Shown here: positions 1-64,000 of the stretch, one piece after another
Layout of the letters: the number at the start of each line of letters is the position of its first letter
Position numbering within the stretch: position 1 is the stretch's first letter
Assembly (NCBI GenBank): GCA_050084515.1
Contig: CM114271.1
Location: 48,484,001-48,548,000, forward strand
Reading direction: 5' to 3'
DNA length: 64,000 bases
Source of the DNA: Blasia pusilla
Taxonomy: Eukaryota
Translations under genes and position numbers: made by a program
Notes under the pieces: generated by a model
What the model was told of the DNA's origin: nothing
The model's input: only the letters and a program-made list of their open reading frames with translations
Databases searched by the model: none

Positions 1-3000
1 GTCGATAGAAGTTTGCCAATCCCATGAATGCACGAACTTGACTCACATCTGTAGGGCGTGGAATGCGTGAAATAGCCTCTACCTTTGTCTGTTGCACACC
101 AAGGCCCCCAGGGTATATCGTATGATCCAAGTACTCAATCTGGTCGTAAAAGAACTTGCACTTGCCTGGATGTAGCTTCAACCCATATAACTGCAATCGT
201 CGAAACATCTCCTCTAGTTGTCGCTCATGCTCCTCAACCGTGGCGCTAAAGACTACGATGTCATCAATATAACACCTAGAAAAATCCAGACCTGCCAAGA
301 TCCTATCCATGACTCTCTGAAACTCAGCCGGGGCATTCTTTAACCCGAATGGTAAGAACCGCCACAAGTACAAATAATCCTTCCCGTGAGGATCGATGCC
401 CCAAAATACCGTCTTTTGCCTGTCCTCCAATCTGATAGGCAACTGATGGTATCCGGCTCGCAAATCCAATGAACTGAAGATCTTTGCATGCCCAATCGCA
501 TCAAAGATCTCCTCAAGGATGGGCATGGCATATCTATGCATACTAAATGCAAAACTAAATGCAAAACAGCTCCTATAACTCCTAAGGAACTGGTGTATCC
601 AATGCCCCGCTCTCCTCTTGTCAACTTAGGGCCCATATCTGGCTCCCAAGTCTCAATCGTGACTACGATAGGACTCTCTGACACGGATGTCGGTGGTTGC
701 TATGGTGCAACCCCATCTCGGACAATAGAACTCCCATCTCCACGTGCAGTACCCAGAACCACGCTCGATGTTGTGGCTATCATCTCCTGGCGTACCTACA
801 AAACATCCAAGGGTGTCTCTCCCAATAACCCCTGGTGTGTTGATCTCCTCGAGTCTTGCCCCCAACCACTACCTCAACCGTCTCAATAGGCATGGGGCTC
901 ACCAAAGCAACAACTGTGATTTGTCGCATCCTCAAACGACAATGCTCAGCTACTCCTAAGCTAAAAATCCATGTCAAGCAGTTCAGGTCCATCGCCTAAC
1001 CCAAGACATGATGTCGTGATGCCTCACAGGAGCGATAGTGATGGTATTTCCATCACTCCTGTGGGGAATCCTATCACTTGCTCTCGCTCATCGGCGTTGG
1101 GCTTCACCAACCTCTATATCTGGTCATTCCAAACCAAGCCTGGTTCGGCCTCCTTGAATGCATAGGAAGCAAGAAAACTCACCAATGTGGGAAAGGCGGC
1201 TCGTGGCATGCCAATCCTGTTGACCACAATCAACGGCAGTCCATCATCGTGCCTCACTGCCTGTGATCGACGGCTCGGATCCAATATAGAATCCACCAAC
1301 AAATCGGAGGGACGCTCCACTCTCGCATAAGCCCTCCGCAATACCTCATGTGGTACCAAGTTGGTCCACCAAAGATGCGGGCGATGTGCTCGTGAACCCA
1401 CACTCGCTACATCTAACAACACTGCCAAGCCAATCCATGTGCGCACCTGATGTGTACTCGTCACCACGCAGGACCTCGAATCGCCCAAAATTGGCACAGT
1501 TTCCAAAATGTTTGTTGGAGAACGAGATTGATGCTCCTATAAATGTCTCAAGATCCGCATCATCTCCCTAAATAACCTGGATCGAGTGTCAGCTAACTCG
1601 CTACCTTGTCTAGCACTCGATTGGCCTTGACACGGCCAACCAGCAATGGCCAAGTCTATGGTCCCTACCTGCCCGAGTCTTCCGCCCCCAACAATGAAAT
1701 GTCCCTTGGTAGGGAACTTTGGTAACCTTGAATAGCAGACGCAGACAACAAGTTGGGAAAACATAGGCGTAACAGCGCTACATGGTGAAGTGAAGCGCGC
1801 CTCGCAACATCATCAATCTCCACATACAGGTACTGCTGCACTCGCACTCCAGCATGAAAAACAGCAACTAACCTAGTGCTGATCCCTCCAAAGAGATCCA
1901 ACACTCGAATACCCTTCTCTAGGATGCACCACACAATCGGGGTTATGTCCAAAGGGGTCTTAGCAGCACTCTTGCCTACCTGGGGTTCCTCTAACCCGTC
2001 ACACTATAGTGCAAATATCTCACTCCACGCGGTCTGCACATGCTCAGTGGCTAAGCGTCGAAGCTCCTCAGTCGAGCCCCAAAGCGGCACCTCTCCTCCA
2101 CGAACGGATGCGGCTACCATGACACTCCTCTCCATAGAAATATCAAGAACGGGAGTATCCTTTCCATAGACATGTCCCTCAATCAAATAACTAGGCCAAG
2201 TGATGGCACTACTAAATGCTGCTAAGATCGCCATCTATCCTTGTGGTTGCTCAATCACTCCATCTGTGAATTGAATGGGTAATGAGCTAAGGCGCCCATC
2301 ACCTGACTGCCATCTTGGTCTGTAGGACGCAGACTCCTCCCTGTAATCCAAGGAAAACCCCATCGGATATAACACTACTCCACCAACCAAGACGTCGTAG
2401 GACTCTGCAACAATCACTATCGCCTTGGCTCGCACCACGGACTCATTTGTAGTATGTCCCGGGCGAATCCTCACCACGACCTCCTATCGGGTGATATACT
2501 GTACTCCACCCAAGGATGTCTGTATCCAGAATGGAAAACTCTCAACATCGACTCTCATCAAGCCCAATCCTCTAAATGACGCTTTCCCCAACATCAGGGG
2601 TTGCGCTCCTGAATCCAACAAGACGCGCAGCGGACTAAAAGCTCTTCCTCCGGGACTCACCAACTAGAAGACCTCTCCCTGGTTATCCAGCAACACAACA
2701 CCAAGAGAAACCATGGCACGCTCTATCGCGGGTCTAGCGGGAATCTCCGCCATCCTAGCAATCGCAGCCTGCCATGAATCTGACGTGGACGGCCCGAACA
2801 TCTGCTCAAGGCAGGCCCATCATCTCCTCTACAATCACATCTGAACGTGATGGAGGAACTCCAACTCCACGATCCAGCCAAAAAACCTCCGCGGGCGTAC
2901 CTCCCAACGTCATAACATCGGAGGCTGAAAATAAAGGACCGCGGTACACAACAGTGGCCGCCCCTAACAACGTGCTTGACACATGCCCCTCCTGAGCATC

Positions 3001-4903
3001 AAAAATAGGAGTCATCGAACTTGCTTCTCCCATCGCTCTCCGTGCCTGCACACCAAAAACACCACCTACTCTCCAGGAACTCTGATCAGGACCCATCGAT
3101 GGGGTCCTCATCGCCTCGGACAACGTGAAAGACTAAGGAAGCCTAGTCTGTTTCCTCGCTTCCCCTCGTTGTGGATCCTGCTTTGCGGCTGCTCCACGAG
3201 TCACAACTGCGGCGGCCTCCATTTGGGCAACCCTGCACATCCAACCGAGATCCTCCATGTCTCTGGCTGCTCCATATGATGTCGATGCCACGGATCCGGC
3301 ATCGGATAACCTCAATGCCATAGCGGCAATCTGCTCTTGTAGCTGTTGTATCTGAGAAGCCATCCGAGCTTCATGCCTGGCATCTCCCTTGACGCGTCTA
3401 GGTGGTGGGACTCGACCTCCTCCACGGGCAGCTCCACCACCTTGTCAAGAAACTTCAGCTCCTCGTCCCCCAACAAGACCACCTAGTGCACAACCTCTAG
3501 CCCCACCTGGACCGGCTTTTCGCTCTAGTGCCCTCTCTAGCCCTCCGTCCGGACGTAACTCAAGATGTAAATTGAAACACCTGGCGCGTGTATGACCATA
3601 CCTCTGACAATAGTCACACTAATAACCTCCAGGTGCAGCACCATCTCCTCCTCCATGCTAAGGCACACGTCCATGACCTTGACGAGTGCAATTGCATTGA
3701 TGATGGGCTCCACCACATGACCAATAAGTAATAGTAGGCGGCTGTTGTTGAGCCACATATGAAAGCGTAGGTATCTGTGGCACGGCCTCCCAATATCCTC
3801 CCTGAGCTCGTAGTGCCATACTCGACCTATCTTGGAGTCAACGTTACTGCACAGGTCGTGCAGACAATCATGACTGCTCTTGCCCAAAACCCATGGTGGC
3901 TACGCTCTCCTCCACCATGTTGCGCTCAATGTTCTGTACTGTCCTAAAAACATCTCTCAAAGTAGGAGAGGTGTTCATAAGAAGCACCTCCTCCCGCATC
4001 CATGTCCGCAGGGTCTGATCCAACATCGCGTACCATGACTGGATAGCCTGAGCCTCCGTCATCCCGTGAGTGACATTGATCAACCGGCGCAAGCGAGTGT
4101 AAGCCTCAGACAAACTCTCACTCGGGCGCCTCTAGAACTCATGGATGCTCCGCAACTTCTCCATCCGTACCCCCTGGTAGCTCGCCCTCAACTCAACAAA
4201 GAACTCAACCATGGGGTTGAACCTGGGACGAACCCGACTAGATGGTGCATCTGCTCCAGTGCGAGTGACCCCTCCTAAAACATCACTAGTGGAAGAGGAA
4301 GTAGCCTCTCATGACTCCTCCTCCTCCTCATGTGGGATGAGGAGGAGGAGTCATAGTAGAGTCGCCATGCCTCAATCTCCTGGGCATATCTGTGGGAGAA
4401 CTCATGGTAATCGTCCATGGGCGCCCCTTCTAAATGCTGGAACATACCGTTCCATGTTGTAAAGGGCTTGAACTCTCTAGAGTTCCTAGCCCACTGTGAG
4501 TCACACCAACTCCTAAACTCCGCAATGAAGTCGTGTAGCTCTATAGTGCCTACAGCACCCAAAAATCTAGGCGGTCCTCTATCCCGGTCATCCATCTCGT
4601 ATGCCCAACTGGTAGGACCACTCAATGTGTATGGTGGATCACTAACACACTCCTCTACATGCTCACTCTCGTCTGAAGACAACACAGAAGGAGATCGAGG
4701 TGGTCTCTCACGTGGAGACCCTCGAAACCTCGCACTACTCCGGGTAAACCCTCCAGAACTACTCTGAGGTCCACTACCTCGCCTCTCCAAATCCCGAAAG
4801 GACGCCGTGATGGCCCTCGTGCCCCTCTCACATGATCACTCTTAATCTCGGGAGTAATCTCTCAATCACCCAAACTAAACATGTGGCACTCAATCTACAC
4901 TCT
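1..4903 (-). mobile_element. Decayed Ty3/Gypsy-type retrotransposon: gag - zinc knuckle - protease - DNMT3-like MTase - RT (runs off window start)
   Basis: Minus-strand frames show gag (FLGAVGTIELHDF, 4275-4790 and 3868-4113), a zinc knuckle CDYCQRYGHTRARC (~3575-3625), protease RVLLDSGAQPLMLG (~2590-2630) and RT motifs LDLRAGYHQ, LPFGLKNAPAEFQ and YIDD (~250-480). Many stops and frameshifts; the 5' end is cut by a solo LTR. Confidence 0.9.
960..1920 (-). pseudogene. C5-cytosine DNA methyltransferase catalytic domain (DNMT3-like) inside the Gypsy pol region
   Basis: Motifs appear in canonical order: I VLDLFGGIS, II YVEIDD, III PRDISLLG, IV IDLAIAGWPCQG (catalytic PC, ~1624-1644), VI ILETV (ENV-like), VIII LLDVASVGSRAHRPHLWWTNL, IX EREQVIGFP, X VLG*AMD. 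There is a frameshift near 1670-1760 and an in-frame TAG at 1537-1539. Confidence 0.88.
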
Positions 4904-6196
4904 TGTGATATCCACAATTTTGTACTTTTGAAGAAATATATCTTTTTATTCAACGAAGACTTGTATATACATTATGATTTGGTTATTATATATTATCATA
5001 GGGAGGAATGAGTAAGATTAAAGTGAATCACAAAGCTCCAAGGACAAGGCAGAGAGATAGAAAATCAAGGATTTGCCTAAGAGGAGAGGAGACTAAAATA
5101 ACGACGTCTCAAGACCCAGCAAGAAGCTTCGGAACGACAACGAAGCATAACGAAGCTCAACAAAGCTCTGTCTATGAAGTGCTTCGCTCTATAATGAAGC
5201 ATAATGAAGCAGGAAGAATAAGAGAAAGAAGTACTTCGATCTTATACAAAGCACGAAGAACAAAGCACCTGGAACAAGAACCAAGACTGGAGCGCTTCGT
5301 CTTCAGATCAGGAGAAACAGCTTCGTGCTCAAGCGAAGAAAAAGAGGTCCAGACTTAGCAGCGAAGCGAAGCTAAGACTGACAATGATTTCAAGGGACAC
5401 ATAGTTAGAATAGTTAGAATAGGAAGAGACGCAACCCTTTGTATCAAATTGGTAGTTATGACAGTTTTGTTCTGCAGATTCATAGGGATCATAGGAAAAG
5501 CAAAGAGCACCATAGATCTAGGTAGTTACAAAAGTTGAAGAGCCACCAGCTTCATCAAAATCGCTTCGAATCTTTGGATCACTCCTCCTTCAGAGAGTAT
5601 TTAAGAAGCATAGAAGTAGCTATCATTATCATTCTCTTACGAAGTCCTTATGCTGTAGGAATGGTCCGAGCAAGGGAGTAGTACCCTCTCAAGCTTGTAT
5701 ACACTTTGAAGCTTTCTCATTCTTGATGGAGTAGTAAAGCAATCATTCCTTCATTCTAATGTGCGATGTTTATGTTTGAGTATTCTTATTGGGTCTGTAG
5801 AGTGAGGAGTGAATCACGCGAACCTTTCTTATCAATGAAATAATCAACATAAAGTTGTAGGAAATCTGTTTGACAGAGAGTAGCCTACCGAGACGCATTG
5901 AGTTCTGAAAGTAGGAGAAGTCAGCTTTCATGTTGAGGTCTCTGTGAGGTTTCTTGATATCGAGAGGAAATCTACCTGAGCGTGTTGTCAACTCCACTAG
6001 AGAGAATTCAGAAAAGAAACTTTGGTACTAAGAAAGATCCGAAGATATTGATAAGACATTGAATATAAATCATACACATTTAAATACAACTATTACAACA
6101 GAATTGTAATTTCGAACTCTCTTTTCATCAAACAATAATCCTCTTGAGGATCGAACTTATCTAACGATTGTAAAATAGAAACTCTTGTACATTACA
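4904..6196. mobile_element. Solo LTR (TG...CA), same family as 45275-46491; flanks do not form a TSD
   Basis: Starts TGTGATATCCAC and ends CTTGTACATTACA. Colinear along its whole length with 45275-46491. Flanks are ACTCT and ATAAG. Confidence 0.8.
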
Positions 6197-6242
6197 ATAA
6201 GTAAGGTAATTGCAAAAGGATATCCGGTAGTTAGAATAGACT

Positions 6243-7225
<983 letters not shown>

Positions 7226-7310
7226 ACTTCTCATTTCGGGTATTTGTGGTTGAATACAACACTTTTAGAGACAAAGGTTGTGATATTCCTTATCTCATGT
7301 ATTTGTGTTG

Positions 7311-7780
7311 GAAGAACATTAATGGAGTGATGTATTTTTTTTTAAACAATTATTAAAATTCTCCGAGACTCATTGGTGAGTTTAGAAATATGTTTTAATC
7401 TAAACCCATTCAAGCAATATTATTGGAATACCTTCCGATAATACCCTAAACACTTTAACATACAAAAATACGTTCGTTCTAATGGAGTAATTCATACTAA
7501 TGGACTATTCCTAGAATGCCTTCCAAGAATCCCCTCAATTCATCAAGAAGCATTTGAGCCTCCAGTATTTTTACGTTAGAAGAACATTAATGGAGTCACC
7601 TTTTTTTAAAGCTATTCATTGATTATAATTCTTTGGGACTCTATTTTAATCTAGACCCATTCAAGGAATATTTCTAGAAGGCCTTGTGGTAATACCCTAA
7701 ATGATTTAATACTCAAGTGTGTTCATTCTAATTCATACTAATGGACTATTGCTCGAATGCAACAAAAAGCATTCAAGCCA
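7311..7780. repeat. Diverged tandem duplication, unit ~270 bp
   Basis: GAAGAACATTAATGGAGT, TAATACCCTAAA and TAATTCATACTAATGGACTATT each occur twice (units start ~7311 and ~7580). Confidence 0.7.
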
Positions 7781-7799
7781 TGAGTACAACTCTCTTTGA

Positions 7800-8600
7800 T
7801 CAAATGGTTTCTATTAAAAAATGAGGAGTCTCTATGGTACCTTACACTTTTATGAAGTGTTTAAAATTATCTCAAGCTACAAAACAAGTCAAGAAAATTC
7901 ACTCACATGAAGGCTAGGAGTACTTGAACAATGATTTCTTTCCCTTTTGCGAAGAAAATATATCTTAGTTGATGTCACAGTACGAGAAACCCCCTCTTAG
8001 TATAGAGTAGTAGAGAGACCTGACAAACCTTTATTAGAGATGGGATTGACCATGCTACAACAAGAAAATTCAAAGAAAAGCTTCTTGGGAGTGCAATCAC
8101 GACCACAAGCTTTTTGAGGCATGTAAGTCTTACTTGTGCTTTGAATGGGATGGCTCTAGAAGAATGTTGGAGTGGTAAAAAACCAGATATCTCCCATCTC
8201 ACAGTATTTGATTTTCTAGTTCATGTATATATCCAAAAGGACCAAAGATCATAATTTGGTAAGAAGGCTGAAAACATCATATTTTTGGATATGAGATTGG
8301 CTTGAAGGGATATATTATCCAAAGATTGTACATACTCTCACAAGTATGGGATGTGCAATTTGATGAAACTTGGGAAGGAGATTGAAAGAAAATTTCTGGA
8401 GTAGAGGGGAATTAACATCATTTCCTCAAGTTACTTTTTGTGCAAGGATACCGATGGCTAACCTAGAAAGAGGTATAGATCAACTTTGATGACCATCTAT
8501 GAGAGAAATTCATTCAGAAAATCCAAGGGTGATTGGTTTCACGGATGCTAGTTGGGGGGATGATCACATAGAGGATTGCAACAATATACCAAGGTGCTCA
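7800..8600 (+). mobile_element. Highly degenerate Ty1/Copia integrase remnant
   Basis: Translated fragments LNGMALEECWSGKKPDISHLTVF and K*FGKKAENIIF resemble the Copia post-integrase region. Confidence 0.6.
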
Positions 8601-8986
8601 CAATGTACTTAGTACAATTAGTATTAATTTTTTTGTGGCATGTTCTATTCTTAGGAAAGCATAATTTGGGCCTTGCATTCGAGCCTTTCGTAATCATGTG
8701 AGACTAGAAATATATTACTTGCCACAGAGATGAAGCGATATAGTGTGGTGCAGTGGAGTTTGAACAATTTTTTTCCTCAATGGTCATTGCCTCTATATTG
8801 TAAGTGCGAGCTATATTCTATCTCTACGATAGCATAGGCATAGCCCTCTTTCATGTTCTTTTTCACAATGTAGTGAATCTCAAAAGTTGATAGAGATCTT
8901 TCTAATTGACAAGCTGGAGCAATTTTACTCTAAGCAAGAAGTTTGTAACCTTATACTTTTTTTTCTACTAGTGTCCTTAATCTATA

Positions 8987-9016
8987 CTAGTAAGGTGCCC
9001 ATGCGATGCACCGGAT
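8987..9016 (-). mobile_element. Helitron-like 3' terminus (hairpin + CTAG) on the minus strand
   Basis: The reverse complement reads CCGGTGCATCGCATGGGCACCTTACTAG|T, matching the plus-strand end at 58838-58864. The extent of the element was not determined. Confidence 0.5.
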
Positions 9017-10467
9017 ATAGAAAAGTGTTTAAGAGCTAGTGTATAGCGCTAGCCCGTGAAGCGAAGAGATTAATGATGTTGCACATAAATTGAAAAAAAA
9101 ATTCTTGTTGCCCATAGCATGTAAAATATTTTCTTGCAGTTCAGTTGCCACGTGTCAAGCAGAGAGATGTTTGCAAACCAAGAAGGCACTCTTCCATAAT
9201 AATACAGATGCCTTCTTATGTTCCTTATCTTTGATAAAGAAGAGAGGTCAATGTGATGTCATATTCTTAAAGTATCCTCCATGTGAGAAAGACATTTGAT
9301 CATGAGTGAGGAATAATGTAATTTTGAATGGTCATGGTGACAATTTATAAGGGTCTCTTATATTTTCCATTTCCATCTACGATATCCATTATCTCTCAAA
9401 CTGTGACATGAAAAATTTATTTTTTAGAGATTTCTCTTGTTTGGAAATTTTGACATCATTTTAAAGGATTGAATTTCTCAACAATTAGTGATGTGGGACC
9501 AAATGGAGTGATAATTCATTATTGTGCCAAGTCTGATGCTTGTGTAGAAATGAAAGCTAATAGTACATACCTATGTGATTATAGAGGTCAGGTATGTAGT
9601 GTTATGACATGAGGGATGAGTCTCTCCCTCTCTCCCTTGAATTTTCCCGCCAATTAAGGCTTAATATAGCTTACTTTAGTTCTTTCCGTCTTGATTATAC
9701 TTGGTGTATGATCTTTTCCCCTATTCTTTATAATCTTTCACCCTTGTTTCACTTAATTAACCCTTGCTCTATCTTCCTCCAATATTTGTGGAAAATACAT
9801 TATATGTTTCCTATGCTTGCAAAATTATAACTTTCATTTATCCATGTCTCTTCTTTTAACTTTGTTCTCAAAGGTAAGTCATGAGTTATGAATATATCAA
9901 AATGATGTTTATGGGAACATTCCATGAGATCTAAAAATTTATCTATTTTGTGAGTTTTTCATAGAACGGAATATGTTTCATGTACTTTGTAATTGTTGTG
10001 CATCTTGTGCCATGCAGGATTTTTTTTTTCTAGTAGATGTACTAAGTGTTCTTGATTCCTATCTCTTCCCTCTAGAGCTTGGACTTGCCTCCTCTTCCAC
10101 TTCTCTTTTACACTCGCTTTCAGAGAACAATACTCTTTCTACCATTCGATGTGGAAAGTTGTATTTAAACAACTCTTCAGTAGTGAAGTAATTATACTTA
10201 CACAATCGATCCATTTTTCCTAAATAGAAACTTTTATCCACACAAGGTATTAGTTTGCTATTAAATAGCCATTGACACAATCGGGGATTCTTGCTGCTTA
10301 TCATGGCATTTTGTCTCCATGAGGACCATCCAAAGTTTGCAACACCAACTAACATGATTATGGGTGCCACAAATTTGTCACTCTTATGATTGGCCATTCC
10401 CCATACTCGGTGAATAAATTGACATGCCAACCAAGAGAACAACAATCTCTTAACTTTGGGAGGGTTA

Positions 10468-10720
10468 ACAAGGTATAAACATAACAATTTTGTTTTTTCT
10501 TGCCCTACTCATACAATTGTAGTCTTGGATATTTCCCTTCTTTCATTTAAAAAAATCCTCTCTCAAAACATAATTCTTATTTGACCTGGATTCCATACCA
10601 AAGCCACATAAATGGGAGCAAGGTATAAATATAACAATTTTGTTTTGTTCTTGCCCCACTCATACAATTGTGGTCTTGGATATTTCCCTTCTTTCATTTA
10701 AAAAAATCATCTCTCAAAAA
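10468..10720. repeat. Direct repeat of ~100 bp, spaced ~150 bp
   Basis: CAAGGTATAAA...CTCTCAAAA occurs at ~10468-10570 and again at ~10618-10720. Confidence 0.75.
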
Positions 10721-10866
10721 ATTATGATATTTAAAAAAAAATCCCAATTAATTCTTTCTAAAAAATTAATTCCCTAAAATTTTGAAAGTATAAAATTTTG
10801 ACCAATAATGGATAAGGAAATTCCATTTCAAAATAAAGATTATGAAATCAAAAAACTTTCATAATC

Positions 10867-13800
10867 TTACACTCAATATAACGTCATTCAATCAACTATG
10901 AACCAATACCACACACAATTTCAAGGTGGTGATGGTGGACGGTTGGGGTCAAGATCAGCAGCAGAGGGTCCTTGGATCTTGCAATTACTATGGGATAAAG
11001 GATCACTATGCAAAGTTTTGCTTGAAGAAGAAGGCAGATATGAGAACAAGAGCCTTACAACAACAAAACTATGTGGAGCAACAACACCAAGAGCACTACC
11101 AAGAACAACAATATTAAAAAACGGAGCATTTCTTGATCATGACTCATCATATGAGAGCAATGGTCAAGAAAGACTCGACAACAGATTGATACATTGACTC
11201 TGGTGCATCAAATCACATGATCTCACAAGCTAAATGCTTTAGTAGTTTGGAGCCGGTGAAAGATCCTGCAATTGTGCTCACAGAAGATGACACTCAACAT
11301 CATATCACGCATACCGGTAAAATTCCAATAGCATTAGATAGTCTTTGTGCTCTTGGAAATGTTCTCTATGTTCCTACCATTGCAAGAAATATGATCTCTG
11401 TAGGACAAATAGTAGAACAAGGTTATCAACTAAAGTTTAACGCAGATGGTTGTTTCATTAAAACAATGGATGACCAGACTACGATAGCCAAAGGAACTAG
11501 ATCTAGTAGAATATTCAAATTAGATATTTCTATGCCAGAGATTCAAACAATAATGTATGGTCAAATCGGCCAACAAGTCACAGATCTAAATGTGTGGCAT
11601 AAAAGAATTGGACATATGAATCTTCAAATATTACAGAGTCTTTCATCATATAATATAATAATAAGACTTCTTAAATTAGCGAGTCTTGCTACGTTAGAGG
11701 TTTTCCTACTTGCCAATTTGGAAAATAAGCTAGATTTATTTTTCCAAAGCAAGGTAGAAGAGCATCCAAGATATTGGAGTTGATCCACAGTGATGTGTGG
11801 ACACCATCACAACATAGCCTTAGTGGTTTTCAATACTTTGTTTCATTTATTGATGACTTCTCTAGATATATATGGGTTTACTTTCTGAAAGCCAAGTTAG
11901 AGGTATTCTCAGTGTTCCAAACATTGAAAGTTCTAGTAGAGAAGTAGACTGAAGAACATATTTTGAAATAGCGTTGTGATGGAGGAGGAGAGTATCTTTC
12001 AACAGTGTTTGATGACTATTTACGTCAGAATGGCATCCAAAGTCAAGTGACTTGCCGTTACACTCCACAAGAAAATGGAGTGGCTAAGAGAAAGAATCGA
12101 CATATTGCTGAAGCGGCACGAACTATGCTGAATAAGAAGAACATGCCTAAGGTGTATTGGGCATAGGCAATAACATGTCTAGTCTTCTTAATCAACCGAA
12201 CTCCAACAGCAAGAGTTCATGATAAAACTCCATTCGAAGTCTTCATAGGAAGTAAACCTGATTTTTCCTTTTTGAAAGTGTTTGGCTGTATTTGTTATGC
12301 TCATGTTCCTTCTGACAGATGTCAGAAATTAGACCCCAAGTCTGAAAGATGTATCTTCATTGGCTATGCTGATGGAACCAAGGGATATAAGCGCTACATT
12401 CCATCTTCTAGGCAGCTTATTATTAGTCGAGAGGTTATCTTTGATAAGCTAAAGTCATGGTATGCTCCATCTGAGCCTATTCCACCTCTAAAATCGTTTG
12501 TTGAGGGGGAGAATATGACTATAAACCAACAGACATTGTCTTCAACTTCCCCAAGTACTAGTGCACGATTAGGAGAGGTCTTAGATTCATCACTTAAATT
12601 TGTGAGTCCATGGAGAGGAAGAGTACGTATTCAGTCTGTTGACACAAGTCAGAGCTCGAGTCACGTGTTAGAGGCATCTACCTCTAAACAAAAACTTTGT
12701 AGATCAAGTAGAGTTACACATCCAATTCATAGATTCATAAATGAAGGTTTCCTTGCAACACATCATGGATATATGATGACTATCCTTCAAGAACACGAGC
12801 CAAGTTGTTTTGAAGAAGTTGCAAGTAAAGTCGAATGGATTGAAGCTATGGAGGAAGAGCTTGCTGCATTAAGACATCAACAGACATGGGAGCTGGTTGA
12901 TATACCTTCTAGTAAGGAAGCTATTGGTTGCAAATGGGTTTACAAAATCAATCGCAATCAAGATGGTATAATTAACAGATACAAAGTGATATTGGTGGCT
13001 AAGGGTTGTGCACAACAATATGGCATCGATTATGAGGAAATATTTAGCCCTCTTGCAAAGATGGCGACTACGAGAACAGTGGTTGCAGTTGTAGTAAGTA
13101 AGAAGTGGAGATTACATCACGTGGACGTGCGTCAAGAATGCCTTCTTGAATGGAGATCTATACGAGAAGGTATATATGACTTGGTATGGCAAGATTACAT
13201 TCATCCTACAAGAATGGGGTTTTAGGATATGTGATTCTGACTCCTCGTTATATGTCTTGAGAGGGCAAAATCATACGGTTCTCATTGTGTTATATGTTGA
13301 CGATCTCCTGATTACTTGGAGTACTGAAGAAATGGTATAACAAGTCAAGCTTAAGTTACAAACAGAATTTGATATGAAGGACTTTGAAGAACTCAAATAC
13401 TTCCTTGGTATAGAGTTTATCAAGGTTGGAGAGAGCATGTGGTTACTACAACAACAATATGCTATTTATATGCTTTCAAAATATGGTATGACGGCTTGTA
13501 AGCCAATCGCTATACCATGAACCAAAGTGTGAAGCTAAGAGTGGATGAAGGAGAGTTTATTGCAGATTCTAATATGTACAGGCGCATGGTTGGAAGTTTG
13601 ATCTACCTAACTATAACCTGACTAGATTTGAACTATGTTGTTGGCCTAGTGAGCCAGTTTATGCAAGTACCTCGAAAACCTCACCTTGATGCCGTAAGGA
13701 GGATTATGCGGTATGTGAAATTCTCTATTCAATTCGGGCTTCAATTTGAACCTTCTCCGAGTTTTCAATTACAGGGATTCACATATGCTGATTGGGTAGG

Positions 13801-14100
13801 AAGCGTGTCTGATCGACACCCCACATCTGGTTATTCATTTACCTTGGGAAGCGTAGCTATAAGTTGAGTTTCAAAGAAGGAACCTACAGTTGCTTTATCC
13901 TCAACAGAGGCTGAGTACAGAGCAACCAATGCAGCATGTGAGGCGGTGTGGCTTCATCGATTACTTGTTGAGATTGGTGTTAGTAACTTAGGACCTTGCG
14001 TAATATATACAGACAATATTATTAGTATCAAGCTTGCTAATAACCCTGTGTTTCATGCTGTACAAAGCATGTTGAGGTGCACTATCATTTTATCCACTTT
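10867..14100 (+). mobile_element. Truncated Ty1/Copia element (end of gag, PR, INT, RT, RNase H; no LTRs), same family as 17741-23003
   Basis: Zinc knuckle CNYYGIKDHYAKFC, PR IDSGASNHM, WHKRIGHMN, INT FIDDFSRY, RT IGCKWVYK and LYVDDLL, RNase H YADW. There is an internal deletion near 13178. Colinear, in inverted orientation, with the full-length copy. Confidence 0.92.
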
Positions 14101-14239
14101 TATGTTCCCCTTTTTTATTTTTATCTTAGTATTTTCAAATTTTACTTTATTTATTTTAATTTTTAGATATGCATTTAAAAACTTGCATCATGGACATCTC
14201 ATTAGTCTTTATTCTACAATATATAGTCATTATACATCC

Positions 14240-16300
14240 ATATAATAATCGACAACCCTCTATGCACAATTAGATAAAAGAGTAAGGTAATAAGACAAAA
14301 TAGTTACAAGCTTGCGATTTTTTCCCTTAATTCACACTTGATATTTTGGGATAAAAAACGAATTTAAATGGAAGAGGAGAATTATTTCATTAAGTATAAT
14401 GAATTAATTCATTAATCAATGGAGGTTATTTTGGTGGTAGGAGTGGAGGGGGAAGAATAAATATTATTTAAACTTCAATGGAGGGTGGAATTATTTAGGG
14501 AAGTGGGGTATAACTTAAAATTTAATTGAAAAATAAAATTATTTAGAAGAGTGGAATGTTATTCTTTCTTTAAGATTTAAAAAAATCTATTTAAAATTTT
14601 AAATAATATGATTATTAAAAAATTATTTTCATCCACAAGGCATGCTAACTAGTATTATCTATATTATTATTAGCAATAAGGGTGTTAATAACAAACATCT
14701 CTCTATTTAATACTTGTTCTTTTGGGTGGTTTCTGATTGTGATACGTGTCCCCTCTAATCGTTTAGTTTCATCTATCCAACATGGAGAAAGATATAAAGG
14801 GAAGGAGAGCTTCCTTCATACGTGCGGGGCACTTGCACCAACTAGTGTAACGAACGGACGAAAATCCTTTCATTGACAAACATGTCCCGACTTGACATAG
14901 TTAAGGCGTCGGTTGGGTTGAGTTTATGACGTTCACACTAGCTAGGATCTAGAAAGTGAGTTGTGATCGGGGGTCCAAGGAGGTAAGATCTTAGGCGTGA
15001 CCCACCAAAATTGCAACCTAGACTAGATAGTTTCGAGATGAGGAAGAGCGGCTCAACCGGCTGTGAGCCTAACGTTAGCCGAGACACGCACATGTCTTGT
15101 GACTAGCCTTAGGTGAGAGCTACTAATAGGGAAAAAGTCAAGGCAAGCAAGGTTTGAGACCTTGAAACCAAGTGCCAAGTCAAGGGTGAGAAGCAAGGAA
15201 CATGTGAGTAGTCAAGATGGGCCAGACGCCACAAGACTAGTCACGAAACGCAAAGGGCGGCAAGACAACTATGAGATGCCAAACAAAGAGTTAAGATGGA
15301 TGCTAGCCATGAGACATATGAAATGCGAGTCTGAGCTCCAAGATGCGTTTGGGGAGCCAAGAGTTGCATGAGTTGCAAGAAGCCTTCGCCAAGCCAAGCC
15401 ATCTTGATGAATAACTAGTCAAATGATGGTCCGCGGGTCGCGAATCACGTTTGGTTTGAGGACCAAAATCAAGGGCTCAAGGGGAACAATGGGGAAGGTG
15501 GGGTTCCTATGGAGAACCCCAAAAGTACCTATAGGGAGGGACACTCTCCCTCTCTACTTGGTCAAGCCCTTTAGTCAAGAACTAACCGTGATGTGTGTTT
15601 GGCTGTGTTTTAAGTTTGAGCTAAGGGAGGATTTAACAGATGCGCTACGGTTTAAGCGAGCGACTTGGGGAAGAGGCTACTAAGGGAGACGCTATGCACT
15701 TGGGGAGACTTGGACCGATCAACGCTCGACGGCTTCTAGACAACCTACATATTGCACAATCGACTAAGTCTTTGGGACTCAATCTAGGTCTTATACTTGC
15801 AAAGCTTAAGGTCACGAGTGCTTTGAGGTAAAGCTATGTAAAGTACATGATGAACTTTACAACGTAAGGTGATTCGCGCTTTGATATCTAACTTACTAAG
15901 TCACTTCTAATTAGTAAACCACTCTACCACTACGATCTATCTACATTATAATTGACGACCCTATATGGACAATAAGACAAACTAGTGAGATAATAAGACA
16001 AAATAGCAGAAAATTTGCAATTTTTTTCCCGTAATTCAAATTTGATATTTTAGGGAGGGAAAATGAATGGAAGAGGGGAATAATTTTATTACTTAAAATT
16101 AAGTAATTAATTAATTAATATGTGTTATTTTGATTGGAGGAGTGAAGGGTGAAGAGTAGGTATTTTTAAAACTTCTACACAAAGGCGGAATTATTTAAGG
16201 GAGTGGGGTATTATTTAAATTTAAATTTAATAGTGTAATTAGTAAGAATAATTTAATAATAATATATCAAAAAATTTATATAACATTTTAAATAAAAATT
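14240..16300 (+). repeat. Two diverged copies of an AT-rich ~350-bp repeat (~14240-14600 and ~15945-16300)
   Basis: Shared blocks TATAAT..GAC.ACCC, TAATAAGACAAAATAG, TTGATATTTT.GG and GGAATTATTTA.GG.AGTGGGGTAT. Probably non-autonomous TE or Helitron-derived. Confidence 0.55.
14658..14845 (+). mobile_element. Short non-autonomous Helitron-like element
   Basis: Begins A|TCTATATTATTATT and ends GTGCGGGGCACTTGCACCAACTAG|T. A similar unit lies at 58865-59029. Confidence 0.5.
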
Positions 16301-17665
16301 AAAGAAAATAATTACGGCCCTCACAATTGTTCATTCCGAATGTGGAGGCTGTAGAATGCAAGTTATTCTACAGACTCTTCAACTATCAGATGTGAACTTG
16401 AGATGTGAAGAGAGATAATTCGTAATAGAATCATCTCGTTTCTCCTTCCCCAATTACTTACTCCCTCCTGTTAATACTCTCCGTTAACATGGGGAGTATC
16501 TTTTCTTCTATTTTTCCTTCTCCACGCCGTGTTCCGTGTTACTACCCTCCAAACACAAGTTTCTTCCGCTGTTAGTCTTCTTTGAACCCTCCTAGTTAGT
16601 ATATCTTTTCTTCTGTTATTGTTATTTCTGTTTCTCCTTCTCCACGACTGTGTTCCGTGTTAGTGCCTTCTACATGCCATGTTCCATGATACTACCCTCC
16701 AATACGAGTTTCTCCCTTCATGTTGGTCTTCCGTATTATTAGTCTTCTCCAAACCCTATTAATATTTTAACATACGGTGTTAATATATTTTTTCATTAAA
16801 AAACCCAAAACTAGGGTTGCATACTCGTTTTCACACGTAAATACAATTATATTAACTAATCTATACTATATTGAGAGTCCCTTCTTGCCGTGCCAACATC
16901 TCTCCTTATGCCACATGGCACTATGAACGAACCATGGATTTTTGTGCTTGTGACATAAATCTGTTACGCGTAGACAAAATTAGGGTTTCGTTCATGGTCG
17001 CCTCTAATGGTTTTTTTTCGAACCTGGGCTTTGAAGAGTTCCGTCTGTCAGCTTACGCCACCTGGGGATTTCACCCATTAAAATTTTATGAACACTTTCA
17101 AATTTTGTGTCATGAAAACGATTATGATCCTTTACACGAGGTCCGTTGATGAAGGCCTTTCATTCTCGAAGGATTCTGTTTGGGGTTTTCCAACTTTCAG
17201 AGGAAGCATAGTATTTATTGAATGCGGAAGTCCATTTGAATCGTATACATGGTATACAGTGTGACATTTCAAGGTATTCACTTCACTTGCTCTGTTGACG
17301 CAACATTACATCAACCATTGCGGCATAATCTGTAGAGCTTTATTTAGCTTTCCATACGCTTACACATGTGTATGCTCTTTGCATCTGTAGGTCTTGACTA
17401 AGTTCTATAGTAGAAATATATGCTAGTATACTAAATACTCTACTCTTGCAACTAATCTGCAATGTGGATCTCAGGGTTTATGAGAACGCCTTCAAGTGCA
17501 AGCGGAGAGTTAGTTCTGAGTTGAATCTGCTGCTCCAAGAAATTCTCGAGTCGCCTCATGGATTGGATCCCTCCATGCATCTCAAAAAAAATTCACAAAA
17601 TCTCCTTAATCGGCTCCATCCCTCCATCTTTGCAACAGTCTTCAAAGGCAGCTCTCGATTGGCTC

Positions 17666-20600
17666 TGTCGTACGTATACACGTCCTTACACAACATACAT
17701 CGCTAGTCACATCCACACCACACAACACCAATCTTCCCCATGTGGAAAACTACTAAAGAAGCATAATTGGTGAGAAACGGGTCTCACACTTACACACCAC
17801 CATGGAGAACCAAATTTGCAATGAGAGAATGAGTGGAGGCTGGTCCCCTTCTCAATTATATAGAATAGGTACAAGCAACCCTAACCCTAACCTTAACCAT
17901 AGTGTCAAGTTAGACTACTATGATTAACTAACCCTAGTTAAAATAATCGCGATTAATTCACTAACCAAAATTAAGCTTCCCTACTTCGTGTATGTACCAA
18001 ATGTAGCAGTTCAGATGTCTCATAAGTTTGACTCTAACTCAATCTTCAATACTCTCCCTCAAGCTCATATCGATATCTCTAACGCCTAAATCATTTCTAA
18101 ACATCTCAAACTTATCTTGCTGACATCCTTTGTAAAGATGTCAACAATTTTCTGATGTGTACCTATATACATAAGATCAATTTCTCTTCCAAGCACTTTC
18201 TCTTTGATAAAATGATAGTGCACCTCAACATGCTTTGCACGAGCATGAAACACAGGGTTATTAGCAAGATTGATGCTACTAGTATTGTTTGCATATATTA
18301 CACTAGGTCCTAAGTTACTAACACCAATCTCTGCAAGTAATCGATGAAGCCACACCGCCTCACATGCTGCATTGGTTGCTCCTGTATACTCAACCTCTGT
18401 TGAAAATAAAGCAACGGTAGGTTGCTTCTTTGAAGTCCAACTTATGGTTGCGCTTCCCAAAGTAAATAAATAACCAGATGTGGAGTGTTGATCAACACGC
18501 TCCTTGCCCAATCAACATCTGTGAATCGGAGAAGGTTCAAATGAAAGCCCGAATTGAATAGAGAATTTCACATATCGCATAATCCTCCTCACAACATCAA
18601 GGTGAGGTTTTCGAGGTGCTTGTATAAACTGGCTTACTAGGCTAACAACATAGCTCAAATCTGGTCTGGTTATAGTTAGATAGATCAAACTTCCCACCAT
18701 GCGCCTGTATTTATTAGAATCTACAAGCAACTCTCCTTCATCCACTCTTAGCTTCACACTCTGGTCCAACGGTGTAGAGATTGGCTTACAAGCCGTCATA
18801 CCATATTTTGAAAGCATATGAAGCCCATATTGTCATTGTAGTAACCACATGCTCTCTCCAACCTTGATAAACTCAATACCAAGGAAGTACTTGATTTCTC
18901 TAAAGTCCTTCATATCAAATTATGCTTGTAACTTAAGCTTGACTTCTTGTACCATTTCTTCAATACTCCCTGTAATCAGGAGATCGTCAACATACAACAC
19001 AATGAGAATCCTATGATCTTGTCCTCTCCAGATATATAACGAGGAGTCATAATCACATATCCTAAAACCCAACTCTTGTAGAACGTATGTAATTTTGCCA
19101 TACCAAGCTCTTGGAGCTTGTTTGAGCCCATATAGAGCTTTCTTCAACATGCATATGCGAAATGGAAACTTGGGATGCTCGTATCCAGGTGGTTGAGTCA
19201 TATATACCTCCTCGTATAGATCTCCATTCAAGAAGGTATTCTTGACGTCCATGTGATGTAATCTCCTCTTCTTACTTATTGTAACTCTAACCACTGTTCT
19301 CGTAGTCGCCATCTTTGCAACAGGGCTAAATGTTTCTTCATAATCGATGCCCTTTTGTTGTGCATAGCCTTAGCCATCAATCTTGCTTTGTATCTATTAA
19401 TTGTACCATCTGATTGCGTTTGATTTTGTAAATCCATTTGCAGCCAATAGCTTCCTTACCGAAAGGTATATCAACTTGAACTCATATATGTTGATATCTT
19501 AATGCAGCAAGCTCTTCCTCCATAGCTTCAATCCATTTGACTTTACTTGCAGCTTCTTCAAAATAACTCGGGTCTTGTTCTTGAAGGGTAGTCATCATAT
19601 ATGCATGATGTGCCGCAAGAAAACCTTCATTTATTAATCTATGAACTGGATGTGTAACTCTGCTTGATCTATGAAGTTGTTGTTCAGAGGTAGATGCCTC
19701 TGATACTCCTCAAAAGACTAAATACGTACTCTTACCGTCCACGGACTCACAGATTTAACCGATGAATCTACGACCTCTCCTAATCATGTACTAGTACTTG
19801 GGGAAGTTGAAGATAATGTTTGTTGGTTTACGGTCACATTCTCCCTCTCAAGAGACAAGTTTAGAGATGGAATAGGCTGAGATGGAGCATACCATGACTT
19901 TAGCTCATCAAAGACAACATCGCGACTAATAATAAGCTGCCTAGAGGATGGAATGTAGCACTTATATCCCTTAATTCCATTAGCATAGCCAATGAAGATA
20001 CATCTTTCAGACTTGGGGTCTAATTTTTTAAGTCTCTCTAAAGGAACATGAGCATAACAAATACAGCCAAATACTTTCAAGAAGGAAAAACCAGGTTTAA
20101 TTCATGTGAAGACTTCAAATGGAGTCTTATCATAAACTTATGTTGTTGGATTTCGGTTGATTAAGAAAATTGCATATGCTATAACCTCTACCCAATATAT
20201 TTTAGGCATGTTCTTCTCATTCAGCATTGCTCGTGCCGCTTCAGCAATCTGTCCATTCTTCCTCTCAGCCACTCCATTTTATTATGGAGTGTAACGGCAA
20301 GTCACTTGACGTTGGATGCCATTCTGACGTAAATAATCAACAAACTCTGTTGAAAGGTACTATCCTCCTCCATCACACCGCAATTTCAGAATATGTTCTC
20401 TAGTCTGCTTCTCTAATAGAACTCTAAATATTTGGAACATTGAGAATACCTCTGACTTGGCTTTCAGAAAGTATACCCATATATATCTAGAGAAGTCATC
20501 AATAAATGAAACAAAGTACTGACAACCACTAAGGCTATGTTGTGATGTTGTCCACACATCATTATGGATCAACTCCAATACCCTGGATGCTCTTCTACCT

Positions 20601-23600
20601 TGCTTTGGTAAAGGAAATCTAGCTTATTTTCCAAATTGGCAAGCGGGACATACCTCTAACATAGCAAGACTCGCTAATTTAGGGAGTCCTATTACTATAT
20701 TAGATGATGAAAGACTCTGTAATTTTTGAAGATTCATATGTCCAATTCTTTTATGCCATACATTTAGATTTGTGACTTGTTGGACGATTTGACTATACAT
20801 TGCTATTTGAATCTCTGGTATAGAAACATCTAATTTGAACATTCTTCCAGATCTAATTTCTTTGGCTATCGTAGTCTGGTCATCCATTGTTTCAATGAAA
20901 CAACCATCTGCGTTAAACTTCACTTGATAACCCTATTCTACTATATGTCCTATAGAGATTAGGTTTCTTGCAATGATAGGAACATAGAGAACATTTCCAG
21001 GAGCACAAAGACCATCTGATGCTATTGGAACTTTATCAATATACGTGATATGATGTTGAGTGTCATCTCCTGTGAGCATAATTATGCGATCTTTCACTGG
21101 CTCCAAACTACTGAACCATTTAGCTTGTGAGGTCATATGATTTGATGCACCAGAGTCAATGTACCAATCTGCTATTGAGTCTTTCTTCACCATTGCTCCC
21201 ATATGATGAGTCATGACCAAAAGATGCTTTGTTTGTGAATATTGTTGTTCTTGGTACTGCTCTTGGTGTTGTTGCTCCACATAGTTTTATTGTTGTAAGA
21301 CTCCGGTTCTTATATAAGCCTTCTTCTTGAAGCAAAACTTTGCATAGTGACCCTTTATCCCACACTAATTGCAAGATCCAAGGACCCTCTACTGCTGACC
21401 TCGACCCCAACAATTTCCACCATCACCACCTTGTGATTGTGTCTGGTATTGGTTTGTAGTTGATTGAGTGACGTTATGTTGAGTGCCTCTTCCTACATAT
21501 GCTTGATATCCATCACGACCACGGAAGCTTCTGCCACAACCCCTGCCTCTCTTTGATCCATAACCTGCAAATAGCGCACTCTCTTGCAGACTAGACGAGC
21601 TATCGCTGCCTACTAGGCACATCTCTTCACCGATTAACAGTGGAACTAACTCTTGAAAGGTTGGATACTTCTCTCTCATAGAGATAGAGGTCTCAAAGGA
21701 CTTGTAATCATTTGGAAAGCCTTAAAAAGTGAACAAAATTAGATCATCATCTTCTATTGTCACTCGGATGCTATTCAACTTATCAACAATGTATCTTATA
21801 TTCAAAATATAATTATTGATGCTCTACGATCCTTTCCTCACTTCGTTCAATTATTGTTTCAATTGAAGCTTTCTGGCCTTTGTAGATGTCTGGAACAACT
21901 TTTCCAATGCATCTCAGGCCTCCTTCGGAATATCAATATTTTGAATGTGACTTATCATCGGCGGATTGATCGTTATTGAAATGTAGTGGATTACTTGCCT
22001 TGCGTATTTATTCCAGGCGCGAACATTCAAGTATGTTGAGTCACCTTCTGGCTTGGCCTCATCACCTGTGACAAGCTCCCATAGTTCTTGATCCATGAGA
22101 AATTGTTTCATGCGAAATTTCCTGACATTGTAATTATGCTTAGCTAGCTTCTCGCCTGTGATTGTTGCTAAGGAATACTCCATGACAAACGATTTCACTC
22201 ACAAAATTGTAATTTCGGGCTCTCTACGACTCTAGTTTAAGCATAGACTACTCCAAAATAGAAATCGACTTGAAATTTGATCAAATGTATGAAGGAACTA
22301 GTCGAAATTAGCTTGTAGAGAGCAAACTGCACAACTTTTCTTCACTAATTGCACTTTCCTATATTGAAATTGCTATTGCATGAGCTCACAATGTCAGAAT
22401 CGAGCGATTTTGGATGCATTGGAAAGCTCTTGACGAGATCTAAAAGATGGCATGATCTAAAATTGGGCATCATTGTTGCTTCCATGGAACCAAATGGCTA
22501 AATCGGTCGGGAAAGGCCCTCAAAAACACCTCCAAAGTTGTATCATCATCAAAGCTCCACCTGAAATCTGCACCCACTGAGCTGTGAATAAAACTTCCTT
22601 CTCCCAAGCTGAAATTGTGCCTTCTCTTTCATCTCTTCTCTCCTAAAACACCAAGAATTTCAAGTGATGTTCTCCTATCGCTCTGATACCATGTAGAAAA
22701 CTGCTAAACAAGCAAAATTGGTGGAAAACGGCTCTCACATACACACACCACCATGGAGAACGAAATTTGCAATGAAAGAATGAGTTAAGGCTAGTCCTCT
22801 TCTCAATTATATAGGATATGTACAAACAACCCTAACCCTAATCTTAACCATAGTCTCGAGTTAGACTAATTGTGATTAACTAACCTTAGTTAAGATAATC
22901 GCGCTTAATTGACTAACCAAGATTAAACTTCCTTACTTTGTGTGAGTACCAAATGTAGCAGTTCAGGTGTCTCATGAGCTTGATTGTGACTCAATCTTCA
23001 ATACCCCGCACACGGGTAGATACACACATGTACAAAAATCAACTCATACATGGAGATCACACAACAAAAATAAAAATGGCATATACGGCCTAAAAACTCC
23101 ACTCCTCAATCTACATGAGCATATCAAGCCTAGTCCATCCTGTGCTATCAAGGAATCCGAACGCTAGCACCCAATCCTAACTCACACACGAGCAAGAATG
23201 GTACTCCAACGGCCCAACATGAGAAAGATGGCTTGGGGAGGCCATCTTCCTCCCTTATATAGGTTTGGGAAGAGCCAAAAAGATCTTCCCCTAAAGATAG
23301 CTATCCTCATGGTAACCTGCGCGTACAGGTTACCAGGGGCGGGTGACCTACTCAACAAGTCACCCGGTTGTAAAAGACCTCAACAGAAAAGATGTCAAAA
23401 ATGACGTTCTTGACACAACGGACCTATCCTCAACCTCATCCGACACCTCGAGACAAAGTTACACTCAAGACAATCCCCTAAATCCTATGTCCTATCGTCT
23501 ATTCAGATGTGATAGTTGTCGTGCGCATACACATCGCTACGCAACATACATTGATGGTCACATCCACACCATACAACATCGATCTTTCCCACACACGGAT

Positions 23601-24305
23601 AGATCCACACATGTACAGAAATCAAGTCATACATATACATGGAGATCACACAACCGCCCCCCTAACTGGCAATTGGATCCCCCCAACTCCAGATAGAAAA
23701 TATCACATCTTCCTGACATGACCTACTACCCTATACACATCTCGGACATATCCATCGTCCTGTGGGAACTACATCAAGAGGGGGGGTCAAACATGACATA
23801 TGCCATAGCCAAAAACAACCATCACATACCAACATGGTGGTTGTATCCCATGCAGATCCCCACAACATACACCTCAAGCCTGCAGATACCACTGCCAAGC
23901 TCGGATCCACTGTCTTGTCCATGTTCGAAAGGTGACGTGGCGTATAGTTGCACACATGATCCTTCCAAACCATACCATCATGTCTCTCCAACATGAGGAC
24001 TCCGGTCGGTAATACCTTGCGCACACGTAGGATCGTGCGCCCTGTAGTGACATCTAGCGTCGTGGGTGCCGCATGCTCTAAATACACGTAATCTCCAGGA
24101 TGAAACCTCCTAATCCATGGATGATAACCTCCTCCACGAATGGTTCCGTACCTCAATGTATCCCTTTGGTAAGCAATAACTAAGTTCTTAAAGGCCATGG
24201 GCATAACTCTACAAAAATCTCCGCCCTTTGAGAACACGCTTGTACCCACATATCTGGATCATCAAGATCTAACACCTCTACCATGTCAGGTCAAATAGTT
24301 GTATG
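17666..24305 (-). mobile_element. 3' part of a PHD-bearing Gypsy-type element: integrase C-terminus, PHD, G-tract and B1-A2-B2 terminal repeats (B2 split by a Copia)
   Basis: ORF 23731-24249 ends in a degenerate PHD (CML..MLVCDGC..WHMSCLTPPLDVVPTGRWICPRC). G-tract 23655-23670; B1 23517-23654; A2 23066-23514; B2 is 23004-23065 plus 17666-17740. Confidence 0.8.
17741..23003 (-). mobile_element. Full-length Ty1/Copia LTR retrotransposon (coding region decayed)
   Basis: LTRs at 17741-18051 and 22692-23003. PBS TGGTATCAGAGC (tRNA-iMet) at 22680-22691; PPT at 18052-18060; TSD CCCCA/CCCCG. ORF fragments give the order gag-PR-INT-RT-RH ([38 protein letters not shown]). Confidence 0.95.
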
Positions 24306-27027
24306 CACTAGTACAAAAACCTCCTCTGGATAACTTAGAAAAATGACTAGATGCTACTCAAACCGGGCCTGTGTGACTAAGTAATTACTTAACCAGACTC
24401 TAGTAATAAAAATTACTCCTAGTCGTATAAGTTGTTACTAAAACCGAGGATAGTCATATCTTAGTCTCTTTTTTGTTACTCAAGATAGTCACTAAATATG
24501 ACTTCACCTAGTCATTTTGTATTACTAGGTTAAGTCATAAGAAATGACTAAATGAGTCATAAAGAATGACTTGTCTAGTCATAAAGAATGATTAGACGAG
24601 TAATAAAAAATGACAAGAAGAATCATAAGCATTAACTAGACTCTTCATTAAGAATGACTAGGCGAGTCAATAACTGTGACTACATCAGAGTAATAAATAA
24701 TGACGTTATGCGTCACAAGAGAATGACTAAGTCATTAAAATGACTTTTCCATGTCATTTACAATCCTATTCATTGACAATATCCAAATAACTATACCAGT
24801 CATTATGTATAAGAGATTGCTTTATTGCTGAGAGAAATATGTACATGAAATTGGCATTTGAGTCCATTTTGTATCCATGAATATGAATTACTCCTTCCTA
24901 CCTATCCTCCCTACACATATCACTAATTCGCTTACATCGATGCAATGGAGATGCGATTATATATCTGTTGTACAGTCCTAATGCTACCAGCATCATGTGA
25001 AAACATACAAGCACATTACTCCTGTACCAACCCATCCATTTTGTAGCCTGATCAGATCAGTTTTTCACAGTAAAAAATCCTTATTTATTGAAAGATAGAG
25101 CTAGCAAATATTTCTTACATCCAATTGTGGCCATAAGTCCAAAGCTACAAAATTTATCCATACACCCTGAAATGGAATATTTTCTTACGTCAGAAGAATG
25201 CCTAGTGACTTATAGTGAAAGATGGTCATCAATGGAAGAACACAATATCTACTTCTCATTGCAAACTTCCACCTCTGATATTCTCAAAATTGAGACATGA
25301 AACATAAACACCTCTATTGTAACACTCAAAACTGAAACACAAACATCAAATTCCTCTACTCATGAGTACAAAAGTTACAAGTATATGGAGATCGCCACAC
25401 TCAAGAGTAATGTCAAAGGGAATGTTTACTCAAAAATTATACACACAAAGCGAAGGTGCCCCTATTTTTTAGAAGGCATAAGAATATGAGATGGCCATAA
25501 CACTACACTATCAATGGTATCTCCAACATAAATCTACGGTGGATCGTCAGCCATATTTAGAAATGGAAATACGTATTTCTTCTTGTAGACCTCTCTCAAA
25601 TGGAGAACAGAATGCCCATCTAGAATGTCACGTCCATGGAAAGTAGAACAACCATCATGCAAGGTGGCATAACCTACAACCACAGAGGGGTTCTCACGTG
25701 ATATCAACTGCTACAACGGAGGCACAACAGATTACAACACCCGCTTGGTAGCCTCTCCGGTCCTCTTCCTGAGTGTCGCTCTTCTCACCACCATTGGCTT
25801 TTGCAGAAGATCCAACTGATCCAACTCCATGGGTCCACCACTCCCCAACATCCTTGCACTATCCTCATTCTCCTCTGAAAATACCGTGGCCTCTCAATTG
25901 CATCTCCGCGATATCCTCATTTGGCGTTTGCCTACAACGGTTGGGGCCTCATCCGTGGTCTCTACAATCACAATCAACAAGAACATCTCACTGCCCTTTC
26001 AAATAGATCATGGTTTTCAGCAACTTCAAAGTAAAATGCACAATATCCGTCTAAACTCACATACGTGAACTCAAAGGGTCACCCGCAAACACAGTAGCAT
26101 TAACCTCTCTTTTGCCTCCCTTTTTCTTTGGACCAGTTGGTGCAATGCCAACATCTGTATCTAGTCCTCTTACTGTATGAACACCCTTGGCAACCTGTGG
26201 AAGAACTGGAGGTGAAGGCACAATAGTGACCTTCTCCGGAGAGGGTGCACTCTCCCTTGAAGGTGGTCCGGTGATTGGGTGAGGCGAGGATACACTCAAC
26301 GGCATAGAGGCAAGTGCTCCACTAGGAGCAAGGTCTCGATCACTAGCTCCATGAGGAGAGGATACAACTCTTGGATTTTTTTATCTCTCCTTGGAACCCC
26401 TTATGTCCTCATGGTCCCTTCTCAAGCTCATGGAAATCAATTCCATCAACTTTGTGAAGTTCTCTTGTTGATTAGCAACAACAGTCTTTATGCTTGTCTC
26501 TAGCACGTCCATACTGTTGGAGAATGCATCCATGCGATCAATTATGTAAGTCACAGACTCGGGCAACAACTCCTCCATAGACTTTAATCGGGCACATATC
26601 TCTGTCAGCTCAGATGTTCTAGGCGCTTGAAATACAAGACCTAGATCTCAGTCTATATCAACAGACATGTACTAGAAATACACTAGATTCAACTCTATTC
26701 TAAAGCAACCAGATGCAAATACCTGCTTTGACACTAAACTTGTACCATAACTCCTTTGGTTCTTTGCCTCCTCATGCACCTATGCCTTAGTAGGGGTTTG
26801 CCCCTTCTCTTTTCTCTACAACACATGTTACACCGACCAAGTTCAGTCTACCAAACACCATTTTCCAAACTATATGCATGGTGGTAATAGAAATTAAAGA
26901 TGGGTCCTTCAATATTTTTCATACCAAGTGATCTGCAATTGGTGCGTTCCCTTTTCTTCCTACAGGGTTTGGATTGGTCACCGCTGCCCGTGCTTTGGAC
27001 ATCTACTCACTCTTTGTCTTTGCACTC
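24306..27027. mobile_element. One end of a CACTA (En/Spm) DNA transposon with subterminal repeats and a decayed minus-strand TnpA-like gene
   Basis: Starts CACTAGTACAAAAAC exactly where the Gypsy integrase is cut. ATGACT/AGTCAT repeats are dense in both orientations over 24340-24760. A minus-strand fragment VVGYATLH..FHGRDI..FPFLNMADDPP (~25530-25680) resembles a TNP1/En/Spm domain. The second TIR was not found. Confidence 0.7.
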
Positions 27028-29221
27028 TATCATGACCATACGGATTATGTCGTAGAGTATAGTGTGCTAGTAGAGGCCATACCTTATGTAGGGCCGTAGT
27101 GTCTAGGTAGAGATGCGGTTTCATACATAGGGTTGGGGGTTTCTCAGTTGAGGGTGACTTCTCCAATAGGGCCCGCTCTTAGGTTGGAGGATATAGTGTG
27201 GAGTGCACTCAAAGAATAGTTAGTTCTTTGAGTTGAGCGTGTTGCGTTGGGAGTTAGCCTTGGTAGTGAGTAGAGCTGTTGGCTATGGTGGTTCCCGCAA
27301 GCTTCGACGTGGATTCTCCCATTGTGGAGTGGGTTTGGCTCGATTGTATATGATTCTATACGTGTTTTATGATAGTAGGTCTTTCACGGATTTCACTCAA
27401 AGAACTAGAGTAGATCGATGGTAGCTTGGATTGTGGATCAGTAGCATCCGGTTATGGCTGATTGTGTACTCATCCGTGGATGTTCATGGCTTGTGGCCTA
27501 TGTTGGTTGGGAAAGAAGCGCCTTGCTGAGAGCTTTCCAACCCCCTTTAGATCGCCGGATTTTGTCAAGGGTGTTGGAAGTTATAAAGGATTGAAGATTT
27601 TGGTTCGTGTTCGACGGTTTTCTGATGTGGAGAGCTTGGAGTGCGGAAGCTCTGTTGAAGTTCATCCAGATCGGGTGAGAGGCTTCGAGGCAACTCATGA
27701 TAGCTTGGGGCGAGTGGGCATGAGAGGCGGAGTAAGGAGCAAGGAGCAAGCAAGCCAGCTTGCTTGCTTGGGCGTGAGGCAGTTTTAGCAGGATTTGTGA
27801 TTTGAGTGTTGCATAACTGGTCACCTTTGGGCTATTCTGCCTGAGTTCTTAACTATGTCAGTGTACACACTGGTGTAGCTCATTTGGTGTTGTTCGGAGA
27901 TGTGTTAGGCTCTTTATGCATCTCAGGTTTTTGGTTGATGGACCTGTAGCGCATAGTACGGTGTAGCCTCTCCATGTAGGTAATATTTTCAGGTGCTGCG
28001 AGTCCAACTAGCACGTCATCGACCCGCGGCGGAGTAGCTAGTGCATTAGAATTGTGTGGTGGGTTCTGTGGATTCAAGGGGCGCCACATTTGGTGGATTT
28101 TTTTACCTTGATTTCCATTTGCGATTGGAGGGTTGTCGTTGGACTTCTTGTGTTTGGATCCCCTCCATCGTTGCTTCTTGCTTGCGCGGCCATTGTTTGG
28201 GTTGACGCTGATTTCCAGAGTAGTGTTACTCTTGTGTGCTACCGGTAGTGAGGCTGGAGTGAAGACCAGTAGACCGTGGGAGGCTTCTTGTGGTGATGAC
28301 AGGTTAGGTTTCCTACACCCAGAGCTAGTAGAGCTAGAATAGTACAGCGACATCGACGTCACTTGGTTACTTAGTGGTGGTAATTTTTTGGTGGTGCGGC
28401 ATCGGCGTTGGTCATCATGGAGTTGTCTGGTGGTCTGGTTGGGGACCGTGGTGGAGACAGTGGTGGTTCTACACTGAGTGGATTGAGGTATCGGCTACCT
28501 TTTCCACTTCCGACGGCTGATGAAGAGGAGGACGAGGGTGTTCGAAATACCGAGTCTTCTACGTTGCTATCGAGTGTTGCAGCTCCATTGATTTAGGACA
28601 TGGACAGGATATATGGGGCCATGAAAGGCCCATGACAATACTCGGGTGTAGTGGGCACCATTGAGTTGGAGGACTTTATGCAGGAGTTTGATACGTGGTG
28701 TGATATGCAGATGTTGCGGAACGCCACGTTGTTTACACCCTTCTTGGCTTGGAAGGGGTTGTTTCAACACTTGGAGTGACCACTCATGGATGATTACCAT
28801 GAGTTTAGGAAGGACCATGTTGCTGAGATCGAGGCGTGGAGACAATATTGGTCTCCAGGCTATGTGTCTATCACCCATGGTGGTATTGGTAGTATTGCTC
28901 CTACTATGCCAGCCAGCCCGACGTTGAGTGGTACGAGTACGAGCCAAAGTGGGGGTACCAGTGGAGGTACCCATGGAGGTACCTATGGGGGTACTGGTGG
29001 AGGTACTAGTGCCCCACCATCGTTCAGCCCGGTTGCAGAGTTCTTCAAGAGGTTGAAGAAGAACTATCAGGGAGTGAAGATAGAGAAGTTGAGGAGTCTT
29101 TAGGAATTTGAGCGAAAGACTGGTGAGAGTCTTCATGAGGCATACATTTGTATGCAACGCTGATTTCAGTTACCCAGGGTGTGATTGAGGCTCAGGTAGT
29201 CCAGTTTTGGTATGGGATCTT
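27028..29221 (+). mobile_element. 5' part of a Gypsy-type element (repeat A1, long leader, gag N-terminus)
   Basis: A1 at 27028-27395 begins TATCATGACC. Gag motifs SGVVGTIELEDFMQEFDTWC, MDDYHEF and FFKRLKKNYQGVKIEKL lie at 28600-29221. Truncated by the opposite-strand copy starting at 29222. Confidence 0.85.
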
Positions 29222-32200
29222 TGTCGTGCAAATCCACATCGTCATACAACATACATCGCTGACATACCATACTCACATACATACATAACATAGACGAGAG
29301 CATCCACAAACACAAGTGTACCACAACTGAAATCCGTGAAAGACCTACTGTCATAAAACAAGTATAGAATCACATAAAATTGAGCCAAACCCACTCCACG
29401 ATGGGAGAATCCACGTCGAAGCTTGCGGGAACCACCATAGCCAACAACTCTACTCATTACTAAGGCTAACTCCCAACGCAACACGCTCAACTCAAAGAAC
29501 TAACTATTCTTTGAGTGCACTCCACACTATATCCTCCAACCTAAGAGCGGGCCCTACTAGAAAAGTCACCCTCAACTGAGTAACCCCCAACCCTATGTAT
29601 GAAACCGCATCTCTACCTAAACACTACGGCCCTACATAAGGTATGGCCTCTACTAGCACACCATACTCTACGACATAATCCGTATGGTCATGACAGTTAT
29701 CGTGCGAATCTACATCGTCATACAACATACATCGCTGACATACTATATTCACATACATACATAACATAGACGAGAGCATCCACAAACACATGTGTACCAC
29801 AACTTGCCCCCTAACTGGCGGTTAGGTCCCTCTAACTCCCTGGTAGCCCTATACATGTAGTACATGTTATACACCTTCTTGGGTGCATGAATCAGAAGGT
29901 CGGGTGCTAGGTTGCCCCATCGTTAGTCGCACATCTGTAATCCATATCATGCAAAGATCAAGTCATCTACCTCTCCTAAGTACATTGAGGACAAACCCAC
30001 CTTCCAGTAGGAACAACATCCATATGTGGAGTCAAACACATCATGTGCCAACCCCTAGAACACCGATCACACACCAACATACGGGTTGCGCTACCAGCAG
30101 ACCCACACAACATGCACCTCAAGCTAGCACGTATCATGGCTAAGCTTGGGTCAACAACACCATCCACATTTGGAAGATTACATGGCGCAAAATAACACAG
30201 ATGGTCCTTCCAAACAACTCCATCTCGACTCTTCAACATGAGAACTCCAAAAGCTAACACCTCGCGCACTAGTAAAATAGTGCGGCCTGTCGTCACATCC
30301 AACGTTGTCGGTGCAATCTGCTACAAATAGACATAGTCCCCCACATGGAACCTACAAATCGATGGTCGATAACCTCCACCTCGAATGGTTGCATACCACA
30401 ACGTATCCCTGTGTTGAGCAATGGCAAGGTTCTCAAAGACTGTTGGCATAACTCTCTGAAAGAGCTCTGCCCGCTGAGAACACATTCTCATCCACATCTC
30501 TGGGTCATCAAGGTTCACCACCTCACTAGACTCATGACGAATTGCTGCGGGCAAGTCTGGATCTCGGCCATATAACAGAAAATAAGGTGAGAAGGAAGCC
30601 AAGGATGCTTGGCGACTGAACCTATACCCCATGGCTAACCATGGCAACTGAATATCCCAGTCTCCAAGATGCCCCTTCTGTAGGCCATACTTGCACAATA
30701 CCCTCTTCACCGTCTGAATCACACGCTCAACCAAACCATCCGCCTCTGGATGATCTCGAGACGTGGTCCGATGATCAATCAACGCCTTGTCACACAAGAC
30801 TTGAAACTCACCCTGAAACTCCGTTCCTTGGTCGGTCAACACTTCAGCTGGTGCACCAAAATGACTAAGCACTCTATCAAGAAACGCATACGCCATTCCC
30901 TCACTTGCCTTGTCAGGTAATGCCACCAACTCAATCCACTTGGAGAAGTGCTCCACCATCACCAACACATATCGATGATGTCGTACAATCAACGGTAACG
31001 GTCTCGCAAAGTCCACACTCCAACGGTAACCCAACCCCATAATAGGCAAGGGGTGTAACTGTGGTGTAGGGGCATTGAATGATGCCCTCACCCGATCACA
31101 AACCATACAACATGACACCAACTGCTGCACCTGAGTATGCATGCCACGCCACCAATACTGACCAAGGAGTAAGCTATACGTACGCTTTACCCCAAAATGT
31201 CCCAACTCCTCATGGGCATGTCGCACAATGCGCTCTCTCTGAGCCAAATGCGGCACTACTCGTACTCTACCATCCTCCCACACACGGAGAATATGTGTTT
31301 CCTCCGATCGATACCTCTTAGCACGTTGAAGAACACAGTCTTGCCGTGGGGCCTCCTCTTCCTCGTGAGGTATGACAGCCTCACACCAAGCCTCCTTCAC
31401 TAGGCGATCAACCTCTTGCCGTAGTACACCGCTTGAACTCCAAAGTGGCACATCCAACGATGAGGATGCCACTACTGCAAAACTAGGGACTTCCTCTACC
31501 TCCTCATGCACAGGAGAATCCATAGCAGAAAGGTTACTCTCCAAAAAGTCTCCTGGCCAAGTGACTACTCCACAAAAACCAGCCATAGACGCTAACACCG
31601 TTGGAGAAGACCCTCTAGGTCGAACCTCATAAATAAATCTCACAGGAACCTAGCTCATACGTCAATCCTATGACTGCCAACCAGGTCTATAAGACGCTGT
31701 CTTAGTCCAGTAGTCCATCTGAAAACCCATTGGGTATAATACTGCTCCTCCAACTAGTACATCATATGACTCGGCTGATGTGACCACTGCAGGTACTCCC
31801 AACCGGGAGCTATCATTTGCATGATCTGGTCTTAACTGTACAGACAACTTCTCCCGTGTCATGAATTGAGACCTATCATTGGATCCTCCAAGTGATGTTT
31901 GAATCTGGAATGGGCAAGGCTCAAGCTCTGACCTCCGAATACCCAAACCAATACATGCCGCCTTTCCCAACATCAAAGGTTGGGCACCAGAATCTAACAA
32001 GACTCTATCTGATCTATACACCTGTCTTGTAGGACTCACCAATCGGAATATCCCACTCCGGTTGTCCAACATACATACACCAGGTGTAAGCGTCTCACGA
32101 TCAATGGCAGGCCGGGCTGGTAATGCATCCATCTTCGCCGCTGCTGCCTGCCAAGTAGCACTGGTACTCAATGCTACACCTGACATTGAGGGTCGCTCCA

Positions 32201-33480
32201 TCGCAACACCTTCATCCACCTCAACACGTGTAGCAGTAACACCCCCACGTTCACACAATGTGGCTACTAGCTGAAATATAGGAGCTAAGTCAACTCCTAA
32301 AGCCATCAGCTCCGTGTCCGAAAACAATGGGGATCCCAACACTGAAGTTGCCATCCGCAATACTGCACTGGATGCTGCATCTGTGTCTACTACACGCGAT
32401 GTAGATGCCTCAATCCCCATTGTCGACTCAATAGGCTCTGTAGGAACCATGGATGGAGTCCTAAGCACCTCAGACAACAAGAATGACTGGGGAAGCCTAG
32501 CGTGCCTCCCAGCCTCACCCCTCTGTGGGTCCAACTCCACAGTAGCACCACGTGGCTCTAACGCTCGAGTGGCTCCTCTCGTAATTGCAGCTGATGCCTC
32601 AACCTATGCTGCACTCGCCATATAAGAGAGATCATCCCCTCCATAAGAGATGGAAGCCCTTGCTCCCGAATCTGCTCTATGCTGGATACCAGCCATAGTA
32701 GCCAACTTCTGCTCCAATTGCTCAATCCTGGCAGCCATAGCTGACTCTGTCGTAGTGGTAGGGATGGCTACCGTAGGCTCTCCAACCACTCGTCCACCTC
32801 TACCATCCCTACCACCTCTACCACCTTGGCCTCTCGGAGCTACTCCACCAGGGCCGCGGCCTGATCTCAACTCTGGATGAAGATCAAAGCAACGCTCTCC
32901 CGCAATGATCACACTGAGTTGGGGCCGACTGAGGCCCATCCTCCAAAGTCCGTTTCCCATCCTCTTGGGGACAAAACCTCCTAACATGATCACCTCCACG
33001 TGTCCAACATGACTGTCCTTGCTGCGGGGCAAAAAATGAAGGCAATGGTCTCTACGCAAGTGTCCCTCTAGGACCTGACTGAGGTTGTGTGTACCCCCCA
33101 CGACTCCCACTACTACTACCACCACCACTACTACGAGACTGTGAGGTGGACTTCTGAACACGAGAAGTAGTAGTTGTATCCCTATTGAATGTGGATGTCA
33201 ACACTCTCTCCTCCACCATGTTAAGCTCAATCTTCTCAGATAGAGCAAACACATGGGTCAATGTGGGTGAATCATCACTCATAAGAGTAGCATCAGGTAC
33301 ACTGCGGCGCAACTCTCTGTCCAAGATCCCATACCAAAAATGGACTGCCTGAGCCTCAGTCATACCATGGGTAATTGAAATCAAGTGTCGCATACAAGTG
33401 TATGCCTCACAAAGACTCTCACCAGTCTCTCGCTCAAATTCCTGAAGATTCCTCAACTTCTCTGTCTTCACTCCTTGATA
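29222..33480 (-). mobile_element. Internally deleted Gypsy-type element: gag-PR fused to integrase-PHD, ending in B1-A2-B2
   Basis: Gag 33052-33480; PR VLLDSGAQPLMLG (31668-32540). The integrase has an H2C2 finger and DDE (WSVDF, LTDQGTEF, GLVER) in 30321-31643. An intact PHD CMLC..CDRC..HMMC..WVCPQC lies in 29976-30302. B1 29698-29803, A2 29328-29695, B2 29222-29328. No RT or RNase H. Confidence 0.9.
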
Positions 33481-36400
33481 GTAAGTGAACCACATTCGGG
33501 CCTAAAGTTACCTTCTTTTTCCAGGCTTGCAAGAACAAGTAGACATCATAAGACCACTACAAACATCCTTCCATCACTCTCCATTTGAGCCCAATTTTCT
33601 TCACATTGCCTGTCTAAGCCAGCTCTACAGTAAGCCGGGCTGAGGGGTATTAATGTCGGAGGATTATCAGCAGATAATTTGAACCAAAGTAGCAATTTCA
33701 TCTCAATGAAAAGTTCAAAACAAGACTCTAACTATTGTCTCAATAGACTCCTATGCCCTTCAAGGTTTAACTACTTAGAAGATGTGGTTGACATTATGGA
33801 TTGTTGACTCTTCTTGCATTAAATATCCCATCCGGTCAATACTCATCCATGAGGAGGTTTTCCACAATAGAAAAAATTCACTCATCACTCATGGTAGCCA
33901 AAGACTTTCATGATATCATTGGATGATGTTGGCTCATGAATGGGTGCATAAAGTATGAAAGACAACTTGGTTTCACCATTCTCTCAGCCATTGAGAAATG
34001 TATGCATCAAGAAGAAAATATGATGAGACTAAGAGGACAATTGAACCAAAAGGTTGATAGCTATCAAGAGTAAAGAGGAATTGATGCACCCATGTCCCTT
34101 CATTCAGACCCTAAATGTCAGAATCTGACAAGTTGCACCCCTTCCAACCCGTCGGAATCCGACAGGTTGCAACTCTTGCAACCCGTCGAAATCCGATGGG
34201 TTGCACCACTTGCAAGCAAGCACACCACAACAAAAGAAGGATCTTGAGAAGTGATTCCATTCCATCCTACAACCCATGAGAATCTGTCTGGTTGGGAATC
34301 TGACATAAGAATCCGATAGGTAGTAGGAATCCAACACGTCTTTGAAATACCGTGTTAGAGGAGAATGGTGTGATGATAATGGGGGAACGAGGCAAAAGTG
34401 AAAAATCCTCCCAAAATGCCTGAAAAGTTGGACTAGCAAGAAAAGAGTGGGATCACTCAAGCAGCCAACCTATCGGAATCCGACAAGTTTCCTGCAAGGG
34501 GTTTAAAATATTGTGACAAGTTGCAACCCGTTGGAATCCGACGGGTTGCAAAATAAACAGCCTCCAGTAGATAGACCAACACAATCGACAAGAACAAAAA
34601 ATAAAATTCAGCAGAAGTTTGCAAAAACCTCATGGTTCAAAAACTTTGTGTCCTTTATTATATCCGAGGGAAGCTCGGAAATGTACATTTGATCTAGTCT
34701 ATGATTTCTTCAGCCTCATCATATATAAATTTACTCCTAACTCTCCTAGATTCCTATACAAAAGGAATGTCTTGGGATACAAGTGGCTCCTCTGGCCGAT
34801 AGTAGACGGGTATTGAAAATGTTGGGGAATTCGAGAGCCTTGGCCCCCCTTGGTACACCATAACGGTCCCATGTAACATGATTTGAGTCCCAACACCTTC
34901 CTCGGTAGTAAATCTTGTATGCTCTGCAAGGTGACACCCATCTAGTATCAATATGTGCTCCGTCCTTGGAAAGCACTAAATCCCTTCTCCAAAACGCTTC
35001 AATCAAGATGGGTCCAATAAATCTTTGAACTCACTCGTCATCGTCCGATAGCTCTTCCAGAATTACTCTCGGCTTTGCCCTCCCGATTTTTGGAATAGTA
35101 GGAAGTGACAATGGTGTCACTATCAATGCTGGTTCTAGAACCGAGCTCTCAACTTTGGAGGAGAGTTGTATACTCCCACTAGCCTCTCATAATCCACCTT
35201 TGCCTCTTTGCAAAGGTCAAAAAGTTCCGGCCTTCCCTCAAGGGAGAGTATATTTATAGAAGAGAATTCATCGGCCAATGTGCCAGGCACCTCTAATAGG
35301 CCCCTAATAGGCCCACTAAGTCAAAGACCAAGTCACCCGGCCTTGAACAGAGCTCGATGAGCATTTGCATCAAGGCAGGTGAATTTTCCCTTGCTCCAAG
35401 TAAGGGGGTCCCGTCTTGCATGTAAATTCCAGCGAGGGGATTTTGGAGACTATCTAAGTTGTACCCATCGGAGCATGGATCCACTAGATCCGGGATCTGG
35501 AACACCTGGAAGTTGTGCTCGGGCCTTACAAAGCAGTAGACAAATGAGTGGTCCATCTGTAAACAAGCAGGTAAAAAATAATGTCGGCAAAAAGAAAAAG
35601 CTAGTAGATCCTAAGCTACTCTCCATAAAGTGACACAAAGTGCAAACCGTCGGGATCCGACGGGTTGCTTTTCAACCCGTCATACTAGTCCATACTAATT
35701 ACCAACTCGTCCGAACTTGGCCTATAGGCTTGATAGATAACGACCTGTCGGAGTCCGACGGGTTGTCTTACAACTATAACCCCTTTTTGGCCATAAGCAA
35801 CCCGTCGGAAGCCGACAAGTTGCTCATCTTGCTGGACAGAACCTCCACCGTTTCGAGTGCCATGGTTGGCTTACAACTGAATACAATTGTTCAGAGTTGA
35901 GAAGTTCCTAATATAAGAGCAACTCGTCACTTTCAGACGGGTTGCATCAATCTAGAAACACGGGGAAAAGCAGTGCTAATTGCAATCCGTCAGAACCCGA
36001 CGGGTTGCAGTCAATGGAGACTTGTTGGTGAATTTGCAACCCGTCGCTTTCAGACGGATTGCAACACCGCAGACACAAGCTGTTGGGATCCAACGGGTTG
36101 CATGCATAGATGCAACCCCTTGGAGCCCGACAGGTTGAATTTCAGTTAAACTAAATTCGTATAATAAGGGGACTTACCCGAACTTGACTCGTCGCCGATC
36201 GCAGTGGATACTCATTTTTAATTACCCATGATTGCATCGTCCTCCACTTCAGTGACCTCTTCACGCACTAAAGGTTGAAGAGCTTGTCTTCGCTCCGTCC
36301 AGTGAGGACCAAGAAACAACCCTTGTCACTCAGATATGCGTTGGCAAAAGAAACAGCAGCGCGATGTGGTCGTACGAAAGCGGGACATTCCAGTATGGGA

Positions 36401-37353
36401 CAGTGTCAGACGGATTGTTGTCCCACAAGCAAAACCCAGAAGGAAAATCCGCAATGAGGAGGTCCACCGCCACCTCCTCAACCACCCCATGCACCGTCTA
36501 AGGGGCGTACCCGTTTTGAAGGAGTTTTCGTCCCAGCACGGTCAATTTGTCGATGGCAGGTATCGACTCCTGAGAACTGAAACTCTGCAGCTCATCGACA
36601 AGATGAGTCAAGTGAACAAGTTTATTTGTCCAAGTGGTTGTTTCCCTATGCCTGCCAAAGGGTGATGGAGTGTATTCCACATCCTTATCTCCTCCCTCGG
36701 ACGAACCATGCGCCTCCCGCTTTCGCTTCTCCCGAGTCTGCTTTCGACTTGTGGGAGTCTCTGTTACCTCAGACTCCACAGGAGTTTTCTTGGACGAGGA
36801 CCTGGTCCAGCCATCTCGCCCCGCTTTCCCGGACGATTCCGCCTCTTGCCTTCAGGACTCAACCTCTTTTCTAGAAGACTCCGACTCAGAATTCCTCAAT
36901 CCCCTCGCCTTCCTCAAACCCGCTCTGGATTTGTCTTTGGCGGTGACAACCTTGCCCACCAACTTTGCTCTCTCAAGGGCTTGCTCCTCCGCATCTCCTT
37001 CGAAAAATATTATCAGGTTGCATGAAGTTTGGAATGTCGTCCCTACCTGCAACCACTACATCATACACCACGGGTAGATTTTTTTCTGTAATGTCCTCTG
37101 GGTTGTTGAAGTCCAACCAGATTTGACAATTATTAACCTCCCAGTCAGACATGCCTTGTGCCATCTCCATGTCATATATGGAGAATGCCTCTCCATCAGG
37201 CAGAGAAGCCTATAATTTGCAAGCTGCAATTAATTTTTCAGTACTTGCATTCTTACAATTGATGAGGTACTTGTACACCATCCGCTGGGCAGCTCTTTGT
37301 CGAGATAAAGATCCCGCTTCTTCTTTGCAAAATCCCCTTTTTGGCATCTATTA
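33481..37353 (-). mobile_element. Partial copy 1 of the Mutator-like element: subterminal region and 3' exons of the methyltransferase-fold gene
   Basis: Colinear with ~40146-42450 of copy 2 and contains the 31-bp palindromes. Cut at 37354 by a Gypsy insertion. Confidence 0.8.
35031..37340 (-). pseudogene. C-terminal exons of an N6-adenine/N4-cytosine (beta-class-like) DNA methyltransferase-fold protein
   Basis: VDLLIADFPSG (DPPY-like motif IV, ~36435-36467) is followed by YWN, then AYLSDKGCFLVL (LKxGG-like, ~36305-36340), then ENSPALMQMLIELCSRPGDLVFDLVGLLG (motifs X-I, ~35300-35390). Palindrome-rich intervals behave as introns. Stops and frameshifts are present. Confidence 0.62.
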
Positions 37354-39998
37354 TGTCGTGCGCATACACATCGCTACACAACATACATCGCTGTCACCGA
37401 ACACACACACAATCCCATGCTAACTCATGGCTTCCAAACAACGAGACAAGAAGTACTAAAATATCTCCAATCGCCCCCCTAGTTGGTGGAAAGGTCCCTC
37501 TAACTCCAGATAGCCTTCTACCATTGCGTCCCTCCAGCAAGAGAACACCGGATGGCAAAACATTACGCACTCTCATGATAGTGCGCCCTGCAGTCACATC
37601 CAACATCGTCGGTGCCGTCTGCTGCAAGTAGACATAATCTCCATGATGAAACCTCCAAATAGTTGGTCGATAACCACCACCCCGAATAGTCGCATACCTC
37701 AACGTGTCCCGATGCTACGCAATCGCCAAGTTCTCAAACTCCGTGGGCATCACTCTCCAAAACAACTCAGCCCTCTGAGAACATGCTCGCATCCATACAT
37801 CTGGGTCATCAAGGTCCAGCACCTCACCAGCATCTCGACGAATGGCCGCACGTAAATCTGGCTCTTGGCCATAAAGTAGCAAGTACGGTGAAAAAGACGC
37901 TAAGGATGCCTGCCTACTGAATCTGTATCCCATCCCCAACTAGGGCAACTAGAGGTCCCAATCTCCTAAGTGACCTCTCTGCAAGCCATACTTGCGTAAA
38001 CCCCTCTTCACCATCTGCACAACTCTCTCCGCTAATCCATCTGCCTCAGGATGACCTCGCAAAGTCGTGCAATGGTCGATCAGCGCCTGATCACACAAGG
38101 CCTGGAACTCACCGCGAAACTCGGTACCGGGGTCTATCAACACCTCAGACGGTGTGCCATAATGACTCAGCACTCTGTCAAGGAAGGCATAAGCTACTCC
38201 CTCACTCGCTTTGTCAGGAAATGCAACCAACTCAATCCACTCCGAGAAGTGCTCAATCATCACCAACACATAACAACTGTGACGCTCCATCAAAGGCAAA
38301 GGTCATGCAAAATCCAAACTCCATCTATACCCTAAGCCCATGATTGGTAATGGATGCAACTGTGGAGTTGGAGCATTGAACAATGTTCGGACCCGATCAC
38401 ACACCATACACCTGGCAACAAACTGCTGAACGTCAATCTGCATGCCTCGCCACCAATACTGAATCTTGAGCAAGCTATACAACGGCTTCACCCCAAAGTG
38501 ACCCAACTCCTCCTGGGCATGCTGCACTAGTCATGCTCTCTACAAAGGATGCGGCACTACGCGTACTCTGCCATCCTCCTAAACCCTCAAAACATATGTA
38601 CTGAATCCCCAACGGAACCGTCTGGCCCATTGTAGGATTTGATCCCGCTATCTAGCATCCACGGTGCTCGCAAGGCTGCAAGTCCGAAGGTACTCCAAGA
38701 CTACTCCATCATCATGAATATCTCGACCATCTGTCGTCTCCCCACTCGTCTCGGGATCCAAGGACTCTCCACTAGACCTCGCCATCGAAGTCTCCACACT
38801 CTGGCTCTCCATAGCCAACATGCCTAAATAGGTTGACGCGTGCCATCCTAGCACCGACTCCTCATCACTCTCTCCATGCCATCGAGCTCAAGTCGCATCT
38901 CGCTGACTCGAGCATGGGTTGCGACTCAACCCATCTGCATCCTGGTTGAGCGTCCCACGTCTATGTACCACATGAAAATCATACTCCTGCAACAATAGAG
39001 CCCATCTCGCAAGCTTCCTTGTAAGCTTGTTGGACTCCATCAACCACTTCAATGGTTGATGATCAGTGATGATGGTAAAGGGATTTCCGAATAAAGTAAC
39101 ACCTGAAATGCGCGACAGCCCACACCGCAGCCAAGCACTCATCCTCATACGAGCTATACTTTGCCTATGTAATATTGTTTGAATGGCTAGCGTAAGCCAC
39201 CACAAACTCTCTACCCTCATCATCATGCTAGGTGAGCACCGCTCCAAGCCCCAACATGCTCCAATCTGTGTGCAACTGGAAAGGACGCCCCCTCATTGGT
39301 CTCCTCAAGATGGGCGCGGATGTCAACATGTCCTTGAGCAACTCAAATGCTTGCTCTTGCTCATCCCCCTAGTGCCACTCGTGATCCACCTTGGTCAGCA
39401 AGGTCAACGCCTTCGCAATCAAACTAAATCCCTTGACGTATTGCCGATAGAAATTTGCCAATCCCATGAATGCCCGAACACGACTCACATCTGTAGGGCA
39501 TGGAATATGTGAGATAGCATCTACCTTTGTCTACTGAACACCAAGGCCCCCTGGGTATATTGTATGACCCAAGTACTCAATCTGGTCGTAGAAGAACTTG
39601 CACTTGTCTGGATGTAGCTTCAGCCCGTGTAATTGCAATCGTCGAAACACCTCCTCTAGATGTCGCTCATGCTCCTCAACCGTGGCGCTAAAGACTACGA
39701 TGTCATCAATATAACACCTAGAAAAATCCAGACCAGCCAAGGTCCTATCCATGACCCTCTGAAACTCAGCCGGGGCGTTCTTTAACCCAAATGGTAGGAA
39801 CCGCCAATGGTACAAATAATCCTTCTCGTGAGGATCGATGCCCCAAAATGTCGTCTTCTGCCTGTCTTCCAATCTGATAGGCAACTGATGGTATCCGGCT
39901 CATAAATCCAATGAATTGAAAACCTTTGCATGACCAATCGCATCAAAGATCTCCTCAAGGGTGGGCATGGCATACCTATCAGACTTCGTCTGTCGATT
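37354..39998 (-). mobile_element. Gypsy-type fragment RT-RNase H-integrase ending in a single B repeat (PHD deleted)
   Basis: RT LPFGLKNAPAEFQ/CYIDD (39531-39884), RNase H ITDHQPLKWL..NQDADGLSR, and integrase fragments at 37715-38527. G-tract ~37472-37485; the terminus begins TGTCGTGCGCATAC at 37354. Confidence 0.9.
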
Positions 39999-41854
39999 GA
40001 TGAGGTTGGTATTCTGGCAAGAGAGAGGAAGAGATGAGAGTCTCTCTTAAAAAAAAGGGCCAAATCCGCCTCCTCTCTTCAAAACTTTTTGACATATTTG
40101 AAATTTTTGTTTGCTTTCAAATTCATGAAATCTTTAGAAGAGAGTAGGTAGTGGTCCACTTTCGGGCCTAAAGAAACCTCCATTTTGCAGGGGGCGAAAA
40201 ACTAGTAGACATCATAAGACCACTACAAAAATTTTCCCATGACTCTCCATGTGAGCCTAAGTTTTTTCACATTGCCTGTCTCAGTCTACAGTAGGTTGTG
40301 CCCAGGGCTAATTTTTTTTGGAGGACCATTGGCAAATAATGTGACCAGAAGTAGCAATCTCATCTCAATGAAAGTTTCAAATAAAGACCAACTTTAAGAA
40401 ATGTGGACGCAGGAGACGATAATTGAATTAAAAGATTGTTAGCTATCTGGAGTAAAGAGGAATTGATGTCCCTTCATTCAGATCCTAAATCTGAGAAACC
40501 GAGAAACTGCACCCCTCCCAATCCGTCGGAATTTTACAAGTTGCAACTCTTGCAACCCGTCGGAATCAGGTGGCTTGCACCCCTTGCAAGCAAGCTCACC
40601 ATAACAAAGGAAATATTTTGAGAAGTGATTCCATTCCACCCTGCATCCACGAAGATCCAACTGGTTGGGAATCCGAAATGGCAATCCGACAGGCTTTAGG
40701 AATCCAACACGTCTTAGAGAAGAAAAGAAGCCTACGACTGGTTTGACAATACTGGGGGAATGAGCCAAAAGTGAATAAGCCTACCACAATGCCTCAGAAG
40801 TTGGTCTCATAGGGAAAGAGTTCGATCACTCAAGCAGCCAACTTGTCGGAATCCGACAGCTTTCCTGGAAATGGTTAAAAAGTTGCAGTGGTGAAAAAGT
40901 GAAAAGTTGCAACCCGTCGAAATCAGACGGGTTGCAAAATAAACATTCTGAGTAGCTAGACAAACACAATCGACAAGTCCAAAAAAAATATTCAACAAAA
41001 TTTTACAAACACCATTATCGTTTGAAAAAATCTTGTCCTTTATTACATCTGAAGGAAGCTCGGAAATGTATATTTGATCTAGTCTATGATTTCTTCAGCC
41101 TCGTCATCTACAAATTTACTCCTAACTCTCCTAGGTTCTTGTACAAAAGGAATGTCCTAGGATACAAGTGGGGCTCCTCTGGCTGATTGTAGACGGGGAT
41201 CGAAAATGTTGGCGAATTTGAGAGCCTTGGCACCTCCTAGGTACACCATAATGGTTCCATGTAACCTGATTTGAGTCCCACCGCCTTCATCGGCAGTAAA
41301 TCTTGTACGCTCTGCAAGGTGACACCCATCTAGTATCAATATGTGCTCCGTCCTTGGAGACACCATCATGTCCTCAGCGAGGTAGTAGGAATCCAACACG
41401 TCTTAGAGAAGAGAGGAAGCCTAAGACTTGTTTGACGAAACTAGGGGAAGGTGCCAAAGTGAAGAAGCCTGCGTGAATGCCTATAAAGTTAGACTAACAA
41501 GGAAAGAGTCCGATCACTCACGCAGCCAACCTGTCGGAATCCGACAGGTTGGATGGAAGTGGTTAAAAAGGTGCAGTGGTCAAAAAGTGAAAAGTTGCAA
41601 CCCGTGACAATCCGACTGGTTGCAACATGAAGTGTCGGAGTACAAAGACGATCACAATCGACAAGACCAAAAAAAAATATTCAACAAACTTTTACTAACA
41701 CCATCATCGTTTGAAAAAATCTTGTCCTTTATTACATCCAAAGGAAGCTCGGAACTGTACATTTGATCTATTCTATGAATTCTTTTGCGTCGTCATCAAA
41801 TAAATTCCTACTCCAAAATGCTACAGTCAAGCTGGGTCCTTGAGTTCTTTGAAC

Positions 41855-44800
41855 TCACTCGTCATCGTCCGAGAGCTCTTCCAGAATTACAATCGATCTT
41901 GCCCTCTCGATTTTCAGAATTGTGGGAAGTGAGGATGGTGTGACTACCAATGGTGGGTCTGGAACCGGAGCTGTGGGCTTCCGAGGATAGTTGTATGCCC
42001 CAACTAGCCTGTCGTAAGCTGCCTTTGCCTCTTTGCAAAGGTCAAACAGTTCTTGCCTTCCCTCAAGGCAGAGAATGTTCCTGCCACTCTGCCAGGCGTC
42101 TCTGATGCACATCCCTAAAAGGCCCACTAAGTCGAACACCAAGTCACCCGGCCTTGAGCAGAGTTCGATGAGCGTTTGCATCAGCGCCGACGACTTTTCG
42201 CTTCCTCCAAGTAAGGGGGTCCAAGTAGATTTTTCTCGGTTATGTCCTCAGGGTTGTTGAAGTCCATCCACATGGGGCAATTCTCCACCTCCTAGTGAGA
42301 CATGCTTTGAGCCATCTCCATGTCGTACATGGAAAATGTTTCTCCATCAGGCGGAGAAGCCCACAATTTGCAGGCTACCGGTATTTTTTGCCACGTACCT
42401 GCATTCTTACAATGGACGAGGTACCTAAACACCATGCGTTGGGTAGCTCTTAGTTGAGATGCATCGGCCGCCTGCTCTTGAAGATCTTGCTTTTTCTTTG
42501 CGAAATCCCTTTTCTTCGCCTCTATTTCTTCATCAAGGTCTGCTTGAGGGAGGATGTGATCCTTGAACATTGTCTTGAAGCCTGGTTTTTTTATGGGTTT
42601 TTATGTGCATGTCATCCAGCCAAAGTTCAAAATCTTCAGCACTCTCCAGGTTTGCTCCTCCGGAACTAGCTCTATTTTTTTCAGCTCCGCTTGGTGACCC
42701 ACAAGCATGGACTTCCCGAGAAGCCGCAACGCGTCCGAGAATGACCATTCACGGAGCCAATGGGAGATCATTGGATCAGAGACACCCGGAGGATGGTGTG
42801 CCGCCCTCTTTTGGGCCTCTGTGCCCTCGAGACTGATTTTCATCAGTCGGATTCTCCTAAATTCTGAAATTCCAGACAAGGAAAATCAATGGACGCGGTC
42901 AAGAGACACTTTCTCCCCAATCAGACCTTGCGGATCTTCATCCCTCTTCCGTTGGCGCTTGATTATCGCCTTCAGCTCCTTGTAGAAATCGGGGCCAAGT
43001 TTGGGGTTGAGAATGGCAATGTAGCGATGCATCTTGCTTGCAGTGTACTTCGTAGCTGTAGATACTATAGCTTGGATGAACTTAGCATGCTCAGACACAG
43101 ACACTTTCTCCCTCCGCTCCAGCTCCACTGAAGCGCTCTTCTTGGCGGCATGTATCTTCGACCAGCAAAGGATTGTCACGGGTGCATCTTGGGAAATAAA
43201 TGTATTTGCCCAAGTCTTTTTTTTTTTATTTGAGCCCTCTTTGCCAGCATCTCATTTACAAGGGCATCGCCCAAGAACCCCTTGTACTATGCCGGGTGCG
43301 TCGTTAGCACTTTCTTCACCCGATCGTAATCTTGGGACCAGTGGTGGGTGATATTCCCCTCGGATACAATCCTGCACATCCAAACTCAAAATAAGAAATT
43401 TTGCAAGCTATATGGGTTCCTGCAACCCGTCGGACTCCAACAGGTCGTCACACCTCATGGTCAGAATGGTAGCTATGAGCTAAATTTTGCAACCCATCGG
43501 AGTCAGACTGATTGCATTCAGATTTGTGATTGTCTGGTTTCAACCCGTCGGGCTCCGACGGGTTGTTAGATAATTTGTATTCACAGAGTGGTCTCCGCAA
43601 GAAAAGTGAACATATCAGCCCGTCGGAGTCCGACAGGTTGCGCAATTTCAAGTAAAGCTGCAATTTGATGCCAACAATCAAGCTCCCCTACTTCGATCAC
43701 CTTCCTGTGCCAGCAAATGCAACCCGTCGGAGTCCGACGAGTTGCTTTCGGCCAAAAACATCCTAAAAACAGCGGCCAGTTGAGCAACTCGTCGGACTCC
43801 GATGAGTTGCTTTTGGCCAAAAACATCCTAAAATAACGGCCAGTCGAGCAACTCGTCGGACTTCGACAAGTTGCTTTCGGCCAAAAATATCCTAAGAACA
43901 GCGGCCAGTCAAGCAACTCGTCGGACTTCGACGAGTTGCTTTCGGCCTAAAACATCCTACAAACAGCGGCCAGTCAAGCAACTCGTCGGACTTCGACGAG
44001 TTTTGTTACCACTAGTTAAACAACTCTTTGGAGTCCGACGATTTGCAGCAAACAAAATAAAGGAAGAGGAAACTTACATGTTCATGGCATGGATGGCCAT
44101 CTCCACCGTCGCCATGTGATGAGGATATGGATGTAGCACGACTGCCTTCACGCAAAAATGCGCCTCCAATGAGTTTTGGCGCTCCTATGCAAATTGGGTC
44201 CACGCCATGAACATGTGGTTTCCATCCCAGATGAAAAAATACAGCTTCCGCATCCAGCTGAATTTCGTCCCCTCAATCGCCCTTATGAATTCCTGATCTC
44301 TCATTCTCCAGAATGTGTCGAGCGCCTCCAAGTCCTCCTCCGTCACCAGCGCTGGGGTTCCATGTTCATCATAAGGCTGAACATAGAACGGAGGGAAGTT
44401 GTCGACGTAGGATGCTGTCGCTGCCGATTGTTTCGCACTATCCTCGTCAGACTGAATTTCGCGGACGTACTTCATTGTCCGCAATCGTCAAAGTGGAATT
44501 CTCGGGGCGTTGTGGCCCTTCATCAGTGCCATCTACTTTACCACTTGTCACAACGGGGACAAGGTCAATAAACTACACTGAATTCCCAATGAATTGCAAC
44601 ATGGGCCTTCACATAACTCAAAGAACAACGATTGTATCTTACTCGCTCGAAGATTGGGTCGGTGTCTTGGCCTGCCAACTGCTTTGGGACAGCAGCTGGT
44701 AAGTCCATTGGAAACTCGTCGATGCGATAGAGGTCGATTTCTTTCGCCAGGCTAAGAGACGAGGAAGACCGCTCTCCTGCTTCTTCATAGATGTTCATCA

Positions 44801-45004
44801 TCTCCACGCTAGCGGTCCTCATGACCTCATCGTCCGTCACTTGAAGTTTGCCTGTTTCCTCAGCCGAATTTATATTGATTGTATCTCGATCTCTTGCTGC
44901 CTTATCTCATTGGCCGAATGAGACCCTGGAGATGGTGACGCAGGAGTCCTGGACTTGGGAGTGAAGCTCCCAGCCTTGCTTGCTTGAGTTTTTTTCCTCG
45001 TCAT
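41855..45004 (-). pseudogene. Spliced accessory gene: ParB/Srx-like domain + helical region + methyltransferase-fold C-terminus (central MTase exon deleted in this copy)
   Basis: Start MTRKKTQ at 45004. ParB-like PPFYVQP...FFIWDGNHMFMAW (44185-44484); donor GTAAG ~44078; exons ~43200-42230. C-terminus EKSSALMQTLIELCSRPGDLVFDLVGLLGMCIRDAWQSGRNILCLE. Confidence 0.65.
43718..44045. repeat. Tandem array of ~60-bp units each containing the MULE palindrome (intronic)
   Basis: GCAACTCGTCGGACT(C/T)CGACGAGTTGCTTTCGGCCAAAAACATCCTAAAAACAGCGGCCAGT is repeated about 5 times. Confidence 0.9.
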
Positions 45005-45274
45005 TGTTCCCGAAAATGCCACCTCCTCGACAAAGAAATTACTTTCTGTGCACGATAAGTCGCCTCGATGAGTCACCTTGATGAGTCGCCCAAATCGTCT
45101 CGCGATGAGTCGTCGTGTAAAGCGCCCCTTGGTATCTGGTCCGCTACTACGCTAAAGAGCAATCGAGATCGCGAAATGAAAAACCTGAAATGAGCAAACC
45201 CTAGCCTATTTATGCTTTTCAAGTAGTTGGGTCGCACCGTCGTTTTGACAGCGACGTGTCGGCCATTATGGAGG

Positions 45275-46491
45275 TGTGATACCCACAATTTTGTAATCTT
45301 GAAGAATATATCTTTTTATTCAACGAAGACTCTTGTATATTATGATTTTTATTATGATTATTTATTATTATGAGGAAGAATAAGTGAATCACGAAGCTCC
45401 TGGGACAAGGCAGAGAGATGGAAGATCAAGGATTTGCCTTAGAGGAGAGGAAAACGCAATAACGAAGTCTCAAGACTCAGAACGAAGCTTAACAAAGCTT
45501 AACGAAGCTTAACGAAGATGTACAAAGCTCTATTTTTTAAGTGGTTCGCTACATAACGAAGCATCACGAAGAAAAGAAGAAAGAAGTACTTCGCTCTTTA
45601 ACGAAGCACAGGAGATAAGAACGAAGCATGGAGTACTTCGTCCTCCTGAAGTCCAACAAAGAGAAGCTAAGAAGGATTGTGATTTCAAGAGACACATGTT
45701 AAAACAGTTAGACTAGGAAAGGGCGCGATCCTTTGTATCAAATTGGTATTTAGGACAGTTTTGTACTGCGGATTCAAAGGGATCACAGGAAAAGCTAAGA
45801 GAACCATAGATCTAGGTAGTTAGAAATAGTGAAGAGACACTAGCCTCATCAAGAACGTTTCGAATCTTAGGATCACTTCCACTCCAGCGAATATTTAAGA
45901 AGCAAGGCAGAAGCCATAATCATCATTCTCTTACGAAGTCCTTATGTTGTAGGAATGGTCCGAGCAAGAGAGTAGTACCCTCTCAAGCTTGTATACACTT
46001 TGAAGCTTTCTCGTTCTTGATGGAGTAGTAAAGCAATCATTCATTCATTCTGATGTGCGATGCTTATGTCTGAGTATTCTTTTTGGGTCTGCAGAGTGAA
46101 GAGTGAATCAGGAGAACCTTTCTCATCAGTGAAATAATCAACCTGAGTTGTAAGAAATGTGTTTGACAGAGAGTAACCTGCCGAGACGGATTGAGTTCCG
46201 AAAGTAGGAGAAGCTAGCTTTTGTGTTGAGATCTCTGTGAGGTTTCTTGATGTCGAGAGGAAAATCTACCTGAACATCCTGTCAATTCCACTAGAGAGCA
46301 TTGAGAACAGGTCCTTTGGTTCTAAGAAAGATCAGAAGATATTGATAAGACATTGAATATAAATCACACACAGTTACATACAACTATTACAACAAAATTG
46401 TAATTCCAAACTCTCTTTTCATCAAACAATGATCCTCTTGGGGATCGAACCTATTAAAATGACTATAAACTAAAAACACTTGTACATTAGA
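45275..46491. mobile_element. Solo LTR with 5-bp TSD, inserted between the two MULE genes
   Basis: GGAGG at 45270-45274 and 46492-46496 flanks TGTGATACCCAC...CTTGTACATTAGA. Homologous to 4904-6196. Confidence 0.9.
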
Positions 46492-47295
46492 GGAGGTCTG
46501 GACCTAAACTACCAACGCGACGGTCTCCGACGGGTTGGAGGCATCCGTTCTAGCCGGGCTATCATGGCAACCTGTTAGAGTCCGACAGGTTGCGCGCCTT
46601 TGCCGTCTTGGGGGAAGAACGAAAGGTACCCGCGCGACCCGTCAAAGACCGACCGGTTGCACCCTTCCCTCGTCTTGGGATAACAAGGCGGGGTACCTAC
46701 GCTACTCGTCGGAGGCCGACGGGTTGCACGCTTCCCTCATCTTGGGGTAATAGGCGAGGTACCTAGGCAAATCGTTGGTTACAGACACGTTGCACTCTTT
46801 TCTATCTCTTGGGTAACAATGCGATAACGGATAGTTCCGAGGCAACCTCTTGCAATCCGACGGGTCACAAGGTCTACTTTGAGTTGGAAAATCCCATAAC
46901 AGTCCCCAATGATTAGTTACCTTAGCAAATGTAAGCGATGTCTCGTGTTTGATGCTAGCAAAATCGTCTCAATAGACCACTAGTCGGCATAAAGGGGGTA
47001 CCAACCCAACGGACTCTGACTGCTTCCAATTTGCATTGGGACAAGGAAACAAAAAACGGAACTGGGTGCTTCTCAACCCACGTCTCTGATTCCCAAATTC
47101 TGCAACCCATCGGACTCCGACAGGTTGCAACAGAATTGAATCCATCATGTCAAACAATCTCACCTACCAAACTTCATCTTGTCAGGAGAATCTGAGTCTC
47201 TATTCACTATAAATTGAACATTCTCATTCTCATTCCCATACCCATTCTTATCCTCATTCTTATTCTATGTCTCCTCTCGGTGGAATCTTCTGGGA

Positions 47296-50200
47296 ATGGA
47301 TAATTATGTGAAGCTCACTTGTGGCAGTCATCTAGCAGCCCTTCCTCAATCGGAAATTGTTCGACCGCAAGCTCGTGAGTCTTTCATACCAGTGGATGAA
47401 TTTTTTCTCTCAATTCGATTTTTTCTCCAAATTGGAACCATCTTTGTGTCCAAGGATGGTAGGGTGGACGGTACGGAGGACATAATAGGTGAGATAATCC
47501 AACCAGTGATTGCAGACCATAAAGTATGGAATCTCTTACCTCTAGCAAATGGTCAATACAGAGTTTATGGCTTGCCTCTGAATTCCTCTGTTTCCCAAGT
47601 AGACGGTCGAGAATTTCCTAGTGCACCGAGCTCTACGTTTGCAACTCCTAGCTCAGTAGATCCAGCATCGACTCCAACTTCACACGTTTGTTACAATGTT
47701 GTCCTTCAAGAAGAAATTCCCGATGTTTTCAACCTCAATGGATCGGTCGGACACCAACCGGGCCCTCTGTCTGCCTACTCGGTCTTCTTGCGGATATCAG
47801 GCAATAGTTTCCTTTATCTCTGGCCTTGAAAATGTTCAAGCACATTCTTGTCGACGAGCTGCCGCCCACGTACGATGGTAATTGTATTTTTGAGTTGCCT
47901 CCACTTGCTGCTCCTGCTCAAAAGAAAGATGGAGGACGCTTGAAGGGTATGGACAGAAAGTCTGATTGTCATCGACGGTGCAGGCTTCAACGGACTAGTG
48001 CTTCAATTCTAGATGGTCCTTGGATTGTCTCCTGCCGCCAATGCGTTGGAGCCTTGGAGTGTAGAAGTCCAGCATGCCCGTATCTAGAGTACAACGGGCG
48101 GGTCAATACTTCGCAATTCCCCCCCAAGAATGCAGAAATTCCATATGAGGTTGGTGCCACCATACCGCCGGGAGGCCATCAATGTTCTCATTGTCAAGCA
48201 TCCCCTTTCTGCGTTGGAGTGTGTCCTGCATACATATTTTTCATTGTCCACGACTTGGGCTCCACGTCAGAATACACAAGGATGGCAGTTCTTGTTGGCT
48301 CCCACACTCATCCTGTGACCGATGCAATTCACAGACACATCAAGGAGGATGTGGCGAAGAAAGTGGCCAAGGTCTTCAGAAAGTCTTCGGGTTCAAAGCT
48401 TGGAGTGATCAAGCTAACAACAACATCACAAATTTGTGAACAATTGCTTGGAATCCCTGGACAGGGCGAGATCACGGCTGCTGAGGAGAAACAACTCTGG
48501 GAAAATGTCGCATTTCTCGCTAATCCCGAATGCTTCCGGAATTTGCTGTGTCAAATACGGGTACTCGATGGAAAGATGGCCGAAATGGATGCCATTTTCA
48601 GAATCAAGTCTAACTCTAGATTTCCATTCATTCAAAGATGGCAGTTCATGGATCAGGGAAGCAAAGGATCCATGGCCTATGTCTTCAAAATGTCAACGAC
48701 AGGTCCGTCGAGTGGCCTCGATCTTATAGATCGAATGAGGGAAGAGGAAGATCTTTACGGCAGCTGGGTAAGCTTTGATATTTGCTACAGAGTGTTGAAC
48801 GGATGGTTGACAATGGGTGCTCACATTTATGACCATGTGGAGAAGGGACTCAAAACTATATTTGTCTGTGAAGTAAAAACAGAAGACGTTGGAAGTTTGA
48901 AGATGTGTTGGTTACTCTTCTTGGAGGTGGTGAAGGAAAACAAAAGGCCACCTCCGAAAATTTATGGGTTCATGGCGGACAATGCACAACCTGGGTGGAT
49001 TGCTATCAGGGAAGTTTTTTGGGGTGGGGAGGTTCAACCGGAGAGAGAAAGGTTGGATGCTTTCCATTGGCAACAGTCTATGACCCGCTACACCAAATCT
49101 TGCATGAAGGAGAATAAGAGGACGGAGCATGTCACTCTACTCCAACGCTGCAAGGACAACAAAACCTTGAAACACGCCATGGAATGCCAAGAAGAAATTC
49201 ATGGGTGGTGGAGGAAACATGCGATTGAGGAGAAGAACAAAGAGTTATGCTCTTGGTTGAGTTGGTGGACTCAACAAATGAGACAATGGGGAAACTTCAT
49301 GCGGGAGGTGAGTGCACTAATTTGTCTCATTGAAAATTGTTTGAAGAGTTGCAGCTAAAGGTGAGAAGCGTGGGCACTATAGGGATTTCAAACCGAAGAA
49401 ACCAAGCACCTTGTCGGATGCAACAGGTTGACTCCCTGAGTGTTCAACCCTTTGCTTACCGACAGGTTGCAATGTGTGCAACGAGTCGAAATCCGACGGG
49501 TTGCAAGTCGCACGGCCAAATTTACTTGCAACCCGTCGAAATCAGACGGGTTGACGGGTTTCCTGAGAGTGCAACCGGTCGGAAAAGGACGGGTTGCAAG
49601 TCACATGGCCAAATTTACTTGTAACCCGTCGAAATCCGACGGGTTGCACTAGGTGGTTCCTGGGTGTTGCAACACGTCGGAAACCAACGGGTTACAGAGT
49701 CATTCATGGGATGCCTCCAACTTGCAACTCGTCTGGTTCCGACAGGTAGCTTTTTTCTTTGCTCATAGAGCTATTTTGGTTCCCTTCTCACAGTGCCGTT
49801 GTTGGAGGGATTGAACATTCATGAAAATGACCTATGCCCCAACACAAGTGGAGCAGAAAGTGTTCATTCCTCGTGGAGGTCGTCACAATCATGCCAAAGA
49901 ATTTCACTTGTGGAGGCATGCCAACAAGACCAGGCAAGAGCAATGCTACAATATGCAGCATCCCATATCTTCCTCACAAAAGGCATAACAAAAGGAAGGG
50001 GGCCTTCGATCTACAAGCTCTATGTCAAGGCGGCTGTGACATCGGGTGATGAGAAACTCTATGTGGAAGCCTTCAATCGATGCGTAGCAGGAACTCCCCT
50101 CGAGCAAGATGTACACATTGGTGGGGATATTCGTGGGCGCGTTTCAAGACGTCCCATACAGATGGTGGTAGAGCAATCCAAGCGAGACTCGTGGAGACCA

Positions 50201-51310
50201 GATAAGTATCTTGACTTCAGGCACGTGAAGAGGCAGCATCGAGGAACGAATCCGGTGATTGATTTGGATGAGGAAATTACGCCGCCCAAGTATTCGGGGA
50301 CCCCGGATTGCTCCCAAATCCGTGATGGAGTAACTTCTCCAAAATCAGTGAATGTTTTATTTCAAAAGCCCTACGTTGCTGGAAGTTCGCAACATCCGAT
50401 CGCTGGGGTGGTTCAACAATATGGGATTTCGGTCATGGAGGTGGATTGCAACATGAAACGGTGGCATATATCTCGAAGCAACCCTGGATGTGGACCCACT
50501 TGCAGGGCAGGATCTGATGGCATTAGGAGAGCATGCGGCACTTTCCTAAATAAGAATTGTATAAGGACTGGACGACCACTGCATGAGTTTTGGGGACTCA
50601 AAACCTTTGATCGTTTCACGAGGACCGCGGATCAATTGAAGTACTTCTTCTGCCCAAATGAATCTTGCGCTTTCCGCAAGTCTTATCTGGTTGCCATTGG
50701 AGCTTCAGGGAATACCCCCACGATTTGGCCCATCGCCGTAGGTAAGAATTGCACTCAAGACAAAGTGGACAATCTTACAAGTGTCAGTTTCAGACTCGTA
50801 GACGGAGGAAGTTCATAGCATGTTCGCATTATAGAGACCTTCACATTTTGTATTCAACCCAAGATTGACGTCAACATGTACCCGTAGAAGGTGGATGATC
50901 TCAATCCACTATTTCTGTTTGAGTCTAGAAATGGGGTGAAGAGAAACAGAATGTGTAGGCCAACAGTGGAGAGAGCAGAGCGAATTGCATCAGCTCGAGA
51001 GTCAAGAATGGAGATCATCGCCACAAAAGATGTCCACAGTGGCAATGGAATAGGAAGGATGTATTGGGTGAGAAACAACAGTGTAAATTTAAGTGTCACA
51101 GGGGTGTATGTGGCGCACATCTGTTGCTTTCCCACATGTTCATGTGATGACTTTGTTCAAAGAGAGACAAGTGGCAAAAGAAATTTCCCTTGTAAGCACA
51201 TATACTATGTGTTGCTTGTAGTTTTAAGAGAGTCGGAGGTAGGAGTAGGAATCCACCAACCAATTCTGTCCCTCAAAGAAGTGCGAAGTATTTTAAACAA
51301 ACCACTTTGA
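47296..51310 (+). pseudogene. Mutator-type DDE transposase with N-terminal GCM-like zinc domain and C-terminal SWIM finger (spliced, frameshifted)
   Basis: Cys/His domain CVGALEC..CPY..CSHC..CP..GSHTHP. Candidate catalytic residues WVSFD, FMADNA, DAFH (CxxH position) and NTSGAESVHS. SWIM finger CSCDDF..PCKHIYYVL. Intron donor GTGAGT at 49308; frameshift near 47826. Confidence 0.82.
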
Positions 51311-51718
51311 GGATGCAAAATGAGGTTTTAGACTATACTTTTATTTTTCCCGAGCCTTCACTTTGAGCTTGAACTCTATTCAGCCTAGGGCAAATGATAA
51401 ATTTTTTCCAGACCTTGGATGGAAAAAGTGATTGGTTCCACACTTATGATTCCACTGATTTTTTAAGTTTTCTAAATTTTGTGCAATTTGCAACTCGTCG
51501 GACTCAGTGGGTTTGCCAAAATGTGGAAGAGGAAAAAAAAAACTGTGGGAGTGCTTAAGAACTGAGCAGAAAAGTGCAAAAAAATTCACACAAAAAGTTT
51601 TCTCTCTTCAACCCAACGGAAACTCTCTTCAAATCACATGAAACTCTCTTAAAAAAAAAGTATCTCTTTTGGTTGAAGGTAGTTTCCTCTCTCCTCTCTC
51701 CTCTCTTCCTCTCCTCTT

Positions 51719-54700
51719 ACCACACCTCGACTCATCCATACGTCACCTGACCACCACCATGGCCGATAAGCAACGATCTTCTCCCATAAGTCAAGGATAA
51801 ATCTTGGGAGATATAGCACTATACTCCCCACCAACACATCGTAGGACTTAGCTGGTGTCGTAATCGCACGTGTGCGCACCATAGCACTATCCGTCGTATG
51901 CTCTGGCTAGACTCTAACAGCTATCTCCTTTCGAGTCATATACTGCATGGGTAACAGGCCCCCAATCGAGGTCTATATTTGGAAGGGACAAGGCTGAACG
52001 TCGGCCTTCCGTAATCCCAATGCTAAACACGCGGCCGTCCCTAATTTCAAGGGCTGCCTACGCTCCCAAATCAAGTAGGATGCACTACGGGTGGTACACT
52101 ATCCCTGTCAGACTTACCAAGCAAAATACTCCCGCTCGATTATCCAATAACACCACGCTAGGTGTCACCATGGCCCGCTCTATGGCCCGTCGAGTTGGCA
52201 TATCTACCAACTTCGCCGCTGCCGCATGCCATGACTCAATGGGGGACGTCTCGAGCACTTGCTCCGAGGGCAAGTCCACCACCTCCTCAACTACCTCTGA
52301 ACGAGAGGCAATCACCTCTCCATGCTCACACAATGTGGCGGCCAGTCGGAACAACTGAGCTGGTCCAACTCCCAACGTCGCCAACTCTATGGCGGAAAAT
52401 AACGGAGCTTGGCTTACCCTGGTGGCCACCTCCAACAATGTGGTCAACATTGAATCCACTTGAGCCGTCATAGGAGCTGCCACTCCAACTCCTCGTGACG
52501 TCGATGTACCTGCTTGACCTGTAGGCACCTCTGGTCGTCCAGGCACCATCGATGGCGTGTGTAGTGCCTCTAACAACGTGAATGATTGTGGAACCTTGGC
52601 GTGCCATCCATTGGTCCCCTCCCGTGGGTCAATCTCAACTCCACCTCTCGATGGCTTAGTGCCTCTTGCAGCTCCCCGAGTCACCACCGCAACAGTCTCA
52701 ACTTGAGCTGCACTACATGTAAGCCCCATACAAGAAAGATCCTCAACCGGATCAGGGTAAGAGGTGGAAGCTGGAGCCACATTAGCTACTCTTGGCTCCG
52801 TGCCTTCCCTGAGCTGCATCATCGTCATGGCAACAATCCTCTCCTCCAAGTGATCGATGCGCCATCTCTAGTGCTCTCGCTCCATCTCCTCTTGCAGGTG
52901 GTGGTCCTAAACCACCACGTCTAGCAACAACTCCTCAACCTTCTCTAAGACGACCACCCCCAGACCCTTGGCCTACCTCTAGACGTGCCTCTCGACGGAG
53001 GTCAAAACATCTATCCCTAGTGTGACCATATTTGTGGCAATAGTCACATTCGTACTGTGGTGGGGCCATCCTCTCTGCTCCTGAGCAATTGGAGGTGCTC
53101 ATGGTCCTCTCCCATGTCGTGGGCAGTCTCTTTGCCTATGGGCCTCTCCAACAAGAGAACATCCGTCCCTTCTGGGCAACATATGTAGGCACCGATTGTT
53201 GCCTAATAGGCTTACGGTACCCGCCCTGCTCTCTAGGCACACTGGCCCCCTCCCGTGGTACTGGTGCTCGTTGTGGCACCTGTGGGGTTACCGTCGCTCG
53301 TGGACCCGTAAACTCTCAAGAAAATCTAGTGGTTACTTCTTGCTCCTCACTCATGTTGACCTCAATACACTTCGACAACTCGAAGACCACCTTCAATGTG
53401 GGCTTTGCTGTGTGAATGAGCACCGCATCTCGGACTCTCCTCCGTAGTTCTTGATCCAGAACCCCGTACCAATACTGGACTAACTGCGCCTCAGTCACTC
53501 CCAATGATCAACCTTCTCATGCACGTGAATGCCTCTTTGAGACTCTCACCTGATCGTTGCTGAAAATTGTATAGACTCTTTAGCTTGTCGGTGCGTAAGC
53601 CCTGGGTGCGTAAGCCCTGGTAGCTCTTTCCCAACGGTTGGAAGAACTCCACTGTGGGAATGAAGCTAGATGGCCCTCTACCATCAGAGGTCTGTGCCAT
53701 GTTGTCTATCTCACTGCCCTCCTCTCCATCTACTCTCCGGGCTGATGGTGTGGATCCTTCTCCTCTCACGATCCCATCATATGCCTCGCGACCACTAGTG
53801 GACACATACCCTGGAGCCCAATACATCCTCCAGGCATCAATCTCTACTGAATATAGTGATCAAAACTCCATGTAATCATCCATCGGAGGACCCTTCAAGT
53901 GTTGGAACAACCCCTTCCATGCCATGAGAGGGTTGAACCGTGTCGGGATCCGTATCTCGTGGAAATTGCACCACGTGTCAAACTCTGGATGAAGTCATCT
54001 AAGTCGATGGTGCCCACTACACCCGAGAAACGACGCATGCCCCGATAGCCCATGTCGTCCATCTCCTGCCAAGTGACATTGACTCCGTCTGCGATCTTGT
54101 CATGAGACCTGCTGTCCAATGATGACGATCCAGCCAAGGATGGAAGTCTAGGTAGCTCCTCACTCGTAACCCTTCTGTATCTCACTCCACTCCGTGTCAC
54201 ACCACTACTAGTGCTCGCACTACCCCGTTTTTCCGAACCCGGGAAGAACGCCGTGATGACAACTGTGTCTCACCCGCTCAAGCACTCAGACTCACCAAGA
54301 GTCTTCCACACTCCTCACTAGCTCACCTACGCTAATGGTAATCCCATGACGACACACCCGGCCTCACGCACACTCAACACTTGGGCTCATCGTGAGCCTT
54401 CCAACAAACTCACTTAAACTATCGACACTCTCGAGTCATACACGTGAAACCTACTCGGAAACCGCCGTATATCCACAAACATGCTACATATGCATGGAGA
54501 CTATACTTGTCACCATCGTTACATCCATCTAGCCCCAGCAACTACCCAATACCCAACACTCTCAATCACATAAGATAAGTGTGGGAAAAGGGACTCGAAT
54601 GGATAACTTGATCACGCCCTCCAACCTACGGCACCGTCAACACTCACTCCTCCATGTGGTATGGCAACCTCCGCAACATGACACTCTCCTTGACACACAT

Positions 54701-56231
54701 CAAACCTCCCATCAATGGATGCAAACTACCCGTCGGCATTGACATGTGTGTCTCCATTACAACTCTCGCAAATCCCAGTTGATAAAGAACTAATGAGTTG
54801 ACCCCCAACCGACTCATAATAGCTGCCAAATTCTCGTCGTGAATCCCCCTATGCTCGCAAAACACCAAGTCTCAAAATGCTCTCCAACTACGTAACTCAA
54901 CGTAATCATATCTTCCCCCTCAAACTGATAGCCTGAACCAACCACGTCTGACCCCAACCATGTATGCATGTCTACCACGTCTCACGTACCTCTACCACGT
55001 TGCCCATGCCTCTACCACATCCACCCCGCCTACCATGTCCGCCCTACCTACCAAGTCTGACAAGCCTACCAATGTCACCATGCCTACCACGTCCGCCTTT
55101 TGTACCATGTGCGCCATGCCTACCACATTGGGAAGGCGCCAACCACGGCGCTCCCAACCACGTGGTGAATGAGAAGGGGGCACGGGCCCGGCCCGCGGCC
55201 CTATGTAGTGGGGGATGGTTCAATGGGGGGGAGGGGGAGAGTCAATAAATGCAGGGAGGAGTCAATAAATGCGGGGAGGAGAAGAGGGTCGCGGCCAAGG
55301 GCCGCGGCTTGCCACCATATGCTCCGACCCCCACTCCCTGGCTCCCGGTCCCGGCTCCCGACGTATCCCACCTACGCCCCAACCTAACATACTCCGCCAC
55401 GCCTTGCCATGTTCTCGTTGCACCTTGCCCTTGTTTCCGACCTAACCCTAGTCCCCGGCGGCTACGACCTAGCCCTAGCAGTTCGCGCCCTACCCCCAAC
55501 GTGCTTCTCTTCGACACTCCCACTATGCCCCGTTCTCTTGACGCTCCAACAATACTCTCCGCTGCACCCAAGCGCTCCTGTCCGACCTCCACTCTGTTGT
55601 TGTCCCTCGTCACATGCACCAGCAAGATCTCAGAAGAAAAATGGACAACGCTTCCACGCACGACTTTTCGAACAAAAAAAATGACAACAAATTGCCAACC
55701 AGCGTATCTAGGGGCTCCCCACCAAGGCAACTCGCTTGCCTACCTACAAACAATAAATTCGCACCTGCCCCCTGACATCTTTCTCATGTGAAAAATAAAG
55801 AGTAGTAAAAATGGCACACCTGGCCTAAAAACTCCACTCCTCAATCTACATCGGCATATCAAGCCTCGTCCACCCTGTGCTATCAAGGAATCTAGACGCT
55901 AGCACCCAGTTCTAACTCACACACACCAGCAAGAATGGTACTCCAACGGCCCAACATGAGAAAGATGGCTTGGGAAAGCCATCTTCCTCCCTTATACCTA
56001 AAAATAGCTATCCTCCTGGTAACCTGCGCGCACATGTTACCAAGGGCGGGTGACCTGCTCAACAAGTCACCCGGCTGTGAAATACCTCAACAAGAAACAA
56101 TGTTCTTGACACAATGGACCTATCCTCAACCTCATCCGACATCTCGGGACAAAGTTACACTCAAGACAGTCCGCTAGCTCCTATGCCTCATCCACAATAG
56201 ATCTCAGCCTATCGGCTACTCAGATGTGATA
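51719..56231 (-). mobile_element. 5' part of a Gypsy-type element: repeat A1, ~1.6-kb leader, gag, protease
   Basis: A1 55806-56231 matches 23066-23514. Gag FSGVVGTIDLDDF (53895-54200), zinc knuckle ~53005-53055, and protease region VLLDNRAGVF..KSYDVLVG (51750-52200). Confidence 0.85.
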
Positions 56232-58459
56232 ACTCCCATCATGTACATCTCTTCAAACATCTTCAAGGTGAATGCAAGACAGATTGAGGCATACATCAAA
56301 GCAAGCTATGGCAACTAGAACAACAAGAAAGTCCACCCAAGGAAAGGGGAAAAGAATCTTGAGAGTCCCTTCATCACAAAGGCATTGCGGTGTCAAGGAA
56401 GCAGATCCCAAGCTCTTGGAGGGCAACAATCTATATCCAATATCTCAAGAGGAATGCTTCTGCTTGAGTGCTTGATAAAAAGTTGCATATGGACATTCAG
56501 CCTCCTTTGAAGAGGGACATCAACCATTAGATGCAGTAGACTTCAGGGACGCGCGTAGGGATTCTCTTCCCTCTGAACTTCTAAAGGAGAGACTCCAACG
56601 TCAGACGGAGAAATCCAAAGATGTTTTGTAAGAAGTCCACGGGTCCGTATCAAGTGAAGAGACACAACAACGAGAAAGTGGGTAAGGTTGAAGCTCTATC
56701 TGCAAAGAAACAACTTAAGACGCCTTCCCCCCACATTGTAGATAAGAGTCGATCATCCCCAAATAGATCTCTAGTATCATGTGGTGTGCCAACCAAGTCT
56801 ATCCAAAGGACTAAGGTGACTCGAAAAGGGGTTAGGCGTCGAGGTGTGGTAGTAAACGTTCTGATAGTTTTGTGACCATGGCCTCTTATCTGAGGATAGT
56901 TGAATGTGTACATCATACATCGAGGAGCGAGGTCCAAGAGATGTAAGGCAGACCTGAAATGAAATCTAACATTATGAAACCTTTCTATAGACAATGTAAT
57001 TATGTATACAAGTATGTCTGAATGGTGAACGTCAACTTAGAGTTGATGCAAAATACTAAGCTCAAGTACTCAGCATTGGGAGAGCGGGAAGAAGCAACAA
57101 CTGGAACATGAAACATAGCTGCATGAAGGACTTATGATTAGAGATGGCCACCCTTGGCTCCAGCCTGCAAGCATCAATAGATCCCTTAAACCCCAAAGAG
57201 CTCCTTCTTGTGCCCAAAGTAGCGATCGCGATGTTGGGTGAAGGATTCGAGGGCCCTGCGCGTATTAGAGATCATAGTAAGGTAAGGAAAGAGCTGGTTG
57301 AGGCCGCGATGATGTTCTATGCTATGCTCAAGCTTCCCTTTGCAAATATAATCCCCATGCCCACGAGCTACAAATCCCATGACTGCAAGCTGCAACCTTG
57401 AGATGGCGAGAGTAAGTGTACAAATCCTACGGGCAATGGACGAGCTTCAACATCTAAAGTGCATACAATGCAGGTTGGGGATTGAAAAGAGAGAAGAGAT
57501 CGAGGTAGTGGTGAGTCCACTAACTATCAGCTTTGAGATCCCGATTTTGGCGTTGTGCGTCGATCCCAAAGCCAAAAAATGGAGTTTCGCAAGAAATTGG
57601 TGATTCAATATCCTTCAACTCTCTGAAATCCAACAATATGAAGCTCAAACGGGAAGAATGCCCCTCCCCACACATTGACTCCAAAACCCACAAGCGCGGA
57701 GATGCACTCAGTACTCACGAGTGTCTTACTTCGATGCACTCAAAGGAAAGGGCCACGAGCGATTGAAACCGTTGTTGTCAAACATAGAGGCTTCAAAGTG
57801 GAGCTGAGAGGAGAGGCATCGCCGGGAGCGGAATGGTAAGGGAGCAGCGTAGAGAGGGGTGGAGAGCAAGAGAAGAAAGTGAGAGGAGAGGGAAGAGTTT
57901 GAGGGAGAGTCATGAGCGGAAGGGAAGAAGGCGGAGACCCATAGGCACGTCTCCGCCGTCTGATGTACATCCCCTTAGATTTGACGACGCTACAAAAATG
58001 CACCGTTAGGTCTGTAGGGGTAGCCAATAGGGAGAGTGGATAGGCTTGGGGCGGCCGGATAGGTTAGGGTTGGGTTAGGGTCGGAAACCTGAATTTTCAA
58101 AAACTATTTTAAGTTTTTAAAATTGAATAATTTTAATTCTACAATTTTTCTCATCAAAATTTTATAAGGTATTTTTTACTTTTTTGATTTACTTTTTCCT
58201 TCTTTAGTGGGTTTAAAAAAAATCTTTAGTAGGTTTTACATTTTTTTTCTATTTTTAATCCTTTTCTACAAGGATTTTCTTCTTTAGTTGCTACTAAAGA
58301 AGGAAAATTTAAATCTGAAAAGATTGAAAGGATTTAATTAGCTCCTTTAGGATTTTTTCAATTCAATTTTTATTAAGTTTTTTTTCACACCTTTTTGTTT
58401 TTACTACTTATCTATTTTGTTCTAAATTCTCAACTTTGTGGTGTGTTATGCATATCTAT

Positions 58460-58588
<129 letters not shown>

Positions 58589-58837
58589 GTTATCACAAAT
58601 ATGCGAACTCCAATGCGAAGTTCAAAAAGACAAATTGGCATATTGAAGCGCACCTCTCCTAAGTAGGGCCAATTTTTTTTCATGTCTTAGAAATTTGAAT
58701 TTCTTTGATGAGAAAGTAGTGTTCAAGTACATGGTAGCATCTTCTATGACTACTTGTTCACATACTTTAGTAATATATCTTGGAAATACTCGGTTAAAAT
58801 AAATTTAAAATTATATTACAAGAACCGTTCCTTCCTC

Positions 58838-59029
58838 CCGTGCATGGCACAGGCACTTTACTAGTCTATATTATTATTGGAAAGTGCTTTCTTGATTTGC
58901 AAACACTTGTATGTTTGTCACGTGACAAGTGAGCAACAGAAAATATTTCTTATACTCCGGAAAACAAGAAAAAAATTTGAGCTTGCGTAAAATATGATTA
59001 GTCCTTCACACGCATGGACCGTCCACTAG
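58838..59029 (+). mobile_element. Helitron-like 3' end (58838-58864) followed directly by a ~165-bp mini Helitron-like unit
   Basis: CCCGTGCATGGCACAGGCACTTTACTAG|TCTATATTATTATT...GGACCGTCCACTAG|T. Confidence 0.55.
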
Positions 59030-59259
59030 TTTATCTAATAATATTATTAGAATGCCCTTTCATTTTACAAATCCTTATCAATTTTACATTTTCCAAAAAA
59101 AAATCGTTCATATTTAAAATTCATAAAAAACACCTGTGAAACATAATTATAAGACGTAACTTAGTTTGAATCCGTGTATAGCACGGTCCTACGATAGTTT
59201 TTCTTAAAGAAACCTACATTCATGCGTTCAACCCTGCCTATATTCGAAATTCGTATTCC

Positions 59260-59700
59260 CAACCCTAGATCTCCGCAGCGGACCAGAGCGCCTGCCAGGT
59301 CATACCGTTTTCCGTCCCGTCGCCGGACGCGCAACCTAAGTTTTCGGATGGCGCACATGCGTCCGGGCCGAGGTTCGAGTGTGACAGACCTGCGGGTCAT
59401 CTGGGACTTCTAAATACCGTCATTGCTTCGGGGAGATTTGCGCTCTCTCCCACCCCCCTCCATTCACGCGGACCCCGTGCTATTTCCTGGTTTTTGGGCA
59501 AAACACGTCCAAATTTTCCATTCCCGGAATACCCAGACGGACGTTGGATTTCAGTTTGGTTTTAGGGTTACAGTTCTCTCCACACGATGAAGACTTAAGC
59601 TCACTTCTACGCAGATGGTTGGATGTCAGACTCCAGGCAGAGATTTCGAATTTCAAAGTGGCTCGACTTTCTCCGCGTTTGCAGGGCTTAGGGTTTTGGA
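59260..59700 (+). promoter_or_regulatory. Probable promoter/5' region of the CMC2-HAL3 locus with telo-box-like motifs
   Basis: AACCCTAG ~59261, TTTAGGGTT ~59561 and TTAGGGTTT ~59688 lie in GC-richer, CpG-retaining DNA upstream of the ATG. Confidence 0.4.
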
Positions 59701-59969
59701 GTGAGAATCAGCGTCGGTAAATATTCAGTGGCTCTAGCTCTCTGTTAGGATGGATTTCCGGCTCTTTTTGTTGGTTTCGAGGCGATATCAGTTAGAAATT
59801 GTCGAAAGGGAAGGTGTGAGATGAATCGCAATTCTGCTCTCTGTTTTGCTCTTCGCGCATACTTCTGACAGTCGACGTCTGGACTTGTAATATCGTGAAT
59901 TCTGAAGAAAGCGTCTCCGCTATTCAAGCTCGTGGCAGCGCTTTCCGCACTTGGTTTCCGAGCGTACTC

Positions 59970-60857
59970 ATGCATCCGCCTCTCACGGTACACAAGCATC
60001 CAGCCTGCCGTGAGGTACAGGGTCTTGCAACTTAATCAGTTTCTTTCCCTCGTGTTGGCTATGCGTTTAGTTATCGTACGAAACTGTGTCGTTTTTATCT
60101 CCAGTTAGTTGTCTGGAATGTTTTCCTTGCATTCAACATGTTTCACTCCCTGTGGAATCTCCAAACTTCCGTCTTTCTCGGGATTTTATTGCGACAAATT
60201 CCTGTCCTTGGTCCGACGGGCTGATGTTAACTTGAACCTGTCGTCGTGAAAGTCTCACCATTTACTGCAGTACGGGTGAGTGATTTGGTTTTATTTTGGG
60301 CCTTCGTATACTTCAGCGTTTTTCTGGAAAACTTACCGGGCGGTCTTGCTAAAATGCCAGCGAGGTGTTTTTCCGGGACGATTCACTTCGATCCTTCCAC
60401 TTTCACTGGTACCCTCCCAACGTGTTTTTGAAGTATAACTTCTTGTATGCACTGTGGCGGCAGATAATCATAGAATTCAAAAAATGTCATGAAGATCATC
60501 CGGTTACGAAGTTCTTTGGTGTGTGTACAGACCTGAAAGTTCGGCTCGACAAATGTTTCAAAGAAGAGGTGAGACATCCATCTCAGCGCATAAATTCCAC
60601 ACTGCTAGAGTCAGTGTCTGAACTTCCACGTTATTGGGGGCCTCAACTTTTTGCAGCAATTTATGCTAGCAGACGTATTATGTCACCCACCAGGGCCAAA
60701 GCTATCAGAGCACTCTAACTCTGGTCATTGATCTTCGTGATAGAAAGAAGTGAAGCGGAAGTTGAATTTTGAGGCTAGCAAGAAATTCAAGGAAAAGCTT
60801 CGCGCCAGCAAAGAAGACCGGGCAGCGGAATCAGGCAACTCTGCTTCCTGTGTATGA
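59970..60857 (+). CDS. CMC2: Twin CX9C mitochondrial COX assembly protein (CMC2-like), 87 aa, 3 exons: 59970-60014, 60464-60568, 60744-60857
   Basis: Spliced translation MHPPLTVHKHPACRE|IIIEFKKCHEDHPVTKFFGVCTDLKVRLDKCFKEE|KEVKRKLNFEASKKFKEKLRASKEDRAAESGNSASCV*. Both introns are GT-AG phase 0. Two CX9C motifs and the CMC2-type MHP...KFFGxC signature are present. Confidence 0.9.
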
Positions 60858-60927
60858 TCATGAGACTTTAAAGCCTCGACCCTCAATGCTCCTAATTGGA
60901 TAAAGTGATTGACGTGAGATACCTAAA

Positions 60928-61887
60928 ATGGACTCCAAACTGAAGGTTGAGAAGGCGGATTCTCCTCGCATGTCATGGGACAAAGGTCAGTCTAGAAGAC
61001 CTCGTATCCTCTTGGCCGCCAGTGGAAGCGTTGCTGCTATTAAATTTGGAATCTTGGCCGAAGGTCTCTGTGATTGGGCAGATGTAAGAGCGGTTGCTAC
61101 AAAGTCGGCACTTCACTTCGTTGATAAAGGTGCCCTTCCATCCTCCGTTACTCTGTACACGGATGAAGAAGAGTGGTCCAGCTGGGCGCAGATTGGTGAT
61201 GAAGTCCTGCACATAGAGTTACGAAAGTGGGCCGATGCGATGGTTATTGCCCCTCTTTCGGCCAACACTCTAGCCAAGGTAGAAAGGCGCAGATCAATTC
61301 ATCTCTCTCCTTTCAGAATGTACTCGTCTCTGTTGTCTAAGAGTTGGAATGAAGTGTAGTTATTTCCGAGTGAAGATGATTGACTTACTGATGTATCTTG
61401 TTGCTCTCTAAGAGTGCATGTGAGGTTTGAAGTATTGGTCCATATTCAAGGTCAATTTGTCGTCATTTCATTGAGAAGATGCTAGTACCATTGACAATGA
61501 AGGAGGGTTTGAAGCCCTACTTTGTCACTGAATGCGAGGGTCGTGTGTGTTTTCCAGATATCCGGTGGGTTGTGTGACAACCTGCTGACGTGTGTGGTCC
61601 GAGCATGGGACTTCAAGAAGCCTCTCTTTATAGCTCCTGCTATGAACACGTTCATGTGGGAGAGTGCATTCACAAGGCGCCACCTTCTCTCCTGTGAAGA
61701 ACTTGGTGCCATTCTAATCTCCCCAATTACTAAGAAGTTAGCATGTGGTGACACTGGGAATGGTGCAATGGAGGAGCCTTCTGTGATTGATTCGACATTG
61801 CGGATAGCACTTCTGAAATCTATGTGCTATTCTCCCATGAGTTACTCTCCAACTTTAAAATTGGAAACCAAGTATGAAACTTCCTAG
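60928..61887 (+). CDS. HAL3: Phosphopantothenoylcysteine decarboxylase (HAL3 flavoprotein), 226 aa, 2 exons: 60928-61278, 61558-61887
   Basis: RILLAASGSVAAIK, VLHIELRKWAD, APLSANTLAK|ISGGLCDNLLTC, PAMNTFMW and LACGDTGNGAM are all present. GT-AG phase-0 intron, open frame. Confidence 0.95.
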
Positions 61888-64000
61888 CAAAGCCGGGAGA
61901 TTGATCTTGTCCATTGTTGCGAGGTCTAAAGAACCTTGTTCATTTTTTTACAGAACTCAATCATTAACTGTCATTAAAATTGACATATTTGTGGGAATGT
62001 CTACACATGAAAGCTGAATGTGTTTCTCCACTTTAAAGTACAACGTAGAAGGCCAACGCCAAGTACATACAGGTGGACGTTTGGAGTTACACCGGAAATG
62101 TGGGAAACTCTGATATGGAGTCTTTATGGTCCTGGGAAGCTTCATTCTACTAGCAGAGTAGTCACCACATTTGCGTTGAAATATAGCCTCGTACCAATGG
62201 TATTGGTGAAAGGACTGTTCTCGGTAAGGTTGAAGTTCGCAATCAATTGAGATACTTCCAGAGATTTTCCTTGTCATGTTATGTTAACAGGAGCCTAATC
62301 TATTGCAGAGGCACGGTGAGTGTCGTCAATGGGCTGACACCAGTCTTGTCTTTATGTATTTCCATACTGGTAAGGTCGGGAACAGTTGGGGAAGACATTT
62401 GGAGAAGAAATGCCATGGAGTGCTGGTTGGAATTGAGATATATTTAAGATGAGGGTTTTCCGACTTGTTTTGATGAGTGTCTACACCATGTGGATGTTAA
62501 TGCTAGAACGAACGTTTCCAAATTGATCCGGTGTATCCGGATCTGTTGACCTGGTGTATTCTGTATCATTGTGGTCTAGACTACCTCAATTTAAACCTGG
62601 GTTTGATAATATAGCAACATATTTTCGGAGCAAAGACATCTTGCGCGTGTCACGATAGTAAGTAAATATTCCGGATGTCTTCAGGGAATATCGCACCCAT
62701 CTGGTTGATATCTGTACTGAACCCCAAATGAGTGGATGGATGGCTGGGAACTCACTTAACTGGAATTAATGGAGAGAATGAATACGGTGACGTCGCACGG
62801 TCCTGAATTTTGGTGACGTCGCACGGTCCAATGTTCGCAGTCTCGATTTCCTTCTCCACTACGACTGACGTCCATCTTCGTTGTATTCGATCCTTCGCTC
62901 CTGACCATGCGAACTGCTGTGTTCCTCTTGTCTCCGTGGCGAGTGGGACCAAAAGTGTGCCACATCATTCAAGGGTTCTGCAATCCATTTGTGTAAGGTC
63001 ATGCCGACGAGTCGTACACCCGCGATCAGCAATTATGTTCAAGAAACATAAGCTTTCATAGAAACTTGGACGGAAGCTTGCAGTCGACACCCTCACGAGT
63101 ATTGATACCCTGTCTCTCACGTGCGACGTTGTGGGCTACTGATGCGTAAATGTCACTTCTGTCCAGACTAGACCACTGGAGCCTCGGTGAACCATGGAAC
63201 ACTATCTCCGAGAAACGCGGCGCGCATTTGACTTGAATTGCCCGGTATTGTCCCGATGTGGACAACTCTCACCCTGGTTTATGAAGACTTCCCATGTCGC
63301 CGCGGGGGATGAAGCTCAGCCACCACATGAGTTATGTGGCAGCATGGCAAAACCATCTGGTGTGACCAATACACGTCTCTAACTCTAAACTACCGAATGC
63401 AATTGTCAAAGTCTAGATGTGAAATGTGTAATGCAGCACGGGCTTAACTGCGTATGCGTCGATCCCGTGGTCAGACACAGTCAGACTAATGTACCGATTT
63501 TGCACCCTCCGTCCACAACATGATGGTTTATCAAGTATTGCTCCCGATTAGCTTCTTGTTATATGAGCGAATCACCAGATAGACGCTCCCATCTGTCACG
63601 ATCTGTTCATCGATCGCGAACTGTCTCTAATGTTACCTATCCTTTACAATTCAACTGCTCCGACGAACGAGTAGATAGCGCGCGTTCTAAGTTCCGACCC
63701 AGTTGTGGCCTCTTTGGGTCCCCTTGTTTTTAATTATAGATGGGTTTTTTGATGTTTACTTATTCAGGCGTGAAAGTGCGACTTCGATGAACTTTTTGTG
63801 ACCTTTTTCCCATACGAAAACCTAAATTTCCCCCCACGGGAATCAACACTTCTCGAAGCACGGATGGAAGTTCGACTCGTGTGCGCTGGTCATATCCGCA
63901 ATCAGTGGCCACACAAGACGCGTAGCGAATACCAATCATGGACCCATGACGAACAGTTCGACGTCCGTCTTACATCGTACACGCACGAACGGACGACCAC

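Follow-up and report, generated by a model that had tools for sequence, protein, structure and literature searches.

A pseudogenised DNMT3-like cytosine methyltransferase between protease and reverse transcriptase in a Ty3/gypsy retrotransposon of a liverwort-like land plant

Positions 1-6192 of the window (the whole stretch of 64,000 nucleotides analysed here), read on the minus strand, very probably represent the 5' two-thirds of a dead Ty3/gypsy copy (element A), in the order gag, protease (PR), DNMT3-type methyltransferase (DNMT) and reverse transcriptase (RT), with the DNMT being a standing part of a family that is repeated and transcribed in a liverwort-like host. Cytosine methylation is the main route by which plants silence transposons, and a transposon family encoding a de novo methylation enzyme reverses this usual picture. 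The Gypsy-Dnmt3 kind of element has already been published for the alga Klebsormidium (PMC5890265); the literature searched, which did not extend to subscription papers and supplements, yielded no land-plant gypsy element with a DNMT.

Element A begins with a 5' LTR (4903..6192; all features given here lie on the minus strand) that starts with TG and ends with CA, the end bases having been read directly. The family's LTR recurs at 45275..46489, the two copies being 80% identical across about 1.3 kb, and no target-site duplication was recognisable around the second; no primer-binding site was recognised 3' of the element A LTR. The gag region (2820..4835) consists of ORF pieces, its coding broken by stops and frame changes, and contains a CCHC zinc knuckle (CDYCQRYGHTRARC, 3618-3577); by tblastn, two related public proteins align to it (P0004 with residues 5-218 and P0013 with residues 210-434; P numbers denote such proteins throughout). 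The aspartic protease (2235..2723; LLDSGAQPLMLGK, containing LLDSGAQ, with DSG at 2615-2607) gives a weak Pfam Asp-protease match, below the cut-off (E 0.045), and aligns with the PR of P0004, P0003 and P0171. It is followed by a PR-DNMT linker (1941..2234) in the frame common to PR and DNMT motif I: a single frame, 2819-1665, spans protease, linker and motif I with TAG stops as its sole interruptions, and the sequence is collinear with P0004 residues 254-633 (tblastn). The DNMT (940..1940) is separated from RT by a second linker (626..939) with conserved HPW and CFAFS-MH motifs, which also precede RT in full-length relatives (CFAYSMHDLG in P0171, CFAFS..MH in the window). The RT (2..625) has YIDD at 271-260, matches PF00078 at 96.3 bits and extends past the window start; the RNase H (RH), integrase (INT), PHD finger and 3' LTR of element A lie beyond the window. 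A TG..CA LTR, a CCHC gag, a D-S/T-G protease and a YxDD RT, with PR before RT, are all present, and the Ty3/gypsy order PR-RT-RNaseH-INT can be followed further in another window element, element D (RT-RNase H-integrase), and in P0029 and P0171 (PR to INT). The earlier note, which had read the locus as a DNMT3-like methyltransferase between PR and RT of a gypsy-type retrotransposon, is borne out.

Within the methyltransferase, motifs I, IV, VI, VIII, IX and X follow one another in canonical order between 1940 and 940, flanked by the protease DSG and the RT YIDD. Located from the translations and from alignment to intact relatives, they are FGGIS (motif I, 1892-1878), GWPCQG (IV, 1641-1624), ETV (VI, 1503-1495; ENV in the relatives), AHRPHLWWTN (VIII, 1389-1360), EREQVIGFP (IX, 1089-1063) and AMDLNCLTW (X, 995-963), all the motifs named in the earlier note being present on this strand. 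An HMM check proposed at that time was positive as well: PF00145 matches the motif IV piece (27.6 bits, E 2.4e-6; curated gathering cut-off 22) and the X-read-through of 1677-1027 (25.7 bits), the match extending over no more than some 40 residues on either side of and including motif IV. None of the pieces with motif I, motifs VI-VIII or motif IX gave a Pfam match when taken alone. The remainder of the domain is recognised, at the level of sequence, through its relatives: three tblastn alignments of intact P0004 together span 2789-819 of the window (E 2e-115 and 2e-81), far beyond chance. Assignment of 940..1940 as a pseudogenised DNMT3-like C5 cytosine methyltransferase rests on PF00145, the alignment to intact relatives, tblastn and the translations. 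Among PDB sequences, the best matches of the motif I piece are DNMT3A, weakly (E 0.04), and phmmer with the X-read-through of the window DNMT returned nothing at E 1 or better. In the ESM Atlas the closest cluster contains eukaryotic sequences, most often from Streptophyta, and two phage methylase clusters come next at equal score; we treat this as a lead only.

The copy is dead, as had been supposed when it was called pseudogenised. It carries seven in-frame TAG stops, two frameshifts and one deletion in RT; stops at 1539-1537, 1116-1114 and 998-996, and frameshifts near 1672 and near 1025, fall within the DNMT domain.

Intact relatives with the DNMT inside a polyprotein do exist among public proteins. 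PF00145 was present in 13/13 long matches of a protein search, and the best match, also the nearest named relative, was a protein of the liverwort Calypogeia fissa (61% identical). A search of representative sequences returned 667 clusters at E 0.001 or better, 350 of them at 1e-10 or better. The DNMT follows PR or precedes RT in 31 of 191 proteins, one of which (P0042) was reassigned to a second type described below. P0029 and P0171 are single ORFs with the order PR-DNMT-RT-RH-INT, to which P0171 adds a PHD finger; in intact relatives the polyprotein continues past RT with RNase H, integrase and PHD finger. The names found among the relatives are Calypogeia fissa, one EukProt transcript id and Tetraselmis striata, none being Klebsormidium.

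By sequence and predicted fold, the DNMT of these relatives is of the DNMT3 type. When a profile built from 19 relatives was run against the PDB, the top 29 distinct sequences were all DNMT3A/B/C (E 1.4e-24 to 2.4e-18), followed by plant DRM (7e-15) and then M.HhaI (1.8e-10). For an AF2 model of P0006 (mean pLDDT 77.8), all 30 Foldseek matches listed, at ranks 1 to 49, were again DNMT3A/B/C. Motif I-II (IRVL.LF.GI.T) and motif VIII (AHR.R..W.N) are common to DNMT3A/3B/3C and the element's relatives, although identity between the two groups is about 21-22% and motif IV reads PCN in DNMT3A and PCQ here. The PWWP and ADD domains of DNMT3A/3B/3C are also missing: Pfam found neither upstream of the DNMT in P0013, P0019, P0029 and P0171, whose predicted proteins reach at least 900 residues beyond it on that side, or in P0004 (545 residues). 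Instead, the element's DNMT is embedded in a retroelement polyprotein with a PHD finger on the integrase. Many DNMT3s have no companion domains, according to a 2025 survey (PMC12344493).

Among these 19 relatives, whose mean column identity is 26%, conservation reaches at least 90% for the PC cysteine and for the N of ENV, and is complete for the E of ENV, for R247 and N252 and for the ERE of motif IX. Near-invariance of catalytic residues amid such low identity is the pattern predicted by selection on catalysis, and we hold with moderate confidence that in intact copies the enzyme would be made within the polyprotein and be catalytically active. It is somewhat unlikely that the family's DNMT is instead non-catalytic or otherwise used, whether as a structural or DNA-binding pseudo-enzyme, as an RNA methyltransferase or in trans on host chromatin. 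Such uses would agree with the PCQ of motif IV, and also with the published domain of KnitGypsy-Dnmt3, which gave no de novo methylation in yeast (a result its authors judged inconclusive); RNA methylation and host-directed effects are discussed as options in the same source (PMC5890265). They sit poorly, however, with the conserved catalytic residues, and with the report that the SymbioDIRS-Dnmt3 domain of Symbiodinium methylates CG in yeast (PMC5890265).

The closest published parallel to the family, and the only streptophyte case in the literature searched, is KnitGypsy-Dnmt3 itself, a Gypsy-type element that de Mendoza et al. (2018, PMC5890265) described from Klebsormidium nitens, a charophyte alga. 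In their description its Dnmt3-related domain, free of rearrangements and introns, lies within the Pol polyprotein; the element is multi-copy and belongs to a streptophyte host, with DNMT Ka/Ks below 0.2 among the Klebsormidium copies (PMC5890265). In element A's family, too, an intronless Dnmt3-related domain lies in the Gypsy Pol ORF in several copies. The two differ in host (an alga versus a liverwort-like land plant), in their ends (DIRS-like repeats are described for the algal element, whereas element A has an ordinary TG..CA LTR) and in abundance, with few copies in K. nitens according to the paper (PMC5890265) and read depth suggesting hundreds here. SymbioDIRS-Dnmt3 and SymbioLINE-Dnmt are likewise retrotransposon polyproteins with a C5 methyltransferase, but they belong to the DIRS and LINE classes and to another host lineage, and are reported as independent acquisitions (PMC5890265).

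The CG methylation obtained in yeast with the SymbioDIRS-Dnmt3 domain (PMC5890265) underlies the idea of self-methylation. By analogy, the DNMT would sit with RT at the site of cDNA synthesis and methylate the newly made DNA of the element itself, either ahead of integration or as it happens; fresh copies would then already bear methylation on arrival, and the integrase PHD finger would steer integration through histone marks. We put this model forward tentatively, as one that may well not hold. Certain retroelements with an attached chromatin reader, thought to guide integration, carry the reader only, whereas the family of element A pairs a reader with a methylation writer.

In the DNMT tree, the window sequence groups with P0003 to P0005 and the C. 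fissa protein as a clade of five rows (support 99 and 100). The second type of polyprotein resembles the element A family in having a related DNMT on a gypsy backbone and an integrase with a C-terminal PHD finger, but differs in that its DNMT lies between RNase H and integrase (RT-RNaseH-DNMT-integrase-PHD); the 24 members sampled form one clade (support 99) apart from that of the window. P0014, a polyprotein with DNMT and Dam, was placed inside the ingroup on a long branch, and P0191, a Tetraselmis copia-type element, also has a long branch. With both candidate roots on long branches, the tree gives no direction for the move of the DNMT within Pol.

The window holds several further related elements. 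Element B (29976..33501) has gag, PR and linker fused straight to an integrase with a C-terminal PHD finger; DNMT, RT and RNase H are missing. P0004 residues 16-547 align to 32897-31272 of element B, ending just before the DNMT (tblastn), and Pfam finds Integrase_H2C2 and rve on 31649-30321 and PHD (41.3 bits) on 30320-29976. With its break exactly before the DNMT and its restart at the integrase, element B looks, from the alignment, like the product of a deletion. Element C (51739..54269) is gag-PR only and ends after the protease. Element D (37445..40019) consists of RT-RNase H-integrase, cut before RT and before PHD; at the DNA level its RT and the RT of element A are 91.6% identical, and no DNMT lies upstream of it. 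A further related copy is seen as an integrase C-terminal tail with a PHD finger (23731..24258; PHD 32.9 bits; tblastn with P0171 residues 2185-2344). The earlier note had attributed an integrase-linked PHD finger to the family, and this stands for the integrases of related window elements and for P0171, but not for element A itself, the 3' part of which is off the window; in gag-PR, the window elements that supply this PHD link reach no more than about 50% identity.

Copy number was approached with WGS reads carrying the same species label and a likeness of at least 90%, the depth summing both mate directions. Depth was 75-372 within the LTR, against 0.2 in the adjoining bin outside it. It was 889-1442 over RT and 626-923 over the protease, and 3 to 18 times lower over the DNMT, at 75-261 in five bins; many copies with PR or RT may have no DNMT, like element B, or the domain may have diverged further. 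Of the 24790 mapped WGS reads, 23161 are 90-95% alike, and these therefore derive from other copies. The depth suggests hundreds of copies in the family, as an order of magnitude only, with single-copy depth taken from one 207-base bin. In three RNA runs the first mate was at least tenfold commoner on the plus than on the minus strand over the element, with an RNA depth of 0-8.4 over the DNMT bins. The DNMT is part of a repeated and transcribed family rather than a one-off insertion.

The gap between DNMT and RT needs comment in this light. Compared with P0171, element A's RT is without about 85 N-terminal residues, the junction being at 537-554, and reads depart from the window sequence on either side (826 loose ends at 537, 318 at 554). 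The RT (1-537) might thus come from a different, more abundant gypsy family, joined to gag-PR-DNMT by nesting or recombination, and an RT depth several times that of the DNMT would fit such an origin, as would the close match to the RT of element D with no DNMT upstream. We nevertheless consider it very unlikely. The DNMT side continues into CFAFS-MH, the motif directly 5' of RT in P0171, P0029 and P0170, which argues for an internal deletion rather than a chimera; the family reads go on with MHDLG, matching the same three proteins, the gap fits a deletion of about 85 residues in one polyprotein, and full-length relatives share the domain order.

The capture of a host DNMT3 gene fragment or retrocopy inside a single gypsy copy, outside the element family, is extremely unlikely: the DNMT does have the lowest WGS depth in the element's coding part, and elements B, C and D have none, but its bins are still far deeper than the flank of the LTR, PR-DNMT-RT occurs in single ORFs from other sources, the DNMT shares the protease's frame and is collinear with those ORFs, and in element B the sequence breaks off immediately ahead of the DNMT and picks up again at the integrase, which looks like a deletion. 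This speaks to a possibility raised at the outset against the retrotransposon reading, that the methyltransferase was present in this copy only, with introns or a target-site duplication of its own: it recurs, by its depth and by the ORFs elsewhere, and aligns to the relatives' ORFs without gaps or introns.

A wider scenario, in which an ancient writer-plus-reader gypsy lineage, widespread among streptophytes, persists in liverworts as a repeated and transcribed family, self-marks its insertions with 5mC and had its DNMT move once, from PR-DNMT-RT to RNaseH-DNMT-INT, seems doubtful when taken as a whole. If true, land plants would host transposons that themselves write 5mC, the mark otherwise restraining transposons, and such elements could have exchanged DNMT3 genes with their hosts. 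A transcribed land-plant family, together with intact natural relatives, provides material for testing activity, targets and the difference between DNMT-bearing and DNMT-less copies. In annotation, DNMT counts of bryophyte genomes are expected to be inflated by these elements.

As to the host, the earlier note had proposed a land plant of moss-like lineage. The land plant was upheld, the moss was not: among the named matches of a host gene, two liverworts come first and mosses behind them, which points to a land plant that would be liverwort-like rather than moss-like.

The window opens with 6.2 kb of an LTR retrotransposon (element A), the element's 5' portion, read on the minus strand. Its 5' LTR (4903-6192, 1.29 kb) starts with TG and ends with CA, and a second LTR copy, 80% identical, lies on the same strand at 45275-46489. 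The gag region (4835-2820, with a CCHC knuckle at 3618-3577) is followed by pol in the order protease (DSG at 2615-2607), linker, C5 cytosine methyltransferase (DNMT) domain (about 1940-940), second linker and reverse transcriptase (RT; 625-2, YIDD at 271-260), which scores 96.3 bits against PF00078 (Pfam) and continues beyond the window edge. Protease, first linker and DNMT motif I lie in a common frame from 2819 to 1665, which fits descent from one continuous ORF. In our own translations and in the alignment to relatives, the DNMT has six motifs in unpermuted order, all on the minus strand: FGGIS (motif I, 1892-1878), GWPCQG (IV, 1641-1624), ETV (VI, 1503-1495), AHRPHLWWTN (VIII, 1389-1360), EREQVIGFP (IX, 1089-1063) and AMDLNCLTW (X, 995-963). 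The earlier note, made from the sequence alone, had placed such a set between the protease and RT of a gypsy-type element, and both the canonical motif order and the position hold.

Support from Pfam is partial. The piece with motif IV reaches 27.6 bits against PF00145 (curated cut-off 22) and the read-through of the domain, with X at stops, 25.7 bits, but the match spans only about 40 residues and the other pieces have no Pfam match; a phmmer search of PDB with the read-through found nothing. The intact relative P0004, however, aligns to 2789-819 (E 2e-115 and 2e-81), and in a multiple alignment the pieces match complete domains column for column, so that by alignment the presence of a whole DNMT domain is backed by homology to intact relatives.

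The DNMT is part of the element. A one-off insertion of a host gene, the alternative that the earlier note had set against its own reading, is contradicted by read depth, by proteins of other organisms and by the junction with RT. In a WGS run with the same species label (about 1 in 100 of reads, placed at 90% likeness or more, mate directions summed), depth was 75-261 in the five DNMT bins, 626-923 in the protease, 889-1442 in RT and 75-372 in the LTR, and 0.2 in the bin just outside the LTR. Of 24790 reads placed, 23161 were 90-95% alike to the window and only 67 at least 99%. By depth and likeness, the DNMT segment exists in hundreds of copies by order of magnitude, a rough figure as the single-copy baseline is one bin. 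At 537-554 reads part from the window in both directions, and a chimera between DNMT and RT was therefore considered. The DNMT side ends in CFAFS-MH, family reads go on with MHDLG, and this motif directly precedes RT in the related proteins P0171, P0029 and P0170; this continuity speaks against a chimera: at the junction, one polyprotein has lost an internal segment.

Relatives are numerous in public proteins. A word-indexed search of longer proteins gave 13 matches, all with PF00145 and several of them open gag-protease-DNMT reading frames, the best being a protein of the liverwort Calypogeia fissa (61% identity). Among cluster representatives, searched exhaustively, 667 matched at E ≤0.001, 350 at ≤1e-10 and 20 at ≤1e-30. 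We sorted 191 proteins: the DNMT follows the protease or precedes RT (type 1) in 31, including P0042, later relabelled type 2; in 74 it separates RNase H from integrase, and most of these end in a PHD finger (type 2, to which P0028, P0031, P0045, P0053 and, after relabelling, P0042 belong); and 86 are DNMT-only pieces. P0029 is a single ORF of 2188 residues with CCHC, protease, DNMT, RT, RNase H and integrase, and the architecture predicted in the earlier note, from protease through DNMT, RT, RNase H and integrase to PHD, occurs in the single 2358-residue ORF of P0171. In the clade nearest to the window (P0002, P0003, P0004 and P0013), predicted proteins end 40-60 residues past the HPW motif of the DNMT, and at least two of the contigs extend past the protein end. 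The coding region of this subgroup may therefore be split into two ORFs, gag-protease-DNMT and RT-RNase H-integrase, with the boundary after the DNMT and not before the protease. Two proteins combine the DNMT with other domains: P0191 (Tetraselmis striata, as named by EukProt) with copia-type domains in precomputed Pfam annotation, and P0014 with a Dam adenine-methylase domain, a combination resembling the dual-methylase elements described in a 2026 preprint.

Trees were built with FastTree from 141 DNMT domains and with a quick IQ-TREE run from 61; domains that match fewer than 280 positions of the profile were left out, as were P0014 and 48 type 2 rows from the 61-domain tree. Element A falls in a clade of five rows (support 99 and 100), the others being P0003 to P0005 and the C. 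fissa protein. A branch with support 96 in the FastTree tree has all 71 type 2 rows on the same side, and the 24 sampled out of 72 form a single clade with support 99 in the IQ-TREE run. Rooted on the Tetraselmis copia-type DNMT, a long branch, type 1 rows form several groups around type 2.

Among solved structures, the domain of the relatives is closest to DNMT3. In a PDB search with a profile of 19 relatives, the first 29 distinct sequences were DNMT3A, 3B and 3C (E 1.4e-24 to 2.4e-18), followed by plant DRM (7e-15 to 1e-10) and M.HhaI (1.8e-10), with DNMT1 absent at E ≤0.01. With P0006 modelled by AlphaFold (mean pLDDT 77.8) as query, all of the 30 matches listed by Foldseek, spanning ranks 1 to 49, were DNMT3A/B/C, with a target TM of about 0.8 for isolated catalytic-domain chains and with 21-22% identity. 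For element A itself, the best PDB match of the piece with motif I is DNMT3A, a weak one (E 0.04). The relatives differ from DNMT3A in motif IV (PCQ versus PCN), and Pfam gave no PWWP or ADD domain in the five scanned relatives with sequence upstream of the DNMT. Across the 19 relatives mean column identity is 26%; at least 90% of them keep the PC cysteine and the N of ENV, and all have the E of ENV, R247, N252 and the ERE of motif IX, conservation that would fit selection for catalysis.

We suggest, following the proposal for Symbiodinium elements (PMC5890265), that in intact copies the DNMT would be translated within the polyprotein, beside RT, and would methylate the cDNA just synthesised or the new insertion, while the PHD finger would tie the integrase to particular histone marks. 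The DNMT of intact copies is more likely than not catalytically active; that it acts on DNA of the element itself is a more tentative proposal, on the doubtful side of even. Against both counts the yeast experiment with the Klebsormidium Gypsy-Dnmt3 domain, which gave no methylation, a result its authors called inconclusive as human DNMT3B also failed (PMC5890265). That element, KnitGypsy-Dnmt3 of the alga Klebsormidium nitens, was published by de Mendoza et al. 2018 (PMC5890265); DNMT3 in retrotransposons of 'streptophytes' is mentioned in a 2025 survey (PMC12344493), which cites PMC5890265 for it, and in the 2026 preprint, and PHD fingers in retrotransposons were already known (cited in PMC6673714). 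No report of a DNMT-carrying gypsy element in a land plant was found in the literature searched, whose coverage left out most subscription papers and supplements.

The copy in the window is decayed, as the earlier note had claimed. From the protease to the DNMT end seven TAG stops interrupt the frame (first bases 2666, 2486, 2237, 2006, 1539, 1116 and 998, minus strand); the DNMT has two frameshifts, near 1672 and near 1025, and ETV in place of ENV in motif VI, and the RT N-terminus has lost about 85 residues at 537-554. Most WGS family reads differ from the window at stops 2486 (246/341) and 998 (343/414) and at the frameshift near 1672 (28/38), and thus these breaks are not common to most copies. 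At the 563 places where the window differs from the majority of genomic reads, it has A for G 157 times and T for C 141 times, against 55 and 53 for the reverse changes. Element A has mainly lost G and C, a pattern that suggests decay of methylated cytosines.

Element A's own 3' part lies beyond the window, and element D (37445-40019, minus strand), whose RT is closest to that of element A, is cut before the PHD; a PHD finger for element A is thus suggested at the level of the family. Pfam places such fingers C-terminally on the integrase of element B (41.3 bits) and on a further integrase tail at 24258-23731 on the minus strand (32.9 bits). Element B (29976-33501, minus strand) has gag, protease and linker, then integrase and PHD finger directly, with one ORF (31649-30321) joining gag-protease-linker to integrase, and P0004 matches it only up to residue 547, immediately ahead of the DNMT. 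Element B has lost DNMT, RT and RNase H by deletion and could be a non-autonomous form relying on full copies.

In three RNA-seq runs with the same species label, reads cover the whole of element A, the first mate being at least tenfold more frequent on the plus than on the minus strand. In the flank, at 5643-5859 and 6294-6500, the bias is reversed, which shows that the libraries are stranded; with the usual type of stranded library, the RNA would be sense to the element. Depth was 22-85 in RT, 24-43 in the protease and 0-8.4 in the DNMT bins, roughly proportional to DNA depth, and nearly all reads were 90-95% alike to the window and thus come from other copies. One end of the other-strand transcript, start or finish, falls within the LTR or just beyond it; many RNA molecules end at 6459 in all three runs.

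A phosphopantothenoylcysteine decarboxylase gene of two or more exons (60928-61887, plus strand) bears on the host. Its exon at 60928-61359 best matches, among named sequences, the liverworts Calypogeia fissa (211 bits, 81% identity) and Marchantia polymorpha (204 bits, 81%), followed by Sphagnum (174 bits), Selaginella (173) and Physcomitrium (171). By this comparison the host is a land plant, more likely a liverwort than a moss. The earlier observation is confirmed and its interpretation was largely right, land-plant host included, with liverwort-like in place of moss-like: element A is a copy from a land-plant, liverwort-like family of Gypsy-Dnmt3 elements.

Beside the truncated element C (51739-54269, gag-protease only), the plus strand at 47808-51310 has three large open frames (516, 349 and 140 residues), the last with a Cys/His pattern resembling a SWIM zinc finger; this may be a DNA transposon. 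An inverted repeat pair of 2.3 kb (10870-13181 and 19196-21485, 88% identity) adjoins a further pair of 0.9 kb (13180-14094 and 18206-19107), and ORF listings show long (GA)n and (CA)n microsatellites at 6850-7050 and about 58450-58560.

Follow-up and report, generated by a model that had tools for sequence, protein, structure and literature searches.

Split direct end repeats in place of ordinary LTRs in a Ty3/Gypsy lineage with a predicted self-priming site

A group of Ty3/Gypsy elements, in Blasia pusilla and in related loci from elsewhere, carries split end repeats in place of ordinary LTRs, and the integrated form reads A1-PBS-interior-PPT-B1-NN-A2-B2. The window analysed here is a stretch of 64,000 nucleotides of B. 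pusilla (GCA_050084515.1, contig CM114271.1, positions 48,484,001 to 48,548,000). The lineage is found in mosses and related green plants, with its nearest named proteins in Sphagnum, Calypogeia, Klebsormidium and volvocine algae, and in the best reading it is a streptophyte-plant lineage. Its polyprotein order is gag-PR-(DNMT-like)-RT-RNaseH-INT-PHD. The original prediction, from which this study started, had placed the repeat blocks of two subfamilies at coordinates that hold within 1-2 nt. It knew of no description of such elements, but a one-line mention does exist: the layout is given for KnitGypsy-Dnmt3 of Klebsormidium nitens in the legend of Fig. 4c of de Mendoza et al. 2018 (PMC5890265). 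In the literature searched, as far as the accessible parts of the sources go, that legend is the single place where the layout is noted, and a mechanism for a split-repeat Gypsy layout was not found.

The 3' end of subfamily 2 lies on the minus strand. A conserved, G-rich, PPT-like G-tract (29804..29840) runs straight into B1 (29698..29803), which begins with GTTGTGG directly after the tract, ends with CACGATA and shares 94-95% identity with B2. A 42-nt block at this tract is 79% identical to the tract of subfamily 1, and the same motif lies 5' of B in the alpha-family loci shown. Next comes the joint J1 (29691..29704), made of the B end, the spacer AC (29697-29696) and the A start TGTCA, and it is crossed by RNA reads. 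A2 (29328..29695), which is 96% identical to the A1 at 27028-27395, contains a TATA-like box and the 5' self-primer site. It is followed by B2 (29222..29327) with the right terminus CACGACA. At 29222, where B2 ends, lies a genuine insertion boundary: a plus-strand gag is interrupted there and RNA reads from uninterrupted copies pass 29221; homology to that gag ends at 29221, and the loose ends of RNA reads at this point extend into intact gag. On the interior side, an integrase with H2C2 zinc domain and DDE core is followed by a PHD finger (29979..31649, minus strand; Pfam PF17921 and PF00665), the best relatives being 72-84% identical. The PHD finger (29979-30320) is in frame with the integrase after one stop codon. 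Its C4HC3-type pattern was read by eye in orf114, which matches the PHD ORF of subfamily 1 at 66%, and a PHD finger is also present in relatives. A 5'-truncated gag and an aspartic protease (31671..33482, minus strand) are homologous to those of three further copies in the window and to protein P0078. RT and RNase H are missing from this copy through an internal deletion near 31340, and RT matches in the window are confined to 40019-39093 and 577-2. The interrupted element belongs to subfamily 2 as well. On the plus strand, its solitary A1 (27028..27395) starts with TATCA and has unrelated sequence upstream. Downstream, a leader and N-terminal gag (27408..29221) run in the same direction up to 29221, where the minus-strand element interrupts gag; residues 1-152 of P0078 match 28600-29237.

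Subfamily 1 shows the same arrangement on the minus strand, in two fragments. In the 3' fragment an integrase C-terminal tail with PHD finger (23737..24278) is followed by the G-tract (about 23655-23690) 5' of B1 (23517..23654), the spacer AC (23516-23515), A2 (23514-23066), which holds the TATA box and the self-primer sequence, and a B2 in two parts (23004..23065 and 17666..17740), with the terminus ACGACA at 17666 and the flank GAGC. The two parts are separated by a nested Copia-type LTR element of about 5 kb (17741..23003), foreign to the Gypsy element, with 316-nt LTRs (17738-18052 and 22689-23004) and an interior 88% identical to the ORFs at 10870-14094, which bear Copia-type Pfam domains. 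In the 5' fragment a solitary A1 (55789..56231; TATCA at 56231, flank GAGT) is 82-91% identical to A2, has a TATA box at 55996-55991 and a self-primer site at 55967-55954, and leads into leader, gag and protease of the same orientation (51748..55775). There are two further elements in the window, both on the minus strand. The third (37354..40019) has RT, RNase H, integrase (38647-37625), PHD, the G-tract and a single B (37471-37354), thus PPT-B only, with A2-B2 absent downstream. The fourth (2..6194) extends past the window edge; its 5' terminus TGTAATG lies at 6194, and it has gag, protease, a DNA-methyltransferase-like region (1668-1057) and the start of RT (577-2).

Is this layout real, or could ordinary LTR elements have acquired such odd ends by chance, as tandem or deletion products? 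In favour of the latter is the state of the window copies, which are nested, old and broken. Eighty related loci were taken from metagenome contigs, and after merging of duplicates they gave 46 distinct 3' ends: 20 with PPT-B1-NN-A2-B2, 21 with PPT-B only, 3 ambiguous and 2 unclassifiable. Counted by locus, B-NN-A-B lies downstream of the integrase in 27 of the 58 loci with at least 1200 nt downstream (28 were flagged, and one was dropped as a tandem-repeat artefact). The families that show it are only about 50-84% identical in their integrases. At the other end, B is missing from both flanks of each of the 15 distinct A-only copies, as had been predicted for 5' ends, and BLAST with a word size as small as 7 found no B-like sequence beside the two window A-only copies. 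A search for intact copies that have a tRNA PBS and identical repeats at either end found none. Chance products are excluded, because the layout recurs in 20 distinct loci belonging to at least three diverged families; that no A-only 5' end adjoins B and that perfect target-site duplications (TSDs) flank A1...B2 also speak against them, and this reading is refuted. The B-only 3' ends, about half of the total, may be direct products or the result of B1/B2 recombination.

The termini tell what is inserted. The elements end in 7-nt inverted repeats, TGTCATG...CAYGACA, and the inserting unit runs from the A start to the B end. Perfect 4-bp TSDs flank two full A1...B2 copies (L002, AAGG/AAGG; L058, AATC/AATC) and one A...B copy (L074/L075, ACTA/ACTA). 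The other four of the seven pairs are imperfect, namely L008 (3/4), L028 (2/4), L051 (1/4) and subfamily 1 of the window (3/4, on the assumption that both halves are one element). The B|A joint had been proposed to be the two integration termini placed head to tail, and the 7-nt inverted repeats around a 2-nt spacer bear this out: J1 is a near-palindrome, CAYGACA-RY-TGTCATG, whose arms can pair at 5-7 of their 7 positions. A pattern scan of 22 distinct loci gave a spacer of exactly 2 nt in 20 of them, and two window copies have the same length. It is GC in 9, AC in 6, AT in 3 and GT in 2 of the 20 loci, and AC twice in the window, all purine-pyrimidine.

A 4-bp target duplication with 7-nt inverted termini is as expected of a DDE integrase, and such an enzyme is what the elements encode. 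The prediction of an H2C2-DDE integrase agrees with the Pfam matches and with invariant H, H, C, C and D, D, E columns, and in relatives the integrase lies within a PR-RT-RNaseH-INT-PHD polyprotein. Could a tyrosine recombinase acting in trans nevertheless insert a circle at the B|A joint, in the manner of DIRS, PAT and Ngaro? The repeat layout does equal that of split-direct-repeat DIRS elements (PMC8969392, PMC5890265). However, a tyrosine recombinase was found neither in the ORFs scanned, as had been predicted, nor in the Pfam lists of 120 relatives; the DDE integrase is conserved; and perfect 4-bp TSDs are seen here, while DIRS elements are described as lacking TSDs (PMC8969392, as far as that account goes). 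This route is largely refuted and would be very surprising.

How is reverse transcription started? A predicted transcript start with self-primer, TAGTTCTTTGAG (27221..27232, plus strand), lies about 30 nt downstream of the TATA-like box at 27191-27196, and a self-priming PBS, CTCAAAGAACTA (27396..27407, plus strand), stands immediately 3' of the A1 end. The two are an exact 12-nt complement, reached by 0 of 2000 shuffles. In subfamily 1 the corresponding PBS, ACATGAGAAAGATG (55776..55789, minus strand), is a 14/14 complement of 55967-55954; its 13-nt complement was matched in 0 of 2000 shuffles, in a 16-nt window covering only the first 13 nt of the PBS. Pairing at the same position spans 16 nt in L002, 11 in L008, 10 in L058 and L010 and 9 in L074, the exact complements across six alpha-family copies being 16, 12, 11, 10, 10 and 9 nt. 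Beta-family L051 pairs at 13 of 14 positions, with one mismatch and an exact stretch of 8 nt. Of the ten 5' ends tested, L028 and L011 pair exactly over just 6 nt. L045 and L079 (beta family) and L040 and L053 (gamma family) showed no pairing where it would be expected. Where there is pairing, the PBS is directly 3' of A and its partner 23-33 nt downstream of the TATA-like box, and in four copies 0 of 2000 shuffles matched the observed length. The PBS and self-primer sequences differ among families, and therefore the pairing covaries. Note that in Tf1-type self-priming a tRNA is not needed. The earlier suggestion of tRNA independence thus gains positive support from a predicted Tf1-like site.

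These signals also bear on a cut-and-paste origin, in which A-interior-B would be a DNA unit, the integrase its transposase and B-NN-A-B a set of secondary tandem products. Ginger transposons do combine a Gypsy-like integrase with TIRs (PMC2836005), and the 7-nt inverted termini, the 4-bp TSDs and the share of B-only 3' ends would fit. But gag, PR, RT and RNase H are retained in the long polyproteins of relatives (Pfam on two relatives), the PPT and self-priming PBS signals are conserved and covarying, and the 2-nt spacer with a complete B duplication recurs in three families, unlike random neighbouring insertions. We regard this origin as highly improbable.

The reverse-transcription signals sit at the two remaining boundaries, the G-tract against the B start and the PBS against the A end. 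From a PBS after A and a G-tract abutting B, the 'LTR' of the cDNA should therefore be B-NN-A, and the genomic copies should be a circular permutation of that cDNA. The joint J2 (A2|B2) is remade, while J1 is inherited. Between close copies J2 shows indels, while the PPT|B joint and J1 do not vary in length. In L004 and L006 J2 has an additional CGA from the PPT tail, and about 22 nt are missing in L006; in L062 A is shortened to 75 nt at J2; and beta-family J2 keeps 0-2 PBS-side nucleotides.

Three stranded raw-read runs labelled as the same species were used for RNA. The element RNA is of the sense strand, and 14, 32 and 15 reads cross J1 in the three runs. Within the A2 of subfamily 2 depth drops from about 100 to about 1-3: in A2 context the proximal 120 nt have 94-131, the following 110 nt 39-66 and the distal part before J2 0.8-3.5. 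In A1 context it is 66-82 in distal A and 13-24 from the A end into the PBS. These depths may be shaped by A1/A2 placement and by soft-clipping, because the reads derive from paralogues that share 90-95% identity with the window. Molecule ends cluster at 29534 and 29469/70, that is, A positions 162 and 226. The pile-up at 29534 counts against the model, because it is upstream of the equivalent of the predicted start (position 194) and leaves no R.

How, then, would an A...B-NN-A-B copy arise? Reverse transcription would give a cDNA with the LTR B-NN-A, in which U3 would be B, NN and proximal A, and R-U5 distal A. Inside this LTR the two integration ends would sit head to tail as the near-palindrome J1. 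The cDNA ends (A end and B start) would become joined, in a 2-LTR circle or an over-length copy, forming J2. The integrase would then cleave after CA on both strands of one J1, the 2-nt spacer giving the usual 5' overhang, and A...B-NN-A-B would be inserted. The A...B form could come from pairing of the two nearest J1 sites, or from later B1/B2 recombination, and should be a dead end because the 3' R is absent. We somewhat favour the core of this scheme, that the integrase cuts the palindromic J1 joint in joined-end or over-length cDNA and not free DNA ends; the joined intermediate, circle or over-length, and the circle-junction idea with it, are purely inferred. A 2-LTR circle has two identical J1s, so random cutting predicts equal numbers of A-B-NN-A...B and A...B-NN-A-B copies. 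The former is seen in 0 of 15 A-only 5' ends, and therefore the model needs an added asymmetry, for example an over-length linear cDNA.

A direct route would do without a joined intermediate. Priming or cleavage would take place at the J1 palindrome of the RNA, perhaps of a dimer, the cDNA would end at the A start and B end from the outset, and A2-B2 would be added by template switching. The near-palindromic J1 is indeed conserved and present in RNA, and the A...B form with a perfect TSD (L074/L075) would be the simple product of this route. It leaves unexplained, however, the conserved G-tract at B, the covarying self-priming site at A, and the B2 after the A end, with a junction as heterogeneous as is typical of joined cDNA ends. 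The direct route thus seems rather unlikely. For cleavage of a joined cDNA there is a precedent, since the retroviral-type integrases of foamy virus and HIV-1 are reported to cut the palindromic 2-LTR junction into processed ends (PMC1180852, PMC1905944). There the palindrome, as described, arises only upon end ligation, whereas here the LTR and every genomic copy contain it permanently, around a 2-nt spacer.

Several known systems resemble these elements. KnitGypsy-Dnmt3 is matched by DNMT-bearing polyproteins among the integrase relatives (P0009, P0092), by a K. nitens protein, P0032, with 51% identity to the window integrase, and by the DNMT-like region at 1668-1057. The account of it, compared by description, gives the layout alone, and TSDs, termini, PBS, PPT and mechanism are absent from the accessible text (PMC5890265); the window elements differ in ending with a PHD finger and in their bryophyte host. 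PAT, Ngaro, TOC1 and Kangaroo share A1-internal-B1-A2-B2, with an internal B|A joint equal to the joined termini (PMC8969392, as described there). They encode a tyrosine recombinase and have no TSD, whereas an H2C2-DDE integrase, a 4-bp TSD, 7-nt inverted termini, a PPT and a self-priming PBS are found here, and the resemblance looks convergent. Tf1/Sushi and Tcn1 also have no tRNA PBS and a site right after U5 complementary to the transcript start, but they have ordinary LTRs and a chromodomain. A plant survey, in the part available, predicts self-priming in the Tcn1 and TAR lineages (PMC6317226). Gypsy-7a_cRei of Chlamydomonas is an active Gypsy element with a PHD finger, and a legend mentions its 'LTR subparts'; it differs in being described with LTRs and with the PHD finger listed before the integrase (PMC9940879). 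The final 8 bp of its right LTR are absent from the left LTR in that description (PMC9940879), which may represent the missing B in its smallest form and is taken as a lead only. What the present elements add to these systems is the self-priming PBS right after A, covarying in three families, and the G-tract adjoining B.

The repeat blocks A and B of the original prediction were all recovered, within 1-2 nt, by a repeat search and a self-BLAST of the window. In subfamily 2, read on the minus strand, a G-rich tract seen in the sequence (29840-29804) is followed by B1 (29803-29698, starting GTTGTGG and ending CACGATA), the spacer AC, A2 (29695-29328, from TGTCATG to TTTCA) and B2 (29327-29222), which ends CACGACA and gives way to unrelated flank. 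Position 29222 is a confirmed insertion boundary: homology to the interrupted gag ends there, and RNA reads of intact copies extend beyond 29221 into gag. Subfamily 1 has the same block order on the minus strand (23690-23004), with B2 resuming at 17740-17666. Its B2 is split by a nested 5-kb Copia-type element (17738-23004) with 316-nt LTRs that are 87-88% identical; the interior of this element matches a second, oppositely oriented Copia copy at 10870-14094 with 88% identity, and that second copy has Pol_BBD, gag_pre-integrase, SH3_retrovirus and RVT_2 domains. There are also two lone A copies, at 27028-27395 (plus) and 56231-55789 (minus). Both begin TATCA after unrelated sequence, and both are followed in the same orientation by a leader of 1.2-1.8 kb and then gag. 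As had been claimed, the 5' A stands without B: no B-like sequence was found near either window copy at a BLAST word size of 7.

Does the layout hold in other copies? Besides the window, copies were taken from one metagenome-contig scan using the integrase alignment, which gave at least 80 loci at 48-86% identity; among the matches listed, 538 of 598 pattern-matched stretches encode a relative. Of the 58 listed loci with at least 1200 nt past the integrase, 28 were flagged for a short direct repeat beginning 400-600 nt beyond it; one flag (L013) was a tandem-repeat artefact, so that 27 loci remain. A library of A and B blocks was then mapped back on all loci, and loci sharing a flank were merged. 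Among the matches listed this gave 46 distinct 3' ends, of which 20 read PPT-B-NN-A-B (PPT being the G-tract abutting B, and NN a 2-nt spacer), 23 read PPT-B only (in two of these the sequence beyond B is too short to judge) and three are ambiguous. In the same set, A has B on both sides in 26 locus rows and in the two A2 copies of the window, four B-A rows have a truncated or diverged A or B2, and one A-B row is without B1. Lone A blocks occur in 16 locus rows and in the two lone copies of the window, that is 15 distinct copies, and B stands beside A in none of the 15. Identical repeats at both ends, which would make the split ends chance products, were thus not found among the matches listed: the 5' end is A only, and the 3' end is B-NN-A-B (20 ends) or B. 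An LTR of the form B-NN-A-B at both ends is ruled out as well, since the primer-binding site (PBS) lies directly after A and no B is present at 5' ends. Two loci are complete copies, L002 (A1 at 1679, B2 end at 10805) and L058 (A1 at 1327, B2 end at 12353). The layout occurs in three families, alpha, beta and gamma, whose repeat sequences all differ and whose integrases are about 50-84% identical. It is a real and conserved trait. A gamma-family A-B block at 585-899 (minus) of L036, with B1 and interior absent upstream, is a candidate solo or mini element, around which no clear target-site duplication (TSD) was readable.

To which class do these elements belong? The H2C2-DDE integrase of the original prediction was confirmed by Pfam on the window integrase ORF (31649-30324, minus), with its H2C2 zinc domain and DDE core, and by alignment with 20 relatives, in which the H, H, C, C and D, D, E columns show no variation. 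A PHD finger comes after the integrase. The predicted lack of a tyrosine recombinase also held: PF00589 was found neither in 26 window and locus ORFs and the proteins of three relatives, nor in the Pfam lists of the best 120 relatives. The best 120 longer relatives are mostly RT-RNaseH-INT-PHD polyproteins, some with a cytosine DNA methyltransferase domain; those with a named source belong to Sphagnum fallax, Calypogeia fissa, Klebsormidium nitens, Haematococcus and volvocine algae. One relative (P0092) has the order PR, DNMT, RVT_1, RT_RNaseH, Integrase_H2C2, rve, PHD. At least six fragments of this Gypsy-PHD lineage lie in the window, all of the following on the minus strand. The subfamily-2 copy keeps gag, protease and integrase and has lost RT and RNase H by an internal deletion near 31340. 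In the third copy (40019-37354) RT, RNase H, integrase and PHD survive, the first three in that order within 40019-37520. The fourth (6194-2), cut by the window edge, still has a DNMT-like stretch. Since Pfam gave no RT between protease and integrase of subfamily 2, an element wholly without RT was considered; this reading was dropped because RT is present in the relatives and in two other window copies, and the subfamily-2 copy is internally deleted. The DNMT-like stretch at the left edge (1057-1668, minus) shares 33-35% identity with the cytosine DNA-methyltransferase part of Gypsy-DNMT polyproteins, matching residues 82-279 of the relative P0009 and 390-597 of P0092, and no Pfam domain was called in the one ORF of it that was tested. 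Judged from sequence, the elements would belong to Ty3/Gypsy: they have the order PR-RT-RNaseH-INT with an H2C2 and DDE integrase, TG...CA inverted termini with a TSD of the 4-5-bp class, and PPT and PBS abutting the repeats, although these bracket B-NN-A rather than the integrated termini. The sole Ty3/Gypsy feature that fails is two identical LTRs, one per end, in place of which there is A only at the 5' end and B-NN-A-B or B at the 3' end. Domain content and named relatives support this placement. Ginger elements, in which a Gypsy-like integrase is bounded by terminal inverted repeats without RT or gag, differ in that the elements here have gag, PR, RT and RNase H.

Several other features of the window may be described at this point. 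A repeat of 2.4-3.9 kb, here called the long repeat (33479-37352 and 42526-40145), was tried as a giant 'A' of the third element and rejected as unsupported, for it reaches upstream of the supposed start and its copies abut 5'-truncated Gypsy at different internal points. The copies at 33479-37352 and 40145-42526 (minus reading) are 76-81% identical over at least 2.4 kb, their neighbours are Gypsy-PHD fragments, and one starts exactly 1-2 nt past the B end of the third element. As the two adjoining integrases have a similar identity (77%), the arrangement may go back to an old tandem duplication of a unit made up of repeat and Gypsy. At 47218-51310 (plus) there are long ORFs of 203, 516, 349 and 140 aa, with a weak SWIM zinc-finger match below the Pfam cut-off; these ORFs may be what is left of a Mutator-like transposase, interrupting the subfamily-1 Gypsy element downstream of its protease. 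A further Gypsy-PHD family has 5' regions at 6194 and 46489 (minus), 80-87% identical over about 1.2 kb, which start TGTAATGTACAAG and TAATGTACAAG; its 3' ends lie beyond the window sequence. Two perfect microsatellite-like arrays of 6-nt period, about 125 nt each, are at 6925-7049 and 58462-58585.

The integrated termini are of the kind that a DDE integrase makes. A starts with TGTCATG and B ends with CAYGACA, which together form 7-nt inverted repeats. Target-site duplications are perfect, 4 of 4 nt, in three complete copies: AAGG/AAGG in L002 and AATC/AATC in L058, both of the form A...B-A-B, and ACTA/ACTA in L074/L075, of the form A...B. Three of four positions agree in L008 (A...B, GGTT/TGTT) and in window subfamily 1 (A...B-A-B, GAGT/GAGC, if its two halves are one element), while L028 (A...B, ATCA/AACC) agrees at two and L051 (A...B, TAGC/ACTC) at one. 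The original prediction had read the internal junction as the two termini joined head to tail. This was borne out: at the B|A joint, called J1, the termini are opposed with exactly 2 nt between them in 20 of 20 pattern-matched loci and in the two window copies. The pattern was unmatched in two further loci, L033, where the arms are more diverged, and L049, where B1 is partly deleted. The spacer is GC in nine loci, AC in six, AT in three and GT in two, always purine-pyrimidine. Where the spacer is GC, J1 reads as a perfect palindrome, at most 16 nt long; each of the other spacers differs from the GC of a CAGCTG site by one or two transitions, and the purine-pyrimidine rule fits such transitions. 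Could the spacer be flank of the donor site, in the manner of insertion-sequence circles? This is ruled out, because it is always purine-pyrimidine and does not match the elements' own TSDs. Two low-depth DNA contigs of one run (X1) join the B end (29224-29227) to the A start (29692-29695) across 8 nt, with two different, unrelated octamers in place of the usual 2 nt; these could be aberrant joints, or else two insertions lying next to each other head to tail.

The signals for reverse transcription are placed differently from the termini. In every family the conserved G-tract stops where B1 begins. In 5' copies, the short sequence directly past the A end is an exact complement of a site within A, which is found 23-33 nt past a TATA-like box, with 155-176 nt left to the A end. 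In the alpha family the pairing covers 16 nt in L002, 12 nt in the plus-strand window copy, 11 nt in L008, 10 nt each in L058 and L010, and 9 nt in L074; it is 14 of 14 nt in window subfamily 1 and 13 of 14 in L051 (beta). Note that three families have three different PBS sequences, and the pairing therefore covaries. When A was shuffled, the observed length was reached in 0 of 2000 shuffles for four copies, and in 2, 8 and 33 of 2000 for other copies. The pairing is degenerate (6 nt) in L028 and L011, and at the expected place there is none in L045 and L079 (beta) or L040 and L053 (gamma). A complement of an internal site lying directly after A is the arrangement of Tf1-type self-priming. Such a predicted self-priming site would explain why no recognisable tRNA site had been seen. 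According to a passage of a plant-wide survey, self-priming is predicted only for the Tcn1 and TAR lineages (PMC6317226). On sequence the complementarity is strong; the reads of three RNA runs give no clear transcript start.

These RNA data are three stranded raw-read runs of the same species label, and the reads are sense-strand for both element orientations. Reads spanning J1 number 14, 32 and 15 in the three runs. In the context of A2, depth is 94-131 over A positions 1-120, 39-66 over 121-231 and 0.8-3.5 over 232-342; in that of A1, it is 66-82 over the distal half of A and 13-24 from there across the PBS. Two places collect many molecule ends, 29534 (A position 162) and 29469/70 (A position 226), and only the end at 226 leaves a short R (in the LTR sense) past the predicted start-equivalent, position 194. 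Placement or clipping of reads from paralogues 90-95% identical to the window may distort this depth profile. Most reads of the PPT and PHD region, with loose ends at 29807 and 29839, come from another expressed subfamily, whose B starts like that of the third element (37471 downward) and which has only the conserved PPT block in common with the subfamily-2 copy. The A2|B2 joint, J2, varies by indels among close copies, whereas the PPT|B joint and the J1 spacer are constant in length. For example, extra CGA from the PPT tail is found at J2 in L004 and L006, about 22 nt of A are missing in L006, A is reduced to 75 nt in L062, and beta-family copies keep 0, 1 or 2 PBS-side nt. The J2 indels and the RNA profile agree in fitting a J2 that is remade in each cycle and a J1 that is inherited.

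How would such an element be replicated? If the plus-strand primer sets the B start and the minus-strand primer sets the A end, the cDNA should, by the usual course of reverse transcription, bear an LTR of the form B-NN-A at both ends. The genomic order A-PBS-interior-PPT-B-NN-A-B would be a circular permutation of that cDNA, in which the A end is joined to the B start, making J2, and in which the opening falls at the J1 that the left LTR contains. Integrase would cut past CA, on both strands, at one J1 of joined-end or over-length cDNA; the 2-nt spacer would turn into the usual 5' overhang, and insertion would give the 4-bp duplication. Foamy-virus and HIV-1 integrases cleave the palindromic 2-LTR junction (PMC1180852, PMC1905944). 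A circle would have two equal J1 sites, and the mirror form A-B-NN-A...B is found in 0 of 15 A-only 5' ends; hence an asymmetric intermediate is needed, which might be a linear cDNA extended too far on the right. Half of the 3' ends among the matches listed are of the B-only form, which may come directly from pairing of the two J1 sites closest to each other or may arise by later B1/B2 recombination. Having no 3' R of the LTR, this form should be replication-incompetent. No circular or cleaved DNA was seen, and the joined intermediate is one that we infer. The full proposal is that the integrase ends have moved inside the LTR and permanently form a palindromic attachment junction there, that joined-end cDNA (a 2-LTR circle or over-length molecule) is obligatory, since ends recognised inside the LTR must integrate from it, and that the integrase acts like a restriction enzyme; we hold this as possible rather than probable. 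In retroviruses, integration of joined-end cDNA is regarded as a dead end. Bacterial insertion sequences have circle junctions, to which the proposed J1 may be likened, and the likeness would be convergent if the reading is true.

Among known systems, the PAT, Ngaro and TOC1-type DIRS elements, as described in part of PMC8969392, have split direct repeats, A1-interior-B1-A2-B2, that match the layout here, but they have a tyrosine recombinase and no TSD, in contrast to the DDE integrase and the perfect duplications of the window lineage. The belief that a Gypsy of this kind had not been described proved wrong: the legend of Fig. 4c in PMC5890265 gives a Gypsy-DNMT3 element of Klebsormidium nitens (KnitGypsy-Dnmt3) a DIRS repeat structure with Gypsy domains. 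This element was named in no other paper found. An active Chlamydomonas Gypsy with PHD is drawn with 'LTR subparts', the left LTR being the right minus its last 8 bp (PMC9940879, Fig. 6A legend), and this Gypsy-7a_cRei may be related to the window lineage, a comparison made with the legend and not with sequence. Thus the layout alone is already in print, barely described. The literature covered, supplements excepted, held no mechanistic account of split-repeat Gypsy, of self-priming together with PHD, or of retrotransposon junction cleavage. What appears to be new is the bryophyte-type spread, the 4-bp TSDs with inverted termini, the palindromic joint with its 2-nt spacer and the covarying self-priming site, together with a constant J1 against a variable, apparently untranscribed J2. 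The original interpretation was good overall, and the finding it pointed to is real and conserved.

What do these features mean for the lineage? It is abundant, with at least 538 encoding stretches in the metagenome-contig scan, and transcribed in three RNA runs, and LTR finders that require a matching repeat at each end plus a tRNA PBS will overlook or misclassify it. The DNA methyltransferase and PHD finger of some members are relevant to the interplay of transposons and host chromatin. The newly seen features make the question of replication directly testable. If the inferred route is true, circular or joined cDNA would be a productive integration precursor in this lineage and not waste, which would bear on an old debate in retrovirology and on the substrate choice of DDE integrases. 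It would also mean that the elements came by convergence to the split-repeat architecture of tyrosine-recombinase retroelements; this architecture would then arise without tyrosine recombinases, and the layout would mirror replication topology, not enzyme ancestry.

Follow-up and report, generated by a model that had tools for sequence, protein, structure and literature searches.

A methylase-like accessory gene and a 27-bp palindrome in decayed copies of a Mutator-like transposon of Blasia pusilla

In red algae, accessory genes encoding PF01555 and ParB-like proteins have been described together with inverted-repeat arrays in Plavaka, Mutator and Zisupton elements (bioRxiv 10.1101/2025.02.11.637652). 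The anti-silencing protein VANC acts on tandem target motifs of Arabidopsis VANDAL elements (PMC5735166). A function other than catalysis has been suggested for the inactive methyltransferase domain of the DIRS1 retrotransposon (PMC4738411). Here we describe a locus of Blasia pusilla in a window of 64,000 nucleotides, the whole stretch of DNA that was analysed; all positions are those of the window.

The sequence-only reading had taken 33481-51718 as a Mutator-like transposon. A Mutator-like transposase is encoded there, but the interval is not a single element: it contains copy 1, which is truncated, and the fuller copy 2, together with a gypsy fragment and a solo LTR (Table 1). In self-BLASTN, copies 1 (33484-37306) and 2 (40150 onward) share about 78-82% identity. 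Their homology begins at 33484/40150 with unrelated left flanks, and the 18-mer CCACWTTCGGGCCTAAAG is found at 33490 and 40156 only. The right end of copy 2 adjoins a CT-rich low-complexity run (51683-51717), and DNA read depth drops by half there, in the bin 51206-51800. Positions 35411-37074 of copy 1 have no counterpart in copy 2 (deletion junction, 42222/42225), and this 1.66-kb deletion shifts the frame of copy 2. Neither a TIR nor a TSD was found. The accessory gene and the transposase belong to one mobile repeat unit, as had been proposed, because they have a common palindrome, comparable DNA depth (383-524 across the accessory gene, 370-511 across the left end of the element) and a joint, 41600>49631, that marks a common deletion in 182 DNA reads.

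Table 1. Features of the interval, in window positions
Feature	Position	Strand	Remarks
Copy 1	33484..37306		left end and 3' two-thirds of accessory gene; truncated at 37306; self-BLASTN
Copy 2	40150..51718		sharp left end; approximate right end (~51700)
Gypsy fragment	about 37354-40001		between copies 1 and 2; adjoins truncated end of copy 1
Solo LTR	45275-46491		GGAGG target duplication; later insertion inside copy 2
Palindrome array	34146-34547		4 units
Palindrome array	35644-36136		7 units; within copy 1 accessory intron
Palindrome array	40840-41621		4 units
Palindrome array	43542-44002		7 units; partly 65-bp tandem; directly downstream of WDGNH exon
Palindrome array	46514-47126		4 units; between both genes
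Palindrome array	49446-49748		7 units; transposase intron
Transposase gene	47296..51310	+	ORFs
Transposase exon 1	ends 49307	+	frameshift near 47815 in copy 2
Transposase intron	49308-49768	+	GT..AG, phase 0
Transposase exon 2	starts 49769	+	two in-frame TAG stops within 50816-50887
SWIM finger	about 51131-51220	+	Pfam SWIM, E 1.7e-3, 18.3 bits
WDGNH	44215-44229	-	copy 2
VDLLIADFP	36441-36467	-	copy 1 only
YLSDKG	36319-36336	-	copy 1 only
LIELCSRPGD	42143-42172 and 35332-35361	-	both copies
GRNILCLE	42062-42085	-	motif position
WDGNH exon, copy 2	44077..44487	-	in-frame TAG 44185-44187; ends at GTAAGT donor; translation P0002
Middle exon, copy 2	42225..43407	-	long single frame with in-frame stops; frame continuity
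Last exon, copy 2	41855..42222 (to 42247 in the homology comparisons)	-	methylase-like region (EKSSALMQTLIELCSRPGDLVFDLVGLLGMCIRDAWQSGRNILCLEG); acidic tail; TGA 41855-41857
Middle exon, copy 1	36178..37306	-	charged linker, then putative N-terminal methylase half
Intron, copy 1	35557..36177	-	621 nt; GTAAGT..polypyrimidine-CAG; phase 0/0; seven palindrome units
Last exon, copy 1	35031..35556	-	methylase-like; stop 35031-35033

The transposase translation (P0001) aligned with 37% identity across 94% of the query. Its best ESM Atlas clusters were MULE and ZSWIM RNaseH-like domains (scores 0.94-0.95), and nine of the ten best family-bearing matches share family or clan with the best one. No MULE family was matched in Pfam at E up to 1. 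The motifs ..SFD.., ..MADN.. and DAFH occur in this order, the one expected of MULE cores. The language-model features and the weak SWIM match suggest that the transposase is Mutator-like. At 47815/47816, 235/616 and 248/656 DNA reads carry an insertion relative to the window. Sense-strand RNA from related copies exists: in all three RNA runs, minus-strand RNA over 34628-35241 had a depth of 25-27 versus 0-2.8 on the opposite strand, and plus-strand RNA over 48750-49363 a depth of 6-9 versus 0.6-1.3.

All five peptide motifs of the accessory gene lie on the minus strand where the sequence-only reading had placed them. The motif positions and the two copies of that reading were retained, the single element was not. 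Its splicing is shown in part: one intron in copy 1 can be read from the sequence with its sites and phase, but the WDGNH exon does not close in frame onto the next exon with the best splice sites, and no RNA splice joint of the accessory gene is among the 15 of 372 joints listed. From 43407 the frame runs on to the deletion junction and then in copy 1 to 36178, barring point stops and two shifts. The 3' part of the copy 2 middle exon (SPPDGETFSMYDMEMAQ..WMDFNNPEDITEKNL) recurs in copy 1 at 37074-37306; the putative methylase half in the copy 1 middle exon includes VDLLIADFPSG, YLSDKGCFLVLTG and WVIKNEYP. Both copies of the gene are broken. Besides the TAG in the WDGNH exon, copy 2 has in-frame stops at 42886-42888, 42601-42603 and 42292-42294; in copy 1, the stretch 37320-36154 holds four in-frame stops and two frameshifts, and the last exon is interrupted after LVGLLG, where 2 bp are missing and 16 bp are inserted. 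The stop codon and the acidic tail are kept in both copies. A search of 1.84 billion representatives with the accessory exons returned one match, a spurious repeat protein, and word-index searches returned none. In Pfam, no family besides PF01555 was matched in any minus-strand frame, the copy 2 middle exon matched no known domain, and a three-frame read-through of the whole gene gave neither a SET nor a 2OG domain.

As judged from profile and pairwise comparisons, the C-terminal 55-70 residues or so, encoded by the last exon, are homologous to beta-class N6A/N4C DNA methylases. PF01555 was the sole Pfam family matched by the copy 2 exon, at profile positions 165-220 of 221 (E 1.2e-3), with 19.3 bits, which falls under the Pfam cut-off of 26.7 bits; the copy 1 exon matched it at E 0.079. 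Among PDB sequences, beta-class methylases were four of the seven matches listed and ranked first (M.RsrI, two matches at E 0.01; DpnA, two at 0.18), and four DNA-methyltransferase families were matched in PHROGs (best E 4.7e-4). BLASTP against the E. coli Sakai (O157) prophage methylase L003 gave 19/53 identities (36%) and an E of 2e-7, a value for that one comparison alone. The exon scored 24.7 bits with our own five-sequence methylase HMM and 95% (E 4e-8) with hhalign. In the M.RsrI/DpnA alignment, motif I keeps its PGD..D frame and strand 2 its final glutamate (CLE), and SRPGDLVFDLVGLLG is the same in both copies. The SAM loop reads VGLLG, not FxGxG, in both copies, with leucine for the first glycine, a degeneracy that the earlier reading had suspected.

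The methyltransferase fold claimed for the accessory protein is upheld for the region of motifs X, I and II, which is significantly PF01555-like, but not for the N-terminal half with motif IV (DFPS, YLSDKG). This half, present in copy 1 only, is collinear and aligns in register with five real methylases, but hhalign P was 0.11, no better than chance. It scored -3.0 and -4.9 bits with HMMs, its two motifs ranked 42/2006 and 1015/2382 among window-wide mini-profile matches, and it had no match in Pfam, PDB sequences, PHROGs or NCBIfam. In the candidate motif IV, neither the second proline of DPPY nor its aromatic residue is present. Since significance is limited to the C-terminal third of the methylase fold, the accessory protein may contain only a fragment of that fold.

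Between copies 1 and 2, the true frame of the methylase-like core had a pN/pS of 0.22 across 37 codons and 0.36 across 38; when this DNA was read in the off-frames, the ratio was 1.88 and 4.14, and 3.24 and 0.55. Upstream of the core, it was 0.26 across 53 codons of the middle exon, and six frames of aligned non-coding DNA gave 0.70-1.11 as control. Fisher p was 3.1e-5 in the core and fell to 4.5e-8 when all 192 codons were taken together. Codon counts are small, and pS of the coding blocks (0.33-0.48) is, oddly, higher than the aligned non-coding divergence (0.14-0.21). Judged by these ratios, the methylase-like region was held by purifying selection during diversification of the family.

A 27-bp palindrome (consensus GCAACCCGTCGGAnTCCGACGGGTTGC) is a new observation, beyond the earlier reading. 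Its 33 units span 34146..49748 and are found on both gene sides of the element; every one falls within copy 1 or copy 2, and the remaining 46 kb or so has none (shuffles, 0-2). The centre is GANTC in 10/33 units. This sequence is recognized by CcrM/HinfI-type beta-class enzymes. However, the unit is a full palindrome, which accounts for GANTC at its centre, and the element has 4.8 GANTC sites per kb versus 3.8 per kb outside.

We consider it fairly probable that the locus holds a dead copy of a high-copy transposon of the Mutator superfamily, along with an older relative that is truncated, and that the accessory module is derived from a methylase and probably non-methylating. The element would be about 10-12 kb long, with terminal repeats absent or decayed, and its two genes would be transcribed outward from a central region that they share. 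The gene on the plus strand would encode a MULE-type transposase with a cysteine-rich N-terminus, a DDE core and a SWIM finger. The minus-strand gene would encode an accessory protein of about 900-1000 residues, with a C-terminal domain descended from a beta-class (PF01555) N6-adenine/N4-cytosine DNA methyltransferase. This protein probably no longer methylates DNA and would instead work on the element's behalf, either by binding DNA or as an adaptor. Its likeliest target would be the 27-bp palindrome, which fills the introns, the inter-gene region and the left flank; there it would help transposition or prevent silencing, in parallel with VANC on VANDAL tandem motifs.

Alternatively, the methylase-like piece could be a functionless captured gene fragment, as in Pack-MULEs, and the gene chance open frames in old repeat DNA. 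Pickup of host fragments is known for MULEs; only some 55-70 residues are significantly methylase-like, with degenerate catalytic and SAM motifs, stops and frameshifts run throughout both copies, and protein searches gave no homologue. Against this stand the frame-specific third-position excess (pN/pS 0.22-0.36 in the core versus 0.70-1.11 in the control), the stop codon and acidic tail common to both copies, the intron with canonical sites and matching phase, and the sense-strand RNA, so that we regard such a passenger as unlikely. Selection on the region would also suit a working N6A or N4C methyltransferase marking the element's own DNA, the self-marking idea raised earlier. The fold family is that of DNA methylases, the CLE glutamate and the motif I frame are retained, ten palindromes are centred on GANTC, and red-algal PAG2 has been proposed as an N6A methylase (bioRxiv 10.1101/2025.02.11.637652). 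Yet the leucine in the SAM loop of both copies, a motif IV that would be DFPS in an alignment not above chance, and the trivial origin and similar density of GANTC make an active enzyme very improbable.

The other alternatives concern the WDGNH exon, which had been called ParB/Srx-like from this motif and which finds no family or structure match. With E limits of 1-10, neither Pfam nor NCBIfam, PHROGs or the PDB sequences contained a match to it, also when the TAG was read through to the GTAAGT donor (P0002). Nothing usable came from the ESM Atlas, and its AF2 model (pLDDT 38) was unusable. By these sequence searches, the N-terminal region has no demonstrable family. A ParB-methylase fusion of phage or plasmid type, whose ParB/Srx domain would bind the palindromes like parS ahead of a C-terminal methylase, would fit the domain order of bacterial fusions and phage ParB-Tls loci, and a seven-unit array lies directly downstream of the exon. 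The ParB-like N-terminus of red-algal PAG3, which adjoins inverted-repeat arrays, is visible to HHpred only (E 0.29), so such domains can escape HMMER. Nevertheless, ParB_N was not matched in Pfam, NCBIfam or PHROGs, nor ParB among PDB sequences at E up to 10, nor any ParB family in the three-frame read-through of the whole gene. Methionine follows the motif (DGNHM) where arginine is expected of DGxH, and we estimate that a four-residue motif arises by chance about once per 20 proteins of such length; we find the fusion rather improbable. That the WDGNH and methylase-like regions are different proteins, encoded by at least two accessory genes like those of the PAG cassette in red algae, would suit the out-of-frame junction and the missing RNA joint among those listed, and the red-algal methylase and ParB-like protein are encoded by different genes. 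On the other hand, one strand is used throughout with no intervening stop-plus-promoter structure, the frame continues from 43407 across the junction to 36178 of copy 1, barring point stops and two shifts, and there is no SET or 2OG domain in the read-through, so separate genes seem doubtful.

For the methylase-derived module preferred here, the closest precedent is PAG2/PAG3 of red-algal Plavaka, Chondrus Mutator, Zisupton and Fanzor elements. In both cases, a PF01555-type methylase-like gene lies beside the transposase of a eukaryotic DNA transposon, inverted-repeat arrays adjoin the accessory genes, and a ParB-like domain has been proposed on similarly weak grounds. Unlike the PAG cassette, the Blasia element has neither a SET domain nor a 2OG oxygenase, its methylase part falls under the Pfam cut-off with a degenerate SAM loop, and its transposase is MULE-like, not Plavaka/CACTA. 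VANDAL elements resemble it as Mutator-superfamily elements without clear TIRs that have an accessory protein and their own short motif, tandemly multiplied in non-coding parts (PMC5735166, PMC6446971). However, VANC is not methylase-derived, the Blasia motif is a 27-bp palindrome, and binding and hypomethylation are demonstrated for VANC while for the Blasia protein they would be by analogy.

The Blasia protein aligns with M.RsrI, DpnA and L003 (PF01555) over motif I, the helix ahead of it and strand 2 (36% over 53 residues), and a candidate for the N-terminal half is located upstream, as expected for a beta-class methylase. It differs in VGLLG for FxGxG and DFPS for DPPY and in the non-significant N-terminal half; unlike those of bacterial and phage methylases, its gene contains introns and is part of a eukaryotic transposon. 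MuDR mudrB, MULE second ORFs and Pack-MULEs also show a second gene, with accessory proteins that vary by lineage, but no DNA methylase domain is named in the descriptions consulted (PMC6446971, PMC12973397). DIRS1 likewise keeps a methylase-derived domain with substituted catalytic and substrate-binding residues, although that domain belongs to the PCIF1-related methylase group and is part of a retrotransposon polyprotein (PMC4738411).

The accessory gene lies on the minus strand opposite the transposase, and all five peptide motifs named in the sequence-only reading were recovered there, where it had placed them. The likeness to N6A/N4C methylases that it had claimed was borne out for the C-terminal part of the gene, namely its last exon. 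PF01555 was the only Pfam family matched by the copy 2 exon (E 1.2e-3, profile positions 165-220 of 221); the scores of 19.3 bits for the copy 2 exon, 13.3 bits for the copy 1 exon (E 0.079) and 15.2 bits for a three-frame read-through lie below the gathering cut-off of 26.7 bits. By BLASTP, the last exon gave 19/53 identities (E 2e-7, single comparison) with a PF01555 methylase from a prophage of E. coli O157 Sakai (L003), a reference that was itself checked at 149 bits. A profile built from five real methylases gave 24.7 bits, and hhalign against methylases gave 95% with E 4e-8. The first four of the seven matches listed in a search of PDB sequences were the beta-class methylases M.RsrI (twice, E 0.01) and DpnA (twice, E 0.18), and four DNA-methyltransferase families of PHROGs matched with a best E of 4.7e-4. 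This homology to bona fide PF01555 members covers the region of motifs X, I and II and supports, at the level of homology, a methylase origin for the C-terminal part. The SAM loop of motif I had rightly been called degenerate. VGLLG replaces FxGxG in both copies, and DLVGLLG aligns to DFFAGSG of M.RsrI and to DpFaGsg of the profile. The AF2 model of this exon, folded without an alignment, had a pLDDT of 40.9 and was too poor for use.

The N-terminal methylase half gave a different result. DFPS, present in copy 1 only, had been proposed as the catalytic motif IV, but neither the alignment nor the ranking supported it, and a motif of the form (D/N/S)PP(Y/F/W) N-terminal to motif I was not found. 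hhalign pairs VDLLIADFPS with VDLIVTDPPY and YLSDKGCFLVLTG with VLKPAGSLYLFCG in the correct order, with P 0.11. Mini-profiles run over 3168 six-frame fragments of the window ranked the VDLLIADFPS site 42nd of 2006 and the YLSDKGCFLVLTG site 1015th of 2382. Two read-through pieces of this half, P0004 and P0005, scored -3.0 and -4.9 bits against the five-methylase profile and had no match in Pfam, PDB sequences, PHROGs or NCBIfam; BLASTP of the half against the prophage methylase found nothing. In hhalign, the N-terminal half brought no gain (93.3% for the composite versus 95.0% for the last exon alone). Motif IV, then X, then I is the order of the beta-class methylases. The sequence is compatible with this order, as had been claimed, but the N-terminal alignment does not demonstrate it.

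The assignment of the WDGNH exon to the ParB/Srx fold found no supporting match in profile, PDB or three-frame searches. The exon alone and its 137-aa read-through through the TAG to the donor (P0002) matched no Pfam family at E up to 10 and no NCBIfam or PHROGs family at E up to 1, and its matches among PDB sequences at E up to 10 included no ParB and no sulfiredoxin. When the entire minus strand of the two copies was read through in three frames, the matches were PF01555 and two weak unrelated ones, without ParB. The ParB box, DGxxR / GxxRxxA, has a conserved arginine; the box here reads DGNHMFMAW and lacks it, and the exon does not match the ParB_N profile (PF02195). The same profile gave one sub-threshold match only over five bacterial or phage records. 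The AF2 model, from a single sequence without an alignment, was too poor for a fold search (mean pLDDT 38.2), and the ESM Atlas had no usable match for the exon.

The reading frames suggest that the accessory gene had fewer and longer exons than in the many-exon model (Table). The middle exon of copy 1 runs from a lysine/glutamate/serine-rich linker to VDLLIADFPSG, YLSDKGCFLVLTG and WVIKNEYP. The 621-nt intron that follows it is the only splice of the accessory gene that can be read with confidence from the sequence; between the WDGNH exon and the next exon, the best splice sites give no in-frame closure. A 1.66-kb deletion (junction 42222/42225) has removed the counterpart of 35411-37074 of copy 1 from copy 2 and shifts the frame there. 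In copy 1, LVGLLG is followed by a gap of 2 bp and an insertion of 16 bp. Because of these lesions and the stops and frameshifts, both copies of the accessory gene are pseudogenes.

Features of the two element copies and of the sequences between and within them (window positions)
Feature	Position	Strand	Remarks
WDGNH exon	44487-44077	minus	in-frame TAG 44185-44187; 3' end AACAT/GTAAGT
Copy 2 middle exon	43407 to 42225 (deletion junction)	minus	one frame; point stops 43252-43254, 42886-42888, 42601-42603, 42292-42294
Copy 1 continuation of middle exon	37320 to 36178	minus	4 in-frame stops, 2 frameshifts
Copy 1 intron, 621 nt	36177 to 35557	minus	GTAAGT donor after complete codon; polypyrimidine and CAG before ATG; matching phase
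Last exon TGA, common to both copies	35031-35033 (copy 1), 41855-41857 (copy 2)	minus	
Transposase intron	49308-49768	plus	GTGAGT donor, polypyrimidine-TAG acceptor, phase 0
Matched block, copy 1 / copy 2	33484-33726 / 40150-40388		self-BLASTN
Matched block, copy 1 / copy 2	34032-34970 / 40414-41358		self-BLASTN
Matched block, copy 1 / copy 2	34977-35411 / 41801-42222		self-BLASTN
Matched block, copy 1 / copy 2	37074-37306 / 42225-42460		self-BLASTN
Gypsy fragment between copies	37354-40001		RT and integrase frames on minus strand; limits are loose read ends
Solo LTR, 1.2 kb	45275-46491		in copy 2 between accessory gene and transposase; TG..(C/G)A; GGAGG either side

A methylase-like stretch in a decayed element may be a mere passenger fragment. 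The divergence between the two copies bears on this explanation. They were compared codon by codon with simple Nei-Gojobori proportions, over small codon numbers. In the methylase-like core, pN/pS in the true frame was 0.22 (37 codons) and 0.36 (38 codons), and the off-frames of the same DNA gave 1.88 and 4.14 for the former and 3.24 and 0.55 for the latter. An upstream block of 53 codons (KIPVACKLWASPPDGETFSMYDMEMAQ..) gave 0.26, versus 1.22 and 0.60 off frame. As a control, 1085 aligned non-coding bases gave 0.70-1.11 over six frames. By Fisher's test, the core reached p 3.1e-5 and the full set of 192 codons p 4.5e-8. Two parts looked neutral, the C-terminal tail (0.78) and a block of 26 codons (0.82), and pS, at 0.33-0.48, exceeded the non-coding divergence of 0.14-0.21, against expectation. 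Since true-frame pN/pS is low relative to the controls, much of the divergence between copy 1 and copy 2 arose under protein constraint, and the degenerate SAM loop lies within the constrained sequence. Both observations argue against a mere passenger, and they support a methylase-derived accessory gene that was once under selection.

Searches for relatives of this gene returned next to nothing. In a word-index protein search, the methylase exon had 0 matches to longer proteins among 586 candidates and the WDGNH exon had no candidate. Among 50,697 phage records, tblastn with the methylase exon found nothing at E up to 1, and a pattern search for related loci in metagenome contigs gave 230 pattern matches, of which 0 were confirmed. 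An exhaustive phmmer search with the methylase exon over 1.84 billion representative proteins returned a single match, an internally repetitive protein of 1449 aa hit in 21 stretches, which was rejected as spurious.

The sequence-only reading had labelled 33481-51718 a Mutator-like transposon. The observation was real, but self-BLASTN showed the interval to be a mosaic of four parts in which both genes are dead. The two element copies are 78-82% identical. The gypsy fragment between them had the highest depths of the read-mapped stretch (DNA 1148-1738, RNA 48-115), so this gypsy family is abundant and transcribed. Gypsy-type stretches also lie at 1-544 and 30277-31278. The solo LTR inside copy 2 matches 4904-6194, and this second LTR copy adjoins a gag-like frame on the minus strand (4275-4835). 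Copia-like stretches at 10870-14094 and 18206-21485 stand in inverted orientation with 88% identity, with integrase/RT frames at 11190-13225. No host gene was seen among the frames of at least 170 aa in the window, which seems to consist entirely of repeats. The window is eukaryotic repeat DNA.

Both copies of the element begin at one and the same base, and the sequences that flank them on the left are unrelated. The 18-mer CCACWTTCGGGCCTAAAG was found at 33490 and 40156 only, in both cases on the plus strand and without an inverted copy. The left end is therefore a real terminus. The right end of copy 2 lies near 51700, beside a CT-rich run. The long TIRs and 8-11 bp TSD of Mutator elements were not found. 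The left end against the reverse-complemented right region had a best local score of 25, versus up to 26 in 30 shuffles, and at the element ends neither a 14-nt TIR nor a credible TSD of 8-11 bp was seen. MULEs without TIRs exist, according to PMC6446971. Within copy 2, the left flank contains an internal direct duplication of ~430 bp (84% identity, 40697-41122 and 41386-41814), of which copy 1 has a single unit (34318-34737).

The Mutator label is likely, on soft evidence from the transposase. The 516-aa frame at 47808-49358 had one relative by word-index search, P0001 (Logan-derived, 660 aa), with 37% identity over 94%; neither had a significant Pfam match, and PF10551 matched none of the transposase frames at E up to 1. 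The best ESM Atlas clusters for the 516-aa frame, which by the tool's own warning are leads, were MULE / ZSWIM RNaseH-like (0.95, 0.94, 0.94), and 9 of the 10 best family-bearing matches had the family or clan of the top one. The last transposase frame scored 18.3 bits against SWIM (PF04434; E 1.7e-3, cut-off 19.6). Similarity to P0001 ends right after WGN(Y/F), exactly at the boundary of exon 1 and the intron, so P0001 probably represents, in another organism, a frame on genomic DNA that runs on into an intron located at this same point. Two in-frame TAG stops lie within 50816-50887. At 47815/47816, in the overlap of the frames 47218-47829 and 47808-49358, an extra base was found in 235/616 and 248/656 DNA reads. 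Because ~38% of the reads carry it, the window's transposase has a frameshift that is absent from many other copies.

Reads of three stranded RNA runs and one DNA run were mapped together. About 1/100 of the reads of run X16 were used for DNA depth, which was 383-524 across the accessory gene, 370-511 at the left end and 1093-1249 across the transposase exons. A joint 41600>49631, found in 182 DNA reads, links two palindrome units with GGAGGA between them. It removes the 5' parts of both genes; ~1.45 kb at the left end and ~2.1 kb at the right end remain. Such reads represent a common derivative with an internal deletion, probably a non-autonomous one. The two genes belong to one element because they have a common palindrome and similar DNA depth and are spanned by this joint. 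Most DNA reads were 90-95% alike (59,654/97,269), which indicates that the family is large and old. RNA depth over the last exon and 3' flank of copy 1 (34628-35241) was 25-27 versus 0-2.8 in favor of the minus strand, and over the transposase (48750-49363) it was 6-9 versus 0.6-1.3 in favor of the plus strand. Both were far below the depth over the gypsy fragment. The RNA reads differ from the window, so the RNA derives from other copies. No splice joint was supported by RNA only among the 15 joints listed of 372; all 15 had DNA support, one of them with a single RNA read as well. None of the listed data sets that contain the stretch is recorded as RNA. At 44451-44487, the first 37 nt of the WDGNH exon, 34-48 reads in each of the three RNA runs match only there and continue with other sequence on both sides (agreement 1.0). 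An abundant unrelated transcript may share this stretch, or it may serve elsewhere as a micro-exon.

The element is filled with a perfect 27-bp palindrome with a free central base (consensus GCAACCCGTCGGAnTCCGACGGGTTGC). With up to two mismatches per half-site, 33 units were counted, and 33/33 lie at 34146-49748 within the two copies, with none in the other ~46 kb; 20 shuffles gave 0-2 units. The arrays occupy six places, including the left flank of both copies. Seven units lie in the accessory-gene intron, seven in the transposase intron, seven directly downstream of the WDGNH exon, partly as a 65-bp tandem, and four between the two genes. Many joints in DNA reads run between different palindrome units, which seem to be rearrangement hot spots between copies. 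The centre is GANTC in 10 of the 33 units. GANTC is the target of CcrM/HinfI-type enzymes of the beta class; such a centre follows from the palindromic structure itself, so it is a lead only. A search of metagenome contigs with the palindrome pattern yielded 85 loci, with a median GC of 58%, that were probably chance matches, since 0 had BLASTN/TBLASTN similarity to the element.

It is rare for a transposon to carry genes of its own for DNA modification or anti-silencing. The known examples are VANC (Arabidopsis), TET/JBP genes (fungal elements), DNMTs (some retrotransposons) and the PF01555 and ParB-like PAG genes (red algae). The present element adds a Mutator-type family in another genome to the transposons with DNA-modification-type accessory genes. 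What is notable is that a methylase-derived module was kept by selection despite a ruined cofactor loop, that it has no detectable relative in the representative proteins searched, and that it sits in an element filled with its own long palindrome. Should the module read this palindrome, the two would form a directly testable protein-DNA pair for transposon self-recognition and self-protection, and the module would exemplify a bacterial enzyme fold that, in a mobile element of a eukaryote, became a reader without enzymatic activity. As a decayed passenger and no more, the gene would be an ordinary finding.

The closest precedent found is the PAG system, as described in the Bostrychia preprint (bioRxiv 10.1101/2025.02.11.637652). 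There, PAG2 and PAG3 are carried by red-algal Plavaka elements and also by Chondrus Mutator, Zisupton and Fanzor elements. PAG2 is a PF01555 methylase with SET, PAG3 is a 2OG oxygenase with a ParB-like N-terminus (the latter by HHpred only, E 0.29), and tandem inverted-repeat arrays adjoin PAG3. The Blasia element resembles this cassette in its methylase-type gene and in the inverted-repeat arrays beside its accessory gene. It differs in its ruined cofactor loop and in the lack of SET and 2OG, neither of which was found at E up to 1 in the minus-strand frames of the two copies. In the main article texts searched, apart from the Bostrychia preprint, no MULE with a PF01555-type gene was described. 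DIRS1 elements retain an inactive methylase domain (PMC4738411), and eukaryotes gained methylases from phage ParB-Tls loci more than once.

VANDAL elements are MULEs without clear TIRs, and VANC acts on tandem motifs in their non-coding DNA (PMC5735166, PMC6446971); they may be regarded as a functional analogue of the present element. We consider it a rather unlikely scenario that a high-copy Mutator-type transposon of a large-genome eukaryote domesticated a beta-class methylase of bacterial or phage origin as a dead reader of its own palindrome, with its GANTC centre, for anti-silencing or for marking by the transposase. Such an element would be an independent and convergent counterpart of VANC and of the red-algal PAG system.
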